Below are positions 1 through 64,000 of a stretch of 64,000 bases of DNA, piece after piece. The notes beneath the pieces were generated by a model that worked only from the letters and a program-made list of their open reading frames with translations, did not search any database and had not been told where the DNA came from. Both the position numbers and the translations under genes were made by a program. Within the stretch, counting starts at the first letter, position 1. Every line of letters begins with the position of its first letter. Source of the DNA: an uncultured Dehalococcoidales bacterium. GTDB taxonomy: Bacteria; Chloroflexota; Dehalococcoidia; Dehalococcoidales; BS750m-G39. Location of the stretch: the NCBI GenBank assembly GCA_964396965.1, contig CAYNGD010000006.1, positions 8,771 to 72,770 of the forward strand, read 5' to 3'.

Positions 1-416
1 TGCTCGACAAAGGTATCCAGCAGGTAGATAGGGGTACGGTCACCCAGCTGCTTCTGCCCCTCTTCCAGATGAGTCAATAGCTTTTCTCCATCCCAGTCGG
101 GCTTTATATGTATCGCCTTTATCAGCGGTTTTTCTATCTGGCGGCAGTACTCCCAGCCTTCGCCACCGCTGAGTTGCACCAGGTCAAGATTGCAGTCAGC
201 CGCCACCCTATTTACCTCGGCGGCGGGCGTGTTGGCGAATACCCCGACCACCGGCAGATTATGTTTTTTGACCTCTTCGGCTATCTGCCGAGCCTGCTCA
301 TAGCTGATCTGCCGGGGGCTGGGGGCAAAGACCACCCCGATAAAATCGGCCCGGGCCTCTATCGCCGCCCGGGCGTAAGCCACTTCAGTAACGCCGCATA
401 TCTTAATTTTGGTCAA
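1..416 (-). CDS. trpF: Phosphoribosylanthranilate isomerase, partial (C-terminus lies beyond the left edge)
   Basis: Absent from the ORF track because it runs off the window. Minus-strand translation from TTG at 416 reads (M)TKIKICGVTEVAYARAAIEARADFIGVVFAPSPRQISYEQ...DLVQLSGGE, which shows PRAI-like KICG and DFIGxVF motifs. The TTG overlaps the trpC stop (TTGA). Position fits trpEGDCF order. Confidence 0.8.
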   Translation of the reverse strand, partial: MTKIKICGVTEVAYARAAIEARADFIGVVFAPSPRQISYEQARQIAEEVKKHNLPVVGVFANTPAAEVNRVAADCNLDLVQLSGGEGWEYCRQIEKPLIKAIHIKPDWDGEKLLTHLEEGQKQLGDRTPIYLLDTFVE

Positions 417-1183
417 AGCAGCTCCTTTATCTTGGCGGTTACGTTATCGGCGCCGACCAGCGCCTCGCCAACCAGCATGGCGTTGACCCTCCATTCTTTC
501 AGCTTCCCGACCTCCTCCCGCCCCTTAATGCCGCTCTCGCTGACCACGATTCTGCCCCGGGGGATGGCGGGGCGAAGCTGGCCGGTAATGTTTATATCTA
601 CCTTCATGGTATCCAGGTCACGGTTATTAATGCCGATTATCCTGATGTCATGGGCCAGCGCCCTCTTGAGCTCGCTCCGGTTGTGCACCTCGACCAGGCA
701 CTGCATCCCCAGGGAGTGGCTCAGGGAGAGCAGCTCCTCAAGCCCGGCATCATCCAGTATGGCCACTATCAGGAGCACGGCGTCGGCTCCCCAGGCGCAC
801 GATTCAAATATCTGGTAGGGCTTCAGGATAAAGTCCTTTCTCAGCAGCGGGATATGGGGCAGAGCCCGCTTGGTAGACTCAAGGTCTTCCCGGCTGCCCT
901 TAAAATAGCGCGGCTCGGTAAGCACCGATATTGCCGCTGCTCCGCCCTTGGCGTAGCTTCTGGCCAGCCTGACCGGGTCGAGGTCGGCCTGTATCAACCC
1001 TCTGGAGGGCGAGGCCCGCTTGACCTCTGCGATGAGACGGAGGCCTTCGCCGCTGATGGCTTTGGCCAAATCCAGGGGCGCCGGCCTCTCTATAATGGCC
1101 GCCCTGAGCTTGGGCAGGGGGAAGGCCTTCTGCCTCCGCTCAACCTCTTTCAGCTTTTCGGCAATAATATCATCCAGAAACAT
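413..1183 (-). CDS. trpC: Indole-3-glycerol phosphate synthase
   Basis: 256 aa ORF with LIAEVKRASPS, LTEPRYFKGS, LLRKDFI and IGINNRDL motifs typical of IGPS. Lies in the trp operon. Confidence 0.9.
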   Translation of the reverse strand: MFLDDIIAEKLKEVERRQKAFPLPKLRAAIIERPAPLDLAKAISGEGLRLIAEVKRASPSRGLIQADLDPVRLARSYAKGGAAAISVLTEPRYFKGSREDLESTKRALPHIPLLRKDFILKPYQIFESCAWGADAVLLIVAILDDAGLEELLSLSHSLGMQCLVEVHNRSELKRALAHDIRIIGINNRDLDTMKVDINITGQLRPAIPRGRIVVSESGIKGREEVGKLKEWRVNAMLVGEALVGADNVTAKIKELL

Positions 1184-1188
1184 GGCTA

Positions 1189-2220
1189 TTACCTGTAACT
1201 TTGACTCAGTTTGATTAGACTCTGAAGCTTTTCCAGCGCCCGCCCGCTGTCTATCGTTTCTTCGGCTATCTCGGCGCCTGCCTTGAGGGCGGGCAGCCCG
1301 GAGCTGTTTTTAGTGCGGCTGCCGACGGCGATGCCGGCGGCGGCGTTCATAATCACCGCGTCTCTTCTCGGTCCCCTCTCCCCCTCCAGCACCGCCCGCA
1401 GTATGGCTGCGTTCTCCTGAGGGGTGCCCCCGGCAAGAGTATTTAGTCCGGCCATTCCAAGCCCGAAGTCCTCCGGCGATATTTGGTAGTCGGTAATCTT
1501 ACCGTCATTAAGTTCCCAGACACGTGACAGGCCGGACACCGAGATTTCATCCATCCCATTCAGGCTATAGACGACCAGGGCGTGCCTTGAGCCCAGGCGC
1601 TGGAGCACCTGCGCCATCTTTTCGCCCAGTTCCTGGCTGGCCACGCCCAGAACAATGGAATCGGCCAGCGCCGGGTTGGTCAGCGGGCCGAGGATATTGA
1701 ATACAGTCCTTATGCCCAGCTCGCGGCGGGGGGCGGCGGCGAACTTCATCGCCGGGTGGAAGAGAGGGGCGAACATGAAGCCGATGCCGACACGCTCGAT
1801 GCATTCCCTTACCTGGTTTGCGTCCAGCTCTATTTTCACCCCCAGCGCCTCCAGGACATCGGCGCTGCCGCACCGGCTGGTCATGGCCCGGTTATTGTGC
1901 TTGGCCACCTTTATCCCGGCGCCGGCGGCAACAAAGGCGGCGGCGGTGGAGATGTTAAAGCTTTTGGAGTTATCGCCACCGGTGCCGACGATATCAATCA
2001 CCGGCCCGTCTGTCTCCACGCGGATTGACTTGGCCCGCATGACGCTGGCCAGCCCGGCAATCTCGTCGGCGGTCTCGCCTTTTATTCTCAGGGCGGTAAC
2101 AAAAGCGCCGAACTGGGCGGTGGTTAGCTGGCCGGTGGTCATCTCCTTCATCACCTCAGCCGCCTGCTCCATAGTCAGGGAATGCCCGTCCACCAGCAGG
2201 CTGATGGCTTCTTTAATCAT
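1189..2220 (-). CDS. trpD: Anthranilate phosphoribosyltransferase
   Basis: 343 aa with DIVGTGGD and KHNNRAMTSRCGSADVLEALG motifs. Lies in the trp operon. Confidence 0.92.
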   Translation of the reverse strand: MIKEAISLLVDGHSLTMEQAAEVMKEMTTGQLTTAQFGAFVTALRIKGETADEIAGLASVMRAKSIRVETDGPVIDIVGTGGDNSKSFNISTAAAFVAAGAGIKVAKHNNRAMTSRCGSADVLEALGVKIELDANQVRECIERVGIGFMFAPLFHPAMKFAAAPRRELGIRTVFNILGPLTNPALADSIVLGVASQELGEKMAQVLQRLGSRHALVVYSLNGMDEISVSGLSRVWELNDGKITDYQISPEDFGLGMAGLNTLAGGTPQENAAILRAVLEGERGPRRDAVIMNAAAGIAVGSRTKNSSGLPALKAGAEIAEETIDSGRALEKLQSLIKLSQSYR

Positions 2221-2804
2221 TTTTCTACCTCACCCAGGTTATTTAGTTTTAGGAAGTTCCTCAATATGTCCTTGCCGTTCTGGGTCATAAAGGACTCGGG
2301 GTGGAACTGCACCCCCTCCACCGGGTATTTACGGCGGCGCAGCCCCATGATCGTCCCGTCCTCGGTCCAGGCGGTTATCTCCAGACAGTCCGGCAGGTTT
2401 TCGCGGGCGACCATCAGTGAGTGATAGCGGATGGCGGGGAAGGGATTAGGCAGGCCGTGAAAGACGCCGCTATCGTTATGGTAGATAAGTGAAGACTTGC
2501 CATGCATAATCGCCTTGGCCGGGCCGACGCTGCCCCCGTAGCTGTAGCCGAGGCACTGGTGTCCCAGGCAGACGCCTAGTATAGGCAGCCTCTCCCCGAA
2601 CTGCCTGATGACGTCGTTGGAGATACCGGCGTTTAAGGGGGTGGAGGGGCCGGGTGAGATGACGATGCGCTCCGGCTTCATCCTTTCGATTTCGTCCAGC
2701 GTTATCTTGTTATTGCGGACGACCAGAACCTCTTCCCCCAGCTCGCTCAAATACTGGAAGAGGTTGTAGGTGAAGCTGTCGTAGTTATCAATCAGCAGCA
2801 GCAT
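2217..2804 (-). CDS. trpG: Anthranilate synthase component II (glutamine amidotransferase)
   Basis: 195 aa class-I GATase with PILGVCLGHQ (catalytic Cys) and GVQFHPES. Overlaps trpD and trpE by a few nt. Confidence 0.9.
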   Translation of the reverse strand: MLLLIDNYDSFTYNLFQYLSELGEEVLVVRNNKITLDEIERMKPERIVISPGPSTPLNAGISNDVIRQFGERLPILGVCLGHQCLGYSYGGSVGPAKAIMHGKSSLIYHNDSGVFHGLPNPFPAIRYHSLMVARENLPDCLEITAWTEDGTIMGLRRRKYPVEGVQFHPESFMTQNGKDILRNFLKLNNLGEVEK

Positions 2805-4239
2805 GGCTAATCTCCGTAGCCTCGGCCTGCTCGATGGCTTTTATCAGGGCTCCGGCCTTGTTCATGGTCTCTTCATATTCCCGCTCAGGAACGCTGTCAT
2901 AGACGATGCCGGCGCCGGCCTGGATATGGGCGGTGCCGTTTTGGGTGACGATAGTCCTTATAGTTATGGCGGTGTCCATTCCGCCGGAGAAGCTGAAGTA
3001 GCCAACGCAACCGGCGTAGGGGCCCCTTTTGTCCGGCTCAAGCTCGGCGATGGCCTCCATGGCCCGTATCTTGGGTGCCCCGGAGACGGTTCCAGCGGGG
3101 AAACAGGCGCGCAGGGCATCGAAGGTGGTGAGTTCAGGTCTTAACCTGCCTTCGACATTGGTGACCAGGTGCATGACGTGGGAGTAGCGCTCAACATCCA
3201 TAAGCTCGCTGACCCTGACCGTCCCCGGCACGCTCACCCGCCCGATGTCATTTCTCCCCAGGTCAACCAGCATGATGTGCTCGGCGCGCTCCTTCTCGTC
3301 GGCGCGCAGTTCTTCTTCCAGGCGTTTATCTTCCTCCGGCGTTTTACCCCGAGGCCGTGTCCCGGCCAGGGGGCGGGTGGTCACCGTACCGTTAACCGCC
3401 CTGACCAGGATTTCGGGCGACGAGCCGATAAGCTGGAAGTCCTTGAAGTCCAGGAAGAACATGTAGGGCGAGGGGTTGATGCGTCTTAGGGCTTGGTAGA
3501 TGTCTAGGGGTGAGGCGGTGGTGGAGCGGCTCAGGCGCTGGGAGAGCACAATCTGTATGGCCTCGCCCTCGGTGATATACTGCTTTGCTTTCTTAACATT
3601 GGCCTCGAACTTGGCCCTGGTCAGATTGGACGAGATTTGGGCTGGTCTATCTGATTTCAGTGGTTGGGGATATTTAATGGGCTGCCTGAGTCTGTCGGCC
3701 AGTTCCTCTATCCTCTCTATCGCTTTCTGGTAGGCGCTTTCGGCGGTACCGTCGGGGCGGGCGCAGCTTGCGATTTTAATCTTGTTATTGGCGTGGTCGA
3801 AGATGAGCAGGCTATCAACAAAGATAAAGACCGCTTCCGGCAGCTTCAGCGGGTCGGAGTCCGGCGAAGGGAGTTCCTCAAAGCGCCTTACCGTTTCGTA
3901 GGCAAGGTAGCCGACGGCGCCGCCGCTGAAGTCGGGCAGGCCGCCCAGCGGCGCCAGCCGGTGCTTTTTCATCTCCCCGGCGATGAGCTTTAACGGGTCG
4001 GTCTTATCCCCCTCTCTGGTGCTGAGCACTCTATAAGGCTCGGTGCCGACAAAGCTGTAGCGCGCCGCCTTCCGACTATCCTCCACGCTCTCCAGGAGAA
4101 AACCGTAATCGCCGCGTTTCACCTTTAGTAGGGCCGAGACCGGCGTCTCGCTACCGGCGGCAACCTCCCGATAGACGGGCACTAGGCAGCCCGGCTCTCT
4201 CAGAGCTTTAAATTCTTCCATTGTCGGCTGGTACATCAT
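2788..4239 (-). CDS. trpE: Anthranilate synthase component I
   Basis: 483 aa with chorismate-binding motifs LAGTRPRG, AEHIMLVDLGRND, GAPKIRAME and RGPYAGCVGY. Confidence 0.92.
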   Translation of the reverse strand: MMYQPTMEEFKALREPGCLVPVYREVAAGSETPVSALLKVKRGDYGFLLESVEDSRKAARYSFVGTEPYRVLSTREGDKTDPLKLIAGEMKKHRLAPLGGLPDFSGGAVGYLAYETVRRFEELPSPDSDPLKLPEAVFIFVDSLLIFDHANNKIKIASCARPDGTAESAYQKAIERIEELADRLRQPIKYPQPLKSDRPAQISSNLTRAKFEANVKKAKQYITEGEAIQIVLSQRLSRSTTASPLDIYQALRRINPSPYMFFLDFKDFQLIGSSPEILVRAVNGTVTTRPLAGTRPRGKTPEEDKRLEEELRADEKERAEHIMLVDLGRNDIGRVSVPGTVRVSELMDVERYSHVMHLVTNVEGRLRPELTTFDALRACFPAGTVSGAPKIRAMEAIAELEPDKRGPYAGCVGYFSFSGGMDTAITIRTIVTQNGTAHIQAGAGIVYDSVPEREYEETMNKAGALIKAIEQAEATEISHAAAD

Positions 4240-4572
4240 AAATTCTCCAATAAAAAAACCTCTCGCCTTAGGGGCGAGAGGTTAATCCTTCGCGGTGCCA
4301 CCCTAGTTGATTGCCAAAAAGGCAACCATCTCTCTTCGGGTACAGCCTTGGCGATACCCTGGGCTTGCTAACGGTGCCCTTCCGTCAAAGCCTACTCGGT
4401 CATCCCTTTCGGTTTGCGGCTCCCGAGTCCATTCAGCCCCGGCGCTGGCGCCGGTTTCCACCACAAGGCCCAGAAAAATCTCCGATTTTCCCGGGGACCC
4501 TCATCCGGCTCTCTGCCGCCCCGTTCTGGAGCCTACTAGTCTCGTTCTCAGCCTTTGTGCCATATTCAGTTT
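4240..4572 (-). promoter_or_regulatory. T-box riboswitch leader, tryptophan specifier (UGG)
   Basis: Minus strand shows an AGAGA box, a specifier loop GAA-UGG-A (UGG = 4431..4429), an AGUA box, and the conserved T-box AGGGUGGCACCGCG (4304..4291), which competes with the 5' arm of the terminator. The UGGC bulge fits an NCCA end with discriminator G, as in tRNA-Trp. Confidence 0.85.
4252..4282 (-). terminator. Intrinsic terminator of the T-box leader
   Basis: Minus strand reads CCUCUCGCC-CCUAA-GGCGAGAGG followed by UUUUUUU, about 20 nt before the trpE RBS/ATG. Confidence 0.8.
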
Positions 4573-4578
4573 GGGGTA

Positions 4579-4607
4579 AGTATACATAATTAGTCGTTAT
4601 TTGTCAA
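4579..4607 (-). promoter_or_regulatory. Sigma-70-type promoter for the trp leader
   Basis: Minus strand reads TTGACA (4607..4602), a 17 nt spacer, then TATACT (4584..4579). Confidence 0.6.
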
Positions 4608-4664
4608 GTGGGCCTGGTTAGCGGCGATGGACGGGGGTCAAAACACCGGCCAGAGCGATCACGC

Positions 4665-4693
4665 TTGACTTTTAGTCCTTTCATTTTTATAAT
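4665..4693 (+). promoter_or_regulatory. Sigma-70-type promoter for the tRNA-tuf transcription unit
   Basis: TTGACT (4665..4670), a 17 nt spacer, then TATAAT (4688..4693), about 28 nt upstream of the first tRNA. Confidence 0.6.
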
Positions 4694-4721
4694 ATTCCAG
4701 TTGACCAGCGCCAGAACTATC

Positions 4722-4794
4722 GCCCGAGTGGCGCAATGGCAGCGCAACCGACTTGTAATCGGTAGGTTAGCGGGTTCGACTCCCCTCTCGGGCT
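4722..4794 (+). tRNA. tRNA-Thr (anticodon UGU)
   Basis: Acceptor GCCCGAG/CTCGGGC, D arm GCGC-AATGGCA-GCGC, anticodon arm ACCGA-CTTGTAA-TCGGT, and a TTCGACT T-loop. One imperfect pair in the T stem. No encoded CCA. Confidence 0.85.
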
Positions 4795-4814
4795 GGGATT
4801 TACTGGCGATGTGG

Positions 4815-4899
4815 GGAGGGGTGCCGGAGTGGTTAATCGGAGCAGACTGTAAATCTGCCGCCTGAAATGGCTACGCAGGTTCGAATCCTGCCCCCTCCA
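4815..4899 (+). tRNA. tRNA-Tyr (anticodon GUA), long variable arm
   Basis: Acceptor GGAGGGG/CCCCTCC, anticodon loop CTGTAAA, long variable arm, and T arm GCAGG-TTCGAAT-CCTGC. Confidence 0.9.
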
Positions 4900-4940
4900 C
4901 TGTAGCGTAAAAACTAGAAATATGGTATCTTGTTCATAGT

Positions 4941-5013
4941 GCCCACATAGCTCAGTCGGTAGAGCACCATCTTGGTAAGATGGGGGTCACCAGTTCGAAT
5001 CTGGTTGTGGGCT
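4941..5013 (+). tRNA. tRNA-Thr (anticodon GGU)
   Basis: Acceptor GCCCACA/TGTGGGC, D arm AGCTCAGTCGGTAGAGC, anticodon loop CTTGGTAAG, and T arm CCAGTTCGAATCTGG. Confidence 0.9.
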
Positions 5014-5031
5014 TAAATAAAGGGGGTTAAA

Positions 5032-6237
5032 ATGGCAAAAAAGAAATTCGAGAGGACCAAGCCCCATTGCAATGTGGGCACTATCGGTCATGTTGACCAC
5101 GGCAAGACGACCCTGACCTCGGCGATTACCTTGGTGCTGTCCAAGGCGGGCCTCGCTGGATACCGCGAGTTTGGCTCCATTGATAATGCGCCCGAGGAAA
5201 AGGCGAGGGGACTGACCATCGCTATTGCCCATATTGAGTATGAGACAGAGAAACGCCATTACGCGCATATCGATTGCCCGGGGCACGCCGACTACATTAA
5301 GAACATGATAACCGGCGCTGCCCAGATGGACGGCGCCATCCTGGTGGTGGCCGCCGATGACGGGGTGATGCCCCAGACCAGGGAGCACCTCCTGCTGGCG
5401 CACCAGGTGGAGGTGCCTTATATAGTGGTCGCCCTGAATAAGGTTGACCTGGTGGATGACCCCGAGCTGCTGGAGGTGACCGAGCTGGAGCTGAGGGAGG
5501 AGCTGTTGCCCAAATACGGCTTCCCCGGCAGCGAGGTCCCCATCATCAGAGTGAGTGCTCTCAAGGTTCTGGAGTGCGGCTGCGGCAAGCGGGACTGCCA
5601 GTGGTGCGGCGCCATCTGGAAATTGATGGATGCCGTTGATAGCTATATCCCGACCCCGGTGCGGCCTAAAGACCAGCCTTTCCTGATGTCGGTAGAGGAC
5701 GTCTTCAGCATCAAGGGGCGGGGTACCGTGCCCACCGGGAGGGTGGAGCGGGGGGTGATTAAGGCCGGGGACGAGCTTGAGATAGTCGGCCTGCACCACG
5801 AGCCCCACAAGACGGTGGCTACCAGCCTGGAGATGTTCCACAAGACCCTGGACTATGCCGAGCCGGGGGACGCTGTGGGCATACTGCTGCGTGGTGTTGA
5901 CCGGGACGAGATAGAGCGGGGCCAGGTTTTGGCCGCCCCCGGCACTATCAAGCCCCATACCTACGCCGAGGCCCAGGTATATGTTTTGAGCAAGGAGGAG
6001 GGAGGCCGGCATACCCCGTTCTTCAACGGTTACAAGCCCCAGTTTTATATCAGGACTACCGACGTTACCGGGACTATCGAGTTGCCGGAAGGGGTGGAGA
6101 TGGTCATGCCCGGCGATAACATCACTATGAAGATAAAGCTTATCTATCCGGTGGCTATGGAGCAGGGCCTGCGCTTTGCTATTAGGGAAGGGGGTAGAAC
6201 GGTAGGTGCCGGTACCATTGCCAGCATCATCGAGTAA
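5032..6237 (+). CDS. tuf: Elongation factor Tu
   Basis: 401 aa with [22 protein letters not shown] and SAL motifs. Full three-domain length. Confidence 0.97.
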
Positions 6238-6239
6238 GA

Positions 6240-6407
6240 ATGGCCAAAAAGGGTGAAGCCAGGAATATTATCTATCTCGCCTGCACCGAGTGCAGGGAGA
6301 GGACCTATACCACCAGCAAAAACCGGCACAATGACTCCCAGCGGTTGGAGCTCAAGAAGTATTGCCCCCGCTGTCGCACCCATACCCTCCACCGGGAGGC
6401 AAAATAG
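6240..6407 (+). CDS. rpmG: 50S ribosomal protein L33 (zinc-ribbon C+ form)
   Basis: Missed by the ORF track because it is under 60 aa. Translation is [55 protein letters not shown], with CxxC...CxxC. Canonical position between tuf and secE. Confidence 0.9.
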
Positions 6408-6441
6408 TGGGTGGCAATTAAGGAGGCAGTGAGGCTTTTTC

Positions 6442-6651
6442 ATGGCCCATCGCGCTACTACCAAGCGTTCCAGGTTCAGTCTTTTTGGCGAAATCATCGC
6501 CGAGATGAAGAAGGTGGTCTGGCTCACCAGGCGAGAGGCGGCCTATTTGACCTTTATGGTCTTGGTTGTGTCCATTATCGTGGGCCTGATTCTGGGAGGC
6601 TTTGACTACGGCTTTACCAACCTGGTCAACAAGTTCTTTCTGGGCAAATAA
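6442..6651 (+). CDS. secE: Preprotein translocase subunit SecE
   Basis: 69 aa with a basic N-terminus, KKVVWLTRRE, and a single TM helix. Lies directly upstream of nusG. Confidence 0.85.
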   Translation: MAHRATTKRSRFSLFGEIIAEMKKVVWLTRREAAYLTFMVLVVSIIVGLILGGFDYGFTNLVNKFFLGK

Positions 6652-6678
6652 GCGCCTACCCCTGGCTTTCCGGGCAGT

Positions 6679-7233
6679 TTGGTTCAAATGAGGTTATCGG
6701 TGGCAGGCAATCAGAAAAGTTGGTTCGTCGTCCATACCTACTCCGGGTATGAAGAACGAGTTAAGAAGAACCTTGAGCAGCGCATCAAGTATATGGACAG
6801 CGGGGAGGAAATCTCCCAGGTAATCATACCCACCGAGGTGGAGATTGAGGTCAAGGAAGGGCAGCGGCGCAACGTGAACAAAAAGATACTGCCCGGCTAT
6901 ATCCTGGTTCAGATGGAGCTGAGCGACCAGAGCTGGAATATAGTGCGCAACACCCCGGGTGTTACCGGCTTTGTCGGCAGCGGCAATAAGCCCACCCCCC
7001 TTGAGGAGGGGGAGGTCAACAAAATCTTAAAGCAGATGGAGGCGGAGGCGCCCCGGGTCAGGGTCGGTTTCCGCAAGGGGCAGAGCGTGCGGGTGACCAG
7101 CGGCCCCTTCATTGACTTTGTCGGCGTGGTGGATGAAATCAGCCTGGACAAGGGCAAGGTGAAGGTGCTCCTTTCCCTCTTCGGGCGGGAGACGCCGGTT
7201 GAGCTCGACTTTTTGCAGGTGGAGAAGCTTTAG
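6679..7233 (+). CDS. nusG: Transcription termination/antitermination factor NusG
   Basis: Shows [11 protein letters not shown] (NGN domain) and a C-terminal KOW ([11 protein letters not shown]). Start is uncertain: TTG 6679, ATG 6688, or GTG 6700. The last has a GAGG 6 nt upstream. Confidence 0.92.
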
Positions 7234-7655
7234 TGGCCAAGAAGATTGCCGCGGTAATTAAACTGCAGATTCAGGCGGGGAAGGCCACCCCGGCGCCGCC
7301 GGTAGGCCCGGCCTTGGGACAGCACGGGCTTAATATCATGGCCTTCTGCAAGGAGTACAACGAGCGCACTGCTGGCCAGGAAGGCTCTATCATCCCGGTG
7401 GAGATAACCGTATTCGAGGACCGCTCCTTTACCTTCATCACCAAGACGCCGCCGGCTACCGATCTGCTCAAGAAAGCGTCCGGCCTGGAGAAGGGTTCGG
7501 TCAGTCCCGGCCACGAAAAGGCGGGCAGGATAACCCGGGCCCAGCTCAGGGAGATAGCCCAGCTTAAATCTAAAGATTTAAACGCCAACAGCATCGAGGG
7601 GGCGGAGCGAATCATCGAGGGCACCGCCTGCAGCATGGGTATTGAGGTGGAATAA
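7233..7655 (+). CDS. rplK: 50S ribosomal protein L11
   Basis: 140 aa reading [37 protein letters not shown] start overlaps the nusG stop. Confidence 0.95.
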
Positions 7656-7657
7656 AT

Positions 7658-8371
7658 TTGGCCAAGCACGGTAAGAAATATAACGAGGCACTAGCCCTGG
7701 TGGACCGGGCCAGGCTCTATGAGCCCGCCGAGGCCATCGAGATGGCCAAGAAGGCGGCCTATACCAAGTTCGATGAGACGGTTGAGCTTCACCTGCGGAT
7801 GGGGATTGACCCCCGCGACGCCACCCAGCAGGTGCGCGGGGTAGCTTTATTGCCCCACGGGCTGGGCAAGAAGGTGCGGGTGCTGGTCTTTGCCCAGGGT
7901 GAGGCGGCCAGGAATGCCGAGAGCGCCGGCGCCGACTACGTCGGCGGTGACGACCTGGCTAAAAAGATTGAGGGGGGCTGGCTGGACTTTGACGTCACCA
8001 TCGCCACCCCGGATATGATGGGCAAGGTGGGCCGGCTGGGTAAGATCCTGGGGAGGCGGGGGCTGATGCCCAACCCCAAGTCGGGGACGGTGGTGGCCGG
8101 CGAAGACCTGCCCCGGGCCATCAACGAGGCCCGCCAGGGGCGGGTGGAGTTCAAGCTGGACCGGACGGCTATCATTCATCTCCCGCTGGGCAAGGCCAGT
8201 TTTGAGACGGATAAGCTGCTGGCCAACCTCACCGCCGTTATCGAGGCGGTGACCCGGGCCAAGCCCGCCGGGGCCAAGGGGCAGTATATCAAGACGGCCA
8301 CTTTAACCACCACCATGGGGCCGGGCTTTAAGCTCGACCTGAGACCAACCCTGTCGCTAACCTCCAGTTAG
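7658..8371 (+). CDS. rplA: 50S ribosomal protein L1
   Basis: 237 aa. TTG start with a GAGGTGGA RBS. Typical L1 sequence ([25 protein letters not shown]). Confidence 0.95.
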
Positions 8372-8401
8372 TAAAATCTAGACTGCAAAGGGGACGTTGA
8401 T

Positions 8402-9553
8402 ATGGAAGATGTTGCTATTATTGGTGCCGGACAGAGCGCCTTCAGCCGTAGCTGCGGTGAGTCTATCCGGGAGCTAGCTTTCGAGGCCTACAAGGAGGCG
8501 ATGGCAGGGCTGGATATCACCGGTGACAATATCGACGCCTCGGTTATCTGCTCGGCGCCGGAATATGATAAACAGCGCTCGCCTTCGGGCCTGATTTCGG
8601 AGTACCTGGAGCTGACCCCCAAGCCCACCTTCTATATTGAGACGGTCTGCTCCTCGAGCAGCACGGGCTTAAGGGTGGCCTGGTCGCTGATAAAGGCCGG
8701 GCTGCACCAGGTGGTAGCGGTAGTCGGCTTCCAGAAGATGTCCGAGCTCTCCTCCCGTGACGCCGCCGAGAGGATGGGGCGGGGGGGAGACATAATCTGG
8801 GAGTCGCCCTTCGGAATCACCATGCCCGCCGGCTACGCCATGTACGCCCGGGCCCATATGGAAAAGTACGGCACCACTGAGGAACAGATGGCTAAAATCC
8901 GGGTCAAGAACTCCCACTACGGGGCGACCAACCCCAAGGCCAACTACCGCAAGGAGCTGAGCCTGGAGGATATTTTAAATTCGGAGATGATAACCAGCCC
9001 CTTAAAGAAGTTTGACTGTTGCGCCAACGCCGACGGCTCCTCCTGCGTCATCCTGGCCCGGGGCGACGTGGCTAAGAGCATCACCAAGAAGCCCATCTGG
9101 GTTATCGGCCTGGGGGCGGCCACCGATACCATGAGCATGGCCGGAAGGCAGTCGCTCACCGGGCTGCGCTGTGCTCAGGAGGCGGCCAGGCAGGCCTATA
9201 AGATGGCCGGGGTCAAGCCCCGGGACATTGACGTGGCCGAGGTCCACGACTGCTTTACCATCTCCGAGATTCTGGCCTACGAAGACCTTGGCTTCGCCAA
9301 GCCCGGTGAGGGGGCGGGGCTGATTGAGGACAAAGAGACCTACGCCGACGGCAAGATACCGGTAAACGTTGATGGCGGCCTGCTCTCCAAGGGGCACCCA
9401 ATCGGTGCTACTGGCGGCTCGCAGATTCGGACTATCGTCCGCCAGCTGCGTGGGGCGGCCACCGAGGCCCAGGTGAAGAACGCCGAGATAGGTCTGGTGC
9501 ACAATATCGGCGGCGTCGGGCAGTACGGCAACGTCACCATTTTGAGGAGGTAG
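8402..9553 (+). CDS. SCP2/archaeal-type thiolase (acetyl-CoA C-acyltransferase-like)
   Basis: 383 aa with nucleophile Cys in ETVCSSSS, plus VHDCF, GHPIGATG and HNIGG motifs typical of the DUF35-associated thiolase family. Confidence 0.85.
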   Translation: MEDVAIIGAGQSAFSRSCGESIRELAFEAYKEAMAGLDITGDNIDASVICSAPEYDKQRSPSGLISEYLELTPKPTFYIETVCSSSSTGLRVAWSLIKAGLHQVVAVVGFQKMSELSSRDAAERMGRGGDIIWESPFGITMPAGYAMYARAHMEKYGTTEEQMAKIRVKNSHYGATNPKANYRKELSLEDILNSEMITSPLKKFDCCANADGSSCVILARGDVAKSITKKPIWVIGLGAATDTMSMAGRQSLTGLRCAQEAARQAYKMAGVKPRDIDVAEVHDCFTISEILAYEDLGFAKPGEGAGLIEDKETYADGKIPVNVDGGLLSKGHPIGATGGSQIRTIVRQLRGAATEAQVKNAEIGLVHNIGGVGQYGNVTILRR

Positions 9554-9556
9554 TTA

Positions 9557-9970
9557 ATGGGCTTTGAGAATTTCGGCACGGTCAGCTTTACTTCAGAGGC
9601 CAAGGTAACCGATTTCATCACCCAGCTGGAGGCGGGCAAAGTGATGGCCACCCGCTGCCGCCAGTGCGGGGGCAGCTACTTTCCCCCCAAGGCGGACTGC
9701 CCCAAGTGCCTCTCCAGTGATGTTGAGTGGTTCGAGGTTAAGAGCACGGGTAAGCTCCTGAGCTATACCGTGGTCAACTACGGCCCCACCGGTTTCGAGA
9801 ACGACGCCCCCTATATCCTGGCTCTGGTGCGGTTTTACGAGGGCATCCAGATTCTGGCCCGTCTTAGCCGGGATATCGCCGAGAAGGATATTAAGGTCGG
9901 TATGAGTCTTAAGGTCAGTCCGGTAAGGCTGGCCGATAACAGGATTGCCTACCAATTTAGCAGAGCCTAA
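9557..9970 (+). CDS. DUF35 protein (Zn-ribbon plus OB-fold)
   Basis: 137 aa with CRQCGGSYFPPKADCPKC (CxxC-x10-CxxC) followed by an OB-fold-like C-terminus. Only 3 nt downstream of the thiolase. Confidence 0.8.
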   Translation: MGFENFGTVSFTSEAKVTDFITQLEAGKVMATRCRQCGGSYFPPKADCPKCLSSDVEWFEVKSTGKLLSYTVVNYGPTGFENDAPYILALVRFYEGIQILARLSRDIAEKDIKVGMSLKVSPVRLADNRIAYQFSRA

Positions 9971-9984
9971 CAAGGAGGACAATC

Positions 9985-11391
9985 ATGGTTGGTATTACCT
10001 CATACGGCGCTTATGTGCCCCTCTACCGGCTGAGCCGGGAGGCGGTAGCCAGGGGCGCCCGCGGCGAGAAGGCGATATGTAACTTCGATGAGGACAGCAT
10101 CACAATGGCGGCGGCGGCGGCTATCGACTGCCTGACCGGCCTTGACCGGGAGAAGATTGACGGGCTCTATTTGGCCACCACCACCTCCCCCTACAGGGAG
10201 AAGTCGGGGGCGACTATCGTGGCCATGGCCGCCGACCTCAGAGAGGAAATCCTTACCGCCGATTTCGCCCATTCCCTGCGGGCGGGGACATCGGCATTCA
10301 GGTCAGCTATTGATGCGGTCAAGGCAGGCTCGGCCAAGAGGGTGCTGGTGACGGCGGCTGACTGCCGTCTGGGGCTTCCCGGCTCGGTCTATGAGCAGAA
10401 CTTCGGTGACGGTGCCGGTGCCCTCCTTATCGGCGACACTAATGTTATCGCCAACATTGAAGATAGTTACTCGGTCTATAACGAGATAACCGACGTCTGG
10501 CGATCTGCCGGCGACACCTTTATCCGTTCCTGGGAGGACCGCTTTACCACCACCCACGGCTACGCCACGGCGGTGAGCGAAGCGGTATCAGGGCTATTAA
10601 AGAAGACCGGCCTGAAGCCGGCCGATTTCGCCAAGGTTGTTCTCTATACCCCGGACGCCCGCCGCAGCGCCGACGTGGCTAAAAGACTGGGCTTTGACCC
10701 CAAGACCCAGCTCCAGGACCCCTTATTTAATTTTCTGGGCAACACCGGCAGCGCCCTCCCCCTGATGCTGCTGGCGGCGGCGCTGGAGGAGGCCAAGGCG
10801 GGCGACAGGATACTGCTGGCCAGCTACGGTAACGGCAGCGATGCCTTTGTCCTCCAGGTGACCGAACAGATAGCCAAAATCAAGCCCCGGCGCGGAATGA
10901 AGGGGCATCTGGCCTCGAAGAAGGTAATGGATGATTACCGCCAGTACCTCATCTGGCGGGGAATCCTGCCGATAGAGCCGCGCAAGGAGACGGTGGCCTT
11001 TATCTCCGCCCCGGCCCTGTGGCGGGAGCGAGACGCCAACCTGCGTCTGCGCGGGGTCAAGTGCAAGGTCTGCGGCACCATCCAGTTCCCGCCGCAGCGG
11101 GTCTGCATCAAGTGCCACAGCAAAGACCAGTTCGAGCCCTACCGCCTGTCGGACAAGAAGGCCAAGATATTCACCTTCTCCATGGACTATATCACCTATC
11201 CGGTGCTGGAGCGGCCGGTGGTCAACGTCACCGTTGACTTCGAGGGTGGGGGCAGGGCGCTACTGTATATGACCGACCGCGAGGCGGAGCAGGTCAAGTG
11301 CGGCCTGCCGGTGGAGATGAGCTTCAGGAAGCTGATGGTCAGGGACGGCATCCACAACTATTACTGGAAGGCGATGCCCTTAAGGACATAA
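9985..11391 (+). CDS. Archaeal-type HMG-CoA-synthase-like protein fused to a C-terminal DUF35 domain. Catalytic residues appear substituted.
   Basis: 468 aa. The N-terminal ~345 aa align by eye to archaeal HMGCS (VGITSYGAYVP, DVWR, GNTGSA, LASYGNGSDAF). The C-terminus carries CKVCGTIQFPPQRVCIKC plus an OB fold. The expected Glu/Cys/His positions read T/L/Y. Confidence 0.8.
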   Translation: MVGITSYGAYVPLYRLSREAVARGARGEKAICNFDEDSITMAAAAAIDCLTGLDREKIDGLYLATTTSPYREKSGATIVAMAADLREEILTADFAHSLRAGTSAFRSAIDAVKAGSAKRVLVTAADCRLGLPGSVYEQNFGDGAGALLIGDTNVIANIEDSYSVYNEITDVWRSAGDTFIRSWEDRFTTTHGYATAVSEAVSGLLKKTGLKPADFAKVVLYTPDARRSADVAKRLGFDPKTQLQDPLFNFLGNTGSALPLMLLAAALEEAKAGDRILLASYGNGSDAFVLQVTEQIAKIKPRRGMKGHLASKKVMDDYRQYLIWRGILPIEPRKETVAFISAPALWRERDANLRLRGVKCKVCGTIQFPPQRVCIKCHSKDQFEPYRLSDKKAKIFTFSMDYITYPVLERPVVNVTVDFEGGGRALLYMTDREAEQVKCGLPVEMSFRKLMVRDGIHNYYWKAMPLRT

Positions 11392-11419
11392 GCGACAGAA
11401 TAAAGGGGGAGGTAACCCT

Positions 11420-12598
11420 ATGGTAGGCATTAAAGATAGAGTGGCCATAGTGGGTATGGGTTGTACCCAGTTCGGCGAGCTCTGGGATAAAAGTCATAAA
11501 GATCTGCTGGTTGAGGCCTGCTACGAGGCCTTCGAGGACGCTGGCATCGAGCCCAAGGACATTCAAGCTGCCTGGTACGGCAGCCGCGAGACCGGCTTTA
11601 CCGGCACCCAGCTGGCCAATGCCATAAAGCTGGACTATATACCGGTCAGCCGGGTGGAGAACTTCTGCGCCGGCGGCACCGATACCTTCCGTAATGCCTG
11701 CTATGCCGTGGCCAGCGGCGTCTGTGAGATCGCCCTGGCAGTGGGGGTGGAGAAGTGCAAGGACCACTACGGCGGCTTCTGCATGGACATTCTCGACCCC
11801 TTTGACCGCAGCATGGTGGAGTGGGAACTGCCCCCGGCCAGTCAGTTCGCCCTGCTGGCCACCAGGTATATGCACCACTACGGCTGGAAGTACGAGGACT
11901 TCAAGCGGATACTCTCCATGATTGACGTCAAGAACCATCACAACGGCACCATGTCCCCCAAGGCCCAGTTCCGGCGGGAGATAACCATAGAGCAGGCCAT
12001 GAACGCCCCCATGATTTCCTACCCGCTGGGACTGTATGATGCCTGCGGGGTGAGCGATGGTTCGGCGGCGGCCATTATCACCACCCCTGAGATTGCCAAA
12101 AAGATGAGAAAAGACTACGTCCTGGTAAAGGCTTTAGCCCTGACCAACGGTGCCGGCCAGGCGGTAATGCAGCCGGAGTACAATTTTATCTCCATCCCGG
12201 AGACGGCAACCGCTGCCGAGCACGCCTACAGAGAGGCGGGTATAACCAAACCCCGCCATGAGATAGACGTGGCCATAGTCCATGACTGTTTTTCCATTAC
12301 CGAGCTGATGACCATGGAGGACCTGCAGTTCAGCCCCAGGGGTAAGGCCCCGGAGGATGTTGAGGCTGGCACCTTTACCCTGGAGGGAGAGCTGCCGGTT
12401 AATACTGACGGGGGGCTGAAATGCTTTGGCCATCCCCTTTCGGCCAGCGGGCTGAGGATGATTTATGAAGTCTACAAGCAGCTGCAGGGTAAGGCCGGCC
12501 CCAGGCAGCTGAAGAAAGCGGATATGGGTCTAACCCATAATGTGGGAGGTATCTGCGGCTTCTTTAACTGCACCGTGGCTTTGTTCGGTAGACCATAA
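11420..12598 (+). CDS. SCP2/archaeal-type thiolase (second copy)
   Basis: 392 aa with a Cys nucleophile in ENFCAGGT, plus VHDCF, GHPLSASG and HNVGG. Confidence 0.85.
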   Translation: MVGIKDRVAIVGMGCTQFGELWDKSHKDLLVEACYEAFEDAGIEPKDIQAAWYGSRETGFTGTQLANAIKLDYIPVSRVENFCAGGTDTFRNACYAVASGVCEIALAVGVEKCKDHYGGFCMDILDPFDRSMVEWELPPASQFALLATRYMHHYGWKYEDFKRILSMIDVKNHHNGTMSPKAQFRREITIEQAMNAPMISYPLGLYDACGVSDGSAAAIITTPEIAKKMRKDYVLVKALALTNGAGQAVMQPEYNFISIPETATAAEHAYREAGITKPRHEIDVAIVHDCFSITELMTMEDLQFSPRGKAPEDVEAGTFTLEGELPVNTDGGLKCFGHPLSASGLRMIYEVYKQLQGKAGPRQLKKADMGLTHNVGGICGFFNCTVALFGRP

Positions 12599-12650
12599 TC
12601 TGCTATAATAATACAAAATATATAAAATATTCCGGTGACAGCGGGTGCCG

Positions 12651-12774
12651 TCAGGGCTTAATAGACTGCCTGCCGAGGAGATAGAAGGCTTGAAGGTTAA
12701 GTCCTTGTGCGGCAGGCGCAGGGACTTGCTTTTTTAGGCGGATATCAAGTAGTGTTAATCGGGGGTTAAGGGAG
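12651..12774 (+). promoter_or_regulatory. Putative rplJ (L10) leader / attenuator
   Basis: Hairpin AAGTCCTTG...CAGGGACTT (12699..12727) followed by TTTTTT (12730..12735). Upstream CTGCCTGCCG can pair alternatively with CGGCAGGCG. Sits immediately before the rplJ RBS. Confidence 0.45.
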
Positions 12775-13299
12775 ATGTCCAGGGAAAAGAAAACGGAGAT
12801 TATCGAAAACCTGCAAGAGCTGTTTACTAGGTGCAGCGTGGCCATTCTGGCTGACTACCGGGGCCAATCGGCTAACCAGATGACCGAGCTGCGCCGCCGG
12901 CTCGGGGAGGCAGGGATTGACTTTAAGGTGGTCAAGAACACGCTGGCCAGCTTCGCCGCCCAGAGGTCGGGGAGGGAGGAGCTTTCCGGTTTCTTCGAGG
13001 GGCCGGTGGCGATTGCCTTCGGCTACGGCGATATCAACGGGCCGGCCAAGGCCTTGGCCGGCTATATCGAAGAAACGAAGGCCGGCATGACCATCAAGGG
13101 GGGCTTTTTAGCCGACCGGCTGCTTACCAAAGAGGAGGTAACCACCCTTTCTACTCTGCCATCGAAAGAGGTGTTACTAGCCAGGGTTGTGGGTGGGGTG
13201 CAGGGCCCCATCTCGGCCCTGGTCAGCCAGCTGGCTGACCCGATGACGGGGCTTATAGCTGGACTACAGGCGAGAATTCAACAACTGGAGGGAAGATAA
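12775..13299 (+). CDS. rplJ: 50S ribosomal protein L10
   Basis: 174 aa with typical L10 sequence ([19 protein letters not shown]). Followed by rplL. Confidence 0.93.
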
Positions 13300-13300
13300 G

Positions 13301-13915
13301 ATGCCACAAGAAGAAGCCAAAGGCAAAAAAACGGCCAAGGCCGAAGCCAAGGCTGAGGTAGAGGAACCCAAGGCTGAGGCTAAGGTAGAGGAAGCTAAGC
13401 CTGAGGTAGAGAAACCCGAAACCAAGCCTGAGGTAAAAGAACCTGAAGCTAAAGCTGAAGCAAAGGAACCCGCCGCCAAGGCTGAACCTGAAGCTAAGCC
13501 TGAGGCCAAGGAGGCCAAAGCCAAGGCCGGGGCGAAGAGCTCGGCTGCTGTTGAGCAGATAATGGCCAGCATCAAGAAGATGACGGTGCTTGAGCTATCG
13601 GAGCTGGTCAAGGCGCTGCAGGAAGAGTTCGGCGTCAGCGCTCCGGTAGCGGTAGCGGCACCGGCGGCAGCCGCCGCCGAGGCGGCCCCAGCCGCTGAGG
13701 AGAAGACGGAGTTCAGCGTTATTCTCAAGGAAGTCGGGGCTAACAAGATCAGCGTCATCAGAGCGGTGAGGGAGGTGACCACCCTCGGCCTCAAGGAGGC
13801 CAAGGACTTCGTGGAGAGCGCCCCTCAGACGGTAAAAGAAGGGATTAACCAGGAAGAGGCCAATAACATAAAACAGAAGCTGGAAGCGGCCGGGGCTAGC
13901 GTAGAGATTAAATAA
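13301..13915 (+). CDS. rplL: 50S ribosomal protein L7/L12 with an ~80 aa K/E/A/P-rich N-terminal extension
   Basis: The C-terminal ~125 aa are canonical L12 ([19 protein letters not shown] ... [14 protein letters not shown] ... AGASVEIK). ATG 13301 has a GGAGGGA RBS 7 nt upstream. The internal Met88 (13562) has no SD. Confidence 0.9.
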
Positions 13916-13933
13916 AGCTAAGGGGTTCTAGAC

Positions 13934-14191
13934 ATGCCTCTAAGCGATAAATTCATACTGATGGTCGTGGGTGGTATCTTCATCGTCCTGGGTATATTCC
14001 TGATTCTCTGGGGCAAGGGTGAGGAGAGGGGGTATTACCGTTCTCTGGCCGGCCGCCCCGACGCCAGGGAGTTTCTAGAACACTGGCCGCAGCGCCCCAG
14101 GGTGGGGGCGGGGAAGATAGGCGGCTGGATATCTCTGTCGGTCGGCCTGGTCCTGGCGGCGGTGGGCGGTGCTCTCTGGCTCTGGGGCTAA
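13934..14191 (+). CDS. Small membrane protein (2 predicted TM helices), unknown function
   Basis: 85 aa with two hydrophobic stretches. AAGGGG RBS upstream. Confidence 0.5.
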   Translation: MPLSDKFILMVVGGIFIVLGIFLILWGKGEERGYYRSLAGRPDAREFLEHWPQRPRVGAGKIGGWISLSVGLVLAAVGGALWLWG

Positions 14192-14351
14192 AAAACCTGA
14201 GAGTCTGCCCTGGCGGTGTAGCTTGTGCCCGGCGTCCTCACATTGCGAGGCCCTTTGAACTCCCTTTCCCCGTGGACTGGCCGCCCTTTCTCTAGCCCCA
14301 TAGTGAGGGGCTATCCTCTAGCTTGATTTTTGTTTAAGAGCACTTCAGATA

Positions 14352-15584
14352 GTGAGCATCTCTAAGAGCCAGACTAACGGAGCCAATTCCCGCTGGTATG
14401 CGCTTATCCTGGCAGCGCTGACCTTAACCTTTACCGTCGCCATGCAGCAGATCTGCATGTCGGTGCTTTTCAAGGAGATATCGGAGGAGCTTGGCCTGAG
14501 CCTGGTGCAGATAGGCCTTGTCTGGGGTACACCCGCCTTTTCTGGTTTTCTTATCGTCATTATCGGCGGGCTGCTCTCAGACCGCTACGGGGCCAGACGG
14601 GTTATTGGTGTTGCCTGTATTGTGGCGGGGATAGCCGGTGCCCTGAGGGGTACCGCCGGCGGCTTTGCCAGCCTGTTATTGTTCACTTTCCTGATGGGTC
14701 TGGCGATTTGGGTTATACCACCTAGTGCCTTCAAGAACAACGCCGCCTGGTTTTCAGGAAGGCGGCTGGTAATTGCCAACGGCGTGCTCTCAACCGGTAT
14801 GGGATTTGGTTTTACTTTGGGGTCCTTGGTTAGTGCCACCATACTATCGCCGTTTCTGGGCGGCTGGCAGAATGTGCTGTTCCTCTACGGTGGTATTGCC
14901 GTCGTGTTTGGTTTTCTCTGGCTTTTCACGGCCAAGGAGTTTACCGGGTCGGCGGCTCCGGTAAGTGGAGTGCCGCTGCGCCAGTCGATAGCGCATGTAT
15001 TTCCGGTCAAGTCTCTCTGGTTTATCGGTCTGACCCTGCTGGGCTATTCCGGTTGTATTCAGGCAGTTATCGGCTACATGCCTACCTATCTCCGTAATAT
15101 AGGCTGGACGGTGGCCAGCGCTGACGGCACGCTGGCTGCTTTTACTGCGGTCAGTACCCTGGGCGCTATTCCGCTGACCATGTTATCCGATAGAATCGGT
15201 TTGAAAAAGGCGCTGATTTTCCCGATACTTGTGGTCACCATTCTGTGTGTGGCCTTGCTGCCGGTAGCTGGTAACACCATGGTATGGGTGCTGATGATAT
15301 TGATGGGCGTATCCCGTGACGGGCTTATGGCCGTCTGCCTCACCATGAGCACCGAGACGGAGGGCATCGGCAGCGTCTATGCTGGAGCCGCTGTGGGGCT
15401 TACGCAGACTATTAATTATGTCGGCCAGCTTTTTGCCCCTCCACTGGGTAACAGCCTGGCCAGCCCGGCTAATCCCGCTTCGCCCTATCCCTTCTTCCTC
15501 TGGGCGGGCTTCGGGCTGCTGGGCTTGATTTCTTTCGTTTTCGTCAGGGAAACGGGGTGGAAGCGGAAAGAGCTAAGGCGATAA
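14352..15584 (+). CDS. MFS transporter
   Basis: 410 aa with about 12 hydrophobic segments and an MFS-like GGLLSDRYGARR loop motif. Start codon is uncertain (GTG, no clear RBS). Confidence 0.8.
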   Translation: MSISKSQTNGANSRWYALILAALTLTFTVAMQQICMSVLFKEISEELGLSLVQIGLVWGTPAFSGFLIVIIGGLLSDRYGARRVIGVACIVAGIAGALRGTAGGFASLLLFTFLMGLAIWVIPPSAFKNNAAWFSGRRLVIANGVLSTGMGFGFTLGSLVSATILSPFLGGWQNVLFLYGGIAVVFGFLWLFTAKEFTGSAAPVSGVPLRQSIAHVFPVKSLWFIGLTLLGYSGCIQAVIGYMPTYLRNIGWTVASADGTLAAFTAVSTLGAIPLTMLSDRIGLKKALIFPILVVTILCVALLPVAGNTMVWVLMILMGVSRDGLMAVCLTMSTETEGIGSVYAGAAVGLTQTINYVGQLFAPPLGNSLASPANPASPYPFFLWAGFGLLGLISFVFVRETGWKRKELRR

Positions 15585-15586
15585 GG

Positions 15587-15853
15587 TTATCTTCCGTACC
15601 TCAGTTTGGCGTAAAGCAGAGTGGCGGCCAGGGCGGCTCCGATGGCGTTCCAGACGATGACTGGCAGGAGTCCCAAGTAGAGCCCGTAAATTAACCAGGC
15701 GATGAGTCCCAGCAGGAGCGCGCCGGTAAAGAGCAGGCTTATCTCCCGGGCGCTTCTGAGCTTGAAGACACGGATTATCTGTGGAATCATGCTGCAGGTT
15801 ACTAACAGGCCGGCGAGAAGACCCAGAGCCTCTATCAAAGACAAGTTTGACAC
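15587..15853 (-). CDS. SemiSWEET / PQ-loop family transporter
   Basis: About 85-88 aa, three TM helices, PQ motif (MIPQIIRVFK). The likely true start is TTG at 15844, 6 nt after GGAGGTG. Confidence 0.7.
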   Translation of the reverse strand: MSNLSLIEALGLLAGLLVTCSMIPQIIRVFKLRSAREISLLFTGALLLGLIAWLIYGLYLGLLPVIVWNAIGAALAATLLYAKLRYGR

Positions 15854-15859
15854 CTCCGG

Positions 15860-17404
15860 TTAGGATACCAGGCTTCTTGGCCGGTACTGGATGGCTTCGG
15901 CGATATGGTGGGCCTTGATGATGTCGGCGCCCTCCAGGTCGGCCAGGGTGCGGCCTATTTTGAGGATGCGGTGGAAGGCCCGGGCGGAGAGGTAAAGCTG
16001 TTTCATGGCCGTCCTGAGCAGGCCCTGGGCCGACTCCTCGGTTGAGCAGAACTCCCTGACCTCGGTGGGGGTCATCTCGGCGTTGCAGGCGATAGCCGTC
16101 CCGTTAAAGCGCTGGCGCTGTATCGAGCGGGCGGCTTCCACCCTCTTCTGCACCTTTTCCGACCTTTCCCCCAGCCTGTCGTCGGCCAGCTTCTCGTAGT
16201 CAATGTGGGGCACCTCGACGAAGATATCCACCCGGTCGATGAACGGGCCGCTGATGCGCTTCTGGTAGCGGACAACCAGCCCCGGTGTGCAGGTACACGC
16301 CTTGAAGGGGTCGCCGTAGTAGCCGCAGGGGCAGGGGTTCATCGCTCCCACCAGCATGAAGTTGGCCGGGAAGGTGACGCTACCGTTGGCCCGGCTGATG
16401 GTGATTACCCGGTCCTCCAGGGGCTGGCGCAGCACCTCCAGCACCGAGTGGCCGAACTCGGGGAGCTCATCGAGGAAGAGCACCCCCCGGTGGCTCAGGC
16501 TTATCTCGCCCGGTTTGGGCCAGTGCCCGCCCCCCACCAGCCCGGCGTGGGAGATGGTGTAGTGGGGGGAGCGGAAGGGGCGCTCCCTCACCAGTGGGGT
16601 GTTGGCCGGAAGTAAGCCGCTGACGCTGTATATCTTGGTGACCTCCAGTGCCTCGGCGCTGGTCATCGGCGGCAGCAACGAGGGCAGTGAGCGCGCCAGC
16701 AGTGTCTTGCCGCTGCCCGGCGGCCCCATCATGATGATATTGTGGCCGCCCGCCGCCGCTACTTCCAGGGCCCGCTTGACGTGCTCCTGTCCCTTGATAT
16801 AGGCCAGGTCGGTGGGGGGTAGGGCGGAGGGGGAATATTTCTCGGCTGGCCTGGCCTGGAATTTGGGGGCCGGTATCTCCCCGCGAAAATAGCTGACCAG
16901 TTGGGGCAGGGAGGTAAAGGGGAGGATTCTGGTGCCGTCTATCAGCGACGCCTCCTGGGCGTCAACCTCGGGCACGATAGCGGTGGCCAGGTTTTCCTGG
17001 TGGGCCAGGGCCACCATGGGCAGGATGCCGTTGGTGTGGCGCAGGGCGCCGTCCAGGGCTAGCTCACCGAGGAGAACAGTCTGGGAGAGATCGGCGGAGA
17101 GCTGCTCCGAGCTGAGCAGGATGCCGACGGCGATGGGCAGGTCGTAGGCCGGCCCGGCCTTTTTAAGGCTGGCCGGGGCCAGGTTGACCACGATGCGCTT
17201 CATGGGGAAGTTGCAGCCCGAGTTACGGATGGCTGCCCGAACCCGCTCCCTGGCTTCCTGGACGGCGGCATCGGGCAGCCCCACGATGGTAAATGAGGGC
17301 AGGCCGGGGGAGATATCCACCTCGACCTCAACAATAGCCCCCTCCAGCCCGACCACGGCGCAGGTGGTTACTTTGGCTAGCATTAAAGCTATATTACCGC
17401 TCAA
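15860..17404 (-). CDS. comM: Mg-chelatase-like ATPase ComM/YifB
   Basis: 514 aa with an N-terminal Lon-protease-like domain, Walker A GPPGSGKT, LFLDELPEF, and a C-terminal ChlI-like region. Confidence 0.9.
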   Translation of the reverse strand: MSGNIALMLAKVTTCAVVGLEGAIVEVEVDISPGLPSFTIVGLPDAAVQEARERVRAAIRNSGCNFPMKRIVVNLAPASLKKAGPAYDLPIAVGILLSSEQLSADLSQTVLLGELALDGALRHTNGILPMVALAHQENLATAIVPEVDAQEASLIDGTRILPFTSLPQLVSYFRGEIPAPKFQARPAEKYSPSALPPTDLAYIKGQEHVKRALEVAAAGGHNIIMMGPPGSGKTLLARSLPSLLPPMTSAEALEVTKIYSVSGLLPANTPLVRERPFRSPHYTISHAGLVGGGHWPKPGEISLSHRGVLFLDELPEFGHSVLEVLRQPLEDRVITISRANGSVTFPANFMLVGAMNPCPCGYYGDPFKACTCTPGLVVRYQKRISGPFIDRVDIFVEVPHIDYEKLADDRLGERSEKVQKRVEAARSIQRQRFNGTAIACNAEMTPTEVREFCSTEESAQGLLRTAMKQLYLSARAFHRILKIGRTLADLEGADIIKAHHIAEAIQYRPRSLVS

Positions 17405-17435
17405 GCCTGCTGGGTGTCAACGAACTCAATTCTTT

Positions 17436-17572
17436 TATTCACCCCATCCCCCTTTATCCCCCTTCCCCTAGAGGGGAAGGGGGAAGTGATTTTAAGAGGG
17501 GGCATTAGCCCCCTCTCTATTTTTCTCCCCCTTTCCTTTCCAAGGGGGATTAAGGGGGTGAGGTTGCTAGAT
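17436..17572. repeat. Cluster of three G/C-tract hairpins (repeat copy R1, divergent member of the intergenic repeat family)
   Basis: Three hairpins: CCCCCTTCCCCT/AGGGGAAGGGGG palindrome, GAGGGGGC-ATTA-GCCCCCTC, and CCCCCTT...AAGGGGG. Flanked by TTCACCCCATCCCCC and GGGGGTGAGG. Confidence 0.6.
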
Positions 17573-17592
17573 AATCTCAATGGTCCTGAGTG

Positions 17593-17622
17593 TTGACAAA
17601 CTTTACCTCTATGTGATAGATT
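17593..17622 (+). promoter_or_regulatory. Sigma-70-type promoter of leader L1
   Basis: TTGACA (17593..17598), an 18 nt spacer, then TAGATT (17617..17622). Confidence 0.5.
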
Positions 17623-17629
17623 AAACGCG

Positions 17630-17818
17630 ATATGTTAAGTCAGGCTGTCTCCTGGAGTTTATTTGCCGATTTCGCCTTTACAGGGCGCACCCGGTGCGCT
17701 TGGGGGGCAGCTTGTTTGAAAATTTAAGGCTATTTAAGATATAAAGAAATCCAGAAGAGACCCTCCCAGGCGGAGGGATTTTTGTTTATTAAGGGAACTA
17801 ACCATAAGGAGGGGTAGC
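17630..17818 (+). promoter_or_regulatory. Structured 5' leader L1 with terminator/antiterminator (unclassified cis-regulatory RNA candidate)
   Basis: Terminator CCCTCC-CAGGC-GGAGGG plus ATTTTTGTTT (17761..17790). Upstream GCTTGGGGGG (17698..17707) is complementary to the terminator 5' arm. Paralogous to L2. Confidence 0.5.
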
Positions 17819-19027
17819 ATGGCTGGGCCTTTAGACGGGGTCAGGGTGGTGGAGATAACCATGTTTCAGCAGGGGCCGGTGGCCGGTATGAGGTTGGGTG
17901 ACCTGGGTGCCAAGGTGATTAAGGTTGAGGCTAAGACCGGAGACCCAGGTAGAGGGATGATGAGGATGGTCGGCGTCGATGCCGGCCTAAAGGGGCGAAA
18001 CTATTACTTTGAGAGCAATAACCGCAACAAGAGGAGCATCGTCCTTGACCTTAAGACGAGAAAGGGGATGAAGGTATTCTTAAAGCTGATTGACCGGGCT
18101 GATGTCTTTCTGACCAACATGAGCATCGAGGCACCGCAGAGGATGGGCATCAGCCCCGAGGTGTTGCTCAAGAGAAATCCACGGTTGATCTATGCCCATG
18201 CCTCCGGATGGGGCCGTAAAGGCCCGGATGCCAGCGAGCTTTCCTTCGACTATACCGGCATTGCCCGGTCGGGGACGATGATGATGTGTGGGGAGAGGGG
18301 TGATCCGCCGGGAATCCTGATACCGGGTATGGGTGATGAGCAGGGTGGGCTTATCTGCGCCTGGGCGGTGACCGCCGCCCTCTATGCACGGGAGAAGACA
18401 GGCCGGGGGCAGCTGGTCGATACCTCTTTGATGGGCAGCCTGATTTCCCTGCACGGGGTCAGCTTCTCGGCGCCTGGGGTTCTGGGACAGGAGTTCCCCA
18501 GACTACTCAGGTCGGAAGCGGGCAACCCGATTTATAACCACTATGGGTGTAAGGACGACAAATGGATTGTCTTGGCTCACCTCCAGCCCGACCGGTACTG
18601 GCCCAATGTCTGCCGGGCGATGGGGCTGGAGGAGCTGGAGCATGACCCCAAATTTAGCACGATAGAAGCCAGGCACGATAATGCCAGGGAGCTGGTGGCT
18701 ATCCTGGACGAGAGGTTCGCCACCAGGACCAGGGATGAATGGATGGAGATTTTTAAGAGGGAGGATGTAATCTATACCCCGGTCCAGTCAGCCAGCGAGG
18801 TCTTTGAGGACGGACAGGCGCTGGCCAATGACTATATCATCCCGGTTGACCATCCGGTCTGGGGCAGGATAAAGATGCTGGGCTTCCCCTGGACATTCCA
18901 CGAGACACCAGCCTCGGTGCAGAGGGAGGCCCCCGAGCTCGGCCAGCACACCGAGGAGATTCTGCTGGAGCTGGGCTATAGCTGGGAGGATATCGCTGCT
19001 TTAAAGAATGAAGAGGCGATACCTTAA
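17819..19027 (+). CDS. Class III (CaiB/BaiF family) CoA-transferase
   Basis: 402 aa with LDGVRVVEITMFQQGPVAGMRLGDLGAKVIKVE at the N-terminus and family-typical length. Confidence 0.88.
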   Translation: MAGPLDGVRVVEITMFQQGPVAGMRLGDLGAKVIKVEAKTGDPGRGMMRMVGVDAGLKGRNYYFESNNRNKRSIVLDLKTRKGMKVFLKLIDRADVFLTNMSIEAPQRMGISPEVLLKRNPRLIYAHASGWGRKGPDASELSFDYTGIARSGTMMMCGERGDPPGILIPGMGDEQGGLICAWAVTAALYAREKTGRGQLVDTSLMGSLISLHGVSFSAPGVLGQEFPRLLRSEAGNPIYNHYGCKDDKWIVLAHLQPDRYWPNVCRAMGLEELEHDPKFSTIEARHDNARELVAILDERFATRTRDEWMEIFKREDVIYTPVQSASEVFEDGQALANDYIIPVDHPVWGRIKMLGFPWTFHETPASVQREAPELGQHTEEILLELGYSWEDIAALKNEEAIP

Positions 19028-19047
19028 AGGCTGCTAAAAGGATGAGT

Positions 19048-19076
19048 TTGACAATAGCGCTTTTATATGTTAAGAT
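19048..19076 (+). promoter_or_regulatory. Sigma-70-type promoter of leader L2
   Basis: TTGACA (19048..19053), a 17 nt spacer, then TAAGAT (19071..19076). Confidence 0.5.
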
Positions 19077-19082
19077 TAGGTT

Positions 19083-19295
19083 TGCTTAAATATGGATGAG
19101 AATAAGATGTTAAATATCGCCTTCCAGGACTATTATTACGCCTATTATTTTACACCGAAAGGTGTGCTTGGGAGGTTTGCGGCCTGAAGCAGGGTAGTTA
19201 AGAGCTAAAAATAAACAGGAAAGCTAAAAGGAACCCTCCCAAGCGGGAGGGTTCTCCGTTTTTAGGAATATAACCAAAGGAGGACTAAAAATCAA
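19083..19295 (+). promoter_or_regulatory. Structured 5' leader L2, paralogue of L1
   Basis: Terminator AACCCTCCC-AAGC-GGGAGGGTT plus CTCCGTTTTT (19232..19263). Upstream GCTTGGGAGG (19166..19175) is an exact complement of CCTCCCAAGC in the terminator 5' arm. Confidence 0.5.
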
Positions 19296-20237
19296 GTGAC
19301 CGAAAGAATGGTTAAAAGAAGGTATGAAATCTTTACCATTGCCCCCAACTTTTACCAGCTGGGTACCCCCTCCTATCCGGCCTATCTGACGATGGGGGAT
19401 AAAGGGATGATTATCGAGGGGGGCACCGGGGCTACCTTTCCCATTATCGTTGCCCAGCTCCGGGAGCTGGGCAACGAGCCGGAGCGGATAGAATACGTTG
19501 CCCTTACCCATACCCACCCCGACCATTTCGGCGCCGTACCGCACCTAAAGAAGCTGTGGCCTCATCTGAAGGTTATCGCCAGCGACCTGGCGGCTAAGCT
19601 GCTGCAGAAGGAAGAAGTCATCAAGGACTTTGTCCGCATGGATCGCACCATCGCCGAGATTCTGCTGGTCAAGGGCGATATCGACTGGTGGCCCGTCGAG
19701 CTGGAAAACCCGGTCTTCAAAATTGATAGGATTGTCGGCGAGGGGGATAAGATAGACCTCGGTTCGGGTATGGTATGGACCGTTTATGAAACGCCGGGGC
19801 ATTCGCCCTGCCATATCTCCTTTCACAACGAAAGGGATGGCATACTGGTTATCGGGGACGCCACCGGGATATACGAGCCCGACAAAGAGGTCTTCTGGCC
19901 TAACTATTTCCAGTCCCTGGAGGAGTACTGCAACAGCATTCGCAAGCTGGCGGTGCTGCCGGCTAGGATAGGCGCCCGCAGCCACGGCGGTGTTGTCGGA
20001 GGGGAACCCGGGCACTATTTGCGGAGGGTTATAAAAGCTACCGAGGCTTATCACCGCGAGCTGATGGACCGGCTGGCTGGCGGTGAGAGTCCTGAGGCGA
20101 TTGCCCTGGATAAGGCGAAGTGGGTATATACCTTCACCAACCTACAGCCCTTTAAGCTGATACATGCCATGACCGGGCTTACCCTCAGGCTTTCTCAGGC
20201 GGCGGATGGTAAAGAAGGCCTGTTTGGTGTCCCCTGA
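19296..20237 (+). CDS. MBL-fold metallo-hydrolase
   Basis: 313 aa with the HTHPDH (HxHxDH) motif plus later His/Asp ligands. Start codon is uncertain because the RBS is 12 nt from the GTG. Confidence 0.8.
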   Translation: MTERMVKRRYEIFTIAPNFYQLGTPSYPAYLTMGDKGMIIEGGTGATFPIIVAQLRELGNEPERIEYVALTHTHPDHFGAVPHLKKLWPHLKVIASDLAAKLLQKEEVIKDFVRMDRTIAEILLVKGDIDWWPVELENPVFKIDRIVGEGDKIDLGSGMVWTVYETPGHSPCHISFHNERDGILVIGDATGIYEPDKEVFWPNYFQSLEEYCNSIRKLAVLPARIGARSHGGVVGGEPGHYLRRVIKATEAYHRELMDRLAGGESPEAIALDKAKWVYTFTNLQPFKLIHAMTGLTLRLSQAADGKEGLFGVP

Positions 20238-20279
20238 ACTCAGGCAAGGTGTTATAATACAGCGAAGAGGAGTAACGTT

Positions 20280-21437
20280 ATGCCAAGTGAGGCTATTGGC
20301 GGGCTGATGGCAGCCGATAAATACTACCAGGACTACGGCGCCAGGGCCAGAGAGCTTAAGAAGCAGGGGAAAAAGATAATAGGCTACCTGTGCGCCTTTA
20401 CCCCGGTGGAGATCATCACCGCCGCCGGCCTAGTGCCTTTCCGGATAAAAGGAGATGTTAACGAGCCCATCACTAAGGCCGATACTGAGATGGAGACCAT
20501 CGTCTGCCCCCTGGTGCGGAGCTGCTTTGATATGGCGCTTAAGGGAAACTATGAGTTCCTTGACGGCATCGTCATCCCCCACGCCTGTGACAGCATCTCC
20601 CGGACCTACGATGTCTGGAAGTATTCACTGAACCTCCCCTACTCCCATTTCATCAATATGCCCCACAGCACCGACGGGCCGTCACTCGAATTTTACAAGG
20701 CGCTGCTGGGCACGTTAAGGAAGAGCCTGGCCAAGTTTGCCGGAAGAGAGATTTCCGACCAGGACTTGAGAGAGGCAATAAAGCTCTACAACCAGAACCG
20801 GGCTAAAGTGCGGGAGCTGTATGAGCTGAGGAAGGCCTCGCCGCCCCTGATATCGGGTGCGGAGATAACCAGGGTGTTGGTAGGGGCAATTAGCCTGCCG
20901 GTTGAGGAGGCCACCCGGCTCGTTGACAGCGTTATCGAAGAGGTCAAGCAGCGGCCGCCGCTACCGGCCAAGGCAGCCCGGCTGATGGTGGTTGGTGCCG
21001 AGGTTGACGATATTGCCTTCATCGACCTCATCGAGGACAGCGGGGCCTGGGTGGTGGCCGACGACCTCTGCCCCGGGGCGAGGGAGTTCTGGGCCGATGT
21101 TGAGGTCACCAAGAATCCGATTGACGGCATCGCCGAGCGGTATTTAAGGAAGATAAACTGCGGCCGGACCTTCCGTGAGAGAAAAGGGAGCTATGACGAC
21201 TATCTCGAGGAGAGGTTCGGGCATATCGGGCGTTTTATTAAAGAATTTAAGGTGGATGGGGTGGTGCTCTATATTTACAAGTACTGCGACCCTTACGGCT
21301 TCGACGTGCCGCCGATGAAGGGCTACATCGAATCTAAGGGAACGCCGGTGCTCTACCTTGAGGACGAGTATTCCATGTCCACCATCGGCAGGCTCAGGAC
21401 CAGAATTCAGGCCTTCCTGGAATTGATTGCTAAATAG
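20280..21437 (+). CDS. Benzoyl-CoA reductase / 2-hydroxyacyl-CoA dehydratase family subunit (BzdN/BcrC/HgdB-like)
   Basis: 385 aa HGD-D-type sequence (IGYLCAFTPVEIITAAGLVPFRI, conserved Cys in CPLVRSC, PHACDS). Confidence 0.85.
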   Translation: MPSEAIGGLMAADKYYQDYGARARELKKQGKKIIGYLCAFTPVEIITAAGLVPFRIKGDVNEPITKADTEMETIVCPLVRSCFDMALKGNYEFLDGIVIPHACDSISRTYDVWKYSLNLPYSHFINMPHSTDGPSLEFYKALLGTLRKSLAKFAGREISDQDLREAIKLYNQNRAKVRELYELRKASPPLISGAEITRVLVGAISLPVEEATRLVDSVIEEVKQRPPLPAKAARLMVVGAEVDDIAFIDLIEDSGAWVVADDLCPGAREFWADVEVTKNPIDGIAERYLRKINCGRTFRERKGSYDDYLEERFGHIGRFIKEFKVDGVVLYIYKYCDPYGFDVPPMKGYIESKGTPVLYLEDEYSMSTIGRLRTRIQAFLELIAK

Positions 21438-21458
21438 TAGTTTATAAGGAGAACGGTT

Positions 21459-22796
21459 ATGACCGAGGAGAAGAAACCGGAGGAGAGAAAAAAGAGGAGG
21501 ACGGCCACCGAGGCGGCGGCCAAGATAGGGCCGATGGCCAAGGCGATGAACGCCGCCGTGCTTCAGGCGAGCCAGGATGGCGAGCCGATAGCCTACTCCT
21601 TTATCTACAGCGGCTATGACGAAATCATCCGGGCGATGGATATCGTCCCCGCCTGGACGGAGAACTACGCCGGAATCTGCGGTGCCAAGCGCGATGCCCA
21701 GCGGTTCCTGGAGAGGGCGGAGGGGGAGAACTTCTCCCGCTCCCTCTGCACCTACGCCCTCTGCGGCCTGGGCTTTGACAACTGGCGCGAGGAGCTGGGG
21801 GAGATGCCCCTGGATGCCCCCTGGGGTGGGCAGGCCCGGCCCACGGTGATGCTGGGCAGCGGCCAGGTCATCTGCGACCCCAGGTACAAGTGGTACCAGG
21901 CGGCCCAGCACTATATGACCGACGTGCCGGTCTATGTCGGCGGGCTGCCCTATCCCCCCTATGAGGAGGACTACGACTACCGCGAGGTGCAGGACTACTA
22001 CGTGAAATATATCGTCGGGGAGCTGCGGGGGCTGGTCGAGTTTCTGGAGAAGAATACTAATAGAAAGATGGACTGGGAGCGCTTGAGCCAAGTGGTTGAC
22101 ATCAGCGACCGCACCTGGAACACGATTTCCGAGGCCTACGACCTGCGCAAGGCGGTGCCCTGCCCGATGGGCACCGGCGACGCCATGAATACCATGGTGC
22201 CGATGACCTTCATGATGGGAACCCAGGAGGCCCTGGACTTCTTCAAGGACCTATATGATGAGCTTAAGTGCAAGATAGCCAACAAAGAGGGCGTAATTCC
22301 CGACGAGAAATACCGGCTGCTCTGGGGTGGGGGGCTGCCCTCGTGGTTTGCCCTGACTGATTTTAACTACTTCAACAGCAGGGGGGCGGTCTTTCCCGCC
22401 GAGACTACCTACCGGCTGCTGGAGCCGGTCTATAAGCTGGACTTACCTAAGGTCAGCGACCCACTGGAGCACCTGGCCTGGCGCTGGGTGAGGTACTGGA
22501 CCTGTCGTCATGACAGGGCCAGGAAACGCCCGGGCTCTACCCCTGAGGTTGAGCGCCTTATTGAGTATATCGAGGAATACAAGATAGACGGGGTGGTGAT
22601 GCACGAGGCCTTCTCCTGCCGCAGCTGGCACCCCGGCCTGATATGGCAGCTTAACCAGCTCAAACGGGTCTATAGTGATATACCATCGCTGGTTCTGGAG
22701 AGCGATATCGTTGACATCAGCTCCTATAACGAGGCCGACACCAGGGCCAGGATAGATGCCTTCATCGATACCCTGGAGGCGGTCAAGAGCCGGTGA
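21459..22796 (+). CDS. Benzoyl-CoA reductase / 2-hydroxyacyl-CoA dehydratase family subunit (BzdO/BcrB/HgdA-like)
   Basis: 445 aa, second HGD-D-type subunit with conserved Cys residues (SLCTYALCG, AFSCRSW). Tightly linked to its neighbours. Confidence 0.85.
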   Translation: MTEEKKPEERKKRRTATEAAAKIGPMAKAMNAAVLQASQDGEPIAYSFIYSGYDEIIRAMDIVPAWTENYAGICGAKRDAQRFLERAEGENFSRSLCTYALCGLGFDNWREELGEMPLDAPWGGQARPTVMLGSGQVICDPRYKWYQAAQHYMTDVPVYVGGLPYPPYEEDYDYREVQDYYVKYIVGELRGLVEFLEKNTNRKMDWERLSQVVDISDRTWNTISEAYDLRKAVPCPMGTGDAMNTMVPMTFMMGTQEALDFFKDLYDELKCKIANKEGVIPDEKYRLLWGGGLPSWFALTDFNYFNSRGAVFPAETTYRLLEPVYKLDLPKVSDPLEHLAWRWVRYWTCRHDRARKRPGSTPEVERLIEYIEEYKIDGVVMHEAFSCRSWHPGLIWQLNQLKRVYSDIPSLVLESDIVDISSYNEADTRARIDAFIDTLEAVKSR

Positions 22797-23638
22797 AAAG
22801 CCAGTATTTCGCCGGGGTTGACATCGGTTCCACCATGACCAAGGTGGTCATCATGGACCAGGCGACCCTGGCCTCGGTTATCGGCCCCACCGGCCCCGAG
22901 CACCGCAAGCTGGCCAACCGGGTGATGGAGGAGGCGCTAGGCAAGGCCGGACTTGCCTTCGAGGAGATAACCTACCTGGTGGCCACCGGCTACGGGCGGA
23001 TCAACGTCCCCTTCGCCGACAGGCAGATAACCGAGATATCCTGCCACGCCCGGGGGGTGGCCCACCTGCTGCCCGGGGTGAGGACGGTGATTGACATCGG
23101 CGGCCAGGACAGCAAGGGAATCAAGCTCAAAGACGGGCGGGCGGTGGACTTCGTTATGAACGACAGGTGCGCCGCCGGCACCGGCCGCTTTCTGGAGGTG
23201 ACCGCCGAGAGCCTCGGCGTCAGCCTGGAGGAGATGGGTAAATTAGCGCTGGAGGCTAAGAATAAGGTGGAGATAGGCAGCACCTGCACCGTCTTCGCCG
23301 CCCAGGAGGTAGTGGCCAAGCTCTCCGAGGGGGCGGCGCTGGCCGATATCATCGCCGGCCTGCACGAGGCGATTGCTACCCGGATATACGGCATGGTCCG
23401 GCGCCTGAAGATAGAGAGGGAGGTGGCCCTGACCGGCGGCGGGGCTAAGAATATTGGCCTAGTTAAGTCTATGGAAGCTAAACTGGGCTTCCCGGTGCTG
23501 CTGCCACCGGAGCCGCTGCTCACCGGGGCTATCGGGGCGGCGCTGCTGGGTGGGGATATAGTCAAGGAGGCGGAGAAGAAGGGAGAGAAACTAAAGAAAA
23601 GCCCCCGTCGCCTCACTGAGGCTACCTTGTTTACATAA
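22793..23638 (+). CDS. BcrAD/BadFG/HgdC-type ATPase (electron-activating subunit 1)
   Basis: 281 aa with GVDIGSTMTK, DIGGQDSK, cluster Cys motifs RCAAGTGRFLE and STCTVFA. GTG start overlaps the upstream stop (GTGA). Confidence 0.88.
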   Translation: MKSQYFAGVDIGSTMTKVVIMDQATLASVIGPTGPEHRKLANRVMEEALGKAGLAFEEITYLVATGYGRINVPFADRQITEISCHARGVAHLLPGVRTVIDIGGQDSKGIKLKDGRAVDFVMNDRCAAGTGRFLEVTAESLGVSLEEMGKLALEAKNKVEIGSTCTVFAAQEVVAKLSEGAALADIIAGLHEAIATRIYGMVRRLKIEREVALTGGGAKNIGLVKSMEAKLGFPVLLPPEPLLTGAIGAALLGGDIVKEAEKKGEKLKKSPRRLTEATLFT

Positions 23639-23653
23639 TATAGGAAGAAAATC

Positions 23654-24439
23654 ATGATATATGTTGCCGGGATTGATATCGGCTCCGCCTTCGCCAAGGC
23701 GGTGATAATGGCGGAGAATAAAATAGTCGCCCACCGGGTAAAGCCCTCCGGCGGGAACTACAGGCTCACCGCCGGGCAGGTTATGGATGAGGCTCTTGAC
23801 AAGGCCAGGCTATCTCAAAAGGATATAGCCGGTACCGTAGCCACCGGCTACGGCGCATCCAGCGTCTCTTCGGCCAGCCAGACAGCCTCGGATATATCCT
23901 GCCTGGCTAGGGGGGTGCACTATCTCTTTCCTGGTGCCCGCACCGTCATTGATATCGGCGGGCAGTTCACCCGAGTGCTTAAATTAGACGGGCGGGGGAG
24001 GGCCACCTCCTTCCTGCTCAGCGAGAAGTGCGCCGCCGGTAGCGGGCGATTTCTGCAGGTGATTGCCAGGGTGCTTCAGGTTAACCTTGATGACATCGGC
24101 GAGCTATCGCTAAAGTCCAAGAAAAGGGTTGACTTCAACACCGGCTGCGCCGTCTTCGCAGAGTCGGAGGCGGTATCCCGCATCGCCGAGGGGGCGGCCA
24201 AGGAGGATATTCTGGCCGGTCTGCACCGGGCTCTGGCGGCTAAGATTCAGGCCATGGTGGCCAGGCTCGGCCTTGAGCCTGAGTGTGCTGTGGTGGGGGG
24301 TGGGGCCAAGGATATCGGGCTGGTCAGGAGCATAGAGGCCGGGCTGGAGGGTAAACTGCTGATTCCCGACGAGCCGCAGATTGTGGCCGCCCTGGGGGCA
24401 GCCCGGCTGGCCGGGGAAAAGGTCGATCAGGGGGACTGA
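23654..24439 (+). CDS. BcrAD/BadFG/HgdC-type ATPase (electron-activating subunit 2)
   Basis: 261 aa with GIDIGSAFAK, DIGGQFT, KCAAGSGRFLQ and TGCAVFA. Distinct paralogue of the preceding gene. Confidence 0.88.
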   Translation: MIYVAGIDIGSAFAKAVIMAENKIVAHRVKPSGGNYRLTAGQVMDEALDKARLSQKDIAGTVATGYGASSVSSASQTASDISCLARGVHYLFPGARTVIDIGGQFTRVLKLDGRGRATSFLLSEKCAAGSGRFLQVIARVLQVNLDDIGELSLKSKKRVDFNTGCAVFAESEAVSRIAEGAAKEDILAGLHRALAAKIQAMVARLGLEPECAVVGGGAKDIGLVRSIEAGLEGKLLIPDEPQIVAALGAARLAGEKVDQGD

Positions 24440-24440
24440 T

Positions 24441-25832
24441 ATGATTGATAAGAAGATTATAACCGAACTACGCAAGACGGTAGGCGAGAACGCCGTCATG
24501 ACCTCAAAGGAGGACCTCAATGCCTACTCCTACGACGGCACCACTACCTGGGCTCACCCGCCCGACGTGGTGGTGCTGCCGACCACTGCCGAGCAGGTCT
24601 CCCACATCCTGAAGCTGGTTAACGAGCACAGGGTCCCGGTCACCCCCAGGGGGGCCGGCACCAACCTCAGTGGCGGCTCCATCCCGATAAAGGGGGGTAT
24701 CGTCCTCTGCACCACCAGGATGGATAAAATACTGGACATAAACAAGGCCAATCTGACCGCCACCGTCGAGCCCGGCGTGGTGCTCCAGGACTTCAATCTG
24801 GCCCTGGCCAAGCAGGGGTTGTTCTATCCCCCCGACCCCCAGAGCTTCCTAGGCTGCACCCTGGGTGGCAACGTGGCCGAGAATGCCAGCGGCCCCTACT
24901 GCGTCAAGTATGGGGTAACCAAGCAGTACGTGTTGGGGCTGGAAGTGGTCCTGGCCAACGGCTACATCATGAAGCTGGGTGGGGTGACGGTCAAGAACCG
25001 CACCGGCTATGAGCTGATGATGCTGTTCACCGGCTCCGAGGGAACGCTGGGGGTAATCACCAAGATAACCCTCCGGCTGCTGCCGATGCCGCCGGCCAAC
25101 CAGACGGTGATGGCTGTCTTTGACGATGTGGCCGTCGGTGGGCAGGCGGTATCCGATATCATGGCCAGCGGGGTGGTGCCGGCCAAGGTCGAGTTCGTTG
25201 ATAACTTCGTCCTGAGGCGAATCGAGGAGATGACCCCGATGGGTCTGCCGGTGGAGGCCAAGGCGCTGCTGCTGATCCAGACCGATGGCTCGCCGGCGGC
25301 GGTTGAGGCCGAAACTAAGCAGATTGTTGAAATACTGAAGAAGAGCGGGGCCAAGGAGGTCAGGGTGGCCAAGGACGCTGCCGAGGCGGCGATGTACTGG
25401 AAGATGAGGAGCGCCGGCTATGCTGCTACCTTCGGTGCCGCCCATACCGTCATGACCGAGGACGTGACCGTGCCCCGGGACCGGATGGCCGAGTTCATCC
25501 ACAAGCTGGAGGAGATATCGGAGAGGACCGGCTTCTTTATCTGCTACCTGGGCCATGCCGGCGACGGCAATTTGCACCCATCGATATTCACCGATATCAG
25601 GAACGAGGAGGAGTTCGCCCGCGCCCAAAAGGCGATGGAGGAGATATTCGAGTCGGCGCTCTCGGTGGGCGGCGTCCTCTCCGGCGAGCACGGCATCGGT
25701 CTGGAGAAACAGCGCTTCCTCAAGCGGGCGATGGACCCGGTGGCCCTTGACCTGATGATAAAGATAAAGGGAATTTTGGACCCCAACCATATCCTCAACC
25801 CGGGCAAGATATGGGAAGAGGAAAGGGTTTGA
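24441..25832 (+). CDS. FAD-linked oxidase, GlcD / D-2-hydroxyacid dehydrogenase-like
   Basis: ATG 24441 lies 1 nt after the upstream stop (the track ORF from 24381 is an upstream extension). Shows an FAD PCMH domain (PRGAGTNLSGGSIP) and C-terminal GEHGIG. Confidence 0.88.
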   Translation: MIDKKIITELRKTVGENAVMTSKEDLNAYSYDGTTTWAHPPDVVVLPTTAEQVSHILKLVNEHRVPVTPRGAGTNLSGGSIPIKGGIVLCTTRMDKILDINKANLTATVEPGVVLQDFNLALAKQGLFYPPDPQSFLGCTLGGNVAENASGPYCVKYGVTKQYVLGLEVVLANGYIMKLGGVTVKNRTGYELMMLFTGSEGTLGVITKITLRLLPMPPANQTVMAVFDDVAVGGQAVSDIMASGVVPAKVEFVDNFVLRRIEEMTPMGLPVEAKALLLIQTDGSPAAVEAETKQIVEILKKSGAKEVRVAKDAAEAAMYWKMRSAGYAATFGAAHTVMTEDVTVPRDRMAEFIHKLEEISERTGFFICYLGHAGDGNLHPSIFTDIRNEEEFARAQKAMEEIFESALSVGGVLSGEHGIGLEKQRFLKRAMDPVALDLMIKIKGILDPNHILNPGKIWEEERV

Positions 25833-25833
25833 T

Positions 25834-27123
25834 ATGGCCAGGACCGAGCTGGACAAATACCAGCAGATAAAGAGGTTTGAGGACGACCTGGGCCAGTGCA
25901 TGAAGTGCGGCTTCTGCACCTTCTGGTGCCCGGTCTACCGGGAGGAGCGGGTAGAACCTTCGGTGGCACGGGGCAAGGACATGATGATAAGAGGGCTGCT
26001 GGCCGGTGAGCTGGATTATACTAAGGAGTATGCCGACCGCCTGAACCAGTGCACCCTCTGCATGGCCTGCACCGCCAACTGTCCGGCCAAGGCCAACATT
26101 CCCAACGTCATCGTCGCCGCCAGGGCGGACACGACCAAAGCTCGTGGCTTGAAGTTTCCCTATAATATCGTCTACCGCTGGCTGCTGCCCCGCCGGACGC
26201 TTTTCGGTGGCGTGGTCCGCTTCGCCTCCTGGCTCCAGGGTATCTTTATGCCCAGGACCGAGGGCACCATCCGGCATCTATCCCTGTTCCTCTCGGCGCT
26301 AGGCCGGGGCCGGAACATACCCCAGATTGCCCCCCACTTCCTGAGGCAAACGGTGCCGGTGGTGAATAAGCCGCCGGAAGGCGTTAAGACGGTGATGACG
26401 GTGGGCTATTTCACCGGCTGTATGACCGACTTCGTTCTGCCTGAGCTGGGAAGGCATATTATCGACTTCCTGACCCGGAACGGGGTCGAGGTCATCGTGC
26501 CCCGCGAGCAGGGCTGCTGCGGATCGCCGGTTTTCCTGGGGGCGGGTGACTTCGACACCGGCCGGAAGATGGCCGATAGCAACGTTAAGGCCTTTGAGGA
26601 GGTGGACTACGTGGTCACCGACTGTGCCACCTGTGTCTCGACGCTTAAGGACTACCCCAAATTTCTGGCCGATAGCCCGGAGCGGGAGGAGGCCTACAAG
26701 AAGTTCGCTGGCAAAATACTGGATATCTCCCAGTTCCTGGTTGACGTGCTGAAATTACCGGCGTCGGCCTATCAACCCTCGGCGGAAGCCAAAGGCAAGA
26801 AGGTCACCTGGCACGACCCCTGCCACCTCAGCCGTTATCTGGGGGTAACCAGCCAGCCCCGGCAGATTATAAGGTCGATACCCGGTGTGGAGTACATCGA
26901 GATGCCTAACGCTGACCGGTGCTGCGGCATGGCCGGGACCTTCAGCTTTTACTACTACGACCTGTCCAAGCAGATTGCCGATAAGAAGGTGGCGGCAATC
27001 AAGTCCACCGGGGCCGATATCGTCGTCACCGGCTGCCCCGGCTGTGAGATTCAGCTTATTGACAGCCTGCTGCGGAACAAGGTCCCGGTAGAGGTGATGC
27101 ACATTATGGAGCTGCTGGCCTGA
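25834..27123 (+). CDS. Fe-S oxidoreductase, GlcF/HdrD-like (2x[4Fe-4S] plus two CCG domains)
   Basis: 429 aa with CMKCGFCTFWCP, CTLCMACTANCP, CCGSP and CCGMAG. Confidence 0.88.
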   Translation: MARTELDKYQQIKRFEDDLGQCMKCGFCTFWCPVYREERVEPSVARGKDMMIRGLLAGELDYTKEYADRLNQCTLCMACTANCPAKANIPNVIVAARADTTKARGLKFPYNIVYRWLLPRRTLFGGVVRFASWLQGIFMPRTEGTIRHLSLFLSALGRGRNIPQIAPHFLRQTVPVVNKPPEGVKTVMTVGYFTGCMTDFVLPELGRHIIDFLTRNGVEVIVPREQGCCGSPVFLGAGDFDTGRKMADSNVKAFEEVDYVVTDCATCVSTLKDYPKFLADSPEREEAYKKFAGKILDISQFLVDVLKLPASAYQPSAEAKGKKVTWHDPCHLSRYLGVTSQPRQIIRSIPGVEYIEMPNADRCCGMAGTFSFYYYDLSKQIADKKVAAIKSTGADIVVTGCPGCEIQLIDSLLRNKVPVEVMHIMELLA

Positions 27124-27144
27124 CGGGCTATCGCAGGCTCTGAC

Positions 27145-27178
27145 AGAGGCTGGTTTTTAAAGCCAGCCTCTTTTGTTT
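27145..27178 (+). terminator. Intrinsic terminator after the glcF-like gene
   Basis: AGAGGCTGG-loop-CCAGCCTCT followed by TTTTGTTT. Confidence 0.7.
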
Positions 27179-27242
27179 AAGTATTCTCTAAACTTGTTGC
27201 GTCTGGGGGCAAATGGTAAAATTTAAGAGGGAAGAGAGAAGA

Positions 27243-30119
27243 ATGCCGTTAGACAGCATCGTCGTTAAAGGGGCGAGGGAACACAACCTCAAGAACGTAG
27301 ACGTGGTGATACCCCGCGACAAGCTGGTGGTCATCACCGGCGTCTCCGGCTCGGGGAAGAGCTCGCTGGCCTTCGATACTATCTATGCCGAGGGGCAGCG
27401 CCGCTACGTTGAATCTCTATCGGCCTATGCCCGCCAGTTTCTGGGCCGGATGGAGAAGCCCGAGGTTGACTATATCGAGGGCCTGAGCCCGGCCATATCT
27501 ATAGACCAGAAGGGCCCCAGCAAAAACCCTCGCTCCACGGTGGGCACCGTCACCGAGACCTATGACTACCTGAGGCTGCTTTTCGCCCGCGTCGGCCACC
27601 CCCACTGCCCCCGGTGTGGCCGGGAGATAACCGCCCAGACGGTGCAGCAGATTGTTGACGCCATCCAGAATATAGCCGCGGGCAGCCGCATCATGATTCT
27701 GGCGCCGCTGGTCAGGGACCGCAAGGGCGAGTACCAGACCGTCTTTGACGACCTGCGCAAGGCGGGCTACGTAAGGGTGCGGGTTGACGGCGAGCTCCAC
27801 GACCTCTCCGAGGAGTTCCAGCTGGACAAGTACAAGAAGCACTCCATCGAGGCGGTGGTGGATAGGTTGATAACAGGGCAGCCGGAGGACAAGAGCCGCA
27901 TCGCCGACTCGGTAGAGACCGCCCTCAAGCTGGGGGCGGGGGTGGTGCTGGTGGCCGTCGAGGGCGGCGAGGAGCTGCTTTTCTCGGAGCACTTCGCCTG
28001 CGTCCACTGTGGCATCAGCCTGGGGGAGATCGCCCCCCGGACTTTCAGCTTTAACAGCCCTCACGGCGCCTGCCGGGAGTGCACCGGGCTGGGGGTCAAG
28101 CTGGAGATAGACCCCGAGCTGGTGCTGAACAAGGAACTTTCTATTATGGAGGGGGCCATCCGCCCCTGGCAGTTCCATAGCTGGTACTTCTACCGGCTGG
28201 AGCCGATGGCCCGGGCCCACGGCATCTCGCTGAACAAGCCTGTCAAGGACTTGACCCTGGAGCAGCTCAAGCTGCTGCTGTACGGGGAGGGGGGTGAGGC
28301 GAAGTACTACCGCAACCGCTTTGGTCGGCTCCGGCGCTACGATGACAGCTTCGAGGGCATCATCCCGACCATGCAGCGGCACTACCGGGAGACGGAGTCG
28401 GAGAACTCCAGGGCTAACATCGAGCGCTACATGGTGGCCCGGCCCTGCCCCGCCTGCGGCGGCAAGCGCCTCAAGCCGGAGTCTTTGGCGGTGACCATCG
28501 GCACCAAGAATATTGTTGAGGTCAGCGCCATGTCGGTCAGCCAGGCGATGGAGTGGGTGACCGCTATCAGCGGCGATGGTAAAAGGGCAATGCTCAACAA
28601 GCGGGAGAGGCTCATCGCCCACCAGATTATCAAGGAGATTCAGTCCCGCCTGGGATTTTTGAGGGATGTCGGCCTGGACTACCTCACCCTCGACCGCGCC
28701 TCGGCGACGCTGGCCGGCGGCGAGGCCCAGCGCATCCGGCTAGCCACCCAGATTGGCAGCGGGCTGATGGGGGTGCTCTATATCTGCGACGAGCCGACCA
28801 TCGGACTTCACCCCGCCGACGACTTCCGCCTGATTGAGACACTGAAACGCCTGAGAGACCTAGGCAACACCATACTGGTGGTGGAGCACGACGAGGCGAT
28901 GATGCGGGCGGCCGACCACATCATCGATATGGGGCCGGGGGCGGGGGAGCACGGCGGCTGGATTGTGGCCACCGGCACCATAGAAGATATCATGGCCTGC
29001 CCCGATTCCAAGACCGGGCAGTACCTGAGCGGTACCAAGAAGATACCCCTCCCCTCCCGGCGACGCCCCGGTAACGGCGAGGAGCTGGTCATCAAAGGGG
29101 CCAGGGAGAACAACCTTAAAAATATCGATGTCCATATCCCCCTGGGCAAATTTGTCGGTGTCACCGGCGTTTCCGGCTCGGGCAAGAGCACACTGATTGA
29201 CGATATTTTACATAAAAGGCTGGCCCAGCTCTTCTACCGTTCGCGGGAGCGGGCGGGCGACTGTGATGCTATCACCGGCACCGAGCACATTGACAAGGTG
29301 GTCAACATCGACCAGTCCCCCATCGGGCGCACTCCCCGCAGCAATCCGGCCACCTATACCGGCACCTTCACCCCCATCCGCGAACTCTTCGCCACCGTCC
29401 CCGAGGCCAGGATGAGGGGCTATAAGCCGGGGCGGTTCTCCTTTAACGTCAAGGGCGGGCGCTGCGAGGCCTGCCGCGGGGAGGGATTCATACAGATTGA
29501 GATGCAGTTCCTGCCCGACGTCACCGTCCCCTGCGAGGTCTGCCAGGGGAAGCGCTATAACCGCGAGGCGCTGGAAATCAGGTTTAAGGGCAAGAACATC
29601 GCCGAGGTGCTGGACATGACCGTGGAGCAGGCGCTGGCCTTCTTCGACCACTTCCCCAGGGTCAAGAACAAGCTGGAGACGCTGAGGGATGTGGGGCTGG
29701 GCTATATCCGCCTCGGCCAGCCGGCGCCGACCCTCTCCGGCGGCGAGGCGCAGCGGGTGAAGCTGGCCACCGAGCTATCCAAGCGCTCCACGGGCCGGAC
29801 GCTCTATATCCTCGACGAGCCGACCACCGGCCTCGCCTTCGATGACGTGGCCGCCCTGCTGCGGGTGCTGCAGCGCCTGGTTGACGCTGGTAACACGGTG
29901 GTGGTCATCGAGCACCACCTGGACGTCATCAAGAACGCCGACCATATCATTGACCTGGGGCCGGGGGCGGGCGACCGGGGGGGCTATATCGTCGCCACCG
30001 GAACGCCTGAGGAGATTGCCAGGGTTAAGTCTTCGGCCACCGGCCAGTATTTAGGCCGGGTGCTGCCTAAGGATGTGGAGTATGCTTTGACCGGCAAACC
30101 CCCGGCAGCGATAGATTAG
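27243..30119 (+). CDS. uvrA: Excinuclease ABC subunit A
   Basis: From ATG 27243 the protein reads [18 protein letters not shown], with two ABC modules and zinc-finger Cys clusters. The track start 27213 lies inside a likely extended -10 (TGGTAAAAT, 27214..27222), so 27243 is preferred. Confidence 0.95.
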
Positions 30120-32686
30120 TTCACCTCAATCGTTGAGCCTTCGGCGGTCTTGATAATATCAATCCGTGTCGGGAAGGAGTCCCTCATCTCCTCCATGTGG
30201 GTGATGACCAGTATCTTCTCGAAGTCGTCCTGAATCGAGTTTATCGCCTCTTTGACCTTTTCGATGCCGGCTACGTCCTGGGTGCCGAAGCCTTCATCTA
30301 TAATCAGGGTGGGGAGGGGTGCCCCCGCCCTCCGGGCTAAAAGCTTGGAGAGGGCGATGCGGACGGCAAAGTTAATGCGGAAGGCCTCGCCGCCGCTGAA
30401 CATCTCGTAGTTTCTTGTTCCCAGCTCATCGGCGATTTTTATATCCAGCGTCTCCTGAACTTCTCCCTTCTTGGTCTCCCGCTGGGTCTCAATCTTGACG
30501 TGCATCCGGTTATCGGTCATCTTGCCCAGCAGGCGGTTGGCTTCGTTCTCAATCTCGGGCAGCGCCATCTCGATGAGCAGCGCCTGTATCCCCTTCTTGC
30601 CGAAGGCCTGGGCCAGCTCCCGGTAGATTTTTTCCTCTTTGGCTGCCTGAGCTATCAGCCTGACCGTCTCCTTCTGCCTGGCCTCAAGCTCGGCGCAGCG
30701 ATCCAACCTGGCCCTGGCCTGCCAAGCCAGCTCCTGGGCCTGCTTCTGCTGGTTGTCCAGCGCTTGGTGTTCGGCCTCCGCCCGGGCTAATTCATCGGCC
30801 AGTTGAGGGAGGGCTTCCAGTTCTTGGTTTAGTTCTAGACTTTTCTGCTGGTCAGTCTCGAGCCTCTGCTTTAGCTCACGGCTGGCCTCCTCGGCCTTCT
30901 GGGCCGCATCCTTCTCCTGGCTTAAGAGCCTATCGGCCTCTTCCAGCTCCCGCTTGGGGCTTTCGTACTGCTCCAGCTCGCCGAGGCGCTGGCGCACCCG
31001 CTCGTGTTGCCCTGAATCGTAATCAAGCTTGGCTGTCTCTTCTTCGACTCTGGCTAACGCCTCCTGCTCACCGGCGGCGAAGTCCTTATTGGCCAGGCGC
31101 TGTTCAATCTCATTGAGGCTCTCTCTGGCCTGGGCTAGCTGGCTTTCTACCGCCTGGGCCTGGCTGATGCCCTGCTTTAATAGGCTTATCTGGCCCTGCA
31201 ATGAGGCCCTTTCCTGGTTCAGCCTGTCTTCCAGGGGGGCTATCTCGCCCTCCAGCGCCTCAAGCTCTGTCCTCTTACCGGCCAGTTCACTCTGGCCTTC
31301 CTCCAGGGATTTGGCTTTAGCCTTTTTGTCAGCGGTGTATTGGGTTTTAATTCGCTCCAGGCCTGCGCTGGTCAGCTCGGTCTTGCACAGGGGACAGCTG
31401 GCCCCCTCCTGGTGGGCCAGCATTTCGAGCTTTTCCTCTGTCTCATTTATCTCTTTCTCCAGGCGGTCCTGGCCGGACTCCAGGTAGTTCAGCTGCTTCC
31501 TTAGCTCCTGGGCCGCCTGCCTCTTCCGGCCTATCTCCGCTTCCTGTCCGGCCAGCCTGTCCAGCCTGGCTTCCGCCTGCTGTAAATTGGCCTTGAGCTG
31601 GGGCAGCCTGGCCGCCTCAGCCTCCAGCTGGCCGATTTGGCTCTGGGCCAGCTTGTGCTCGGTGATTAGTTCCGCCTGCGCCCGCTCGATGGCCATCTCC
31701 AGCTGGGCCTTGTGTTTATCCAGGACGACCGATTGCCTGAACTTTTGCTCGAATTCGCCATAGAGTGCCCGGGCTTCGGCCAGTTGAGCGTAGCCCTCTT
31801 CTATAGATTGGCGCCGGGCGATAAGCTCCTCGTATCCTTCAATGCGCGCCCGGTGCTCTTTAAGCTCCTGGTCGCGGCGCTCATGTTCCCTTTTAGTGGT
31901 ATTTATGTGCTCCTCAAGCTGGGCCAGCTGTGATTTTTTGTTCTCCAGCGTTTCTTTTTGCTGCCTTAGCCTGTCGAGCCTGGTCTGGTGTTCTTTGAGC
32001 GCCGCTGCGGCCTCGGCCAGCCCCTTCTCCGCCTCGGCCACCTCGGCCTCATAGACGGGCTTTTTGGCCAGCTCACTGGTAATCTCCTCGATAGAGCGGT
32101 CAAGCCGCTCCTTTTCCATCTCATGCTGTCTGGCGCGTTCTTTAGCTGCCTCCTCGAGCCGGTCATAGACGGCCAGCCCCAGGATATTGCCCAGCACCTC
32201 CTTGCGCTTGTTGGGGGGCTGGTTGGTGAACTCGTCGGCGTGGCCCTGCCTGAGGAAGGCGCTGTTGATGAAGGTGGTGTAGTCCATGTGCAGGGTATCG
32301 ATAATCCTCTGCTGGGTCTGGGTTACGCTGTCGGCGCTGATTGACCTAAAGCCACCGTCGGCGGCTATCTGGAACTCCAGCAGGGTCTTTCCCGAAGCCG
32401 CCCGCCTTCTGGGCTTGGAGTGCTTGCGGATGATGCGGTAGGCCTGCCCGCCCACGGCGAAGTCGAATTCGACCTCCGTCTCGCTCTGTCCCTGGTGGAT
32501 GAGGTCGTCGTCGCTCTTGGCCCTGGTCTTGCCCCAGAGCGCCCAGGTCATGGCGTCAATCAGGGCCGACTTGCCGTTGCCATTATCGCCGGCGATGCAG
32601 GCGGTGTGGATGCCGTTGAAATAGAGGGGGGGCACCCTGTCCCGGTAGGGCATGAAGTTGCGCACCGACAGCCTGATGGGAATCAT
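30116..32686 (-). CDS. sbcC: SbcC/Rad50-family SMC-like ATPase
   Basis: 856 aa with N-terminal Walker [21 protein letters not shown], a long coiled coil, a central CPLC zinc hook, and C-terminal FSGGE signature plus LIIDEGFG Walker B. Confidence 0.85.
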
Positions 32687-32707
32687 TTGTGGTTATTTTA
32701 GCACAAA

Positions 32708-34030
32708 TTAAGGGTGACGGGGCTTATGGCGCCGCAGCGATTTGATTGACCTTCCCGTGATGCGGCGGTAGATAACCTCAATAAGAAAGGCCGAACCGAC
32801 CATTACCACCAGTACCAGCAGTTCCCTGGGGGCGGTGGTGGCCCTCTGGGCAATCAGTATCGCCAGGGCGCTGAGGCAGACAATAGCGCCGATAACCGAT
32901 AGCCACCTCCGGGAACCGGTGGTGGCCGCCAGGCGGGCATTGGCGATGTTGACCGCAGCAAAGATGAGCAGAAAACCGGAGCTGCCCATGGTGGAGATGC
33001 GGGACAGGTCAAAGAGGTTGGCCACCGTCAGTGTCAGGGCTGAGGTTATCAGCAGTCCCTCGATGGGGCGCCTCCAGACCTCCCTGTCCAGGCCCTCGGG
33101 CAGCTCTCCCTCTTTGGCGATGACGTAGCTGACGCGGGCCGTCCCGTAGAGGGTGGCGTTGATGGCGGAGCCGGTTGATAGCAGGGCGGCGGCGGCAATC
33201 ATGGTGAAGCCAATAGCCCCCAGGAAGGGCCTGGCGGCTTCGGCCAGGGCGTAGTCTTCCGCTGATACTATGCTGGCTACGCTTAAGTTCCCGATGGTTA
33301 CCAGGGAGATAAGAACGTAAAGGGCAATAACGAAGCCAACCGCGGAGAAGTAGGCAAGGGGTAGCGTCCGGCGCGGGTTCCTCACGTTTTCGGCGGTGTT
33401 GGCGATAAGCTCAAATCCCTCGTAGGCCAGGAAAATAATCATCCCTCCCGCCACCAGCTGTACCGGAGCGCTCCAGGCCGCCGGCGCCAGCTGGGACACC
33501 TTAACGCTCCCCAGCCCCACCCCCAGAAAGACACAGAGTATGGCAATCTTTACCGCCACGATGTAGTTCTCCGATTTGCCGACCGTTTTAGCCCCCAGGA
33601 TATTCAGGCAGGTGAAAAGGATAACGGCGGCACTGGCGAGGATATGCTTCCAGATTAGCTGGACGCTTTCCGGGAAAAAGGTAGCCCCGTAGCTGCCAAA
33701 GGCATAGGCGTATAAGGAAAGCATAACGATGTAGCTCAGCCAGAGGAGAACGTTGAGGCCGCCGGTGAGCACTCCGGGGCCGAAGGCCTGGTTGAGGAAT
33801 TCAACGGTGCCTCCCTGGCTAGGGTAGGCGATAGATAGTTTGGCGTAGGAGTAGGCTGTTAGCAGGGCTACTATGCCGGCCAGGGCAAAGGCTATCGGCG
33901 TTCCGCCGTGGGCCAGCTGGACGGCCAGACCGAGGACGGCGAAGATGCCTCCTCCAACCATGCCGCCGATGCCGATGGCAACCGCCGACCAGTAGCCGAT
34001 TGCCCCTCTTCCGATAGGAGATACGCTCAC
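32708..34030 (-). CDS. APC-family amino acid permease
   Basis: 440 aa with about 12 TM segments. APC-like N-terminal GGGIFAV-type motif. Confidence 0.85.
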   Translation of the reverse strand: MSVSPIGRGAIGYWSAVAIGIGGMVGGGIFAVLGLAVQLAHGGTPIAFALAGIVALLTAYSYAKLSIAYPSQGGTVEFLNQAFGPGVLTGGLNVLLWLSYIVMLSLYAYAFGSYGATFFPESVQLIWKHILASAAVILFTCLNILGAKTVGKSENYIVAVKIAILCVFLGVGLGSVKVSQLAPAAWSAPVQLVAGGMIIFLAYEGFELIANTAENVRNPRRTLPLAYFSAVGFVIALYVLISLVTIGNLSVASIVSAEDYALAEAARPFLGAIGFTMIAAAALLSTGSAINATLYGTARVSYVIAKEGELPEGLDREVWRRPIEGLLITSALTLTVANLFDLSRISTMGSSGFLLIFAAVNIANARLAATTGSRRWLSVIGAIVCLSALAILIAQRATTAPRELLVLVVMVGSAFLIEVIYRRITGRSIKSLRRHKPRHP

Positions 34031-34131
34031 AGGCAGTGGTTCCCTTCAACTAACGTCGCTGGTAACTAACAGGAATAATAGCACACTGCCAGTTGTCTTT
34101 GACAGGGGGTTGGGCCCAGCCCGGCTTTAGA

Positions 34132-34572
34132 CTATTTTTTGGGTTTATCCTTTCTGATATACTGGCCGCCGGTGACCACGGTAAAGTGAAAGATGGGACG
34201 GTCAACACGCCTCAGTATCAGGGGGCAGTGTTTCATCCCGGCGGGGATAAAAATAAGGCAGCTCCTGGTGATGATATGTTTTTCGTCCTCCAGCCATATC
34301 TCTACCTCTCCGCCCAGGTCATAGGGGTCGTCGGCGTTATTGCCGTAAAAGCCGATAATCTCGTCGGAGTTATGCACATGGGGCTCGTTTTCAGTGGTGG
34401 TCGAGGCTTTCACAAACCAGGCGGTGTTCATGTGAAAGGCCCCCTCGACCACGTTTTCGTCCATCCACAGGATTCGTTTGGCATAGGTGGCGTAGAACTC
34501 GGCGATTTTCTTCTTGCCTTCGGGGATTTTAAGCTCGGTCACGATATATTTGCCGTACTTTGATTCTGCCAT
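34132..34572 (-). CDS. Cupin-fold protein, unknown function
   Basis: 146 aa with PHVHNSDEIIGFYG...GEVEIWL...IPAGMKH, resembling the two cupin motifs. AAGGAGG RBS, and TGTTATAAT extended -10 upstream. Confidence 0.5.
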   Translation of the reverse strand: MAESKYGKYIVTELKIPEGKKKIAEFYATYAKRILWMDENVVEGAFHMNTAWFVKASTTTENEPHVHNSDEIIGFYGNNADDPYDLGGEVEIWLEDEKHIITRSCLIFIPAGMKHCPLILRRVDRPIFHFTVVTGGQYIRKDKPKK

Positions 34573-34690
34573 CAGGTGTGACCTCCTTCAAGGCTTTTTT
34601 ACTCTTGATGTCCGACATTATAACACCTTTTCGGGCTGAAGCTTAAATCGGCTTGACCTTGAGACTCCACCCCCTTAGAATGAGGTTATC

Positions 34691-36019
34691 ATGTTTGAAG
34701 TACTGACCGATAAGCTAAGCGCCGTCTTCCGCAAACTCAGCAGCCGGGGGCGCTTAAGCGAGAAGGATATAGACGAGGCCCTGCGCCAGGTGCGCCTGGC
34801 CTTATTAGAGGCCGATGTCAATTTTAAGGTGGTCAAGGAGTTCACCGCCCGGGTGAGGGAGCGCTCGCTGGGGGCACAGGTGCTGGAGAGCCTCACCCCC
34901 GCCCAGCAGATGGTCAAGGTCGTCAACGAGGAACTGGTGAGGATACTGGGGGAGGGGGAGAGCCGCCTGGAGGCATCGGCCCATCCGCCTTCGGTGATAA
35001 TGCTGGCCGGCCTGCAGGGCTCGGGCAAGACCACCACCGCCGCCAAGCTGGCCCTGAACCTGAAGCACTCTGGGCAGAAGCCGCTTCTGGTCGCCGCCGA
35101 CAACCGCCGTCCCGCCGCCATCGAACAGTTGGTGACGCTGGGCGGGCAGCTCGATATTCCCGTCTATCACGAGACGGTGAAGTCAAAGAGTGTAGACGTC
35201 TGCGCCCACGCCCTGAAGAAGGCCAGGGAGCTTGGGGCCAGCTGGGCCATTGTTGACACCGCCGGGCGGATGCACATAGATGAAGAGCTGATGGCGGAGC
35301 TGGCCGGGGTCAAGAAAGGGCTTAACCCCACCGAGGTGCTGCTGGTGGTGGACGCCATGACCGGCCAGGACGCGGTCAGGATGGCCGAGGAGTTTAATTC
35401 CCGGCTGGGCCTGACCGGGCTTATCCTGACCAAGATGGACGGGGACGCCCGGGGCGGGGCCGCCCTTTCCATCAGGTGGGTGAGCGGGGTGCCGATCAAG
35501 TTTATCGGCATCGGCGAGAAGGTGGGCGACTTCGAGCCTTTCTACCCCGACCGTCTGGCCTCGCGCATCCTGGGCATGGGCGATGTGCTGACCTTTATCG
35601 AGAAGGCGGAGAAGACCTTCGACCAGAAGCGGATGAAAGAGCTGGAGAAGAAGGTCAAGACCGCCAGCTTTACCCTGGAGGACTTTCTCGGCCAGCTCGG
35701 CGAGATACAGAAGATGGGACCGGTAGCCCAGCTGGTGGAGATGCTGCCGGGGGCTTCGCAGCTGGCCAGGAGGATGCCCGCCGGCATGGAGGAGAAGCAG
35801 CTTAAGAAGGTGGAGGCGATGATACGCTCGATGACGCCGGAGGAGAGGCGGACCCCCAACATCATTGACGGCAGCCGGAGGCGGCGCATCGCCAAGGGGA
35901 GCGGGGTGATGACCCAGGATGTCAACCAGCTGTTGAACCAGTTTCGCCAGATGCAGAAGCTGATGAAGCTGGGGGTAAAGGGCAAGCTGCCCGGCAATCT
36001 AAAGGGGATTTTTGGGTAG
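34691..36019 (+). CDS. ffh: Signal recognition particle protein Ffh
   Basis: 442 aa with an NG domain (GLQGSGKTTT, DTAGR, TKMDGDARGG) and a Met-rich M domain. Confidence 0.95.
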   Translation: MFEVLTDKLSAVFRKLSSRGRLSEKDIDEALRQVRLALLEADVNFKVVKEFTARVRERSLGAQVLESLTPAQQMVKVVNEELVRILGEGESRLEASAHPPSVIMLAGLQGSGKTTTAAKLALNLKHSGQKPLLVAADNRRPAAIEQLVTLGGQLDIPVYHETVKSKSVDVCAHALKKARELGASWAIVDTAGRMHIDEELMAELAGVKKGLNPTEVLLVVDAMTGQDAVRMAEEFNSRLGLTGLILTKMDGDARGGAALSIRWVSGVPIKFIGIGEKVGDFEPFYPDRLASRILGMGDVLTFIEKAEKTFDQKRMKELEKKVKTASFTLEDFLGQLGEIQKMGPVAQLVEMLPGASQLARRMPAGMEEKQLKKVEAMIRSMTPEERRTPNIIDGSRRRRIAKGSGVMTQDVNQLLNQFRQMQKLMKLGVKGKLPGNLKGIFG

Positions 36020-36067
36020 TCCACAGTCGCCTTACCCGTTAATGGCTTGATACGAGGAGGATTGACC

Positions 36068-36406
36068 ATGGCAACCAAAGTGTTTGTACTGCTGAGCACC
36101 GGAGACCGGGAAGTGGCTTTGGAGGTTGGGCTGGTATACCCGCTCAATGCGGCCAGGCAGAAGTGGATGGATGAGGTCAAACTCATTATTTTTGGCCCCT
36201 CGGAGAAGCTCGCCGCCTATGATATGGAGGTTCAGGCGATGCTTAAAGATTTGCAGGGGGCTGGTGTTGAAGTTATCGCCTGCAAATGGTGCGCCGATAG
36301 AATGAAGATAACCGATTTGATTGAGAAAGCCGGAATAGAGGTTGTCTACGTCGGCCCGATAATCTCTCAGCTGTTAAAGAATGGTTGGGCCTCCTTGACA
36401 TTCTGA
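36068..36406 (+). CDS. DsrE/DsrF-like family protein
   Basis: 112 aa from ATG 36068 (GAGGAGGA RBS 7 nt upstream). Sequence KVFVLLSTGD...IACKWCADRM resembles the DsrE fold with a conserved Cys. Confidence 0.6.
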   Translation: MATKVFVLLSTGDREVALEVGLVYPLNAARQKWMDEVKLIIFGPSEKLAAYDMEVQAMLKDLQGAGVEVIACKWCADRMKITDLIEKAGIEVVYVGPIISQLLKNGWASLTF

Positions 36407-36431
36407 GGTAATGCTTAATGTGTGGTGAAGG

Positions 36432-37943
36432 TTATTCCAGATAGTCTTTCAGGCGGCGGCTGCGGCTGGGGTGGCGCAGCTTGCGCAGGGCCTTGGCCTC
36501 AATCTGGCGTATCCTCTCCCGGGTGACGTTGAACTCCTTGCCTACTTCCTCTAGAGTGCGGCTCCTGCCGTCCTCAAGGCCGAAGCGTAGCTGGAGCACC
36601 CTCTGTTCGCGGGGGCTGAGGCTGGAGAGAACCGAGTCTATCTGCTCTTTGAGAAGCTGCCGGGAGGCGGCATCGGCGGGGGGCAGGGCGTTGCGGTCCT
36701 CGATAAAGTCCCCCAGGTGGCTGTCCTCCTCCTCGCCCATGGGCGATTCCAGAGAAACCGGCAGCTGTGAGACCTTGACTATCTCCCCCACTTTTTCCGG
36801 AGGCATCTCCATCTCCTTGCCGATTTCCTTGGCGGTAGGCTCCCGGCCGTACTCCTGGGCCAGACGGCGGCTCACCCGCAGCAGCTTGTTGATGGTCTCC
36901 ACCATATGCACCGGGATGCGGATGGTCCGCGCCTGGTCGGCGATGGAGCGGGTGATGGCCTGGCGGATCCACCAGGTGGCGTAGGTGCTGAACTTATAGC
37001 CCTTGCGGTAGTCGAATTTTTCCACCGCCCGGATGAGGCCGATGTTGCCCTCTTGGATGAGGTCGAGCAGGGACATACCCCGCCCGATATGCTTCTTGGC
37101 CACGCTGACCACCAGGCGCAGGTTGGCCTCGATGAGGTGGCTTTCTGCCCTCTCCGCATCGAGCTCGATATTGTGCAGGTAAGCCTGGAGCTGTGTCTCG
37201 TAGGCCTGAATGTCGCTGACGAAGCCGGGGTCGTTGACTAGGTTCTCTATGCCCGCCGCCGAGACCTTCTCCCCGATGGCATCGAGTATCTCCTGCGGCA
37301 GCAGGTTGATATTGAGCGAAAGCTCGGTGAGAAAGAGCTCGGTCTCGGTGATTGATTTCTGGGAGTGGTGGGCCATCGCCAGGATGAGGTTGGGGCTTAT
37401 TTCGCTGTCAATGCTTTCCCGCAGTTTATTGTTATAGATTTTCTCCAGGAAGCTGGCCTCAGTTGGCAGCTCCAGGTGCTGGTGGATTAGGTTGATGATT
37501 GGGGCGGCCTGGGCCAGCTCGTGGAGTATGGCCAGTATTATCTCGGTGGCGGTCGGCTCTGAGCCGTATTTTTCCCGGTAGTCCTGTTTGACCTGTTTTA
37601 TGCGCCGCCCCTCCTCCATCTTTCGGGCCAGCTCCTTTTCCTCTTCGGCGGTGAGCAGGGAGACCCGCCCGATTTCGTGGAGGTACATCCGCACCGGGTC
37701 ATCGACCACCTCCGGCTCCCCCATCTGTTCCAGCGGTAACTCCAGCTCCAGGTCTGACGACTCGGGCTTTTCAATCTCGAGGTGCCTTATCTCGCGCCAG
37801 GGGGCGTCTTCGTTGCCGTTATCTCCGTTTTCCTCGTCCTCGGATTCGGCGAAGGAGCTCAATTCGGCTGGCTCTTCGACATCTGCGTCCAGCCGCTCGT
37901 CTTCGGTCTTTTCTTCCTCGTCCCTGTCATCTTTTTTGGCCAT
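36432..37943 (-). CDS. rpoD: RNA polymerase sigma factor RpoD (sigma-70)
   Basis: 503 aa with regions 1.2-4.2 recognisable ([56 protein letters not shown]). Acidic N-terminus. Confidence 0.95.
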
Positions 37944-39714
37944 TGTCTCTTCCTCTTTGTGCTGACCGCCGCTGGCTTTTCTGGGCCAGGACCTCGCCCA
38001 GCTGGCTGTTGACCTCGGTCCCCAGTTCCCTCAGCTTGGCCAGCTCGGCGGTAGTACCTCCTGACTGGGCCTCCAGGGCTAACACCGCTTCCTGTTTGTT
38101 TTTCAAGTTCCGCAGGAACTTTTCCCTTAAGTCCAGGGCGCACTGGGCGTATTTCTGCTCTAGATTGTTGCTCAGGAGCTGTCTGGTGAGCAGGGAGTCA
38201 AGGTGCTCGTGGATGGCCGGCTCTAGCCTGTCTTTTATCTCTTCTATTTTATCACTCTGCCGCCAGGCGATAAAGATTTCCCGGTTTTCGCTGTTTTCAA
38301 AATACTCTGGCTTCAGCCCTTCCTCCCGGCGCTTTAGCACCGGGTGCTGGAGTAGTAATGCCAGGCAGTACTCCTCTTTGGGGCTGGACAGGGTCGGGCG
38401 CACCGGTGCCGCCTCCGGCGCTCTGGCCTGGCCTCTGACCTGACTGGACTTGAGCCTGACCAGATCGGCTTCCAGCTCCCTTTCGGTTACCCTGAGCAGG
38501 CCGGCCAGCTTTTGTAAATAGTGGGCCTTGCGCACGTTGTCCCTTATCTCGGCGATGATGGGCAGCAGCCTGTCCCGGGCGGAGGTCTTGCCCCTGGCGG
38601 TGTTTAGGTCAAGCCCGGCGGTGGCCATATTAAAGGTGTAGTCAACGATGGGCACCGCCTTTTCCACCAGCCCCTGCCAGTTCTTCTTGTCCTTTTTGAT
38701 AACGTCGTCGGGGTCTTGGCCCTCCGGCATGATGGTGACCCTGACCTCGGCATCGAGGGTGTTCTCGTAGCCCACCGCCCTCAGGGTGGCCTCCTCGCCG
38801 GCGGCGTCGGCGTCCAGGGCCAGAATCAGGTTGCGGGTGAGCCTCTTTAATATATTGACCTGCCTTTCGGTGACCGCCGTGCCCATCGAGGCGACCACGT
38901 TGCTGAAGCCGTTCTGGTGGGCGGTGATGACGTCCATGTAGCCCTCGACGATGATGGCCGCATCCTTCTCCCTGATGGCATCCCTGGCCAGGTTGATCCC
39001 GTAGAGGGTGCCGCTCTTATCGAAGAGGGGGGTCTGTGGTGAGTTGATGTATTTGGGCAGCGAGTCATCCAGCACCCGCCCGCCGAAGCCGGTGACGCGC
39101 CCCCGCACGTCAAAGATGGGGAACATCAGCTTGTTGCGGAAGCGGTCGTGGGATTGTTTGCCTTCGGCCTCTATTATCAGGCCGGCGCTGAGCATCTCCT
39201 TTTCGGTATAGTCTCTCTCTAAAAGGTATTTTTTGAGAGCATCCCAGCTGTTGGCGCTGTAGCCCAGCTGGAACGCTTTTACCGTATCTTCGGTGAAGCC
39301 TCTTTTGGCGATATAGTCCTGCGCCTTCTGTCCCGCCGCTGAGTTAAGCAGCAGGTTGTGGAAGTACTGCGCCGCCGCCTGGTTTACATCGTAAAGCCGT
39401 TGCCTCTCCCCGCTCTCCGCCCCCGGCTCGAACCTTGACGGGATAACCACCCCCGCCTTCTGGGCGAGCTGCCTCAGGGCCTCGCCGAAGTCTATGTTCT
39501 GCTTTTTCATGACGAAGGAGAAGACATCGCCGCCGTTGTTGCAGCCGAAGCAGTGCCAGCTCTGCTGCTCCGGGTAGACATAGAAGGAGGGGTGCTTCTC
39601 GCCGTGGAAGGGGCAGAGGCCTTTAAAGGTTTTTCCGGCCTTGGTCAGCTTGATGTCCCGGCCAATGACCTCGACGATGTCTATCCTCTGCTTTACCTCG
39701 TCAACAGCGCCCAT
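37927..39714 (-). CDS. dnaG: DNA primase
   Basis: 595 aa with a zinc-finger [13 protein letters not shown]...CFGC, a TOPRIM domain ([16 protein letters not shown]), and 17 nt overlap with the rpoD start. Confidence 0.93.
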
Positions 39715-39784
39715 ATCTATATATTATATACCATTTTTACCGTCGTTTTGCTTCTAACCCCGCCCCATTTTTAAACCAGTGTTC

Positions 39785-39925
39785 TTTTTCCCATACCCAC
39801 CCGCCCTCAGAGGTTTCACCCTTTTAGACTCTTTTTCCCCTCCGCTCGAAAGGGGCTGACCTCTTTCACTCTTGGGGGGAGTAACCCTTTCCTTATAAGG
39901 GCGGCAGGGCGGGAATAGATAAATC
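39785..39925. repeat. Intergenic repeat copy R2 (G3/C3-tract inverted termini)
   Basis: Left end TTCCCATACCCACCCGCCC plus hairpin. Right end GGGCGGCAGGGCGGGAATAGATAAATC. Lies between dgt and dnaG. Confidence 0.7.
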
Positions 39926-41055
39926 TAGCGGGGTGGGGGAAACTCGTAGTCGCCGAAGAGTGGGAGACTCCTGGCCTGGGGTGGTTTCTTGGCCTTTGGC
40001 TTTCTAATGGGCGGCGGTTGCGGCTTGGGGGTGGGGAAGATCTCCTCAACCATTCTTATGGCGTACTGGTCGGTCATTCCGGCGATGTAGTCCACCACCC
40101 TCCGCTCCAGCTCGTCGCTGTAGAAGCGGTACTCCGCCGGCATTTTATCGGCATTCTCCTTGAAGTATTTATACAGGGTGCGGATTATCTCTCTGGCCTT
40201 CTCCGACTCCTCCTGGGCCGAGCGCACGTTATAGACCCGCTTGAAGAGGAAGTCGCGCAGGGCATCGGTCGCTGCCAGGACCTCCGGGCTCATGGTTATG
40301 GAAGGCCTTTCCCTGGTGTCCGTCATCGAGGGATAGCAGCGTTCGATGATGTCACAGACCATGGTGTTGATGCGCAGGGAGCGGGTGTTGCCCAGGACGG
40401 TGATGGCGGCCAGGGGCAGCTCGCCCTCGGAGAGCATGCCCGCCCTGATGGCATCGTCAATATCGTGGTTGATGTAGGCGATTGAGTCCGAAATCCTGAC
40501 CACCTCGCCCTCCAGTGTTCCGGCCTCCCCGCCCCTGATGCTCTCCCTCTCCTTGGAGTGGTGTAAAATGCCGTCCCTCACCTCCCAGGTGAGGTTGAGC
40601 CCATGGCCGTCGTTCTCCAGCAGGTCCACCACCCGCAGGCTCTGCTCGTTGTGCTTAAAGCCCTTGCGGTAGAGTTCGTTTAAGACATCCTCGCCGACAT
40701 GGCCGAAGGGGGTGTGCCCCAGGTCGTGCCCCAGGGCGATGGCCTCGGTCAGGTCTTCGTTCAGATTAAGCGCCCTTGAGATGGTGCGGGCTATCTGGGA
40801 AACCTCCAGGGTGTGGGTAAGCCGGGTGACGTAGTGGTCGCCCAGGGGGGCGATAAAGACCTGCGTCTTGTGCTTTAAGCGGCGGAAGGCCTTGCTGTGG
40901 ATGATGCGGTCACGGTCGCGCTGGAAGGCGGTGCGCACCGGGCAGGGCTCCTCTGGTCTGGCTCTACCCCGGGAGTACCTGCTCTTGGCGGCGTGCGGGG
41001 AGAGGCTTTCTTCCCTTTCTTCGGCGAGCTGTCGGATATTAAGCCGGCCAATCAT
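39925..41055 (-). CDS. dgt: dGTPase-like HD-domain triphosphohydrolase
   Basis: Shows FQRDRDRIIHSKAFRRLKHKTQVF and HDLGHTPFGH motifs. ATG 41055 overlaps the ppsA stop (ATGA), so it is preferred over the longer track ORF. Has a Pro/Lys-rich C-terminal tail. Confidence 0.85.
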   Translation of the reverse strand: MIGRLNIRQLAEEREESLSPHAAKSRYSRGRARPEEPCPVRTAFQRDRDRIIHSKAFRRLKHKTQVFIAPLGDHYVTRLTHTLEVSQIARTISRALNLNEDLTEAIALGHDLGHTPFGHVGEDVLNELYRKGFKHNEQSLRVVDLLENDGHGLNLTWEVRDGILHHSKERESIRGGEAGTLEGEVVRISDSIAYINHDIDDAIRAGMLSEGELPLAAITVLGNTRSLRINTMVCDIIERCYPSMTDTRERPSITMSPEVLAATDALRDFLFKRVYNVRSAQEESEKAREIIRTLYKYFKENADKMPAEYRFYSDELERRVVDYIAGMTDQYAIRMVEEIFPTPKPQPPPIRKPKAKKPPQARSLPLFGDYEFPPPR

Positions 41056-43310
41056 TTTTCTTTTAGCTTGGCTTCTGCCTTGGCGATTATCTCTCTGGTG
41101 GTGCCAATCATATCCGGGCTTATCGAGACCGAGGTGATGCCCCACTTTACCAGCTTTTCGGTGAGCTCGGGATATACCGAGGGCGCCTGCCCGCAGATAG
41201 ACGAGGTGACCCCCATCTTCCTGGTTATCTTGACCACCCTCTCCAGGGCGACCATCACCGCTTCGTCACGCTCATCGAAGGTCCCGGCCAGCTTTTCGCT
41301 GTCCCGGTCAATGCCCAGGATAAGCTGGGTCAGGTCATTGGAGCCGATGGAGATACCGTCGATGCCTACCTCTAAAAACTTCTCCAGAATCAAAACGTTG
41401 GAGGGCACCTCGACCATCATCCACAGCTTGAAGTCCTCGGAGCGCACCAGCCCCTCGGCCTCCATTATTTTCTTGGTCCCGATAAGCTCGTTGACCGTCC
41501 TGACGAAGGGAATCATCACCCAAAGGTTCTTGTGCTCTTTTCTGACCCTCTTGATGGCCTCCAGCTCCAGTTTGAACACCTCGATGTCGGTGATATAGCG
41601 CGAGGCCCCCCGGTAGCCAATCATGGGGTTTTCCTCTACCGGCTCGTAGTCCTGGCCGCCGGTGAGCTCCCGGTATTCGTTGGTCTTGAAATCGTTGGTG
41701 CGATAGACCACGGGGCGGGGGTCGAAGGCCTGGGCGAAGAGGTTGATGCCGTGGTAGAGCTTTTCCACGAATTCCTCTTCACGATGGTGCTTGATCATGT
41801 ACTGGGGGTGTTCACCAATCTGGGCCACGATGAACTCGGCCCTGAGAAGGCCCACCCCGTCCACGTTGTGGGCGGCTACCTTTTCCGCCAGCTCGGGCTG
41901 GGCCAGGTTTACGTAAACCCTGGTCTTGGTCCTGACCGCTTCCCGGAGCATATCGGATACGGCGGTGGTCTTTATCCTCCTTGTCACCTTGCCTTCGTAG
42001 ACCTTGCCGTGCGAACCGTCCACGGTGACTACCTGCCCGTTATTAAGGGTGGTGGTGGCGCGCTCGGTGCCGACCACGCAGGGGATGCCCAGCTCCCGGC
42101 TGACGATGGCGGCGTGGGCGGTCCGGCCGCCCCGGTCGGTGACGATGGCCACCGCCCGCTTCATCGCCGGGACGAAATCCGGGGTGGTCATCTCCGCCAC
42201 CAGTATATCGCCATCGTGCACCTTGTCTATCTGGGAGATATCTTTCATTATCTTGGCCGGGCCGGAGGCAATGCCCGGGCTGGCCTTATCGCCGGTGAGC
42301 AGTACCGGGGCTTTAATCTCCTCCTCTTCTTCGGTGGGCTTCTTGATGGTGGTTACCGGCCGGGTCTGGACGATATAGATTTTGTCGTCTTCCTTGGCCC
42401 ACTCGATGTCCTGGGGGAACTTGTACCACGCCTCGAGCTTTTTGCCCAGCTTGGCTATCTGGACTATTTCCTCATCGGTTACTTTTTGTTTCCCCTGCTC
42501 CGCCTCTGGGATTTCCTGCCAGATATTGGTCTCTTCGCTGGTAGCTTTGGGGTTCCTGACCAGCCGCTGCTCCTGCCGGGCCAGCTTCTTGCTGACTATC
42601 TTGGCCTCTTTTTTATCGACGATGTAAAGGTCAGGGGTTACCTCCCCGGAGACGATAGCCTCGCCCAGGCCGTAGACCGCCTCGATGATGATGTGTTCGG
42701 GGTCGCTGGTGACCGGCTCTATGGTGAACATCACCCCGGAGGCCCGGGACTGGACCATTTTTTCCACCGGCACGGCGATGCCCACCTTGAAGTGGTCGAA
42801 GCCCTGCTGGTGGCGGTAGAAGATGGCCCTCGGTTCAAAGAGAGAGGCCCAGCAGCCCAGGACGGCGGCGATCACCTCCCTCTTCCCCTCAATGTTGAGG
42901 AAGGTGCGCTGCTGGCCGGCGAAAGAGGCCTCGGGCAAATCTTCGGCGGTGGCCGAGGAGCGCACCGCCACCAGCCCGCCGCCCATCTCGGTGTAGGCCT
43001 GGCTGATTGCCCGGGCTGTTCCCGCGGGCATGGGGGTGTCGCTGATTAGCTGTTTGATCTGGCCGGCAATCTGGTGGAGCTGGTTGCTGTTGTCCGGGTT
43101 TAGCGACTTCAGCAGCCTGCCGATTTTGTCGTTGAGGCCTGTTTTGTCCAGAAAGTCAAAATAGGCTTCGGCGGTGACGATAAATCCGGGCGGGACCGGT
43201 ATCTTGGCCCTGGTCATCTCGCCGAGGTTGGCTCCCTTGCCGCCGGCGGTGGCTACATCATTTTTGGTAACCTCGTTGAACCAGACAACAAGCTTCAGGG
43301 CTGGGCTCAT
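41052..43310 (-). CDS. ppsA: Phosphoenolpyruvate synthase (pyruvate, water dikinase)
   Basis: 752 aa with an N-terminal ATP-grasp (GGKGANLGEM), a phospho-His domain (TDRGGRTAHAAIVSRELGIPCVVG), and a C-terminal PEP-utilising TIM barrel (GSNDLTQ). Confidence 0.9.
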   Translation of the reverse strand: MSPALKLVVWFNEVTKNDVATAGGKGANLGEMTRAKIPVPPGFIVTAEAYFDFLDKTGLNDKIGRLLKSLNPDNSNQLHQIAGQIKQLISDTPMPAGTARAISQAYTEMGGGLVAVRSSATAEDLPEASFAGQQRTFLNIEGKREVIAAVLGCWASLFEPRAIFYRHQQGFDHFKVGIAVPVEKMVQSRASGVMFTIEPVTSDPEHIIIEAVYGLGEAIVSGEVTPDLYIVDKKEAKIVSKKLARQEQRLVRNPKATSEETNIWQEIPEAEQGKQKVTDEEIVQIAKLGKKLEAWYKFPQDIEWAKEDDKIYIVQTRPVTTIKKPTEEEEEIKAPVLLTGDKASPGIASGPAKIMKDISQIDKVHDGDILVAEMTTPDFVPAMKRAVAIVTDRGGRTAHAAIVSRELGIPCVVGTERATTTLNNGQVVTVDGSHGKVYEGKVTRRIKTTAVSDMLREAVRTKTRVYVNLAQPELAEKVAAHNVDGVGLLRAEFIVAQIGEHPQYMIKHHREEEFVEKLYHGINLFAQAFDPRPVVYRTNDFKTNEYRELTGGQDYEPVEENPMIGYRGASRYITDIEVFKLELEAIKRVRKEHKNLWVMIPFVRTVNELIGTKKIMEAEGLVRSEDFKLWMMVEVPSNVLILEKFLEVGIDGISIGSNDLTQLILGIDRDSEKLAGTFDERDEAVMVALERVVKITRKMGVTSSICGQAPSVYPELTEKLVKWGITSVSISPDMIGTTREIIAKAEAKLKEK

Positions 43311-43450
43311 GCTGCTCCTCCTTGTAGTTGTCTTTTAACCGGTGCCGGGGATAAGAACGGGGTCTTTTAATGTCTTGAATTAAGGACTAAAGGGCTTCTC
43401 CTTTGCCTTGATGGTTTAATTATAACATTTAAATACCGCCAAGCAAAAGC

Positions 43451-43607
43451 GGGGGATTCCCCGGTTTTTAAAGTACGTTTTGTTTCCCACTCTCCCACCC
43501 TTCGGAGGCATGGCCTCCAAATCCTTATTCTTGGGGTGGGGGAAAGGGCTTTAGCCCTTTTATATTAAGGGCGGCAGGTGGGAAAAGATATAAAAAGGGG
43601 TGGGGTA
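43451..43607. repeat. Intergenic repeat copy R3
   Basis: Left 50 nt are nearly identical to R6 (CCGGTTTTTAAAGTACGT..TTTCCCAC.CTCCCACCC). Right end reads GGGCGGCAGGTGGGAAAAGATATAAAAAGGGGTGGGG. Confidence 0.75.
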
Positions 43608-43669
43608 AGGAGATTGTAAATAGGCAAAAAACGACGTTTGAAAAGCGAGGGAGGGTGACCTTTTCTTTA

Positions 43670-43698
43670 TTGACAGTGGGGGTGTTGTGGAGTAAAAT
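43670..43698 (+). promoter_or_regulatory. Sigma-70-type promoter for the nuclease gene
   Basis: TTGACA, a 17 nt spacer, then TAAAAT. Confidence 0.55.
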
Positions 43699-43733
43699 TT
43701 ATTTTGCTGGTGTGAAGCAGAGGAGGTAGTTCC

Positions 43734-44282
43734 ATGATAGAGATGACGATTGATAGTATCCGGGTTAGCCTGATGAACTACCAGCGGGTGGTCATTCTGA
43801 AGGAGAAGGACGCCGACCGTTACCTGCCCATCTGGATTGGCCCCGCCGAAGCCGACGCCATCGCCGTAAAGCTCCAGGACGTCACCGTGCCCAGGCCGCT
43901 CACCCACGACCTGCTGCGCTCGGTCATTGACTCTCTGGGGGCTACCATCAACTCAATAATCGTCAGCGAGCTTAAGAACGACACCTTCTACGCCAAGATT
44001 ATCCTCAATGTGGACGGGGGGCAGATGGAGGTTGACTCCCGCCCCAGTGACGCCCTGGCCCTGGCGGTGAGGGCGGGGGTGCCTATCTATGCCGAGGAAA
44101 CGGTCCTGGACCGGGCTGGCATTCTGCTGGACAAGGAGACGGGCAAGCCTATTCCCCAGTCCGGTGAGGGTGAGGCGGGTGGCATTATGGAGGTGAGCGA
44201 GGAAGAGCTGGGCCGGATGTCCGCCTTCCGGGACTTCATCGATACTCTTGACCTGGACGACTTCGACAAGCGCAAGTCTTAA
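43734..44282 (+). CDS. Bifunctional nuclease (BFN/DUF151) domain protein
   Basis: 182 aa with VVILKEKDADRYLPIWIG..EADAI...RPLTHDL...SRPSDALALA, typical of DUF151. Confidence 0.8.
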   Translation: MIEMTIDSIRVSLMNYQRVVILKEKDADRYLPIWIGPAEADAIAVKLQDVTVPRPLTHDLLRSVIDSLGATINSIIVSELKNDTFYAKIILNVDGGQMEVDSRPSDALALAVRAGVPIYAEETVLDRAGILLDKETGKPIPQSGEGEAGGIMEVSEEELGRMSAFRDFIDTLDLDDFDKRKS

Positions 44283-44348
44283 AAGCAACTTAAGAAATAA
44301 AAGGGGCTCCGGGCGAAAGTTCTGGGGCTTTTTCTTAGCCGGCAGAGG

Positions 44349-44377
44349 TTGACCGGCCGAGGCAGATTTGGTATGCT
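44349..44377 (+). promoter_or_regulatory. Sigma-70-type promoter of the atp operon
   Basis: TTGACC, a 17 nt spacer, then TATGCT, ending 9 nt before the first ATG. Confidence 0.5.
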
Positions 44378-44386
44378 GGTCACGGC

Positions 44387-44611
44387 ATGGGCAGATGGGC
44401 AGTGGCCTTTAGGTTCATTGGGGTGGGGTGGTTTGTGGCTATATCAATCCTGTTGGGAGTGTGGGGTGGTCTCTGGCTGGATGATAAACTCGGTAGTGCG
44501 CCTGTTATGCTAATAGTGGGCTTATTTTTGGGTCTGACGGTTGCTTTTTACGGTGTTTATCGTATGCTGTTACCCCTCATGCGCAACAAGCGGGACAAGG
44601 AGGACGGTTAG
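44387..44611 (+). CDS. atpZ: AtpZ/AtpI-like small membrane protein
   Basis: 74 aa with two TM helices. First gene of the atp operon. Its stop overlaps the atpB GTG. Confidence 0.65.
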   Translation: MGRWAVAFRFIGVGWFVAISILLGVWGGLWLDDKLGSAPVMLIVGLFLGLTVAFYGVYRMLLPLMRNKRDKEDG

Positions 44612-45621
44612 TGCCTGAGCAGGACGAGACAGGACAGGGAGCAGCGCCCAAAAAGGGCTGTCTGGGTTGCTCCTTCCCCCTTTTGATCGGTCTGTCGCTT
44701 GTTTTGCTGGCTCTCTTTCTCATTGGTCTTGCTGCTGGCCCGGTGGGTAAAGGGTTGCTCGGTGTGTTTGGTGTCAGCTTGAATTTCCCCAGCTGGCTTA
44801 TTGTTCCCCAGCCGGAGCTTAGACTGCCCGCCGAGACCGTCTTTCACATCTTCGGCTTCCCCATAACCAACAGCGTTATCGCTGCCTGGATTACCATCGT
44901 CTTTCTGGTGGGGTTTTCCTATGCCATTACCCGCCGCCTGAAGCTGGTCCCGGGCCGGCTTCAGGCTATTTTTGAGTTCCTGGTGGGCTGGCTCCATGAC
45001 CTCTGCACCGGCGTTGTTGGCGAGGAGTACGGGCGCCGTTTCTTCCCGGTGGTGGCCACCATCTTTCTCTTCGTCGCCTTTAACGCCTGGCTGGGGCTGC
45101 TGATTCCGGGCTTCGGCTCGATAACTATCCATACCGCCGAAGGGCAGGTGCACCTGCTCCGGGAGGCCAACACCGATATCAATATGCCGCTGGCGCTGGC
45201 GTTGACTTCTTTTGCCTTTTTCTGGTACTTTGGCTTCAAGGCGCTGGGCGTCCGCTTTACCAAGGATTTTGTTAATTTCGATGAGTTGAGTAAGGGATTC
45301 CGCCAGCTTTTCAAGGGCAAGCTTGTGGACGGTCTGATGGGGGTTGTCACTGGGTTTATGACCCTCTTTGCCGGAGCGCTGGAGTTTTTAAGCGTGTGTA
45401 TCCGCGTTCTCAGCCTGACCTTCCGTCTCTTCGGCAACATGACCGCCGGTGAAATACTGGTCTTTGTCATGCTTTTCCTTATCAGTATGCTGTCTTTCCT
45501 TGTCCTGCCGCTCTACGGGCTGGAGCTGCTTATCGGCTTCATACAGGCCATTATCTTCGGTGGCCTGACCCTTATCTACCTTACCACGGCGGTGCAGCCT
45601 CATGAGGAAGAGGCGCACTGA
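44611..45621 (+). CDS. atpB: F-type ATP synthase subunit a (with N-terminal extension)
   Basis: 336 aa with the conserved Arg region LSLTFRLFGNMTAGE. Start codon is uncertain. Confidence 0.9.
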   Translation: MPEQDETGQGAAPKKGCLGCSFPLLIGLSLVLLALFLIGLAAGPVGKGLLGVFGVSLNFPSWLIVPQPELRLPAETVFHIFGFPITNSVIAAWITIVFLVGFSYAITRRLKLVPGRLQAIFEFLVGWLHDLCTGVVGEEYGRRFFPVVATIFLFVAFNAWLGLLIPGFGSITIHTAEGQVHLLREANTDINMPLALALTSFAFFWYFGFKALGVRFTKDFVNFDELSKGFRQLFKGKLVDGLMGVVTGFMTLFAGALEFLSVCIRVLSLTFRLFGNMTAGEILVFVMLFLISMLSFLVLPLYGLELLIGFIQAIIFGGLTLIYLTTAVQPHEEEAH

Positions 45622-45660
45622 AATAATGCTTATAAACTAAACTAGTGAAGGAGGTTCGGT

Positions 45661-45891
45661 ATGGATCCTGCAACAATGAAGATGCTGGCGATAGGGCTGG
45701 GGGTTGGTCTGGGGATGCTGGGGCCGGGGCTGGCCCTGGGGCTTATCGGCTATTCCGCTCTGCAGGGGATAGCCCGTAACCCCGAGGCGAGGGGGCCGAT
45801 TCTGACCAACATGATTCTGGTGGCCGGCCTGGCCGAGGCTGTCGGCATTTACGTCCTGATTGTGGCTATTCTTCTGGTATTCGTGGCTTAA
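45661..45891 (+). CDS. atpE: F-type ATP synthase subunit c
   Basis: 76 aa hairpin with an ARNPEA loop and carboxylate in GLAEAVGIY. Confidence 0.92.
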   Translation: MDPATMKMLAIGLGVGLGMLGPGLALGLIGYSALQGIARNPEARGPILTNMILVAGLAEAVGIYVLIVAILLVFVA

Positions 45892-45904
45892 CTAGGAGGA
45901 AACG

Positions 45905-46015
45905 ATGGAACAGGATGGACTACCTTCTTTTGCCGGTATGATAATCGCCGCAGCCATAGTGGGGGTGCTGGTTATAGCCGGCATCGTGCTGCTGGCGGTG
46001 TTTACCCTTTTATAA
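45905..46015 (+). CDS. 36 aa single-TM micro-protein between atpE and atpF (hypothetical)
   Basis: Below the ORF-track threshold. AGGAGGA RBS 5 nt upstream of the ATG. Translation is MEQDGLPSFAGMIIAAAIVGVLVIAGIVLLAVFTLL. Confidence 0.4.
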   Translation: MEQDGLPSFAGMIIAAAIVGVLVIAGIVLLAVFTLL

Positions 46016-46092
46016 TGGCCCGCCGCTTTAAAGAGAGCTTGCCTTTGGCTTGTTCTTTTAGCGGGCAGCCGTCTATTTGAGCGGTCTAGGGG

Positions 46093-46611
46093 GTGAAAAT
46101 GGGAAATTTGACAGGGAGTTTAGGTATAAATCCGGCGACCCTGCTGGCGCAGGTTGTCAACGTGGTCATCCTTCTCGGCCTGCTCTACCTGGTGGCCTAT
46201 AAGCCGATTATGCGCATGATGGACGAGCGCTCCAACAAGATTAAGGAGAGCATGGACAACACCGAGTACATCAGGCAGCAGGCGGAGCGCGCTGAGGAGG
46301 AGGCGGCTAAGCGCATCGAGGTGGCGGCCAAGGAGGGGCAGGAGGCCATCGCCCGGGCGGTGCGCACCGGGGAGGAAGTGAGGCAGGAGGCGCAGCAGAA
46401 GGCCAAGAGTGAGGCCGAGGCCATGATTGCACGGGCCCGGGTCGAGATTCAGCGGGAACGGGACGAGGCTGTTGAACAGCTGCGCCGGGAGTTCGCCGAT
46501 ATAACCATCGAGGCGGCGGGCAAGGTCATTGACCGCACCTTGGACAAGAAGGCCCACCGCGATATTATCGATAAGGTTCTTAAAGAGAGCACCATACTTA
46601 GGAAGGGCTAG
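46093..46611 (+). CDS. atpF: F-type ATP synthase subunit b
   Basis: About 170 aa with an N-terminal TM helix and a long charged helix. Start is GTG 46093 or ATG 46099. Confidence 0.85.
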   Translation: MKMGNLTGSLGINPATLLAQVVNVVILLGLLYLVAYKPIMRMMDERSNKIKESMDNTEYIRQQAERAEEEAAKRIEVAAKEGQEAIARAVRTGEEVRQEAQQKAKSEAEAMIARARVEIQRERDEAVEQLRREFADITIEAAGKVIDRTLDKKAHRDIIDKVLKESTILRKG

Positions 46612-46631
46612 TCTTATTTTTAGGAGATAGC

Positions 46632-47165
46632 GTGGCCAGAAGGTTTTATGCCCGCCGCTACGTCCAGGCGGTGTTTGACATCGCCCGGGAGAAGAAAGAG
46701 CTGGATAGGTGGCAGTCCGACCTGAACAAGGTGGCCGCTTTGAGCGCTGACGCCACCGTTGCGGCGCTGCTGGAGAACCCTAGGGTTCCTTTTGAGGCTA
46801 AGGCCAAGCTATTGTCCGGGCAGCTGGGCGGTATCGAGCCACTGGCCCTGAACCTGGTCTATCTGCTGGTGAGCCGGGGCAGGCTGGGTATGCTCGGCGA
46901 TATTGCTCACGAGTACCAGCTCCTGCTGGACGACTACCGCGGCATAGAGAGGGCTGAGGTTACCACCGCCATTGCCCTTGATGCTAAGGATATCGCCTCG
47001 CTTGAGGAGCGGCTGGGGACGATGGTGGGCAAGAAGGTGGTGGTGGAGGCCAGGGTTGATAGCGGTCTTGTCGGCGGGATGGTGGCCCGGGTGGGGGGCA
47101 AATTGCTCGACGGCAGCACCATCACTAAACTAACGGCGATGAGGAAGGCGCTGGCGGGCGGCTAA
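46632..47165 (+). CDS. atpH: F-type ATP synthase subunit delta
   Basis: 177 aa, OSCP-like (YARRYVQAVFDIA). GTG start with an AGGAG RBS. Confidence 0.85.
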   Translation: MARRFYARRYVQAVFDIAREKKELDRWQSDLNKVAALSADATVAALLENPRVPFEAKAKLLSGQLGGIEPLALNLVYLLVSRGRLGMLGDIAHEYQLLLDDYRGIERAEVTTAIALDAKDIASLEERLGTMVGKKVVVEARVDSGLVGGMVARVGGKLLDGSTITKLTAMRKALAGG

Positions 47166-47195
47166 GATGAACAGTCAGTTAAGGAGGTGGCTTAA

Positions 47196-48707
47196 GTGAC
47201 ATCTAGAGGTCAGGATATCGTCTCCGTTATCAAACAGCAGATTGAGCAGTTCGGCACGGAGCTGGCCATGGTTGACGTCGGCACCGTGATTGAGATTGGC
47301 GACGGCATCGCCCGCATCCACGGGCTGGCGGCGGCCAAATACAACGAATTGCTTGAGTTCCCCAACGATGTTATGGGCATCGCCCTTAATCTGGAGGAGG
47401 ACGGCGTGGCCGCCGTTGTCCTGGGCGACTACACCGGCATCAAAGAGGGGGACGAGGTCAAGTGCACCGGCCGAATCGCCGAGGTGCCGGTGGGTGAAGC
47501 CCTTATCGGCCGGGTGGTCGATTCACTGGGAAGGCCGCTGGACGGCAAGGGCCCGGTCAAGACCAGTAAGGCCCGCCCCCTGGAGAGGGTGGCCCCCAAT
47601 GTCACCAAGCGCCAGTCGGTGGATACCCCGGTGCAGACCGGAATCAAGGCGGTTGACAGCATGTTCCCCATCGGCAGGGGACAGAGAGAGCTCATTATCG
47701 GCGACCGCTCCACCGGGAAGACCGCCATCGCCCTTGACGCCATCATCAACCAGAAGGGCGGCGATTTAATCTGTATCTATGTCGCCATCGGCCAGAAGAC
47801 CTCGCGTGTAGCCCGGGTAGTCAACACCCTGGAGAACTACGGGGCGATGGAACACAGCATCGTGGTGGTGGCCAACGCCGCCGACTCTGTCGCCATGCAA
47901 TACCTGGCCCCCTACGCCGGCTGCGCCATCGGCGAGGAGTTCATGGAGGCGGGCAGGGACGTTTTGATTGTCTATGACGACCTCTCCAAGCACGCCTGGT
48001 CCTACCGTCAGCTCTCCCTGCTTTTGCGCCGCCCCCCGGGGCGGGAGGCCTACCCCGGCGACGTATTTTACCTGCACAGCCGCTTACTTGAGAGGGCGGC
48101 CAAATACGCTGACGAGTTCGGCGGCGGCTCCCTTACTGCTTTACCCATCATCGAGACGCAGGCCGGGGACGTCTCCGCCTATATCCCGACCAACGTTATT
48201 TCAATTACCGACGGCCAGCTCTATCTGGAGACCGACCTCTTTAACGCCGGCATCAGGCCGGCGCTGAACGTTGGCCTGTCGGTGTCCCGGGTGGGCAGCG
48301 CCGCCCAGACCAAGGCCATGAAGCAGGTGGCCAGCCGCCTCAAGCTGGATATGGGCCAGTACCGAGAGGTGGCCGCCTTCGCCCAGTTCGGCACCGCCGA
48401 GCTGGATAAGGCCACCCGGGCCCAGCTTGAGCGTGGCCAGCGCATCACCGAGGTATTGAAGCAGCCCCAGTACGTGCCAGTGCCTTTGGAGAAGCAGGTC
48501 ATGATTCTCTACGCCGCCATCAACGGCTACCTGGACGATGTACCGGTGGATAAGGTCACCGCCTTTGAGGCCAACTTCCACCGCTTTATGGAGGCCAACC
48601 ACCCCAAGATAGGCGACCAGATTGCGAAAGATAAAGAGATCAAACCGGAGACCGAGGATAAACTGAAAGCCGCCATCGCCGAATTTAAGAAGGATATGGC
48701 TTTATAG
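47196..48707 (+). CDS. atpA: F-type ATP synthase subunit alpha
   Basis: 503 aa with GDRSTGKT Walker A and canonical alpha sequence. Confidence 0.97.
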
Positions 48708-48714
48708 GAGAGGG

Positions 48715-48900
48715 CGTTTCTCTTCCCACCCTGACCCGCCCTACAGAGGCTTAGCCTCTAAAACTCCTTAAAAAAGGGGAGTGAAAAACCGAATACGGGG
48801 GAGGCGAAGGTAATATCTCCCCCTTCGTTGGGGGTGGGGAGGAACAAGAAGGCCTAAAAGGGTGAAACCTTTTTGGGCGGGTGGGTATAGGAAGTAAAAC
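48715..48900. repeat. Intergenic repeat copy R4 (inside the atp operon)
   Basis: Left end TTCCCACCCTGACCCGCCC plus hairpin AGAGGC-TTA-GCCTCT. Internal GGGGGAG...CTCCCCC hairpin. Right end GGGCGGGTGGGTATAGGAAGTAAAAC. Confidence 0.75.
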
Positions 48901-48923
48901 ATAAATTTGAGGGATGAAGGGGA

Positions 48924-49271
48924 ATGGAAAAGATGATTGCGTACTGCGGGATAACCTGCACTGAGTGCCCGGCTTTTCTAGCCACCCAGGATGACGACGA
49001 CGCCAAAAGGAAAGAGACCGCCGAGCTGTGGACCAAACAATATAACGTTGATATCAAGCCTGAAGATATAAACTGCGATGGTTGCCTTAGCGATACAGGC
49101 AGACTGGTGGGTCACTGCTACGTCTGCGAGATGAGAAAGTGCGGGCAGGAAAGGGGCGTGGCCAACTGTGCCTACTGCAACGATTACGGCTGCCAGAAAC
49201 TAGAGAAGTTCTTCGAGATGGCGCCGATGTACAGAGCTACCCTGGATGAAATCAGGAAGGGATTACAGTAA
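48924..49271 (+). CDS. Cys-rich DUF3795-like protein
   Basis: 115 aa with 11 Cys in the pattern YCGITCTECP...CDGC...CYVCEMRKC...CAYCNDYGC. Confidence 0.7.
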   Translation: MEKMIAYCGITCTECPAFLATQDDDDAKRKETAELWTKQYNVDIKPEDINCDGCLSDTGRLVGHCYVCEMRKCGQERGVANCAYCNDYGCQKLEKFFEMAPMYRATLDEIRKGLQ

Positions 49272-49273
49272 GT

Positions 49274-50131
49274 TTGGCTAATATTCGTTTAATAAGACGC
49301 CGGATACGCGGCATCCAGTCCACCGCCAAGATAACCCGCGCCATGGAGATGATTGCTACCTCCAAGATGAGGAAGGCCCAGGAGCGGGGTCTGGCCGGGC
49401 GCCCCTACGCCGAGAAGATTATGAAGGTGATGGCCGACTTGGCGGCGCTGCGGCGGGAGGGGGAGGAGATGCACCCCCTGCTGCAAAAGCGGCCAGTGGA
49501 GAAAATCGGCCTACTGCATATCACCCCCGACCGCGGCCTGTGCGGCGGGCTCAACACCAACCTGAACCGCCGCACCACCAGCTTTATCCTGGAGCAGGAG
49601 GTGCTGGTGAGCCTGGTGGTGGTGGGGCGAAAGGGGCGGGACTTTATGCGGCGCTACCGGCGGGAAATCCGCGCCGAGTTTACCAACCTCGGCGACCGCC
49701 CTGGCTGGCTGGATACTCTGCCTATATCCCGCATAATCATTGACGACTACACCAGCCGCGAGATAGACCGGGTCTATATCGTCTATCCCCAGTTTATCTC
49801 CACCATGGTGCAGAAGCCGGTTGTCCAGCAGATACTGCCGGTTGAGCCGGCGGCGATACCCACCGCCCAGAATGTTGACTATATCTATGAGCCCGGCCCG
49901 GCCCAGGTGCTGGGCCAGCTGTTGCCTAGGTTTGTCGAGATGGAGGTCTATCACGCTATTCTGGAGTCTATCGCCAGCGAGCAGTCGGCGAGGATGGTGG
50001 CCATGCGCAACGCCACAGATAGCGCCAATGAGCTTATCGAGGAGCTTACCCTGATGTATAATAAGGCACGTCAGGAGATGATAACCAAGGAGCTGCTGGA
50101 TATTACTGGCGGGGCGGCAGCCCTGGCCTGA
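49274..50131 (+). CDS. atpG: F-type ATP synthase subunit gamma
   Basis: 285 aa with IRRRIRGIQSTAKITRAMEMIATSKMRKAQ and C-terminal ITKELLDITGGAAAL. TTG start. Confidence 0.92.
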   Translation: MANIRLIRRRIRGIQSTAKITRAMEMIATSKMRKAQERGLAGRPYAEKIMKVMADLAALRREGEEMHPLLQKRPVEKIGLLHITPDRGLCGGLNTNLNRRTTSFILEQEVLVSLVVVGRKGRDFMRRYRREIRAEFTNLGDRPGWLDTLPISRIIIDDYTSREIDRVYIVYPQFISTMVQKPVVQQILPVEPAAIPTAQNVDYIYEPGPAQVLGQLLPRFVEMEVYHAILESIASEQSARMVAMRNATDSANELIEELTLMYNKARQEMITKELLDITGGAAALA

Positions 50132-50147
50132 AATAAGGAGGTGTGAC

Positions 50148-50423
50148 ATGCCTATCACTAGCAAAGATTTCGACAGGAGTGACCGTAAGTCCGAGATTAT
50201 ACTGATGGACTTCCTCCGCTCCCATCCCCTTGAGGCCTACAGCCTCGACGAGCTGGTCAAGACGATGGCAGTCCAGGGCCGGAAGCTGAGCAAGGAAGAG
50301 CTGGGCAATATGCTGATGCTGATGGAGTACGGCCGAAAGATAATATCGAAGAAAATAGGCGGGGTGACCTATTACCGCTACCGCCAGTTTGCTGGTTACG
50401 GTCCCCCGGCCGGAGCTAAATAG
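50148..50423 (+). CDS. Small winged-helix-like protein, unknown function
   Basis: 91 aa. Strong AAGGAGGTG RBS. Helix-rich, followed by a KKIGGVTYYRY beta-hairpin-like wing. Confidence 0.5.
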   Translation: MPITSKDFDRSDRKSEIILMDFLRSHPLEAYSLDELVKTMAVQGRKLSKEELGNMLMLMEYGRKIISKKIGGVTYYRYRQFAGYGPPAGAK

Positions 50424-51833
<1,410 letters not shown>

Positions 51834-51838
51834 AACAG

Positions 51839-52273
51839 ATGGCAACAACCAGGCTGGATATTGTTACCGCGGAACGGGTGGTCTATTCCGAGGACGTGGA
51901 TATGGTCATCGCTCCCGGTATTGAGGGTCAGCTGGGAATCCTGCCCCACCACGCCCCCCTGATGACCACGCTTATACCCGGTGAGTTACTGGTGAGGAAG
52001 GGCGGGCAGGAGCTTCCCCTGGCCATTACCGGGGGCTTTATCGAGGTGCGCCCCGACCGGATTATAATCCTGGCTGATGCCGCCGAGAGGGTTGAAGAGA
52101 TTGACGTGGCCAGGGCCGAGGAGGCCAAGCGCCGTGCCGAAGAGAGGCTTAAGGTTCGGGCTCCTGAGGTGGATCTATTGCGGGCGGAAGCAGCCCTGCG
52201 CCGCTCTCTGGTCCGCCTTGAGGTTGCCGCTAGGCGAAGAAGGCGCAGCAAAACCCAGCCTCCACCGGGCTAA
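51839..52273 (+). CDS. atpC: F-type ATP synthase subunit epsilon
   Basis: 144 aa with an N-terminal beta-sandwich ([12 protein letters not shown]) and a helical, Arg-rich C-terminus. Confidence 0.9.
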
Positions 52274-52391
52274 AGTAAATGGGTTAGCGGGCGCAGGTTA
52301 GCGGGGGAAAATCAGTTTGGTTTGCCTTGATTTCCACGGGGGCCGGGACTAAAGCCCCGGCGATTGATTACCGTTAGACGAGCTTTAAAGG

Positions 52392-52691
52392 TTAGAGAAT
52401 CTCCAGGGTAGCCCTGGTGCCGGCTTTGGCCGCTTTCACCCTTATCAGGGTGCGCATGGCCTGGGCGACACGGCCCTGACGGCCAATAATTCTCCCCTTA
52501 TCCTCCTCGGCGACCTGTAGCTTGAGTATGATGCCCTGCTCATCGGTTTCCTCGGTGACGGTAACCTCATCGGGTACGTTCACGATGGATTTGGCGATGA
52601 ATTCGACTAGTTCCTTCATACCTTTTACTTCTTTCGGGCTTTCTTGTGTCTCCGGGGCCTCCTGTTCTTCCGGGTTTTCTTGGTCTTTCAT
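52392..52691 (-). CDS. KH-domain RNA-binding protein (YlqC/UPF0109-like)
   Basis: 99 aa with [17 protein letters not shown] (GxxG KH motif). Directly downstream of rpsP (ATGA overlap). Acidic N-terminal extension. Confidence 0.8.
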
Positions 52692-53251
52692 GATGGCTCC
52701 TCGCTTGTTTCGGTGCTTGGTTCGGCTGGTTCCTCGCTAGTCGCGGGTTCTTCTATGGTGGCTGTTTTCGGGTCCTCCTTGCTTGCTTTAGGTTTTGCAG
52801 TGGTGCTGGCTTCCGGTTTTTCAGCCAGACCAGCCTCTGGTTCCTTGATTGCAGCTTCTGGTTCCTTGGCAGCTTTGGCCTCTTCCTTGACTGCCTTGGG
52901 TGCTTCGGCGACTTCAGCCTTGGCTTCTGCCGGAGCAGCCGCCTTGGCCCTCTTCTTCTTGCCGACCTTGGGGGCGCTGGCCTTCATTCTCTCTTTCCTT
53001 GAGGCGGGCTCTTCGATAATGCCGGCCTTGGCCAGCAACCGGGCGGCGGTATCGGTTGGCTGGGCGCCCGATTTAAGCCAACTCTGCGCTTTTTCCTGGT
53101 CGATAACTATTGTTTCGGGGTCGGTAAGGGGGTTGTAGTGACCAATAGCGGCGATGAAGGCTCCATCACGAGGGGCTCTGGAATCAGCTACCACGATACG
53201 GTAACTCGGGGTCTTTTTGGCTCCAATGCGGCGTAGTCTGATTTTTACCAA
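52688..53251 (-). CDS. rpsP: 30S ribosomal protein S16 with a ~100 aa K/E/A/P-rich C-terminal extension
   Basis: From TTG 53251 (GGAGAAAAAGGA upstream) the protein reads (M)[29 protein letters not shown]..., canonical S16 for about 85 aa, then a low-complexity tail. Confidence 0.9.
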
Positions 53252-53316
53252 TTTATTTCCTTTTTCTCCACAGGGTATTATGCGGTATAACGGCTTGCTT
53301 GTCAATGGCTGGGTTT

Positions 53317-53736
53317 TTATGCTCGTCTCAACGCCCGGGTGATAAAGAATCCGGGCAGGCCGACAATCACCACTGTGGCCAATGTAAAAAGAGCGTCAAC
53401 CCACCAGGACGGGTTTCTGGTTAAAGTTATGAATATGGCAGCCGCCACAATCACTCCCAGAGCGGCAACATAGTAAACCGAGGTGCCTACCAGCGACAAT
53501 ATCCTGCCCGCCGAAAATTTACCGCGTATCAGTAACAGTATGAACCCGGCGATGAGAACCAGAATTCCAAGCATCGGGGCAAATAGGGCCACCGAACTGG
53601 CACTCTGCCCGATATCGGAGGCGGTGCCATGAAAGTAGGCTAGAGCAAAGCCAAAACTATATCGAAATCCCATAAGGAGCAGCATGAACCCCGCCCCAAG
53701 CGCATAGAGCAGGACCCAGAGCCACGTAAGCCGCAT
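53317..53736 (-). CDS. Integral membrane protein (4 TM), unknown function
   Basis: About 139 aa from ATG 53736 (GGAGGTG RBS 6 nt upstream). Hydrophobic throughout. Confidence 0.55.
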
Positions 53737-53768
53737 CCTTGGCACCTCCCACTGTGTTAAGCTGCCCC

Positions 53769-53797
53769 AATATAAGTGATTAATTACAGTGTGTCAA
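53769..53797 (-). promoter_or_regulatory. Sigma-70-type promoter for the membrane protein gene
   Basis: Minus strand reads TTGACA, a 17 nt spacer, then TATATT. Confidence 0.5.
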
Positions 53798-53823
53798 TAG
53801 CTTGAATAGGGCTGTTTAAGAGG

Positions 53824-54008
53824 ACGTTTTATTTCCCACCCTGACCCGCCCTTCGGAGGGTTTGCTTCCCATCCTTGAATTTTTGGGGTTAGGGGAAAAG
53901 GGAGGTTAATTCTCTCCTCTGGGGGTGGGGTGAGAAAGTGTTAGAAGCGGAGCTTACATGGGTGGGTGGGTATGGGAAGAAAAACTGACTTTAAAAGGGG
54001 GTGGGGTT
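53824..54008. repeat. Intergenic repeat copy R5
   Basis: Left end TTTCCCACCCTGACCCGCCC plus hairpin. Right end GGGTGGGTGGGTATGGGAAGAAAAACTG ... GGGGGTGGGG. Confidence 0.75.
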
Positions 54009-54033
54009 GACCTGACTATGGTATAATCGGGTT

Positions 54034-54753
54034 ATGAAGGTAAAAAACCTGCACAGCTGGCAGGTCAGCACCGCCCAGGCCTTTGATATACAGCTGAGGC
54101 TGGCATCACAGGTATCCAGGACTAACGAACTGACTAACCCCCGCTATATCGCCGGGGTGGATATATCGGTTGACCGGATTCGGGGGGTGGCCCGGGGGGC
54201 GGTGGTGGTCCTGAGCTACCCCGAACTCAGGCTGGTGGAGAGCCAGGTGGTGAGCGGGGAGGTCGATTTCCCCTATGTCCCCGGCCTGCTCTCCTTCCGG
54301 GAGGCGCCGCTGACCCTGGCCGCCTTCGAGCGGCTGGAGACTGCCCCCGACCTTGTCCTCTTCGACGGGCAGGGCATCGCCCACCCCAGGCGGCTGGGGC
54401 TGGCGGCGCACCTGGGGCTTTTTCTGGACAGGCCCTCTATTGGCTGCGCCAAGTCGCGGCTGTGCGGCTCTCACAATACGCTGGGTCTGGAGCCGGGCAG
54501 CTATGCCGAGCTAGTGGATGGGGGGGAGGTTATTGGCGCCGTTCTCCGGACGAAAGCGGGGACAAAACCGGTCTATGTTTCAATCGGTCATAAGATTGAT
54601 TTGAAAAGCGCCATCGACTGGGTGATGCAGTGCTGCCGGGGCTACCGCCTGCCCGAGCCTACCCGGCTGGCCCACCTGGCGGCGGGGGGAAAGCTGGAGA
54701 GCAGAGAAGCCCCGGTTACGGCGGCAGACTATCAAGGGAGGCTTTTTGAATAG
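54034..54753 (+). CDS. nfi: Endonuclease V
   Basis: 239 aa with AGVDIS, YVPGLLSFRE, DGQGIAHPRRLGLA and GCAKS motifs. Confidence 0.9.
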   Translation: MKVKNLHSWQVSTAQAFDIQLRLASQVSRTNELTNPRYIAGVDISVDRIRGVARGAVVVLSYPELRLVESQVVSGEVDFPYVPGLLSFREAPLTLAAFERLETAPDLVLFDGQGIAHPRRLGLAAHLGLFLDRPSIGCAKSRLCGSHNTLGLEPGSYAELVDGGEVIGAVLRTKAGTKPVYVSIGHKIDLKSAIDWVMQCCRGYRLPEPTRLAHLAAGGKLESREAPVTAADYQGRLFE

Positions 54754-55846
54754 ATGCAGGAGCTGAGGGATAAGCTGAAGGACTTGCGGTCCAGAGTCTC
54801 TATAGCCATGGTGCATCTTTGACGTAGCCGGCAGAGAAAAGGAAATCGCCCGTCTGGAGAAGCAGTCGGCTGATCCCGATTTCTGGCAGGAGCCGGAAAG
54901 GGCGCAGGGGGTAATGCGACAGCTTGCCGAGCAGAAGAGGGTGGTTGAGCGCTGGCGGGTGATGGAGGAGAGGACGTCTGAAGTTGCCGAGCTGGTTTCT
55001 TTAGGGGACGAGTCATTACGGGCGGATATTGAGGCCGAGGTGGAGAGATTAGCTTCCCGCCTCGATAAAATGGAGCTTGAGGTGGCCTTCGGTGGTGATT
55101 ACGACGCCAGGAACGCCATCCTGTCGATACACGCCGGGGCGGGGGGGACCGAGTCGCAGGACTGGGCGCAGATGCTGGTGAGGATGTACCTGCGCTGGGC
55201 GGAACGGCGCCACTATCAGGCCGAGGTGCTCGACCTTTCTCCGGGGGAGGAGGCGGGGGTAAAGAGCGTGGTCATCGGGGTTAAAGGCGATTACGCCAAT
55301 GGCTATCTGAAATCGGAGCACGGCGTTCACCGCCTGGTGAGACTTTCCCCGTTTGACGCCGACCACGCCCGGCACACCTCTTTCGCCCTGGTGGAGGTGA
55401 TGCCCGAGGCCGAGGCCGGCGTTGACGTAAGGATAGAGCCGGAAGATTTGAAGGTGGAGACCTTCCGTTCCAGCGGGCCGGGGGGACAGCACATGCAGAA
55501 GACGAGCAGCGCGGTGAGGCTCACCCACCTGCCCACCGGCCTGACGGTCTCCTGCCAGAGCGAGCGCTCCCAGCACCAGAACAAGGAAATCGCCCTGAAG
55601 ATACTCCGCTCCCGCCTTCTGGAGCTTGAGCTGGAGAAAAGGGCGGAGGAGAGGGCTAAACTGAAGGGGAAGCGCATCGCCGCTGGCTGGGGTAACCAGA
55701 TACGGAGCTACGTCCTCCACCCCTACAAGATGGTCAAGGACCACCGAACCGAATACCAGACCAGCGATGCCGATGCCGTCCTCGACGGAGAGCTGGACGG
55801 CTTTATCAATGCCTATTTGCGGTCAATCATGGGCGAGAAGGAATAA
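54754..55846 (+). CDS. prfB: Peptide chain release factor 2, requires programmed +1 frameshift: join(54754..54819,54821..55846)
   Basis: Frame 0 reads MQELRDKLKDLRSRVSIAMVHL and then hits CTT TGA C. The +1 frame continues DVAGREKEIARLEK... and carries SPF and GGQ motifs. Confidence 0.93.
54808..54823 (+). promoter_or_regulatory. RF2 autoregulatory +1 frameshift site
   Basis: ATGGTG CAT CTT TGA C: the canonical CUU UGA C slippery/stop context, with a weak SD-like GGUG 3 nt upstream of CUU. Confidence 0.85.
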
Positions 55847-55850
55847 AAGA

Positions 55851-56057
55851 GGGAATTACCCGGTTTTTAAAGTACGTATTATTTCCCACCCTCCCACCCT
55901 CAAAGGCTGCGCCTCTGAAACTTGCTGCCCAGCCCCTCCACCGGGGGAGAGTTAGAGTTTCCCTCCCGCTGGGGTGGGGCAGGTAAGTATAAGAGGGTGA
56001 AACTCTTTTGGGAGGGAGGATATGGGAAGAAAAACTGGGTTATAATGGGGGAGGGGA
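55851..56057. repeat. Intergenic repeat copy R6
   Basis: Left end CCCGGTTTTTAAAGTACGTATTATTTCCCACCCTCCCACCC. Right end GGGAGGGAGGATATGGGAAGAAAAACTG ... GGGGGAGGGG. Confidence 0.75.
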
Positions 56058-56064
56058 AAGAAGA

Positions 56065-57183
56065 ATGATTAAGAAGATTGGTATATTAGTTCTGGCGGTC
56101 TTGCTGCTCCTGGCCGTATTAAGCCCGGCCCTGGTGCAGGCTCAGAGTGGGCTGACAGTAACCTCAAGCTCGGCGGAGGCCAATTTCCCCCAGCAGCTCA
56201 ACTTTAGTCTATCCGCCACCAGCAACGTCAATATCACTGATATTCGCCTATGCTATGCCATTGAGCATATCGGCTTCGCCGATGTTACCAGTGAGGCCTA
56301 TGTTGATTTTACCCCCGCCGCCAGCGTTAAGGTGAGCTGGTCACTGGATATGGTCAAGATTGGCGGGCTGCCGCCCGGCTCCGTCGTGGATTACTGGTGG
56401 AAAATAGAGGACGGGAACGGCGACCGTCTGGAGACGGCCCCGGCGCAGGTGCAGTTTGATGACACCCGCTACCAATGGCGCAGCCTCACCGAGGGCAACC
56501 TGACCCTTTACTGGTACAGTGGTAATGACGCCTTCGCCCAAGAGCTGATGGCGGCCGCCCAGCAGGCTATGGCCAAGCTGGCCAATGACACCGGTGCCGA
56601 GCTGGAGAAACCGGCTAAGCTCTATGTCTACGCCAACTCCAGCGACCTGCAGGGCTCGATGATTTACCCCCAGGAGTGGACGGGCGGTGTGGCCTTTACC
56701 CGCTACAGCACCATGGCTATCGGCATAGCGCCCAGTGATATCGACTGGGGCAAGAGGGCCATCGCCCACGAGCTGACCCACCTGGTTATCCACCAGATAA
56801 CCCTCAACCCCTATAACGATCTGCCTACCTGGCTGGACGAAGGTCTGGCGGTACGCAGCGAAGGGCCGCTTGAGCCGGCTTTCAGCTCCAGCCTGGCCAG
56901 CGCTATCGCTTCGGGCAGCCTCATCTCGGTGCAGAGCCTGGCCAGCCCCTTCTCTGCTTTTCCCGACCAGGCAGTTCTCTCCTATGCCGAGAGCTACAGC
57001 CTGGTCGATTTCCTCATCACCAGCTACGGGCAGGCCAAGATGTTCCAGCTCTTGAGCGTTTTCCGGCAGGGCAGCGGCTACGACCAGGCGCTCGAGGAGG
57101 TCTACGGCTTTGATATGGGTGGCCTGAATAGCCTGTGGCAGAAATACGTCACCGATAAATACCAGGCGGCGGTGGGCGCTTGA
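56065..57183 (+). CDS. Secreted zinc metallopeptidase (peptidase MA-like, HExxH)
   Basis: From ATG 56065 the protein reads MIKKIGILVLAVLLLLAVLSPALVQAQS (signal peptide). Shows HELTHLVIH and WLDEGLA motifs. Confidence 0.75.
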   Translation: MIKKIGILVLAVLLLLAVLSPALVQAQSGLTVTSSSAEANFPQQLNFSLSATSNVNITDIRLCYAIEHIGFADVTSEAYVDFTPAASVKVSWSLDMVKIGGLPPGSVVDYWWKIEDGNGDRLETAPAQVQFDDTRYQWRSLTEGNLTLYWYSGNDAFAQELMAAAQQAMAKLANDTGAELEKPAKLYVYANSSDLQGSMIYPQEWTGGVAFTRYSTMAIGIAPSDIDWGKRAIAHELTHLVIHQITLNPYNDLPTWLDEGLAVRSEGPLEPAFSSSLASAIASGSLISVQSLASPFSAFPDQAVLSYAESYSLVDFLITSYGQAKMFQLLSVFRQGSGYDQALEEVYGFDMGGLNSLWQKYVTDKYQAAVGA

Positions 57184-57878
57184 ATAAAGAGAAGAAATCG
57201 TTTACCATCCGTGACCTGCCGCTGGCCGAGCGGCCCCGGGAGAGGCTACAGAAGTTCGGTGCCGAGGCTTTATCCGCCCAGGAGATACTGGCGGTACTGC
57301 TGGGGCGGGGGGTCTCCGGCGAATCGGTGATGGTCACCGCCCAGAGGCTGCTGGCCCGCTTCGGCGGCCTTAAGGGGATTGCCGAGGCCTCGGTAGAGGA
57401 GCTCTCCGGGGTCAGGGGAATCGGCCTGGCCAAGGCGGCCCAGATTAAGGCCGCCTTCGAGCTTTCCGGCCGGCTGGGCGGCTATGCCGATAGTCAGGAC
57501 AGGCCGGTGCTGGATACGCCGGAGGCGGTGGCTGGCTTGGTCGGGGGCAGGCTGGGGGGCAAGAAGAAGGAGCATTTCCTGGCGCTGCTGATTGACACCA
57601 GGAACCAGCTGATAAAGCTGGCCGAAATCTCGGTGGGCAGCCTGGACGCCAGCATCGTCCACCCCAGGGAGGTATATAAGGAGGCGATAGCCGCCAGCGC
57701 TGCCTCGGTAATCTTTGTCCACAACCACCCCTCGGGCGACCCCACTGCCTCGGAAGACGACATAAAGCTGACCAGGGGGCTGGTCGAGGCGGGGGCGATT
57801 CTGGGCATAGAGGTCCTGGACCACGTCATCATCGGTGACAAAAAATACCTCAGCCTGAAGCGTGAGGGGCTGTTTTAA
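57180..57878 (+). CDS. radC: RadC-like JAB-domain protein
   Basis: 232 aa with an N-terminal HhH region (LSAQEILAVLLGRG) and a JAMM motif HNHPSGDPTASEDD. Confidence 0.88.
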   Translation: MNKEKKSFTIRDLPLAERPRERLQKFGAEALSAQEILAVLLGRGVSGESVMVTAQRLLARFGGLKGIAEASVEELSGVRGIGLAKAAQIKAAFELSGRLGGYADSQDRPVLDTPEAVAGLVGGRLGGKKKEHFLALLIDTRNQLIKLAEISVGSLDASIVHPREVYKEAIAASAASVIFVHNHPSGDPTASEDDIKLTRGLVEAGAILGIEVLDHVIIGDKKYLSLKREGLF

Positions 57879-57893
57879 GCGGAGTCGGTTCTC

Positions 57894-58181
57894 CTAGCTG
57901 GCGCTGGTTTCCCCGGTCTTACCCCAGGCGATGTCAACCAGCTTTAGGGCCATGGTCTTGGCGGCCCTCTCGCCGGCCTCGTTTAAGGAGAAGGTGTGGA
58001 TAACATATTCGGCGCCCTTGGCGGAGTGGAAAACGACGGCCCAGTCCTGCGCCCGTTTTATCGCCACCCAACGCCCCGGTGCCGAATCCCCGGGCGGTGT
58101 CTCCCCCGCCTCCCATTCGTAACCATGCCCGGTTTTACCCAGGCCCAGCTCCTGCGGCGTTCTTAGCTGTTCCATGGCCAT
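57894..58181 (-). CDS. Hypothetical protein
   Basis: 95 aa ORF with no recognisable motif. Preceded by an AT-rich region with a TATAAT on the minus strand. No clear SD. Confidence 0.4.
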   Translation of the reverse strand: MAMEQLRTPQELGLGKTGHGYEWEAGETPPGDSAPGRWVAIKRAQDWAVVFHSAKGAEYVIHTFSLNEAGERAAKTMALKLVDIAWGKTGETSAS

Positions 58182-58337
58182 ACTACTTTGGTACTATTCC
58201 AACTACCCACTATTGTACTATTATAATTACGGCGTTTCATTACACTTTTTGGTAATTTTTGTCACGATTTCGTGTAATTTCTTTGCCTGTTTTCGCTACA
58301 ACGTGCTATTATTAGCGGTAGAGGACGGGAGGAAGCG

Positions 58338-58739
58338 TTGTATTATTTTGCCTACGGCTCCGACCTGAGCAAGAAGCAGATGAGAGAGCGCTGCCCGATG
58401 GCCAAGCCGGTGTCCGCGGTCACCCTGCACCACTACCGGCTGGTCTTCAGCGGCTGGTCCCGTAACTGGCGGGGTGGGGTGGCCACCATCCAGCCCTTCC
58501 GGGGGGAGAAGGTGGCGGGGGCTATCTACGAACTCTCTGAGGAGGATATGAGGCGGCTGGACAAGTACGCGGACTGTCCCGCCACCTATAATCGGCTTAA
58601 AATAGGGGTGAACAACGACTTCGGTGAGTTGATAGAGGCGGTGACCTATATCAGAGCCCGGCGCGCCGAAGAGGCGCCGCCTTCCAAGGACTACCTGGCG
58701 GTTATCCAGCAGGGCTACCGGGACTGGGGGATTATCTAG
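58338..58739 (+). CDS. Gamma-glutamylcyclotransferase / AIG2-like protein
   Basis: 133 aa with YYFAYGSDLSKKQMRERCP at the N-terminus, typical of the GGCT fold. TTG start after a GGGAGGA RBS. Confidence 0.75.
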   Translation: MYYFAYGSDLSKKQMRERCPMAKPVSAVTLHHYRLVFSGWSRNWRGGVATIQPFRGEKVAGAIYELSEEDMRRLDKYADCPATYNRLKIGVNNDFGELIEAVTYIRARRAEEAPPSKDYLAVIQQGYRDWGII

Positions 58740-58740
58740 G

Positions 58741-60327
58741 ATGAAGAGAGCCTTATATCTGGTTCTGGCGCTGTTGGTATTAAGCAGCCTGCTGGCTATC
58801 GGCTGCCCGGGCGGCGGGGTGACGCACCCCGCCAGCGGCACCGTCCTTAACCTCTACGGCATTGACCCCTATACCCTGGACCCGGCCGTTTCCAGCGAGA
58901 TGACCTCCCACGTCTATCTGATGCAGATATTCAGCGGGCTGCTGCGCCTCGATGACAAGCTGGAGCCAGCGCCGGACATCGCCAAGAGTTGGGATATAAG
59001 CAATAACGGCCAGACCTATACCTTCCATCTCAGGCAGGACGTCAAGTTCCAGGACGGCAGGCCGGTCACCGCCGCCGACTTCAAGTATTCCTGGGAGCGG
59101 GCCTGCACCCCCCAGACCGGCTCGAGCACAGCGGCCACCTACCTGGGCGATATCGTTGGGGTGTCCGAGGTCCTGGCCGGGCAAGCCACCGAAATCAGCG
59201 GGGTAAAGGTCATTGACAACTACACCCTTCAGGTGACCATAGATGCCCCTAAGTCCTATTTCCTTTCCAAGCTGACCTACCCTACCTCCTTCGTCGTTGA
59301 TAAGGCCAACGTGGCGGCGGGCAAGCAGTGGTGGCGCTCTCCCAACGGCACCGGCCCTTTTAAGCTGGCGAAGTGGCAGCAGGGCCAGCAGTTGGTGCTG
59401 GAGAAGAACGAGCTTTACTACGGCGATATGGCCAAGGTGGACCAGGTCGTCTTCAAGCTCTGGAGCGGCATCCCGATGGATATGTACGAGACCGGCGATA
59501 TTGACGTTACCGAAGTCGGCGCCGACTATATCGAGAAGGTCACCGATAAGGCCGGGCCATTTTACCAGGACCTGAGCATCGTCCCCGAGCTGAGCTTTTA
59601 TTATATCGGTTTTAATGCCGCCAAGCCACCCTTCGATGACGCCAACATCCGCCGCGCCTTCTCCATGGCTATTGACAAGGAGAAGATAATTTCGCTGGTC
59701 TATAAGGGTACCATGGAGCCGGCCTACGGCATCCTGCCCCCGGGCATGCCCGGCTATAATGAAAATCTGGCCGGTCTGCACTATGACGTAGCCAAGGCTA
59801 AGGAGCTGATTGCCCAGTCTAGCTACGGTGACGTCTCCAAACTGCCGCCCATCACCATCACCACTGTGGGTGAGGGGGGTGCCATTCCCAGCGATTTGGA
59901 GGCGGTTATCTACCAGTGGCAGCAGAACCTGGGGGTGGAGGTAAAGGTGAGGCAGCTGGAGCCGGAGCGGTTCCTCTATCACCTGAACGATGAGGTGGAC
60001 GAGATGTTCTATACTGGCTGGGTTGCCGACTACCCTCACCCTCAGGACTTCTTGGACATCCTCTTTCACAGTGGTTCTGAGTCTAACTCCGGTGGCTACA
60101 GCAACCCCGAGGTGGATGCCCTGCTGGATAAGGCGGGGGTGGAGCCGAACAGCGCTTTAAGCCTGAGGCTTTACCAGCAGGCCGAGCAGATGCTGGTTAA
60201 CGATGCTGCCTGTCTCCCGCTGGGCTTCGGGCGGGACTATGTCTTGGTCAAGCCCTACGTTAAAGGCTATAACCTGAACCCCCTCGGTTTTGCCATGCTC
60301 GATACGGTTTCGGTTGAGCCTCATTAG
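58741..60327 (+). CDS. ABC transporter substrate-binding protein, family 5 (peptide/nickel type), lipoprotein
   Basis: 528 aa with a lipobox-like LLAIGC signal and SBP_bac_5-like sequence (TFHLRQDVKFQDGRPVTAADFKYSWER). Confidence 0.85.
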   Translation: MKRALYLVLALLVLSSLLAIGCPGGGVTHPASGTVLNLYGIDPYTLDPAVSSEMTSHVYLMQIFSGLLRLDDKLEPAPDIAKSWDISNNGQTYTFHLRQDVKFQDGRPVTAADFKYSWERACTPQTGSSTAATYLGDIVGVSEVLAGQATEISGVKVIDNYTLQVTIDAPKSYFLSKLTYPTSFVVDKANVAAGKQWWRSPNGTGPFKLAKWQQGQQLVLEKNELYYGDMAKVDQVVFKLWSGIPMDMYETGDIDVTEVGADYIEKVTDKAGPFYQDLSIVPELSFYYIGFNAAKPPFDDANIRRAFSMAIDKEKIISLVYKGTMEPAYGILPPGMPGYNENLAGLHYDVAKAKELIAQSSYGDVSKLPPITITTVGEGGAIPSDLEAVIYQWQQNLGVEVKVRQLEPERFLYHLNDEVDEMFYTGWVADYPHPQDFLDILFHSGSESNSGGYSNPEVDALLDKAGVEPNSALSLRLYQQAEQMLVNDAACLPLGFGRDYVLVKPYVKGYNLNPLGFAMLDTVSVEPH

Positions 60328-60356
60328 GTGGGAGGGACAGCTGTGCCTGAATTCGG

Positions 60357-60445
60357 CGGAGGGGGTGGGATTCGAACCCACGGCCCCGGTTTCCCGGAGC
60401 AACGGTTTTCAAGACCGTCACCATAAACCGCTCGGACACCCCTCC
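60357..60445 (-). tRNA. tRNA-Ser (anticodon UGA), long variable arm
   Basis: Minus strand shows acceptor GGAGGGG/CCCCTCC, D arm GTCCGAGCGG, anticodon loop CTTGAAA, a long variable arm, and T arm GTGGGTTCGAATCCCAC. Confidence 0.9.
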
Positions 60446-60535
60446 GCGGCTTTAGATAGTATAGTTAGTTGGCTTCTGGCCGTCAAACTTTAGTGGTGGT
60501 GAACATGATGGGCGGACTTGACATCTTAGTGATTT

Positions 60536-60776
60536 AAGGGGTGTCTCTCGTCCCACCCTGGCCCGCCCTAAAGAGGTTTCACCTCTAAGGTGTGGAAAAT
60601 CCCCCTTATTCCCCCTTTACTAAAGGGGGAGACTGTTCTGAAGGGCAGAAAGGGCTTTAGCCCTACCATAAACGGCGGTGGGTGAAGACTATCTTGCTCC
60701 CTTCCCCTTGGGGGCGTAGCCCCTTCCATATAAGGGCGGCAGGGCGGGAATAGATAATTAATAAAGGGGCGGGGGT
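60536..60776. repeat. Intergenic repeat copy R7 (composite, three terminus modules)
   Basis: Left end TCCCACCCTGGCCCGCCC plus hairpin. Middle module GGCGGTGGGTGAAG. Right end GGGCGGCAGGGCGGGAATAGATAATTAATAAAGGGGCGGGGG, nearly identical to the R2 right end. Confidence 0.75.
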
Positions 60777-60780
60777 TCTC

Positions 60781-62028
60781 TTATTTGATAAACCTCTCCC
60801 CCACAAAATCCTGCAATACTTCGGGCACTAATATAGTCCCGTCGGACTGCTGGTAGTTCTCCATAATAGCGATGAGGACACGTGGTAGCGCTAATCCAGA
60901 GCCGTTCAGGGTGTGGACGAACCGGGGCTTTTCCTCCGGGGTGGGGCGGTAGCGGATGTTGGCTCGCCGCGCCTGAAAGTCGCCGCAGTTGGAGCAGGAG
61001 CTTACCTCCAGCCACTCCTCGCAGCCCGGCGCCCACATCTCGATGTCGTAGGACTTCTGTGAGGCAAAGCCAAGCTCGCCGGTGCAGAGCTGCTTTATGC
61101 GGTAGGGAAGCTCCAGCTTCTGGCAGACGTCTTCGGCATCATTGAGTAGCTTTTCCAGCTCGTCGTTGGAGGCTTCCGGCGCGGTGAACTTGTAAAGCTC
61201 AACCTTATCGAACTGGTGGCCCCTTTTAATGCCGCGGGTATCTTTTCCCGCCGACATCTTCTCCCGGCGGAAGCAGGCGGTGTAGGCGACGTAGTAAACG
61301 GGCAGGGTGCCCGGCGGGATAATCTCGCAGCGGTAGAGGTTGGTCAGGGGCACCTCGGCGGTGGGCACGAACCAGAGGTCGTCGGCCTCATCATGGTAGA
61401 GGTTATCGGCGAACTTGGGCAGGTTGCCCGAGCCGACCATGCACTCCCGCTTGACCATGAAGGGCGGGTAAATCTCCTGATAGCCGTGTTTTGAGGTGTG
61501 CAGGTCGAGCATAAAAGATATGATGGCCCGCTGCAGCCTGGCGCCCAGCCCTTTGAGCACGTAGAAGCGGGTGCCGGAGAGCTTTACTCCCCGCTCGAAG
61601 TCGATGATGCCCAGGTCTTCGCCCAGCTTCCAGTGGGGGGAGGGGGTGAAGCTGAAGCTCTTGGGCTCCCCCCAGGAGCGGGTGATAACGCTGTCGTCCT
61701 CGTCGGCACCGACGGGTACGGAGGGGTGGGGGATATTGGGCACCTGGAGCAGGAGTTCTCCCAGCTGGCTATCCAGCTCTCTCAGCTCGTCCTCCAGCCC
61801 CCTGATTATGGCGCGCAGGTCGCGGCCTTCCTCAACGGTAGCCTTGTCCGATTTTCTCTTCTGGGCGGTCTGTTTTTTCTGGTGCCTCAGGCTCTCCAGC
61901 TCTAACAGCTTCTGGCGACGCTCGCCGTCAAGCTCCATGATTTCGTCCAGCGGGGCGCTGTCCTTACGGTCTTCTATCGCCCTGCGCACAAGGTTAATGT
62001 TGTCCCGGATAAATTTAAGGTCAAGCAT
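60781..62028 (-). CDS. serS: Seryl-tRNA synthetase
   Basis: 415 aa with an N-terminal coiled-coil arm and class II motifs (FRRE, GSGLA). Confidence 0.95.
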   Translation of the reverse strand: MLDLKFIRDNINLVRRAIEDRKDSAPLDEIMELDGERRQKLLELESLRHQKKQTAQKRKSDKATVEEGRDLRAIIRGLEDELRELDSQLGELLLQVPNIPHPSVPVGADEDDSVITRSWGEPKSFSFTPSPHWKLGEDLGIIDFERGVKLSGTRFYVLKGLGARLQRAIISFMLDLHTSKHGYQEIYPPFMVKRECMVGSGNLPKFADNLYHDEADDLWFVPTAEVPLTNLYRCEIIPPGTLPVYYVAYTACFRREKMSAGKDTRGIKRGHQFDKVELYKFTAPEASNDELEKLLNDAEDVCQKLELPYRIKQLCTGELGFASQKSYDIEMWAPGCEEWLEVSSCSNCGDFQARRANIRYRPTPEEKPRFVHTLNGSGLALPRVLIAIMENYQQSDGTILVPEVLQDFVGERFIK

Positions 62029-62047
62029 AATGATTTACCAACCTTCT

Positions 62048-63535
62048 TTACTTCTCCTTCTCCCTCAGTTGGGGGAATAAAATAACCTCTCTTATGGCTG
62101 GCTGGTTGGTCAGGAGCATCACCAGGCGGTCGATGCCCACCCCCAGCCCCCCGGCGGGTGGCATGCCGTACTCCAGCGCGGTGAGGTAGTCTTCGTCGAT
62201 TGACCAGCGCTCCTCGTCTTCGGCCTGTCTCTCTTTTAGCTGCTCCTCAAAGCGCTCCCTCTGCTCCAGCGGGTCGTTGAGCTCGGTGTAGGCGTTGGCA
62301 ATCTCAAGGCCGCCGGCGATGGCCTGAAAGCGCTCCACCACCCTCTCTTCGCCCGGCTTGTTCTTGGCCAGCGGCGACATCGAGGCGGGGTAGTCAAAGA
62401 TTATGGTCGGCTGGATGAGCTTGGGCCTGACGAAGTCCTTGATAAGCTGGTCAACCAGTTTAGCCCAGTTCTTCTTGGGGTCAACCTCGATGTTAAGTGA
62501 GCGTACCTTCTCTCGCAGCCCGTCGGCGGTGGGGTGGGTAACGAAGTCGATGCCGCTGTACTTCTTGACGGCGTCGCGCAGGGTTATTCGCGGCCAGGGC
62601 GGCTTAAAGTTGATAGTGTCTTCGCCGAACTTAGTTTTGGTGGTGCCCAATACCTCCTGGCTGGCCGATGATACCATCTCCTCAAGCATATCCATGACAT
62701 CGTTGTAGTCGGCGTAGGCTTCGTAGCTTTCCAGCATGGTGAACTCGGGGTGGTGCTCGGTGGAGACCCCCTCGTTGCGGAAGATGCGCCCGATTTCATA
62801 GACCTTATCGAAGCCGCCCACCAGCAGCCGCTTGAGGTGGAGCTCCAGGGCGATGCGCAGGTAGAAGTCCTGGTCTAAAGCGTTGTGGTGGGTGGTGAAG
62901 GGGTTGGCCAGGGCCCCGCCGGCAGAGGGCTGCAGCACCGGCGTTTCCACCTCGATAAAGCCACGCTTATTTAAAAACTGGCGGATAGCGGCGATAGCCC
63001 GGCTGCGCACTAGGAAGACCTCCCTGGCCGGGGCGTTGGCGATGAGGTCAAGGTAGCGCTGGCGGTAGCGCGTGTCCACATCGGCCAGGCCATGCCACTT
63101 CTCCGGCAGGGGCCGGAGCGACTTGGCCAGCAGGGTGAATCTCTCGACATCGAGGGTGGGCTCGCCGGTCTTGGTGCGGAAGAGCTTGCCGCCGGCCCCG
63201 ATGATGTCGCCGATGTCCAAGTCCTGAAATAGCTCAAGGCTTTTTCCATCAAAGTGGTCTTTGTAGAAGCAGAGCTGGATTTTGCCCTCGCCGTCGCGCA
63301 GGTCGGCAAAAGAGGTCTTGCCCATCTTTCTCATGGCGGTAAGCCGCCCGGCGAGAGTGACTGCTTTTGTTTTAGCCTGGCCCCTCTTCTCCTGTCTCTC
63401 CAGAAGCTCCAAAGCCTGCCGGGTGGTATGGCTGCGGTTGTAGCTGGAGGGGTAGGGGTCTATGCCCTGCTTGCGGAGCCGCTCAAGCTTTTGTCGGCGC
63501 CGTTGGGTGATACGGTCCAATCTGGTTGTCATCAA
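62048..63535 (-). CDS. lysS: Lysyl-tRNA synthetase, class II
   Basis: 495 aa with an OB anticodon-binding domain and class II motifs (FRNEG, GGLGVGIDRLVMLL). Confidence 0.95.
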   Translation of the reverse strand: MMTTRLDRITQRRRQKLERLRKQGIDPYPSSYNRSHTTRQALELLERQEKRGQAKTKAVTLAGRLTAMRKMGKTSFADLRDGEGKIQLCFYKDHFDGKSLELFQDLDIGDIIGAGGKLFRTKTGEPTLDVERFTLLAKSLRPLPEKWHGLADVDTRYRQRYLDLIANAPAREVFLVRSRAIAAIRQFLNKRGFIEVETPVLQPSAGGALANPFTTHHNALDQDFYLRIALELHLKRLLVGGFDKVYEIGRIFRNEGVSTEHHPEFTMLESYEAYADYNDVMDMLEEMVSSASQEVLGTTKTKFGEDTINFKPPWPRITLRDAVKKYSGIDFVTHPTADGLREKVRSLNIEVDPKKNWAKLVDQLIKDFVRPKLIQPTIIFDYPASMSPLAKNKPGEERVVERFQAIAGGLEIANAYTELNDPLEQRERFEEQLKERQAEDEERWSIDEDYLTALEYGMPPAGGLGVGIDRLVMLLTNQPAIREVILFPQLREKEK

Positions 63536-64000
63536 TCTGCCCCCTCAAAGAGTCCAGCCAGGCGGTTGACTTTACCTCTCTCTCCAGGAGGTAGCGGAGG
63601 TAGTTCCTCATTACCATCTCCAGCTGGTGAGATAGCTCCCGGTCAATTTCCAGCCCGCATACCGCGCTATAGTCGCTGGTCTGCAGTAATAGTAGCACTT
63701 TTCGGGCTTTTTCGGAAAGGGGGTAGGCTGGCTGGCTCTGGCCGCAGCCGGGGCAGAGCATACCGCCGGCGCCGGGGGAGAACAGATTGGCGGCCTCCTT
63801 TAATGCCGCTTTGCAGGCGACGCAATACTGGAGCTGGGGGCGGTAGCCGGCGGTATCCAAAAGGTGCAGCTCGAAGTAGCGCAGTATTAAATCGCTATCG
63901 CCGCCCTGGCATAAGCTCTGGAGGGTCTCCACTAATAGCTGGAAAAGGGGGTAGTCCTCCACGTTATCGGCGGCGAACTGGTTGACAAGCTCAGTGGCGT
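63483..64000 (-). CDS. recO: DNA repair protein RecO, partial (N-terminus beyond the right edge)
   Basis: The reading frame stays open to the window edge upstream of the track ORF. Shows the CVACK...CPGC zinc motif and RecO-like C-terminal helices. Confidence 0.8.
   Translation of the reverse strand, partial: ATELVNQFAADNVEDYPLFQLLVETLQSLCQGGDSDLILRYFELHLLDTAGYRPQLQYCVACKAALKEAANLFSPGAGGMLCPGCGQSQPAYPLSEKARKVLLLLQTSDYSAVCGLEIDRELSHQLEMVMRNYLRYLLEREVKSTAWLDSLRGQIDDNQIGPYHPTAPTKA

Follow-up and report, generated by a model that had tools for sequence, protein, structure and literature searches.

Gene organization of the locus

The window analysed here is a stretch of 64,000 nucleotides from an uncultured Dehalococcoidales bacterium, in which, according to the ORF list and Rfam, four genes (8402-12598) lie between the end of rplA (8371) and the start of the L10 leader (12614). 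The presence of this thiolase/DUF35/Fus cluster between rplA and rplJ is confirmed (Table 1). The sequence-only reading had named its genes as a thiolase, a free DUF35 protein, an HMGCS-like::DUF35 fusion (here Fus) and a second thiolase, and Pfam and NCBIfam bear out all four identities. The genes are closely packed: the gap after rplA (8372-8401) measures exactly the 30 nt claimed earlier, and it is followed by gaps of 3, 14 and 28 nt inside the cluster.

Table 1. Features of the rplKA/rplJL region in the window
Feature	Position	Strand	Details
secE	6442-6651	+	ORF list
nusG	6679-7233	+	ORF list; rplK and rplA packed against nusG and secE
rplK	7233-7655	+	ORF list
rplA	7658-8371	+	Pfam Ribosomal_L1 1.9e-65; tblastn synteny in 20+ loci
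rplA/thlA spacer	8372-8401	+	30 nt with Shine-Dalgarno sequence
thlA	8402-9553	+	383 aa, SCP2/archaeal-type thiolase, NCBIfam PRK06064
duf35 (free)	9557-9970	+	137 aa, Pfam zf-ChsH2 and OB_ChsH2_C
fus (HMGCS-like::DUF35 fusion)	9985-11391	+	468 aa, PRK04262, zf-ChsH2 and OB_ChsH2_C
thlB	11420-12598	+	392 aa, SCP2-type thiolase, NCBIfam PRK06157
Putative rplJL promoter	12581-12609	+	read from sequence
L10 leader	12614-12740	+	Rfam RF00557
rplJ	12775-13299	+	Pfam Ribosomal_L10
rplL	13301-13915	+	Pfam Ribosomal_L12_N and Ribosomal_L12

The tufB-secE-nusG-rplKA-rplJL-rpoBC region of Escherichia coli has separate L11 and L10 promoters, is not known to have a strong terminator after rplA and is autoregulated through the L10 leader. 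The window shares with it the order tRNAs-tuf-secE-nusG-rplK-rplA ... rplJ-rplL, an rplJL promoter of its own and the L10 leader, but in the window 4.2 kb of metabolic genes separate rplA from the L10 promoter, and rpoBC do not follow rplL. The earlier assumption that rplA and rplJ are normally adjacent describes a norm that is not universal: among 120 metagenome loci with an L10 leader, sampled by motif, rplA is directly upstream in 54, unrelated genes are upstream in 26 (low-GC organisms), and a different single gene, PGA_cap or ThrE, is inserted in 2.

Distribution in related genomes

At least 10 species-level genomes of Dehalococcoidia, along with several metagenome contigs, show the four-gene arrangement. 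In deeper lineages the rplA-rplJ slot holds different Fus-ThlB paralogues, some sister lineages have Fus-ThlB there without ThlA-DUF35, and one nested sister lineage has no insertion. The arrangement is widespread in one clade; an assignment to the mevalonate pathway, which the sequence-only reading had considered, was not found in the literature. The conserved genomic setting of the thiolase cluster is unreported, while the kind of enzyme is already known. The hosts of the four-gene arrangement form a group of sediment Dehalococcoidia.

Transcription signals

A consensus scan of the + strand from rplA to thlA detected neither a terminator nor a promoter-like site, in agreement with the first description of the locus; behind thlB, too, scanning of the window found no terminator. 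The spacer in front of thlA has no room for a promoter and a leader, and carries the Shine-Dalgarno sequence AAAGGGGA at 8387-8394; in 16 related loci the rplA-side spacer measures 20-83 nt and contains a conserved Shine-Dalgarno sequence. At the other end of the cluster, a putative rplJL promoter is composed of a -35-like TTGTTC at 12581-12586, which lies within the final codons of thlB, a 17-nt spacer and the extended -10 TGCTATAAT (12601-12609); it was read directly from the sequence, its -35 being below the threshold of the scan tool. The matching element of insertion-free relatives is TTTACA-17-TG.TATAAT (11/12 in L208), and 12 related loci have a -10-like box at the corresponding position.

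The L10 leader, an L10/L12 autoregulatory RNA, matches RF00557 with 57.8 bits (gathering score 44), spans the position near 12651 where the rplJ leader had been placed, and contains a terminator-like hairpin (12698-12728) followed by a T-run. RF00557 also lies directly after thlB in eight related loci (L001, L004, L007, L010, L011, L012, L023 and L140) and directly after rplA in the insertion-free L132. In the insertion-free sister lineage a hairpin, AAGAGGGGCGTAAGCCCCTCTT, with a T-run forms an intrinsic terminator 26 nt downstream of rplA, and the L10 leader is preceded by a strong promoter. That terminator is missing from all insertion-bearing loci.

Because the insertion-free lineage has a terminator after rplA, co-transcription of the cluster with secE-nusG-rplKA gains in likelihood. 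The genes fill exactly the stretch from the rplA stop to the rplJL -35 with no flanking terminator, and therefore are most likely the 3' end of that unit. The view that one operon had been interrupted does not hold, since rplKA and rplJL form separate transcription units and rplJL retains a putative promoter of its own here; the cluster would thus extend the rplKA unit at its 3' end. Read-through from secE-nusG-rplKA would end at, or pass, the L10-leader attenuator, and, if it occurs, thiolase expression would be constitutive and tied to ribosomal protein synthesis.

A rather unlikely alternative is independent transcription from a promoter that lies within rplA or immediately behind it; the cluster would then be a neutral, inherited insertion at an operon boundary. 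The separateness of rplKA and rplJL fits this, as do the PGA_cap and ThrE invasions of the boundary, the 26 loci with rplJ unlinked from rplA, a weak -10-like TAAAAT at 8372-8377 and the lineage that lost, or never had, the insertion. However, spacers go down to 20 nt with a Shine-Dalgarno sequence only, no conserved -10/-35 pair is present across the 16 loci, the post-rplA terminator is missing wherever the insertion occurs, and the differing Fus-ThlB paralogues in the slot of deeper lineages fit drift poorly.

Two separate thiolase modules

ThlA scores 440 bits against PRK06064 (NCBIfam cutoff 420), matches Pfam Thiolase_N/C_1 and has PDB matches in 7yvy_A (3e-72) and 6esq_A (1.3e-61). Its catalytic motifs, Cys83 (VCSSS), His282 (HDCF) and His332 (GHP), are invariant across 14 orthologues. 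The free DUF35 protein combines a Cys4 zinc ribbon (CRQC...CPKC) with an OB fold (Pfam zf-ChsH2 9.4e-12 and OB_ChsH2_C 1.1e-15; PDB 6esq_E 5e-15). Its gene starts 3 nt past thlA, and the two genes always adjoin, in the relatives and in a Bathyarchaeia locus (L038); the free DUF35 is presumed to be the scaffold partner of ThlA.

This pair resembles BbsAB benzoylsuccinyl-CoA thiolase (7PXP) and the Sulfolobus acidocaldarius ketothiolase/DUF35 pair Saci_1121/1120 (bioRxiv 10.1101/2024.07.05.601840) in its two-gene layout, thiolase motifs and zinc-ribbon/OB scaffold, but, unlike in those two-component enzymes, no reductase or dehydratase partners adjoin it. The NCBIfam BbsA and BbsB models score far under cutoff (42 vs 250 bits and 174 vs 750 bits).

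Fus is composed of an HMGCS-like domain (about residues 1-330; PRK04262 over 1-328) and a C-terminal DUF35 (about 345-468; zf-ChsH2 and OB_ChsH2_C over 353-448), whose zinc ribbon, C360/C363/C374/C377, has all four Cys invariant among 89 homologues. PDB matches are 6esq_I (7e-38) and PhlA (5m3k_A, 2e-36; 9skh_A, 8e-37), and residues 345-466 match 6esq_E at 5e-16. The catalytic residues E82, C114 and H238 of Methanothermococcus thermolithotrophicus HMGCS align with T66, L98 and Y221, so that three of the four residues of the E-C-H-N tetrad are gone and only the Asn (N253) is kept. In the 89 homologues, too, non-catalytic residues are fixed at these sites, and none has Cys or Glu there. Judged from its residues, the HMGCS-like domain is a pseudoenzyme that should be unable to make HMG-CoA.

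ThlB (PRK06157, 549 bits against an NCBIfam cutoff of 403; PDB matches 7yvy_A 2.6e-59 and 6esq_A 7e-57) carries Cys83 (FCAGG), His288 (HDCF) and His338 (GHP), all invariant across 77 homologues. In essentially all loci whose flanks are long enough, its gene adjoins fus, and about 70 other loci, from Dehalococcoidia, Desulfobacterota, Nitrospinota, Bathyarchaeia and others, have the Fus-ThlB pair alone.

The cluster had been likened to the archaeal thiolase/HMGCS/DUF35 complex with duplicated parts. The homology stands, with best matches to chains A, E and I of 6ESQ/6ET9; the duplication does not, as ThlA and ThlB share 32% identity, the free and the Fus C-terminal DUF35 units have little in common beyond the zinc ribbon, and Fus-ThlB occurs alone so often. 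The cluster is composed of two old, separate modules (ThlA with free DUF35; Fus with ThlB) and not of one duplicated archaeal complex.

It is improbable that all four proteins form one hetero-complex whose two thiolase sites pass on an intermediate, for instance in successive thiolytic or condensing steps. More than 13 lineages keep all four genes side by side, a Bathyarchaeia genome has both modules clustered with hbd and crt, and DUF35 bridges different enzymes in archaeal HMGCS and fatty-acid-synthase complexes (bioRxiv 10.1101/2024.07.05.601840); however, Fus-ThlB is self-sufficient in most genomes, and the sister lineages described above have it in the slot without ThlA-DUF35.

Predicted function

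Elsewhere, the neighbours of Fus-ThlB encode acyl-CoA dehydrogenase (14 loci), CoA-transferase III (9), enoyl-CoA hydratase (8), SDR (6), acyl-CoA ligase (6), acyl-CoA mutase (6) and FadB-like proteins (4). In Bathyarchaeia L038 both modules flank 3-hydroxybutyryl-CoA dehydrogenase (hbd) and crotonase (crt). Near the cluster in the window no other beta-oxidation steps were found, the nearest CoA-related genes starting at 17819, past an oppositely oriented gene.

The reading that we favour, with moderate confidence, is that the locus encodes two DUF35-scaffolded, CoA-dependent beta-ketoacyl-CoA thiolase complexes, most likely on a common transcript with secE-nusG-rplKA, at its 3' end. The first would be formed by ThlA and the free DUF35, like BbsAB and the archaeal ketothiolase/DUF35 pairs; in the second, ThlB would be joined by Fus, whose dead HMGCS-derived domain, with a DUF35 clamp of its own fused to it, would have a purely structural role. 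In each thiolase the Cys would be acylated, and the HDCF and GHP histidines would catalyse a thiolytic or Claisen-type reaction of short 3-oxoacyl-CoA, most likely acetoacetyl-CoA + CoA <-> 2 acetyl-CoA with no HMG-CoA made, within beta-oxidation or butyrate-type acyl-CoA metabolism. Complex formation, like co-transcription, is inferred; substrate chain length and direction are deduced from the genes that adjoin Fus-ThlB elsewhere and from a single assayed homologue of a distant bacterium.

That homologue is PfACAT/HMGS-DUF35 of Pseudomonas fluorescens, with which Liao et al. (Nat Commun 2026, PMC12960953) have already described and assayed the fused HMGCS-like::DUF35 type. In the assay it only cleaved acetoacetyl-CoA, and formed neither this compound nor HMG-CoA (PMC12960953). 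Compared by published description, it and Fus-ThlB share the HMGS-like::DUF35 fusion with loss of HMGS catalytic residues, an adjacent SCP2-type thiolase with Cys, HDxF and GHx, and a lack of PKS/NRPS neighbours. Fus-ThlB differs in having a second, separate thiolase and DUF35 module alongside, in lying inside the ribosomal rplKA/rplJL cluster and in keeping the tetrad Asn. Liao et al. view their complex as an intermediate stage of evolution that has no defined role (PMC12960953), whereas the family here occurs widely, experiences strong purifying selection and has links to beta-oxidation genes.

PhlACB (Pseudomonas protegens, 5M3K/5MG5) and MucABC/SmaATase (9VBO) likewise join an HMGS-like structural subunit without catalytic residues to a thiolase-like catalytic subunit and DUF35. 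ThlB/Fus could then be a Friedel-Crafts C-acyltransferase acetylating a small-molecule acceptor in secondary metabolism: Fus is as close to PhlA as to archaeal HMGCS, and both have lost the catalytic residues. This is highly improbable. The thiolase-like subunits of those systems, which use small-molecule acceptors and belong to biosynthetic gene clusters, have lost the HDxF histidine (PhlC and MucB; PMC12960953), but ThlA, ThlB and all homologues keep HDCF; no PKS/NRPS genes are nearby, and the context is primary metabolism, the conserved Fus-ThlB neighbours elsewhere being beta-oxidation enzymes.

The archaeal complex (2018; 6ESQ/6ET9) provides the same three protein families as top PDB matches of all four proteins and shares the DUF35 zinc ribbon, the OB fold and the thiolase catalytic motifs; its active HMGCS channels acetoacetyl-CoA to HMG-CoA, whereas the domain here has Thr/Leu/Tyr for Glu/Cys/His, is fused to DUF35 and has no mevalonate genes nearby. 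Least probable of all, and rejected at the sequence level, is therefore a bacterial version of this channelling complex making HMG-CoA as entry to the mevalonate pathway: the structural matches, the HMGCS equivalog PRK04262 (254 bits, NCBIfam cutoff 244) and homologues named 'hydroxymethylglutaryl-CoA synthase' in public records point to it, but the active site of Fus is lost while both thiolases keep theirs, tetrad mutation in the archaeal complex abolishes HMG-CoA formation and the fused P. fluorescens homologue yields none (PMC12960953), and no mevalonate-pathway gene occurs among the approximately 50 ORFs scanned in the window.

Codon usage and selection

Codon usage in the cluster gives no high-expression signal, nor does that of the ribosomal genes. 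The dN/dS values of the four cluster genes range from 0.04 to 0.11 (thlA 0.04-0.05; fus 0.10-0.11), whereas rplA gives 0.08-0.09, tuf 0.045 and the nearby MFS gene 0.20-0.25; purifying selection on all four is equal in strength to that on the neighbouring ribosomal genes.

Gene content of the rplA-rplJ interval

Four genes, thlA, duf35, fus and thlB, lie between rplA and rplJ (see the table of features), separated from rplA by 30 nt and from each other by 3, 14 and 28 nt. The sequence-only reading had described here a thiolase/DUF35/HMGCS-like cluster; the cluster is real, and all the factual points of that description are correct according to the ORF list, Pfam, NCBIfam and Rfam. The same reading had likened it to the archaeal channelling complex, with the thiolase and DUF35 parts duplicated. 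A complex of this mevalonate type was not borne out: the genes encode two distinct DUF35-scaffolded thiolase modules, one of which is HMGCS-dead. The free DUF35 protein carries a Cys4 zinc ribbon (CRQC...CPKC), and Fus joins an HMGCS-like domain (PRK04262, residues 1-328) to a DUF35 domain (zf-ChsH2 and OB_ChsH2_C, residues 353-448). The cluster is flanked in the window by ribosomal genes, an MFS transporter and ComM, and no mevalonate genes were found among the approximately 50 ORFs scanned in the 64 kb.

Features of the rplA-rplJ region, of the rest of the window and of related loci (L numbers: metagenome contigs or genomes)
Feature	Sequence	Position	Strand	Basis or remark
T-box leader	window	4267-4558	-	before trpEGDC
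Three tRNA genes	window	4722-5013	+	upstream of tuf, head of the gene order
tuf	window	5032-6237	+	ORF list
secE	window	6442-6651	+	ORF list
nusG	window	6679-7233	+	ORF list
rplK	window	7233-7655	+	ORF list
rplA	window	7658-8371	+	ORF list
thlA, thiolase	window	8402-9553	+	NCBIfam PRK06064, 440 bits vs cutoff 420
duf35, zinc ribbon and OB fold	window	9557-9970	+	Pfam zf-ChsH2 and OB_ChsH2_C
fus, HMGCS-like with C-terminal DUF35 domain	window	9985-11391	+	Pfam/NCBIfam
thlB, second thiolase	window	11420-12598	+	NCBIfam PRK06157, 549 bits vs cutoff 403
-35-like TTGTTC	window	12581-12586		inside last thlB codons
thlB stop codon	window	12596-12598	+	
TGCTATAAT	window	12601-12609		<=3 nt past thlB stop codon
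L10 leader	window	12614-12740		Rfam RF00557, 57.8 bits vs gathering score 44
Hairpin of L10 leader, with T-run	window	12698-12728		
rplJ	window	12775-13299	+	ORF list
rplL	window	13301-13915	+	ORF list
CoA-ester gene set	window	17819-27123	+	
Ribosomal protein S16 gene	window	52688-53305	-	
rplA terminator-like hairpin	L208	3960-3981		insertion-free Dehalococcoidales
rplA terminator-like hairpin	L209	2633-2654		insertion-free Dehalococcoidales
rplA terminator-like hairpin	L210	6255-6276		insertion-free Dehalococcoidales
Thiolase and DUF35 gene cluster	L038	4260-11413		Bathyarchaeia
Other gene between rplA and rplJ	L129	2837-4087		low-GC contig, PGA_cap family
Other gene between rplA and rplJ	L091	2114-3349		low-GC contig, ThrE exporter

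Structural relatives and catalytic residues

The archaeal thiolase/HMGCS/DUF35 complex (PDB 6ESQ/6ET9) contains the best solved-structure relatives of all four proteins. ThlA matches 7yvy_A (3e-72) and 6esq_A (1e-61), the free DUF35 protein 6esq_E (5e-15) and ThlB 6esq_A (7e-57), while Fus matches 6esq_I over residues 2-328 (7e-38) and 6esq_E over residues 345-466 (5e-16). PhlA, the non-catalytic subunit of phloroglucinol acyltransferase, is about as close to Fus (5m3k_A, 2e-36) as 6esq_I is. AlphaFold2 modelling of Fus from an alignment of 16 sequences gave a low-quality result (mean pLDDT 59, pTM 0.55), from which no structural conclusion was drawn.

The HMGCS tetrad of Methanothermococcus thermolithotrophicus, E82/C114/H238/N270 in the numbering of PMC12960953, was mapped onto Fus through a HMMER alignment with chain I of 6ESQ and corresponds to T66/L98/Y221/N253, so that only the Asn is kept. 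Across 89 non-identical Fus homologues extracted from related loci, the Glu position is occupied by Thr (85 sequences), Ser, Asn or Ala and the Cys position by Leu (78), Ile or Thr; none of the 89 has the nucleophilic Cys or the Glu in its place, and all four zinc-ribbon cysteines are invariant. Because the Glu and Cys of the tetrad are fixed as other residues throughout this set, the HMGCS-like domain of Fus is, as judged from its residues, a conserved pseudoenzyme. Both thiolases look catalytically competent: ThlA has C83, H282 (HDCF) and H332 (GHP), ThlB has C83, H288 (HDCF) and H338 (GHP), and the nucleophilic Cys and both motifs are invariant in 14 ThlA and 77 ThlB sequences.

Selection was estimated by dN/dS against the two closest relatives, L001 and L007, at dS of 0.5-1.1. 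The values are 0.04-0.05 for thlA, 0.06-0.07 for thlB, 0.08-0.10 for duf35 and 0.10-0.11 for fus, with 0.11 for its HMGCS-like part alone; tuf gave 0.045, rplA 0.08-0.09, rplJ 0.10-0.12 and the neighbouring MFS transporter 0.20-0.25. The low value of the HMGCS-like part therefore indicates that the pseudoenzyme domain is maintained and not decaying. A codon-adaptation index referenced to tuf and the ribosomal genes failed to set even these apart from the rest and is uninformative on expression level.

Two modules and their distribution

ThlA and ThlB share 32% identity, and the two DUF35 units have little in common beyond the zinc ribbon. A scan of one genome per species recovered Fus relatives at 257 loci. 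Among the best 80 of these, a ThlB-type thiolase adjoins Fus wherever the flank exists, downstream in general and upstream in Bathyarchaeia, and most lack ThlA and the free DUF35 protein. The free DUF35 gene adjoins thlA in every case. The simplest reading is that there are two complexes, ThlA/DUF35 and ThlB/Fus. In the latter, two polypeptides would combine the three parts of the archaeal complex.

The hosts of the Fus loci are Dehalococcoidia, Syntrophales, Desulfobacterales, Nitrospinota, Acidobacteria, Bacillota, Bathyarchaeia and other archaea, and many genomes carry several copies, as does a single MAG that contains L010, L024 and L050. Identity to ThlA is at least 84% in each of its 120 best database relatives, and the search did not reveal the wider origin of this module.

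All ORFs within 6 kb of fus were clustered in the non-redundant loci and the recurrent families annotated. These were acyl-CoA dehydrogenase (14 loci), family III CoA-transferase (9), enoyl-CoA hydratase (8), short-chain dehydrogenase, AMP-forming acyl-CoA ligase and methylmalonyl-CoA-mutase-like protein (6 each), aldehyde:ferredoxin oxidoreductase (6, mostly in Bathyarchaeia) and a FadB-like fusion (4). One Bathyarchaeia locus, L038, encodes in order a ThlA-like thiolase, DUF35, an F420-dependent oxidoreductase, 3-hydroxybutyryl-CoA dehydrogenase (hbd), crotonase (crt), a ThlB-like thiolase and a Fus-like protein. Its ThlA-like thiolase is 69% identical to ThlA of the window, and the cluster suggests inter-domain transfer of both modules. 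The presence of hbd and crotonase in this gene order places both modules in short-chain acyl-CoA metabolism of the butyrate/beta-oxidation type, and the most likely activity is the thiolysis, or reversible condensation, of a short 3-oxoacyl-CoA.

Elsewhere in the window, a set of genes encodes a family III CoA-transferase, a metallo-beta-lactamase-fold protein, two HGD-D subunits and two BcrAD/BadFG ATPases, like a 2-hydroxyacyl-CoA dehydratase or benzoyl-CoA reductase, followed by an FAD-linked oxidase and a CCG/Fe-S protein. This set suggests that the same organism ferments 2-hydroxy acids or amino acids via CoA esters.

Comparison with known systems

ThlB and Fus resemble most a bacterial type described by Liao et al. 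(Nat Commun 2026, PMC12960953), who mined 1,030 bacterial HMGS/ACAT/DUF35 loci, 1,001 of them without secondary-metabolism partners. From the fused family only their Pseudomonas fluorescens complex has been assayed. It has a fused HMGS-DUF35 protein from which the E-C-H-N tetrad is missing, and an ACAT with Cys, HDxF and GHx intact; the complex formed neither HMG-CoA nor acetoacetyl-CoA from acetyl-CoA and cleaved acetoacetyl-CoA thiolytically, an activity abolished by the H294Y change in HDxF. Its authors regarded it as an evolutionary intermediate with no role (PMC12960953). ThlB/Fus shows each of its sequence features, namely the fusion, the loss of the tetrad and the retained thiolase Cys, HDxF and GHx.

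ThlA and ThlB also share with the archaeal complex an SCP2-type thiolase with Cys, HDxF and GHx, but the defining feature of that complex is an active HMGCS, and Fus has T66/L98/Y221 in place of Glu, Cys and His. The Friedel-Crafts acylases PhlACB and MucABC differ in two respects: their thiolase subunit lacks the HDxF histidine, whereas ThlA and ThlB keep HDCF, and they are encoded in PKS or NRPS clusters, whereas the cluster of the window lies amid ribosomal genes and its homologues amid beta-oxidation genes.

In BbsAB and in archaeal ketothiolase/DUF35 pairs the thiolase gene is directly followed by a small DUF35 gene; thlA and duf35, 3 nt apart, are arranged likewise, and a ThlA/DUF35 complex would be laid out in the same way. 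Identity with BbsAB was rejected, since the NCBIfam models for BbsA and BbsB score far under their cutoffs. A steroid retro-aldolase of the Ltp2/Sal type was also rejected because both thiolases have the nucleophilic Cys and neither DUF35 unit is fused to a MaoC hydratase. The free DUF35 protein has a weaker match to another DUF35-family structure, 6htj_A, which we take to be Trf. A Trf-like role in translation, as in Sulfolobus (PMC6996347), is rated unlikely given the 6ESQ match of 5e-15 versus 3.7e-07 for 6htj_A and the pairing with thlA.

Transcription layout

Nothing like a promoter or a terminator turned up in a consensus scan of the + strand of the window from rplA to thlA. In the window and in the 15 other insertion-bearing loci examined, rplA is followed by a space of 20-83 nt with a conserved Shine-Dalgarno sequence, AAAGGGGA, and by no terminator. 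The relatives without the insertion have unusually long rplA-rplJ spacers (404-771 nt), and three of the five (L208-L210) carry, 26 nt past the end of rplA, a conserved hairpin, AAGAGGGGCGTAAGCCCCTCTT, that has a T-run behind it and resembles an intrinsic terminator. A TG-extended -10 stands before the L10 leader in all five, and in four it is preceded by a TTTAC(A/C) -35 element, the promoter scan giving 10 or 11 of 12 for L208-L210.

In the window, the -35-like element, the extended -10 TGCTATAAT and the L10 leader follow one another from the last thlB codons, the leader being directly upstream of rplJ. An Rfam search over 10 loci found the leader also in 9 related loci, and in several relatives the match begins at the thlB stop codon itself. 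From the positions of the spacer, the -35/-10 elements and the leader, the insertion fills exactly the stretch from the end of rplA to the rplJL promoter. This location and the missing terminator favour a reading of the cluster as a 3' continuation of the secE-nusG-rplKA unit, with which it is probably co-transcribed. Read-through from this unit would reach the L10 leader, and the hairpin and T-run there could act on it as an attenuator.

Conservation and history of the placement

The order tuf-secE-nusG-rplK-rplA-thlA-duf35-fus-thlB-rplJ is identical in four metagenome contigs (L001-L004), and the same tuf...rplJ order with the four genes recurs in eleven loci (L007-L017) of ten Dehalococcoidia MAGs, each representing a species. 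A more divergent four-gene contig, L140, is cut at thlA, and another, L194, starts inside fus, leaving fus-thlB-rplJ visible. More distant Dehalococcoidia-like loci have rplA-fus-thlB-fus-thlB-rplJ (L023) or rplA-fus-thlB-rplJ (L051), with partial versions in L061, L114 and L096. The placement is conserved across a Dehalococcoidia clade.

For calibration, a conserved DNA motif of the L10 leader was used to scan metagenomes, and 120 loci were recovered. Of these, 54 have rplA ahead of rplJ at a distance of 186-629 nt; 26, of low GC, have unrelated genes before rplJ and no rplA; ThlB is upstream of rplJ in 4; and two low-GC contigs carry another single gene between rplA and rplJ. By these counts, rplA and rplJ meet at an operon boundary that is disrupted in some loci; a thiolase module at this point is specific to this Dehalococcoidia group.

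A bootstrapped NusG+L11+L1 tree unites all these organisms in one clade (100% support), within which a core clade (100%) comprises all four-gene lineages and the insertion-free lineage of L132 and L208-L211 (100%). Neighbour joining of the 89 fusion proteins makes the window clade monophyletic and puts the copies of L023 and L051/L061 into three other lineages, among copies unlinked to ribosomal genes. An early filling of the slot, then replacement by paralogues and one loss, is one possible history; the other is the repeated capture of different paralogues at the rplA-rplJ site. Both fit the distance trees alike. No thiolase or Fus remnants were detected by tblastn in the 404-771 nt gaps of the insertion-free lineage (best E 0.75), a result that does not separate loss from a gene set never gained.

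Literature searches on DUF35 in Dehalococcoidia and on mevalonate together with HMG-CoA synthase in Dehalococcoidia returned nothing, and a broad one on either rplKAJL or Chloroflexi listed nothing relevant. The enzymes belong to known kinds; the new part is their ribosomal-gene setting, which is unreported as far as the searchable literature shows.

Function and annotation of the fused family

The fused family is large and is found in both bacteria and archaea; its replacement residues are fixed, it experiences purifying selection of ribosomal strength and it has beta-oxidation neighbours; all this points to a real, probably important physiological function. A more extended proposal is that dead-HMGCS::DUF35/thiolase complexes are no evolutionary leftover but a mature class of housekeeping acyl-CoA thiolases, which in Dehalococcoidia would be joined with a second DUF35-thiolase in a ribosomal-protein transcription unit, so that central acetyl-CoA/acetoacetyl-CoA flux would be co-regulated with ribosome synthesis; the four proteins might make up a super-complex with two thiolase sites. 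Taken as a whole we consider this proposal rather improbable.

On the catalytically dead Fus, the NCBIfam equivalog for HMG-CoA synthase, PRK04262, scores 254 bits, above its cutoff of 244, and public records name Fus homologues 'hydroxymethylglutaryl-CoA synthase'. This name is likely a systematic misannotation, from which metabolic reconstructions of uncultured Dehalococcoidia could wrongly infer the entry step of the mevalonate pathway; the residues of Fus show such an inference to be mistaken. From the placement behind rplA one would predict that the cluster is expressed constitutively along with the ribosomal proteins in these abundant sediment bacteria, and the natural comparison is the insertion-free sister lineage, with a terminator in place of the insertion. 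The analysis is of value chiefly for correcting this likely misannotation, for the evidence that the fused family is a functional, mature class of enzymes, and for a definite prediction on expression.

Other features of the window

The rplL product has 204 aa, with about 80 Lys/Glu/Ala/Pro-rich residues before the L12 N-terminal domain (Pfam match from residue 85); in relatives the gene calls are of 190, 169, 203 and 160 aa, the extension being kept as an open frame of variable length. Ribosomal protein S16 (205 aa) carries after its S16 domain (residues 26-84) a C-terminal tail of about 110 aa, also rich in Lys, Glu, Ala and Pro, whose composition matches that of the L12 extension. EF-Tu has a four-cysteine motif at residues ~181-193, which may be a metal-binding insertion; the motif is found in 19 of the 19 related Dehalococcoidia-like loci that include tuf, with four Cys in all except L061 (HGCG...). 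With a T-box leader ahead of trpEGDC on the minus strand and three tRNA genes ahead of tuf, the region is similar in layout to the E. coli tufB operon.

Follow-up and report, generated by a model that had tools for sequence, protein, structure and literature searches.

A DUF35-fused HMG-CoA synthase homologue without three of its four catalytic residues, most likely a non-catalytic thiolase partner, in a Dehalococcoidales-like genome

In the window, the whole stretch of 64,000 nt that was analysed, we found a fusion gene (hereafter the target) whose product is most likely an inactive homologue of HMG-CoA synthase (HMGS, HMGCS) joined to a DUF35 domain, acting as the non-catalytic subunit of a complex with the thiolase encoded directly downstream (thl2). 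This protein type is already published, with its first description in January 2026, and the target is a further case: the reading is correct but no longer new. What is peculiar locally is that one Dehalococcoidales-like clade carries the fusion/thiolase pair, along with a second thiolase/DUF35 pair, as an insert between rplA and the L10 leader. The features of the region are as follows.

7658..8371, + strand: rplA (ribosomal protein L1), upstream edge of the four-gene insert
8402..9553, + strand: thl1, second thiolase, 383 aa, same type as thl2 and 32% identical to it; Cys83, HDCF282, GHP331
9557..9970, + strand: free-standing DUF35 protein, 137 aa; OB_ChsH2_C 1e-15, zf-ChsH2 9e-12; zinc ribbon CRQC...CPKC
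9985..11391, + strand: HMGS-like/DUF35 fusion gene (target), 468 aa; from ORF call, PDB phmmer, AlphaFold2 and fold matches
9985..10989, + strand: HMGS-like (thiolase-fold) domain of the target, aa 1-335; catalytically disabled
10180-10182, + strand: Thr66 in place of Glu82 (MAFFT with 6esq_I and PhlA)
10276-10278, + strand: Leu98 in place of the nucleophile Cys114 (MAFFT with 6esq_I and PhlA)
10645-10647, + strand: Tyr221 in place of His238 (MAFFT with 6esq_I and PhlA)
10741-10743, + strand: Asn253, equivalent to Asn270 of the E-C-H-N tetrad, retained (MAFFT alignment)
11017..11382, + strand: DUF35 domain of the target, aa 345-466; rubredoxin-like zinc ribbon plus OB fold
11420..12598, + strand: thl2, partner thiolase, 392 aa, archaeal-ACAT/SCP2 type; Cys83, His288 in HDCF, GHP 337-339
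12614..12740, + strand: L10 leader RNA, downstream edge of the insert; Rfam RF00557, 57.8 bits against a gathering threshold of 44, E 2e-7
from 12775: rplJ, after the L10 leader

An earlier note on this DNA, made from the sequence by eye, had described a resemblance to archaeal HMGCS over the whole N-terminal domain. Indeed, a phmmer search of the PDB aligns aa 2-328 of the target with residues 4-347 of 6esq_I, the HMG-CoA synthase of M. thermolithotrophicus (E 7e-38), and aa 345-466 with residues 5-128 of 6esq_E, the DUF35 subunit of the same archaeal complex (E 5e-16). The fusion to a complete Zn-ribbon/OB DUF35 domain, also proposed before, is recovered by Pfam (zf-ChsH2, 353-380, E 1e-8; OB_ChsH2_C, 390-448, E 7e-7), and the four cysteines of the ribbon (Cys360/363/374/377, nt 11062-11115) are invariant across 84 aligned relatives. 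Relatedness was judged from phmmer scores (archaeal HMGCS 134 bits, PhlA 129-130, MucA 61, bacterial MvaS 45-49) together with a published tree (PMC12960953). The AlphaFold2 model of the target has a pLDDT of 95.1 and a pTM of 0.94; its best fold matches are PhlA (5mg5_A, top), HMGCS (6esq_I) and MucA (9vbt_B). In Foldseek 6esq_I superposes best (rmsd ~2.0 Å, TM 0.89 normalised to the target), and the PhlA and MucA matches reach TM values of 0.85-0.87 on the same normalisation.

The motifs that the earlier note had quoted as replacements of the catalytic Glu, Cys and His are present in the translation (LATTTSPY, FAHSLRAGT and VLYTPDA), and the computed MAFFT alignment with 6esq_I agrees that none of the three residues stands at its catalytic position. 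Only the Asn of the tetrad is kept: Asn253 lies in LGNTGS and pairs with the Asn of LGNTYS in the reference HMGCS. Counted over 126 full-length representatives of 50%-identity clusters, Cys is found in 0/126 at the nucleophile column (Leu in 93/126) and Glu in 0/126 at the Glu column (Thr in 109/126); the His column is varied, with Tyr in 41, Pro in 21, Ser in 18, Ala in 17 and His in 2 representatives, and the Asn is present in 45/126. The catalytic losses are shared by another 12 fused homologues, encoded in MAGs, on bacterial plasmids and on one haloarchaeal plasmid, and PhlA shows the same losses, with Cys83 and Gly115 at the Glu and Cys sites. The dN/dS of the HMGS-like domain is ~0.11 against orthologues, similar to rplA and rplJ, which shows that this domain is under purifying selection and is maintained rather than decaying; for the DUF35 domain the values are ~0.07-0.08 in two comparisons and 0.17 in a third (against L014). 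Family conservation and dN/dS rule out sequencing error or chance as the source of the replacements.

Such strong purifying selection would also be expected if the HMGS-like domain had been neo-functionalised, either for ligand binding or for another activity (decarboxylation, retro-aldol cleavage, acyl-CoA sensing). Thr66, Arg99, Glu72, Asp126 and Arg128 near the former active site are almost invariant among relatives; conservation is 90% or more for Arg99, Glu72, Asp126, Arg128 and Trp172-Arg173, and the prevalence of Thr and Leu at the Glu and Cys columns points in the same direction. These near-invariant polar residues and the retained Asn253 would allow for ligand binding or some new activity at the old site. 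Precedents are the Cys-less thiolase-fold KSQ/CLF proteins and the Ltp2/Sal aldolases, and the Sal paper shows that thiolase folds can be repurposed. However, a His column this variable and an Asn kept in fewer than half of the representatives are unlike a conserved catalytic set, and Leu, in place of the nucleophile, has no chemical reactivity. The conserved residues are for the most part also found in active archaeal HMGCS and PhlA, so that they probably serve the fold or an interface, and the homologous complex of P. fluorescens showed thiolase-dependent activity only (PMC12960953). We therefore consider a new function of the domain unlikely.

The reading of the target as a non-catalytic thiolase partner draws on its family as well. 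At E<=1e-30 we found 697 clusters (50% identity), and the best 150 listed consist entirely of fusions. Members of the fused type are spread over Chloroflexota, Thermodesulfobacteriota, Bacillota, Pseudomonadota, Actinomycetota and haloarchaea. Gene context was taken from 13 loci, found by scanning a genome collection with peptide patterns specific to close relatives, and, more widely, from contig and plasmid records. At each locus examined the fusion has a thiolase next to it, which lies downstream in all bacterial loci and carries HDxF and GHP in every full-length copy (one copy ended by a contig edge, in L009, shows HDCF only); these two motifs were read across the relatives, and the nucleophile Cys in thl1 and thl2 of the window. 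In cultured organisms the fusion/thiolase pair lies among beta-oxidation genes: SDR, MaoC, [fusion, thiolase], acyl-CoA dehydrogenase and CoA-transferase in Variovorax; SDR, MaoC and [fusion, thiolase] in Sphingomonas; [fusion, thiolase], thiolase, SDR and crotonase in Rhodococcus; and thiolase, [fusion], 3-hydroxyacyl-CoA dehydrogenase and enoyl-CoA hydratase in Natronorubrum. This context is not universal, as many MAGs have the pair among unrelated housekeeping genes. As Rosetta-stone evidence, triple fusions that include a thiolase were sought too; P0164, P0185 and P0192, which are long relatives, carry extra C-terminal parts, none of which is a thiolase.

Both thiolases of the window score above the cut-offs of their NCBIfam models. 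For thl2, NCBIfam PRK06157 scores 549 bits (cut-off 403) and the best PDB matches are 7yvy_A and 6esq_A; for thl1, PRK06064 scores 440 bits (cut-off 420) and 7yvy_A is matched at 3e-72. The gap of 28 nt between the target and thl2 contains a ribosome-binding site, GGGGGAGG. Upstream, the free DUF35 gene, presumably coding for the partner of thl1, begins 3 nt past thl1 and stops 14 nt short of the target. Intergenic gaps inside the cluster are 3-30 nt, the 30 nt between rplA and thl1 are free of terminators, and the terminator scan gave a sole strong + strand hairpin in the region, at 12698-12728 within the L10 leader. The earlier note had taken the target as the organiser of both flanking, apparently active thiolases. 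That both are apparently active is in line with the Cys83, HDCF and GHP motifs kept in each, and conserved adjacency links the target with the downstream thiolase (11420-12598) alone; the upstream one has its own free DUF35 protein and accompanies the target in close relatives only (L001-L003, L014 and L015). The ribosomal-protein operon setting itself hints at no pathway. A functional link to the benzoyl-CoA-reductase-like/dehydratase-like cluster 5 kb downstream was considered and dropped, since the two clusters are kept apart by genes for an MFS transporter and, on the opposite strand, a ComM-like protein.

The closest known system is PfACAT/HMGS-DUF35 of P. fluorescens (Liao et al., Nat Commun 2026, PMC12960953), in which a fused protein without the tetrad is paired with a thiolase that has Cys, HDxF and GHx. 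That complex makes neither HMG-CoA nor acetoacetyl-CoA and only cleaves acetoacetyl-CoA, with a thiolysis activity that depends on the His of HDxF. In the same study, replacement of the E-C-H-N tetrad in the archaeal complex abolished HMG-CoA formation, and 1,001 of 1,030 mined loci were 'minimal' bacterial HMGS/ACAT/DUF35 loci, the class in which the P. fluorescens complex falls (PMC12960953). Our locus matches the published architecture: a tetrad-deficient fusion, an adjacent archaeal-type ACAT with Cys/HDxF/GHx, and no PKS or NRPS genes. It differs in that the target keeps the tetrad Asn and in the order of the genes, fusion then thiolase; furthermore, a second thiolase and a free DUF35 gene lie directly upstream, and the whole is set within rplKA-rplJL of a Dehalococcoidales-like genome. 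By analogy, thiolysis only, measured for the P. fluorescens complex, is what we propose for the target.

The archaeal thiolase/HMGCS/DUF35 complex (6ESQ) provides the best sequence match of both target domains, and thl1 and thl2 match its thiolase at 196-212 bits, with Cys/HDxF/GHx retained. Its HMGCS is active (Glu82, Cys114, His238, Asn270) and, by forming HMG-CoA for isoprenoids, pulls the thiolase reaction in that direction; such a pull is impossible in the target because three of these four residues are replaced. The DUF35 proteins of the BbsAB benzoylsuccinyl-CoA thiolase (7PXP), ChsH2-Ltp2 and Shy-Sal sit on an SCP2-type thiolase fold in degradative CoA-ester pathways. Pairs of this type are the closest analogue of the upstream thl1 and DUF35 and of the degradative direction proposed here; all three lack an HMGS-like subunit and act on aromatic or steroid CoA esters, and Ltp2 and Sal are aldolases, not thiolases.

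Taken together, homology, the family-wide loss of three residues, purifying selection, thiolase adjacency and the beta-oxidation neighbours in cultured organisms support the partner reading, and the residue losses computed here along with published experiments (PMC12960953, PMC6392133) bear out the earlier proposal of a non-catalytic partner rather than a mevalonate-pathway enzyme. In the mechanism that we envisage, the HMGS-like domain would dimerise and the fused DUF35 domain would clamp this dimer onto a thiolase dimer, as in the archaeal thiolase/HMGCS/DUF35, PhlACB and MucABC complexes. Chemistry would take place wholly at Cys83/His288/His338 of thl2; the expected activity is the CoA-dependent cleavage of a 3-oxoacyl-CoA by thiolysis, or the reverse Claisen reaction, within a route like beta-oxidation, and not HMG-CoA synthesis. 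The dead domain probably steadies the thiolase and helps to form a shared CoA-binding chamber at the subunit interface. We infer complex formation, the role at the CoA site, the reaction direction and the substrate, and a 'scaffold' role of the target would likewise be argued from the related complexes. The thl1 protein and the free DUF35 protein may form a second complex, of the BbsAB or archaeal-ACAT type.

An assembly that unites all four proteins can also be imagined. The fusion would nucleate one mixed complex with two thiolases, recruiting thl2 via its fused DUF35 and thl1 via the free DUF35, and the four genes would be co-transcribed with rplK-rplA, such that the level of the complex tracks ribosome synthesis; the former pocket (Thr66, Leu98, Arg99, Asn253) might then bind CoA or an acyl group and pass it between the thiolase sites. 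Two thiolases beside the fusion recur in Rhodococcus, in a Lake Baikal Dehalococcoidia MAG and in a haloarchaeon, which is compatible with such an assembly. We give it a small chance only; if true, the mixed assembly would be a growth-rate-coupled core enzyme of acetyl-CoA/3-oxoacyl-CoA metabolism and not a peripheral catabolic one.

PhlA (5M3K/5MG5) and MucA (of MucABC, 9VBO/9VBT) share with the target an HMGS fold without the catalytic Glu and Cys. Both are dead HMGS-like subunits of HMGS/ACAT/DUF35 complexes in which all subunits are needed (PMC6392133, PMC12960953), and both are required to assemble with a thiolase-like subunit and a DUF35 protein; PhlA is non-catalytic and required only for assembly (PMC6392133). 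They differ from the target in that their own DUF35 protein is separate. PhlA nearly equals archaeal HMGCS in its match to the target (130 against 134 bits) and tops the fold matches, and the three-component composition is identical, which could suggest that the cluster is a Friedel-Crafts-type C-acyltransferase like PhlACB/MucABC that acetylates a small-molecule acceptor in secondary metabolism. However, the thiolases of PhlACB/MucABC, which acetylate phloroglucinol or tetramic-acid acceptors, have lost HDxF, a loss that marks the acyltransferase type (PMC12960953), and both thl1 and thl2 have kept it. PhlC and MucB match thl2 only weakly, at 99-105 and 79 bits, whereas archaeal-type ACATs reach 196-204 bits. 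In addition, PhlACB/MucABC genes lie in antibiotic clusters, and near the target we found no PKS or NRPS genes, the neighbours being ribosomal-protein genes, an MFS transporter gene and a ComM-like gene. An acyltransferase is thus highly unlikely.

Public annotation would have the target be a working HMG-CoA synthase with alternative catalytic residues, giving an archaeal-type entry into the mevalonate pathway with both thiolases. NCBI and JGI routinely label relatives from Dehalococcoidia and other uncultured anaerobes 'hydroxymethylglutaryl-CoA synthase', names that arise because NCBIfam PRK04262 exceeds its cut-off (254 against 244 bits), and the genes stand in an order like that of the archaeal thiolase/HMGCS/DUF35 cluster. 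Other profiles disagree. Of those that the earlier note had named for checking, PF01154 and PF08540 give no match at E<=0.01, where Pfam returns ACP_syn_III_C, ACP_syn_III, zf-ChsH2 and OB_ChsH2_C only; TIGR00748 does find the target, but with 190 bits against a cut-off of 353, and TIGR01835 reaches 82 bits of the 360 required. The nucleophile Cys and the Glu are absent from the target and all relatives compared, and the His is Tyr221 in the target in a column that hardly ever holds His; moreover, mutation of the tetrad kills the archaeal enzyme, and no HMG-CoA is formed by the fused homologue of P. fluorescens (PMC12960953). A working synthase is accordingly most improbable, and the public annotation of the target as HMG-CoA synthase is very probably wrong. 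A decaying relic, a pseudogene in the making after loss of mevalonate function, deserves virtually no credence and is refuted by selection (dN/dS ~0.1) and conservation, given an intact ORF of 468 aa with more than 100 equally long homologues at identities from 92% down to 34%, fused relatives across six groups from Chloroflexota to haloarchaea, and a confident fold prediction.

Literature searches on HMGCS or mevalonate in Dehalococcoidia and on metabolic insertions between rplA and rplJ returned nothing relevant. The insertion into the otherwise highly conserved rplKA-rplJL region represents an unusual genome organisation, which carries no new mechanism on present evidence. The practical value of the finding is a correction of annotation: the family is to be read as a thiolase accessory subunit, and mevalonate-pathway reconstructions from these genes are unsafe because the family is misnamed and one NCBIfam model passes it. 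Dead-HMGS thiolase complexes are thereby extended to Chloroflexota, sulfate reducers and haloarchaea, and the link of the family to beta-oxidation gene sets suggests a degradative role rather than an 'evolutionary intermediate'.

The protein encoded at 9985-11391 is a nearly end-to-end fusion of a complete HMG-CoA synthase (HMGCS)-like domain and a complete DUF35 domain, as follows from phmmer alignments against all PDB chains: residues 2-328 match residues 4-347 of 6esq_I (Methanothermococcus thermolithotrophicus HMG-CoA synthase; E 7e-38) and residues 345-466 match residues 5-128 of 6esq_E (the DUF35 subunit of the same complex; E 5e-16). Pfam likewise matched the DUF35 zinc ribbon and OB fold, in agreement with the earlier note, which had described a fusion to a complete Zn-ribbon/OB DUF35 domain. 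The HMM check of the HMGCS-like part turned out mixed: the Pfam HMG-CoA-synthase domains found no match and NCBIfam TIGR00748 stayed far under its cut-off, but PRK04262 was narrowly passed (254 vs 244 bits), and for this reason relatives are named 'hydroxymethylglutaryl-CoA synthase' by NCBI and JGI. In the computed MAFFT alignment with M. thermolithotrophicus HMGCS, Glu82 corresponds to Thr66, the nucleophile Cys114 to Leu98 and His238 to Tyr221. The loss of Glu, Cys and His noted by eye is thereby borne out, and all three motif strings read at these sites (ATTTSPY, AHSLRAGT and LYTPDA) are found in the protein; Asn270 of the published catalytic E-C-H-N tetrad is kept, as Asn253.

A HMMER search run exhaustively over 1.84 billion representatives gave 697 clusters with E<=1e-30; the 150 top-ranked clusters listed are without exception of the fused type, mostly full length, with 34-64% identity. 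None of 126 full-length representatives has Cys in the nucleophile column (93 have Leu) or Glu in the Glu column (109 have Thr); residues in the His column vary, and the Asn column shows 45 Asn and 22 Asp. Glu and Cys are missing too in 12 additional fused homologues, from Dehalococcoidia, SAR202, a Spirochaetaceae MAG, Desulfotomaculum copahuensis, Thermodesulfobacteriota, Variovorax, Rhodococcus, Azoarcus, Sphingomonas and the haloarchaeon Natronorubrum. The losses are thus ancient and maintained. The dN/dS of the HMGS-like domain, computed against four orthologous loci, is 0.11-0.13, similar to rplA (0.08-0.15) and rplJ (0.12-0.23), these ratios being approximate because synonymous sites are near saturation except in the closest pair. 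The AlphaFold2 model, with 84 sequences as input, has high confidence over its whole length (pLDDT 95.1, pTM 0.94); its closest solved structures are PhlA, archaeal HMGCS and MucA. Selection, family conservation and model together reject a pseudogene: the domain is folded, under selection and non-catalytic. Three related proteins, P0185 (911 aa), P0192 (722 aa) and P0164 (723 aa), carry long extra C-terminal stretches after the fusion or the HMGS-like domain; these are not thiolase.

The fusion gene is one of four metabolic genes that occupy 8372-12613, between rplA and the L10 leader/rplJ:

upstream, + strand: tuf, secE, nusG, rplK, rplA
7658-8371: rplA, upstream border of the four-gene set
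8402-9553: thl1, thiolase
9557-9970: free-standing DUF35 protein
9985-11391, + strand: HMGS-DUF35 fusion, 468 aa
11420-12598: thl2, second thiolase
12614-12740: L10 leader (Rfam match, 57.8 bits), followed by rplJ, then rplL

From rplA to thl2 the genes are spaced by 30, 3, 14 and 28 nt, with Shine-Dalgarno-like sequences, and no terminator-like site precedes the leader. Since the only strong + strand terminator-like hairpin in 6200-14400 lies within the L10 leader, the simplest reading is that the four genes extend the rplK-rplA transcription unit and were inserted ahead of an intact leader. The rplA-rplJ region is among the most conserved bacterial gene neighbourhoods, and our literature search found no description of this four-gene insertion. 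The same placement occurs in the related loci L001-L003, L014 and L015, close relatives (72-85% identity) to which both this position and the pair of thl1 and free DUF35 are confined. L001 (JAUWGI010000004.1) is labelled Deltaproteobacteria, yet both in EF-Tu (94.5% identity) and in gene order (completely syntenic) it agrees with the window and with Dehalococcoidales-labelled MAGs; its label or bin is therefore probably wrong.

Further features surround the insertion. The rplL product (13301-13915) is an L7/L12 in which a Lys/Glu/Ala/Pro-rich N-terminal extension of ~83 aa precedes the dimerisation domain recognised by Pfam (aa 85-128); since the L7/L12 proteins of relatives measure 233 and 242 aa, the extension is conserved, with a length that varies. 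Three tRNA genes (4722-5013, +) lie directly 5' of tuf, and a T-box leader (4267-4558, -; 97.7 bits) is located upstream of the minus-strand genes at 413-4239, by eye a putative anthranilate synthase and later tryptophan-pathway genes. At 17819-27123 (+), a family III CoA-transferase, a metallo-beta-lactamase-fold protein, two HGD-D subunits, two BcrAD/BadFG-type ATPases, an FAD-linked oxidase and a CCG/Fe-S protein resemble, by composition, an ATP-dependent benzoyl-CoA reductase or 2-hydroxyacyl-CoA dehydratase system. In L014, CoA-transferase and HGD-D genes likewise follow the same neighbourhood, the locus stopping inside the second HGD-D gene.

Both thiolases are of the archaeal-ACAT/SCP2 type (top PDB matches 7yvy_A and 6esq_A), and in both the nucleophile Cys83 is retained along with HDCF and GHP. 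Across every locus obtained from genomes and metagenomes, and in five plasmid records as well, the conserved unit is the fusion and its directly adjoining thiolase; HDxF is present in all of these thiolases and GHP in all full-length copies. Two thiolases per fusion occur outside the window's clade in L026 (2932-10153, Natronorubrum aibiense plasmid), L023 (7995-11813, Rhodococcus pDK3) and L008 (3056-6987), the haloarchaeal L026 having the same four components (thiolase with OB-fold protein, thiolase with fusion). From these recurring loci, one scaffold may work with two thiolases.

Comparable assemblies have been described. In the Pseudomonas acyltransferase PhlACB, PhlA has the HMGS fold but neither the catalytic Cys nor the catalytic Glu. 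Catalysis falls to PhlC alone, the DUF35 protein PhlB links the PhlA and PhlC dimers, and activity requires co-expression of all three subunits (PMC6392133). Liao et al. added MucABC to the HMGS/ACAT/DUF35 complexes, found that tetrad mutation kills the archaeal enzyme, and mined 1,030 bacterial loci, 1,001 of them without secondary-metabolism neighbours (PMC12960953). One of the latter, from P. fluorescens, combines a tetrad-less fused HMGS-DUF35 protein with an ACAT carrying Cys, HDxF and GHx; the complex forms no HMG-CoA and no acetoacetyl-CoA but cleaves acetoacetyl-CoA, for which the HDxF histidine is required (PMC12960953). Our protein matches this architecture point for point, except that Asn is kept. 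Unlike PhlACB and MucABC, the window's thiolases keep HDxF and no PKS or NRPS genes lie near the fusion, which places it outside the acyltransferase subtype.

Cultured organisms have the pair within sets of beta-oxidation genes (fusion and adjoining thiolase are given as "pair"):

Variovorax: SDR, MaoC hydratase, pair, acyl-CoA dehydrogenase, family III CoA-transferase, TTT-type solute-binding protein
Sphingomonas: SDR, MaoC, pair
Rhodococcus pDK3: pair, thiolase, SDR, crotonase
Azoarcus KH32C: pair, acetyl-CoA hydrolase/transferase; MaoC, SDR and ETF genes nearby
Natronorubrum: thiolase, fusion, 3-hydroxyacyl-CoA dehydrogenase, enoyl-CoA hydratase; separate thiolase and OB-fold pair 3 kb away

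Several MAGs have the pair alone amid unrelated genes. In the Dehalococcoidia MAG loci L017/L018 (1-12616), a homologous pair, 62% identical to the fusion at 9985-11391, adjoins three UbiD-family (de)carboxylase genes, a three-subunit molybdenum hydroxylase and a flavin oxidoreductase, a setting that hints at metabolism of aromatic acids; W31_65, one of these MAGs, has a second fused homologue (L005).

Beta-oxidation neighbours and the published thiolysis activity together support the view that fusion and thiolase would form a degradative 3-oxoacyl-CoA thiolase complex, with the fusion as a putative structural subunit that probably contributes to completing the CoA-binding site. The lost tetrad residues, the conserved adjoining thiolase and the published tetrad-less complex support the non-catalytic partner envisaged in the earlier note. 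This kind of protein was first described in January 2026, and ours is a further example; two things are peculiar locally, namely that the genes are inserted among those for ribosomal proteins and that thiolase and DUF35 domain are each present twice. The name 'HMG-CoA synthase', widely given to members of this family, is wrong and is an unsafe basis for inferring a mevalonate pathway.

Follow-up and report, generated by a model that had tools for sequence, protein, structure and literature searches.

Judged from sequence, each of the two leaders that precede the CoA-transferase gene (L1) and the MBL/BzdNOPQ-like/GlcDF-like operon (L2) in the window, the whole 64-kb stretch of DNA analysed here, is with high confidence predicted to be a trp/pheA-type transcription attenuator, in which a ribosome translating a leader peptide is the sensor. 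The two appear to represent a Dehalococcoidia attenuator family that is undescribed as a family but uses a known mechanism. The original prediction of a metabolite- or protein-binding RNA was not supported, the blocks shared by the two leaders being leader-ORF codons and attenuator pairing segments. The controlled genes are as follows:

17819..19027, + strand, family III CoA-transferase gene under L1
19296..27123, + strand, operon under L2 (MBL, two HGD-D, two BcrA/D-type ATPases, GlcD-like, CCG/4Fe-4S)

The first gene of the L2 operon encodes a PqsE-like MBL thioesterase-type protein. It is followed by two HGD-D subunits (BzdN/O-like), two BcrA/D-type ATPases and, at the end of the operon, a GlcD-like FAD dehydrogenase and then a CCG/4Fe-4S subunit; uvrA is the next gene. 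In NCBIfam and PDB sequence searches none of the cluster proteins reached an equivalog cut-off.

The pair of paralogous leaders, each about 200 nt long and with a promoter of its own, is present at these genes as originally claimed, and promoter and terminator scans returned exactly the sites proposed for both. A premature terminator was located in each, in keeping with dedicated cis-regulatory leaders. Alignment of L1 with L2 confirmed the ordered common blocks, except that the last one is AACCATAAGGAGG in L1 only, while L2 has AACCAAAGGAGG, one A fewer; this block is the Shine-Dalgarno region of the structural genes. An nhmmer profile made exclusively from metagenome copies, with the window sequence left out, gave two matches in the 64-kb window, 17618-17795 (E=1e-36) and 19089-19267 (E=4e-29), with no third. 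The likeness of the two leaders is far above chance. A covariance model run with filters off and motif searches likewise found no copies in the 64-kb window beyond L1 and L2.

The features of L1 are:

17593..17622, + strand, promoter: TTGACA (17593-17598), 18 nt spacer, TG-extended TAGATT (17617-17622), from the promoter scan
17632..17727, + strand, leader ORF 1, MLSQAVSWSLFADFAFTGRTRCAWGAACLKI followed by a stop; conserved in all type-1 copies
17645..17657, + strand, segment 1, CTGTCTCCTGGAG, which pairs with segment 2 as the anti-antiterminator (fold and pair counts)
17685..17699, + strand, small G+C hairpin GCGCAC-CCG-GTGCGC between the codon run and segment 2 (folds and pair counts)
17698..17710, + strand, segment 2, GCTTGGGGGGCAG, partner of segment 1 or segment 3
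17761-17771, + strand, segment 3, CCCTCCCAGGC
17772-17777, + strand, segment 4, GGAGGG
17761..17790, + strand, terminator: hairpin CCCTCC/GGAGGG, then U-run ATTTTTGTTTATT (terminator scan and folds)

The predicted L1 transcription start lies at about 17629-17630, only 2-3 nt 5' of the leader ATG, and this promoter layout is also present in homologous leaders. The ATGTTAA box begins at 17632, and the encoded peptide starts MLSQAVSWSLFADFAFTGRT. No Shine-Dalgarno sequence precedes leader ORF 1, whose ATG is about 10 nt past the −10 box; the mRNA is therefore predicted to be translated in leaderless or near-leaderless form, a layout kept in about 10 related copies. The regulatory codons are W8 (17653-17655), F11 (17662-17664), F14 (17671-17673) and F16 (17677-17679). 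The F-x-F-T motif abuts the conserved small hairpin, so its conservation could partly reflect the RNA; in L1 the hairpin itself may act as a pause hairpin. L1 has GCTTGGGGGG at 17698, and CCCTCCCAGGCGGAGGG at 17761-17777 is followed by the U-run up to 17790. The structural gene has its Shine-Dalgarno sequence, AAGGAGGGG, at 17806-17814 and its ATG at 17819.

The features of L2 are:

19048..19076, + strand, promoter: TTGACA (19048-19053), 17 nt spacer, TG-extended TAAGAT (19071-19076), from the promoter scan
19107..19187, + strand, leader ORF 2, MLNIAFQDYYYAYYFTPKGVLGRFAA followed by a stop; Tyr runs kept in all type-2 copies
19118..19128, + strand, segment 1, CGCCTTCCAGG, partner of segment 2
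19151..19166, + strand, small hairpin CACACC-GAAA-GGTGTG (folds)
19166..19175, + strand, segment 2, GCTTGGGAGG
19234-19244, + strand, segment 3, within the terminator
19230..19263, + strand, terminator: stem GGAACCCTCCC-AAGC-GGGAGGGTTCT (19230-19255), tail CCGTTTTT to 19263

Transcription of L2 is predicted to start at about 19083. Its ATGTTAA box begins at 19107, with an extra in-frame ATG at 19092, and the peptide starts MLNIAFQDYYYAYYFTPKG. The Tyr/Phe run YYYAYYF occupies 19131-19151 and starts 3 nt after segment 1, while the W, F, F, F codons of L1 overlap or follow segment 1. The structural gene has its Shine-Dalgarno sequence at 19277-19284 and a GTG start at 19296. In both leaders the ATGTTAA box, TTATT and TTTACA are identified as the initiation codon and Tyr/Phe codons of a predicted leader peptide, and CC.GGA, GCTTGGGRGG and CCCTCCCARGC as the putative mutually exclusive pairing segments of a ribosome-mediated attenuator.

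The 1:2, 2:3 and 3:4 helices all appear in folds. The 1:2 domain folds at −30.0 kcal/mol in L1 and −20.1 kcal/mol in L2, the 2:3 domain at −23.1 and −27.4 kcal/mol, and the terminator at −11.0 and −21.4 kcal/mol, respectively. Single-sequence folding z-scores against shuffled sequence, which are uninformative on their own, were −0.83 for L1 (not better than shuffled) and −3.41 for L2. For the OFF structure (1:2 helix, small hairpin and terminator), 88.6% of cells were paired in alignment A3, compared with 50-70% in slid controls; alignment A4 gave 84.7%, again above its slid controls. In A4, both-side changes occurred in 14 of 22 pairs, against 8.2±1.3 in shuffles, a value that none of 500 shuffles reached. 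The 2:3 helix was 89.9% paired compared with 27-65% for slid controls, its covariation is modest, and in the metagenome set the search pattern itself fixed segments 2 and 3. Between L1 and L2 this helix swaps U-G for U-A and G-U for A-U. Three of the eight terminator pairs are invariant in both alignments and both-side changes are found in three (A3) or four (A4); the pair at columns 206/219 alternates between U-A (21) and C-G (13).

The covariance-model search bore out the expectation that the leaders recur 5' of homologous genes in related genomes. It found 116 copies in Dehalococcoidia genomes and metagenomes, 38 of them in the window plus 80 genome loci and 78 in 80 metagenome loci. A strict regular expression had returned only 17 copies from the 80 genome loci, a number that the covariance model doubled. 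Almost every copy stands immediately 5' of a gene, and in the genome loci, which were oriented on the CoA-transferase gene, every copy is on the gene strand. An ORF of 19-37 codons is open in 110/110 unique copies with a start codon (ATG or GTG) at the aligned column, compared with 19/110 in frame 1 and 77/110 in frame 2. Tyr, Phe or Trp make up 24.8% of its codons, with synonymous codons mixed (TAT 249/TAC 133, TTT 183/TTC 76). Most copies, L1 being an exception, have a GGGTG- or AAGG-type Shine-Dalgarno-like sequence 5' of the leader ORF.

Across the paralogous copies the RNA scaffold is constant and the codon run varies with the downstream operon. Leaders of the DAHP synthase-aroB...aroA-aroC-CM/PDT operon (39 copies) carry W/Y/F runs such as WYYYYFAF, those of pheS-pheT (3 copies) carry F..NF.F, and four of the five at a class I/II aminotransferase gene have 6-9 Tyr codons. 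An ilvB-like gene has the run VNVIVVL and a TRAP DctP gene YYYSYYY. Contrary to the original prediction, the element is not confined to one pathway: the same scaffold also stands 5' of the shikimate operon, pheST, aminotransferase, ilvB and transporter genes.

The key steps of the proposed mechanism would be as follows. The transcript would start at the sigma-70-type promoter and the short ORF would be translated at once. When tRNA-Phe and tRNA-Tyr are well charged, the ribosome should pass the aromatic codons and reach the stop just past segment 2, leaving segment 2 either masked by the ribosome or re-paired with segment 1; segments 3 and 4 would then form the terminator, and RNA polymerase would halt at the U-run, at about 17778-17790 in L1 and 19256-19263 in L2. 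Under a shortage of charged tRNA-Phe or tRNA-Tyr, stalling would occur at the aromatic codons that immediately follow segment 1, with the ribosome covering that segment, so that segments 2 and 3 could form the antiterminator and transcription could read through into the genes. Sequence comparison shows the ORFs, the three alternative helices, the conservation of both and, in paralogous copies, the agreement of codon run with operon; from these we infer translation of the ORFs, ribosome stalling and termination itself. In L1 the stop codon is 15 nt beyond segment 2; a terminating ribosome would therefore mask segment 2 only marginally, and the model leans on re-formation of the 1:2 helix. L1, weighted to Phe (plus Trp), would gate the CoA-transferase gene, and L2, weighted to Tyr, the MBL/BzdNOPQ-like/GlcDF-like operon.

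The same elements could be read with the logic reversed, as a TnaC-type arrest peptide that senses free Tyr or Phe, such that abundance induces a catabolic operon. The controlled enzymes do come from families of anaerobic aromatic and amino-acid catabolism (BzdN-like, 2-hydroxyacyl-CoA-dehydratase-like and family III CoA-transferase). However, the same scaffold and codon runs stand 5' of the shikimate operon and pheST, which to our knowledge are starvation-induced in every known system. No C-terminal arrest motif is conserved among the peptides, whose stops fall at varying positions. The geometry, too, speaks for read-through when the ribosome stalls, since the codon run immediately follows segment 1 and the stop is next to segment 2. 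We consider this reading very unlikely.

Rfam scans gave no gathering-score match to L1 or L2, in agreement with the original observation, the best being Phe_leader at 22-24 bits (22.3-24.1) against a gathering score of 55; among the matches listed there was no second leader family. A permissive scan (E<=10) returned chance-level matches only (microRNA models on G/C hairpins at 17440-17580, and Phe_leader/STnc370 on the terminators), and neither leader was matched by a riboswitch or T-box model under either threshold. Elsewhere in the window, a T-box at 4267-4558, which sits 5' of trpEGDC, and an L10 leader at 12614-12740 were detected in the same scan. A metabolite-binding riboswitch or a leader bound by a regulatory protein, with the short ORF incidental, would accord with the lack of a known family, with the terminator/antiterminator expression platform and with the presence of two copies in one gene cluster. 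We nevertheless regard it as highly improbable. What is conserved outside the helices is an in-frame aromatic codon run with synonymous variation and whole-codon length changes. On an unchanged scaffold this run becomes Phe, poly-Tyr or Val/Ile/Leu depending on which operon follows, as a ligand pocket would not. Segments 2 and 3 are separated by an A-rich 55-nt spacer of low conservation, and TRAP-like, PyrR-like and ANTAR-like repeat motifs are absent. That the ORFs encode functional small peptides, for example a Tyr-rich precursor modified by neighbouring iron-sulfur enzymes, is almost certainly wrong: every copy has an ORF, here adjoining radical-type enzymes, but the C-terminal halves are not conserved, the stop shifts from the hairpin loop to 10-25 nt beyond segment 2, RNA pairing segments overlap the ORF, and ORFs of this type also stand 5' of housekeeping genes (aro genes, pheST) with no modifying enzymes nearby.

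Leader-peptide attenuation thus remains the preferred reading, and it has close analogues in other phyla. The Escherichia coli pheL-pheA and pheM-pheST attenuators (Phe_leader RF01859) and the trpL attenuator likewise combine a short leader ORF, three helices that exclude one another (1:2, 2:3 and 3:4) and an intrinsic terminator ahead of the first gene. Their ORFs carry cognate codons in a run, as do those of the paralogous Dehalococcoidia copies, and L1 and L2 have Phe- and Tyr-weighted runs. The E. coli attenuators read through when charged tRNA is scarce, as is proposed for the Dehalococcoidia leaders, and pheST is a target in both systems. The E. coli pheA and pheST cases are among those summarised in PMC11802643. 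The Dehalococcoidia family differs in its phylum (Chloroflexota, class Dehalococcoidia) and in having no sequence or covariance-model similarity to RF01859, the Phe_leader score falling on the terminator only. Unlike the E. coli attenuators, it includes Tyr-dominated peptides and reuses one conserved scaffold 5' of many operons.

A parallel to the aro-operon copies, by description rather than by sequence, is the aroR leader peptide (Phe-Tyr-Phe) of Corynebacterium glutamicum, which stands 5' of aroF and, as summarised in PMC11802643, controls the DAHP-synthase operon by stalling at Phe/Tyr codons, with a reported response to Phe and not to Tyr (Neshat et al. 2014). That system belongs to the Actinobacteria, and control of a CoA-transferase/BCR-like cluster is not known for it. 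In T-box leaders, too, tRNA charging is sensed and a terminator alternates with an antiterminator, but L1 and L2 have neither a specifier loop nor a T-box sequence, and their sensing would use the translating ribosome. A 2005 comparative study of Actinobacteria lists T-box regulation for tyrosine in other bacteria; it detected no RNA element 5' of tyrosine operons (PMC1262725). In the searchable literature we found nothing on leader-peptide attenuation in Chloroflexota and no prior description of this attenuator family, only the analogues in other phyla.

Gene sets of the bzdNOPQ type in Dehalococcoidia are usually taken as evidence of benzoate degradation (e.g. PMC5736913), and metagenomic studies of Dehalococcoidia read this kind of cluster as anaerobic aromatic degradation, whereas its predicted regulation hints at another role. 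The controlled enzymes appear catabolic rather than biosynthetic. Long loci held no other aromatic-metabolism genes beside the cluster, just conserved MFS/ChlI-like synteny, and the leader is absent from the syntenic clusters in three loci (L026, L034 and L035). On its leaders, the cluster would belong to a Tyr/Phe-starvation regulon alongside the shikimate genes. Because the same attenuator family also controls aromatic amino-acid synthesis genes, there are hints that the cluster helps to supply Tyr and Phe. A tentative proposal, held with less than even confidence, is that the CoA-transferase/PqsE-like thioesterase/BzdNOPQ-like/GlcD-GlcF-like cluster supplies both amino acids and is co-induced with the shikimate operon, aminotransferase and transporters by one modular attenuator family. 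The cluster might, for instance, salvage aryl-acrylates or aryl-lactates by converting them to aryl-pyruvates, the clostridial aryl-lactate route in reverse. Wiring to Phe/Tyr starvation would in any case be a functional clue for an uncharacterised BCR/2-hydroxyacyl-CoA-dehydratase-type cluster, whose role is directly testable. The reuse of a single terminator/antiterminator scaffold for at least nine operon types, with the codon run alone swapped, offers a natural example of modular attenuator evolution.

Two leaders lie upstream of the CoA-transferase gene (L1) and of the MBL/BzdNOPQ-like/GlcDF-like operon (L2), and their promoters and terminators were all picked up by consensus scans.

Elements of the two leaders, 5' to 3'
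Promoter: L1, TTGACA 17593-17598, spacer 18 nt, TG-TAGATT ending 17622; L2, TTGACA 19048-19053, spacer 17 nt, TG-TAAGAT ending 19076
ATGTTAA box: 17632 (L1), 19107 (L2)
Short ORF: L1, 17632-17727, encoding MLSQAVSWSLFADFAFTGRTRCAWGAACLKI; L2, 19107-19187, encoding MLNIAFQDYYYAYYFTPKGVLGRFAA
Segment 1, partner of segment 2: 17645-17657 (L1), 19118-19128 (L2)
Small G+C hairpin: 17685-17699 (L1), 19151-19166 (L2)
GCTTGGGRGG block: GCTTGGGGGG at 17698 (L1), GCTTGGGAGG at 19166 (L2)
Segment 2, partner of segment 1 or 3: 17698-17710 (L1), 19166-19175 (L2)
Spacer: A-rich in both
Segment 3, partner of segment 2 or, in the terminator, segment 4: 17761-17771 (L1), 19234-19244 (L2)
Terminator: L1, CCCTCCCAGGCGGAGGG 17761-17777, then U-run to 17790; L2, stem 19230-19255, then tail CCGTTTTT to 19263
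Structural gene: L1, SD, then CoA-transferase ATG 17819; L2, SD, then MBL gene GTG 19296

The original observation of two leaders with common ordered blocks was borne out. A profile built from metagenome sequences only matched the window at these two sites alone (E=1e-36 and 4e-29), and a covariance model run with filters off returned the same two sites and no others, so the similarity is not due to chance.

The ATGTTAA box proved to be the start of a short ORF in each leader, while the remaining common blocks are pairing segments. Helices 1:2 (anti-antiterminator), 2:3 (antiterminator) and 3:4 (terminator) were all seen in predicted folds, with energies for L1 and L2 of −30.0 and −20.1, −23.1 and −27.4, and −11.0 and −21.4 kcal/mol, respectively. 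The two leaders differ in the 2:3 helix, where U-G is replaced by U-A and G-U by A-U. Aromatic codons lie immediately 3' of segment 1 and the stop codon 10-15 nt 3' of segment 2, the same layout as in the trp and pheA attenuators. The L1 stop codon, 15 nt past segment 2, is a weak point of the attenuation model. Another is that no Shine-Dalgarno sequence precedes the L1 ORF and its ATG is ~10 nt past the −10 box, implying a near-leaderless translation start, a predicted layout kept in ~10 close relatives.

Further copies were sought in 80 loci retrieved with the CoA-transferase protein, mostly Dehalococcoidia MAGs, using a covariance model that describes the OFF state, in which the 1:2 helix, the small hairpin and the terminator are formed. 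The window and these loci held 38 copies, all on the gene strand, which confirmed that copies precede homologous genes in related genomes. Type-1 copies always have a CoA-transferase downstream and encode the motif L[YF][YF]x[DN]F[IV]F; type-2 copies precede the next unit, whose first gene is MBL, the first HGD-D or a second CoA-transferase, and encode Tyr/Phe runs of 5-8 (e.g. MINRIASQGYYYYYYFFAG). Every readable copy keeps the ORF, with ATG or GTG at one aligned column. Where two CoA-transferases are present (L030, L037, L039), a Phe-type leader precedes the first and a Tyr-type leader the second, an arrangement that would suit substrate-specific enzymes. Three loci syntenic with the window, having a ChlI-like gene divergent from the CoA-transferase (L026, L034, L035), have no leader 5' of the CoA-transferase; the intergenic region there is only ~86 nt long and holds a promoter. 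Gain or loss of the attenuator has thus taken place in the lineage. In clusters without an MBL gene, a conserved ~65 nt stretch, GATGATGGCACACGGTTGAAAAGTGACTAGCTAATACCTTAAACTAGGCAT, follows the type-2 terminator and precedes the first HGD-D gene (approximately L052:7451-7520, L054:2176-2245 and L057:3639-3705).

Metagenome contigs were also scanned with a pattern for segments 2, 3 and 4, giving 120 stretches; 80 were taken as loci, in which the covariance model confirmed 78 copies. The first downstream gene was classified for all 116 copies of the genome and metagenome sets.

First downstream gene, copies and leader peptide
DAHP synthase, at the head of aroB-aroD-aroE-aroK-aroA-aroC-CM/PDT: 39/116, e.g. 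MLSHIVSPWYYYYFAFPERR, MLVYSSWRGLYYAYFTFPRR
CoA-transferase: 38/116, type-1 or type-2 peptide
MBL gene: 11/116, type-2 peptide
AMP-binding enzyme + LIV-type ABC transporter: 7/116, ..YYRLEKxKFVFTKRT..
Class I/II aminotransferase: 5/116, e.g. MLIYTTAHYYYYYYYYAFTGRT
HGD-D gene: 4/116, type-2 peptide
pheS-pheT: 3/116, e.g. MRHYIVSYQFNTNFMFTRR
Other LIV transporter genes: 2/116, aromatic runs
TRAP DctP gene: 1/116, YYYSYYY
ilvB-like gene: 1/116, MCAYGISQVNVIVVLRAQ
Unclassified or contig too short: 5/116

The RNA scaffold is constant across these operons, while the codon run tracks the amino acid that the operon serves, the signature of ribosome-mediated attenuation. The original suggestion of a riboswitch or protein-binding RNA is not supported: a ligand- or protein-binding RNA cannot account for a codon run that swaps with the operon on one scaffold. 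At L139:72-258 the scaffold carries a Val/Ile/Leu-rich peptide (MCAYGISQVNVIVVLRAQ...) ahead of an ilvB-like TPP enzyme gene, extending the family past aromatic amino acids. Divergent leaders with Tyr/Phe runs at L156:2023-2211 (−) and L156:3808-3997 (+) precede genes for a TRAP-type DctP and a LIV-type binding protein, which suggests that transporters are part of the regulon.

In each of the 110 unique leaders that carry a start codon at the aligned column, the ORF frame stays open for 19 codons or more; frame 1 does so in 19/110 and frame 2 in 77/110. Of 2973 leader codons, 736 (24.8%) specify Tyr, Phe or Trp, with synonymous codons mixed (TAT 249, TAC 133, TTT 183, TTC 76). In the genome set 88.6% of cells of the OFF structure were paired, versus 50-70% in slid-partner controls. 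Both-side changes occurred at 14 of 22 pairs in the metagenome set versus 8.2±1.3 in shuffles, none of 500 of which reached the observed value. The antiterminator helix was 89.9% paired (27-65% in slid controls) and has one covarying position (A-U 16, G-U 9, G-C 8), whose segment 3 partner also covaries with segment 4 (U-A 21, C-G 13).

Judged from sequence, the leaders represent a new family whose probable mechanism is a classical one, ribosome-mediated attenuation. With ample charged tRNA-Phe/tRNA-Tyr, the ribosome would pass the aromatic codons and arrive at the stop codon beside segment 2, which would be hidden by the ribosome or paired again with segment 1; segments 3 and 4 would then pair and transcription would terminate at the U-run. 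With poor charging, a ribosome stalled just past segment 1 would cover it, allowing 2:3 pairing and read-through by RNA polymerase. Phe (plus Trp) would be the main signal for L1, which resembles pheST leaders, and Tyr that for L2. Tyr specificity and modular reuse across operons give the family some added interest.

By mechanism, the closest analogues are E. coli pheL-pheA, pheM-pheST and trpL. The aro-operon copies are closest to C. glutamicum aroR-aroF, whose leader peptide is described as containing Phe-Tyr-Phe (PMC11802643). That no known RNA family fits was upheld by an Rfam scan, which gave no family membership for L1 or L2 (Phe_leader 22-24 bits vs a gathering score of 55). The T-box model matched neither leader, yet it detected a T-box upstream of trpE-G-D-C.

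The T-box and its operon
4267-4558, minus, T-box leader (97.7 bits)
2788-4239, minus, trpE
2217-2804, minus, trpG
1189-2220, minus, trpD
413-1183, minus, trpC

In the same organism, therefore, the Trp branch is under a T-box and Tyr/Phe-linked operons are under leader peptides. In other bacteria, a 2005 survey of Actinobacteria described His, Thr and Phe attenuators but Tyr T-boxes (PMC1262725). Our literature search found no published description of leader-peptide attenuation in Chloroflexota.

The attenuators are also a functional clue to a widespread, uncharacterised enzyme cluster.

The predicted target cluster
17819-19027, family III CoA-transferase
19296-20237, MBL-fold protein
Then, in order: two HGD-D subunits, two BcrA/D-type ATPases, GlcD-like FAD dehydrogenase and CCG/4Fe-4S protein (end 27123); uvrA is the next gene

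No cluster protein attains an NCBIfam equivalog cut-off. The nearest solved relative of the first HGD-D subunit is BzdN (1e-56), with a weaker match to a 2-hydroxyacyl-CoA dehydratase beta subunit (2e-43); that of the MBL protein is PqsE, a 2-aminobenzoylacetyl-CoA thioesterase, and those of the CoA-transferase are several family III enzymes, benzylsuccinate CoA-transferase among them. Marine Dehalococcoidia bzdNOPQ-type sets have been interpreted as benzoate degradation (PMC5736913). The attenuators would instead place the cluster in one starvation regulon with the shikimate operon, aminotransferase, pheST and transporters. Speculatively, it may salvage aryl-acrylates or aryl-lactates to aryl-pyruvates for transamination to Phe/Tyr, a reading based on the clostridial aryl-lactate pathway and consistent with every gene.

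Dense G/C-rich hairpins occupy 17440-17580 (e.g. 17457-17484 and 17495-17516), in the gap that separates the L1 promoter from the divergent ChlI/ComM-like gene. Rfam microRNA matches there are spurious, caused by these hairpins. The set has no second copy within the window; a similar element lies 5' of the CoA-transferase in one retrieved locus (L010). Ordinary features of the window are as follows.

4722-5013, three tRNA genes, adjoining the T-box
12614-12740, ribosomal protein L10 leader
60357-60445, further tRNA gene
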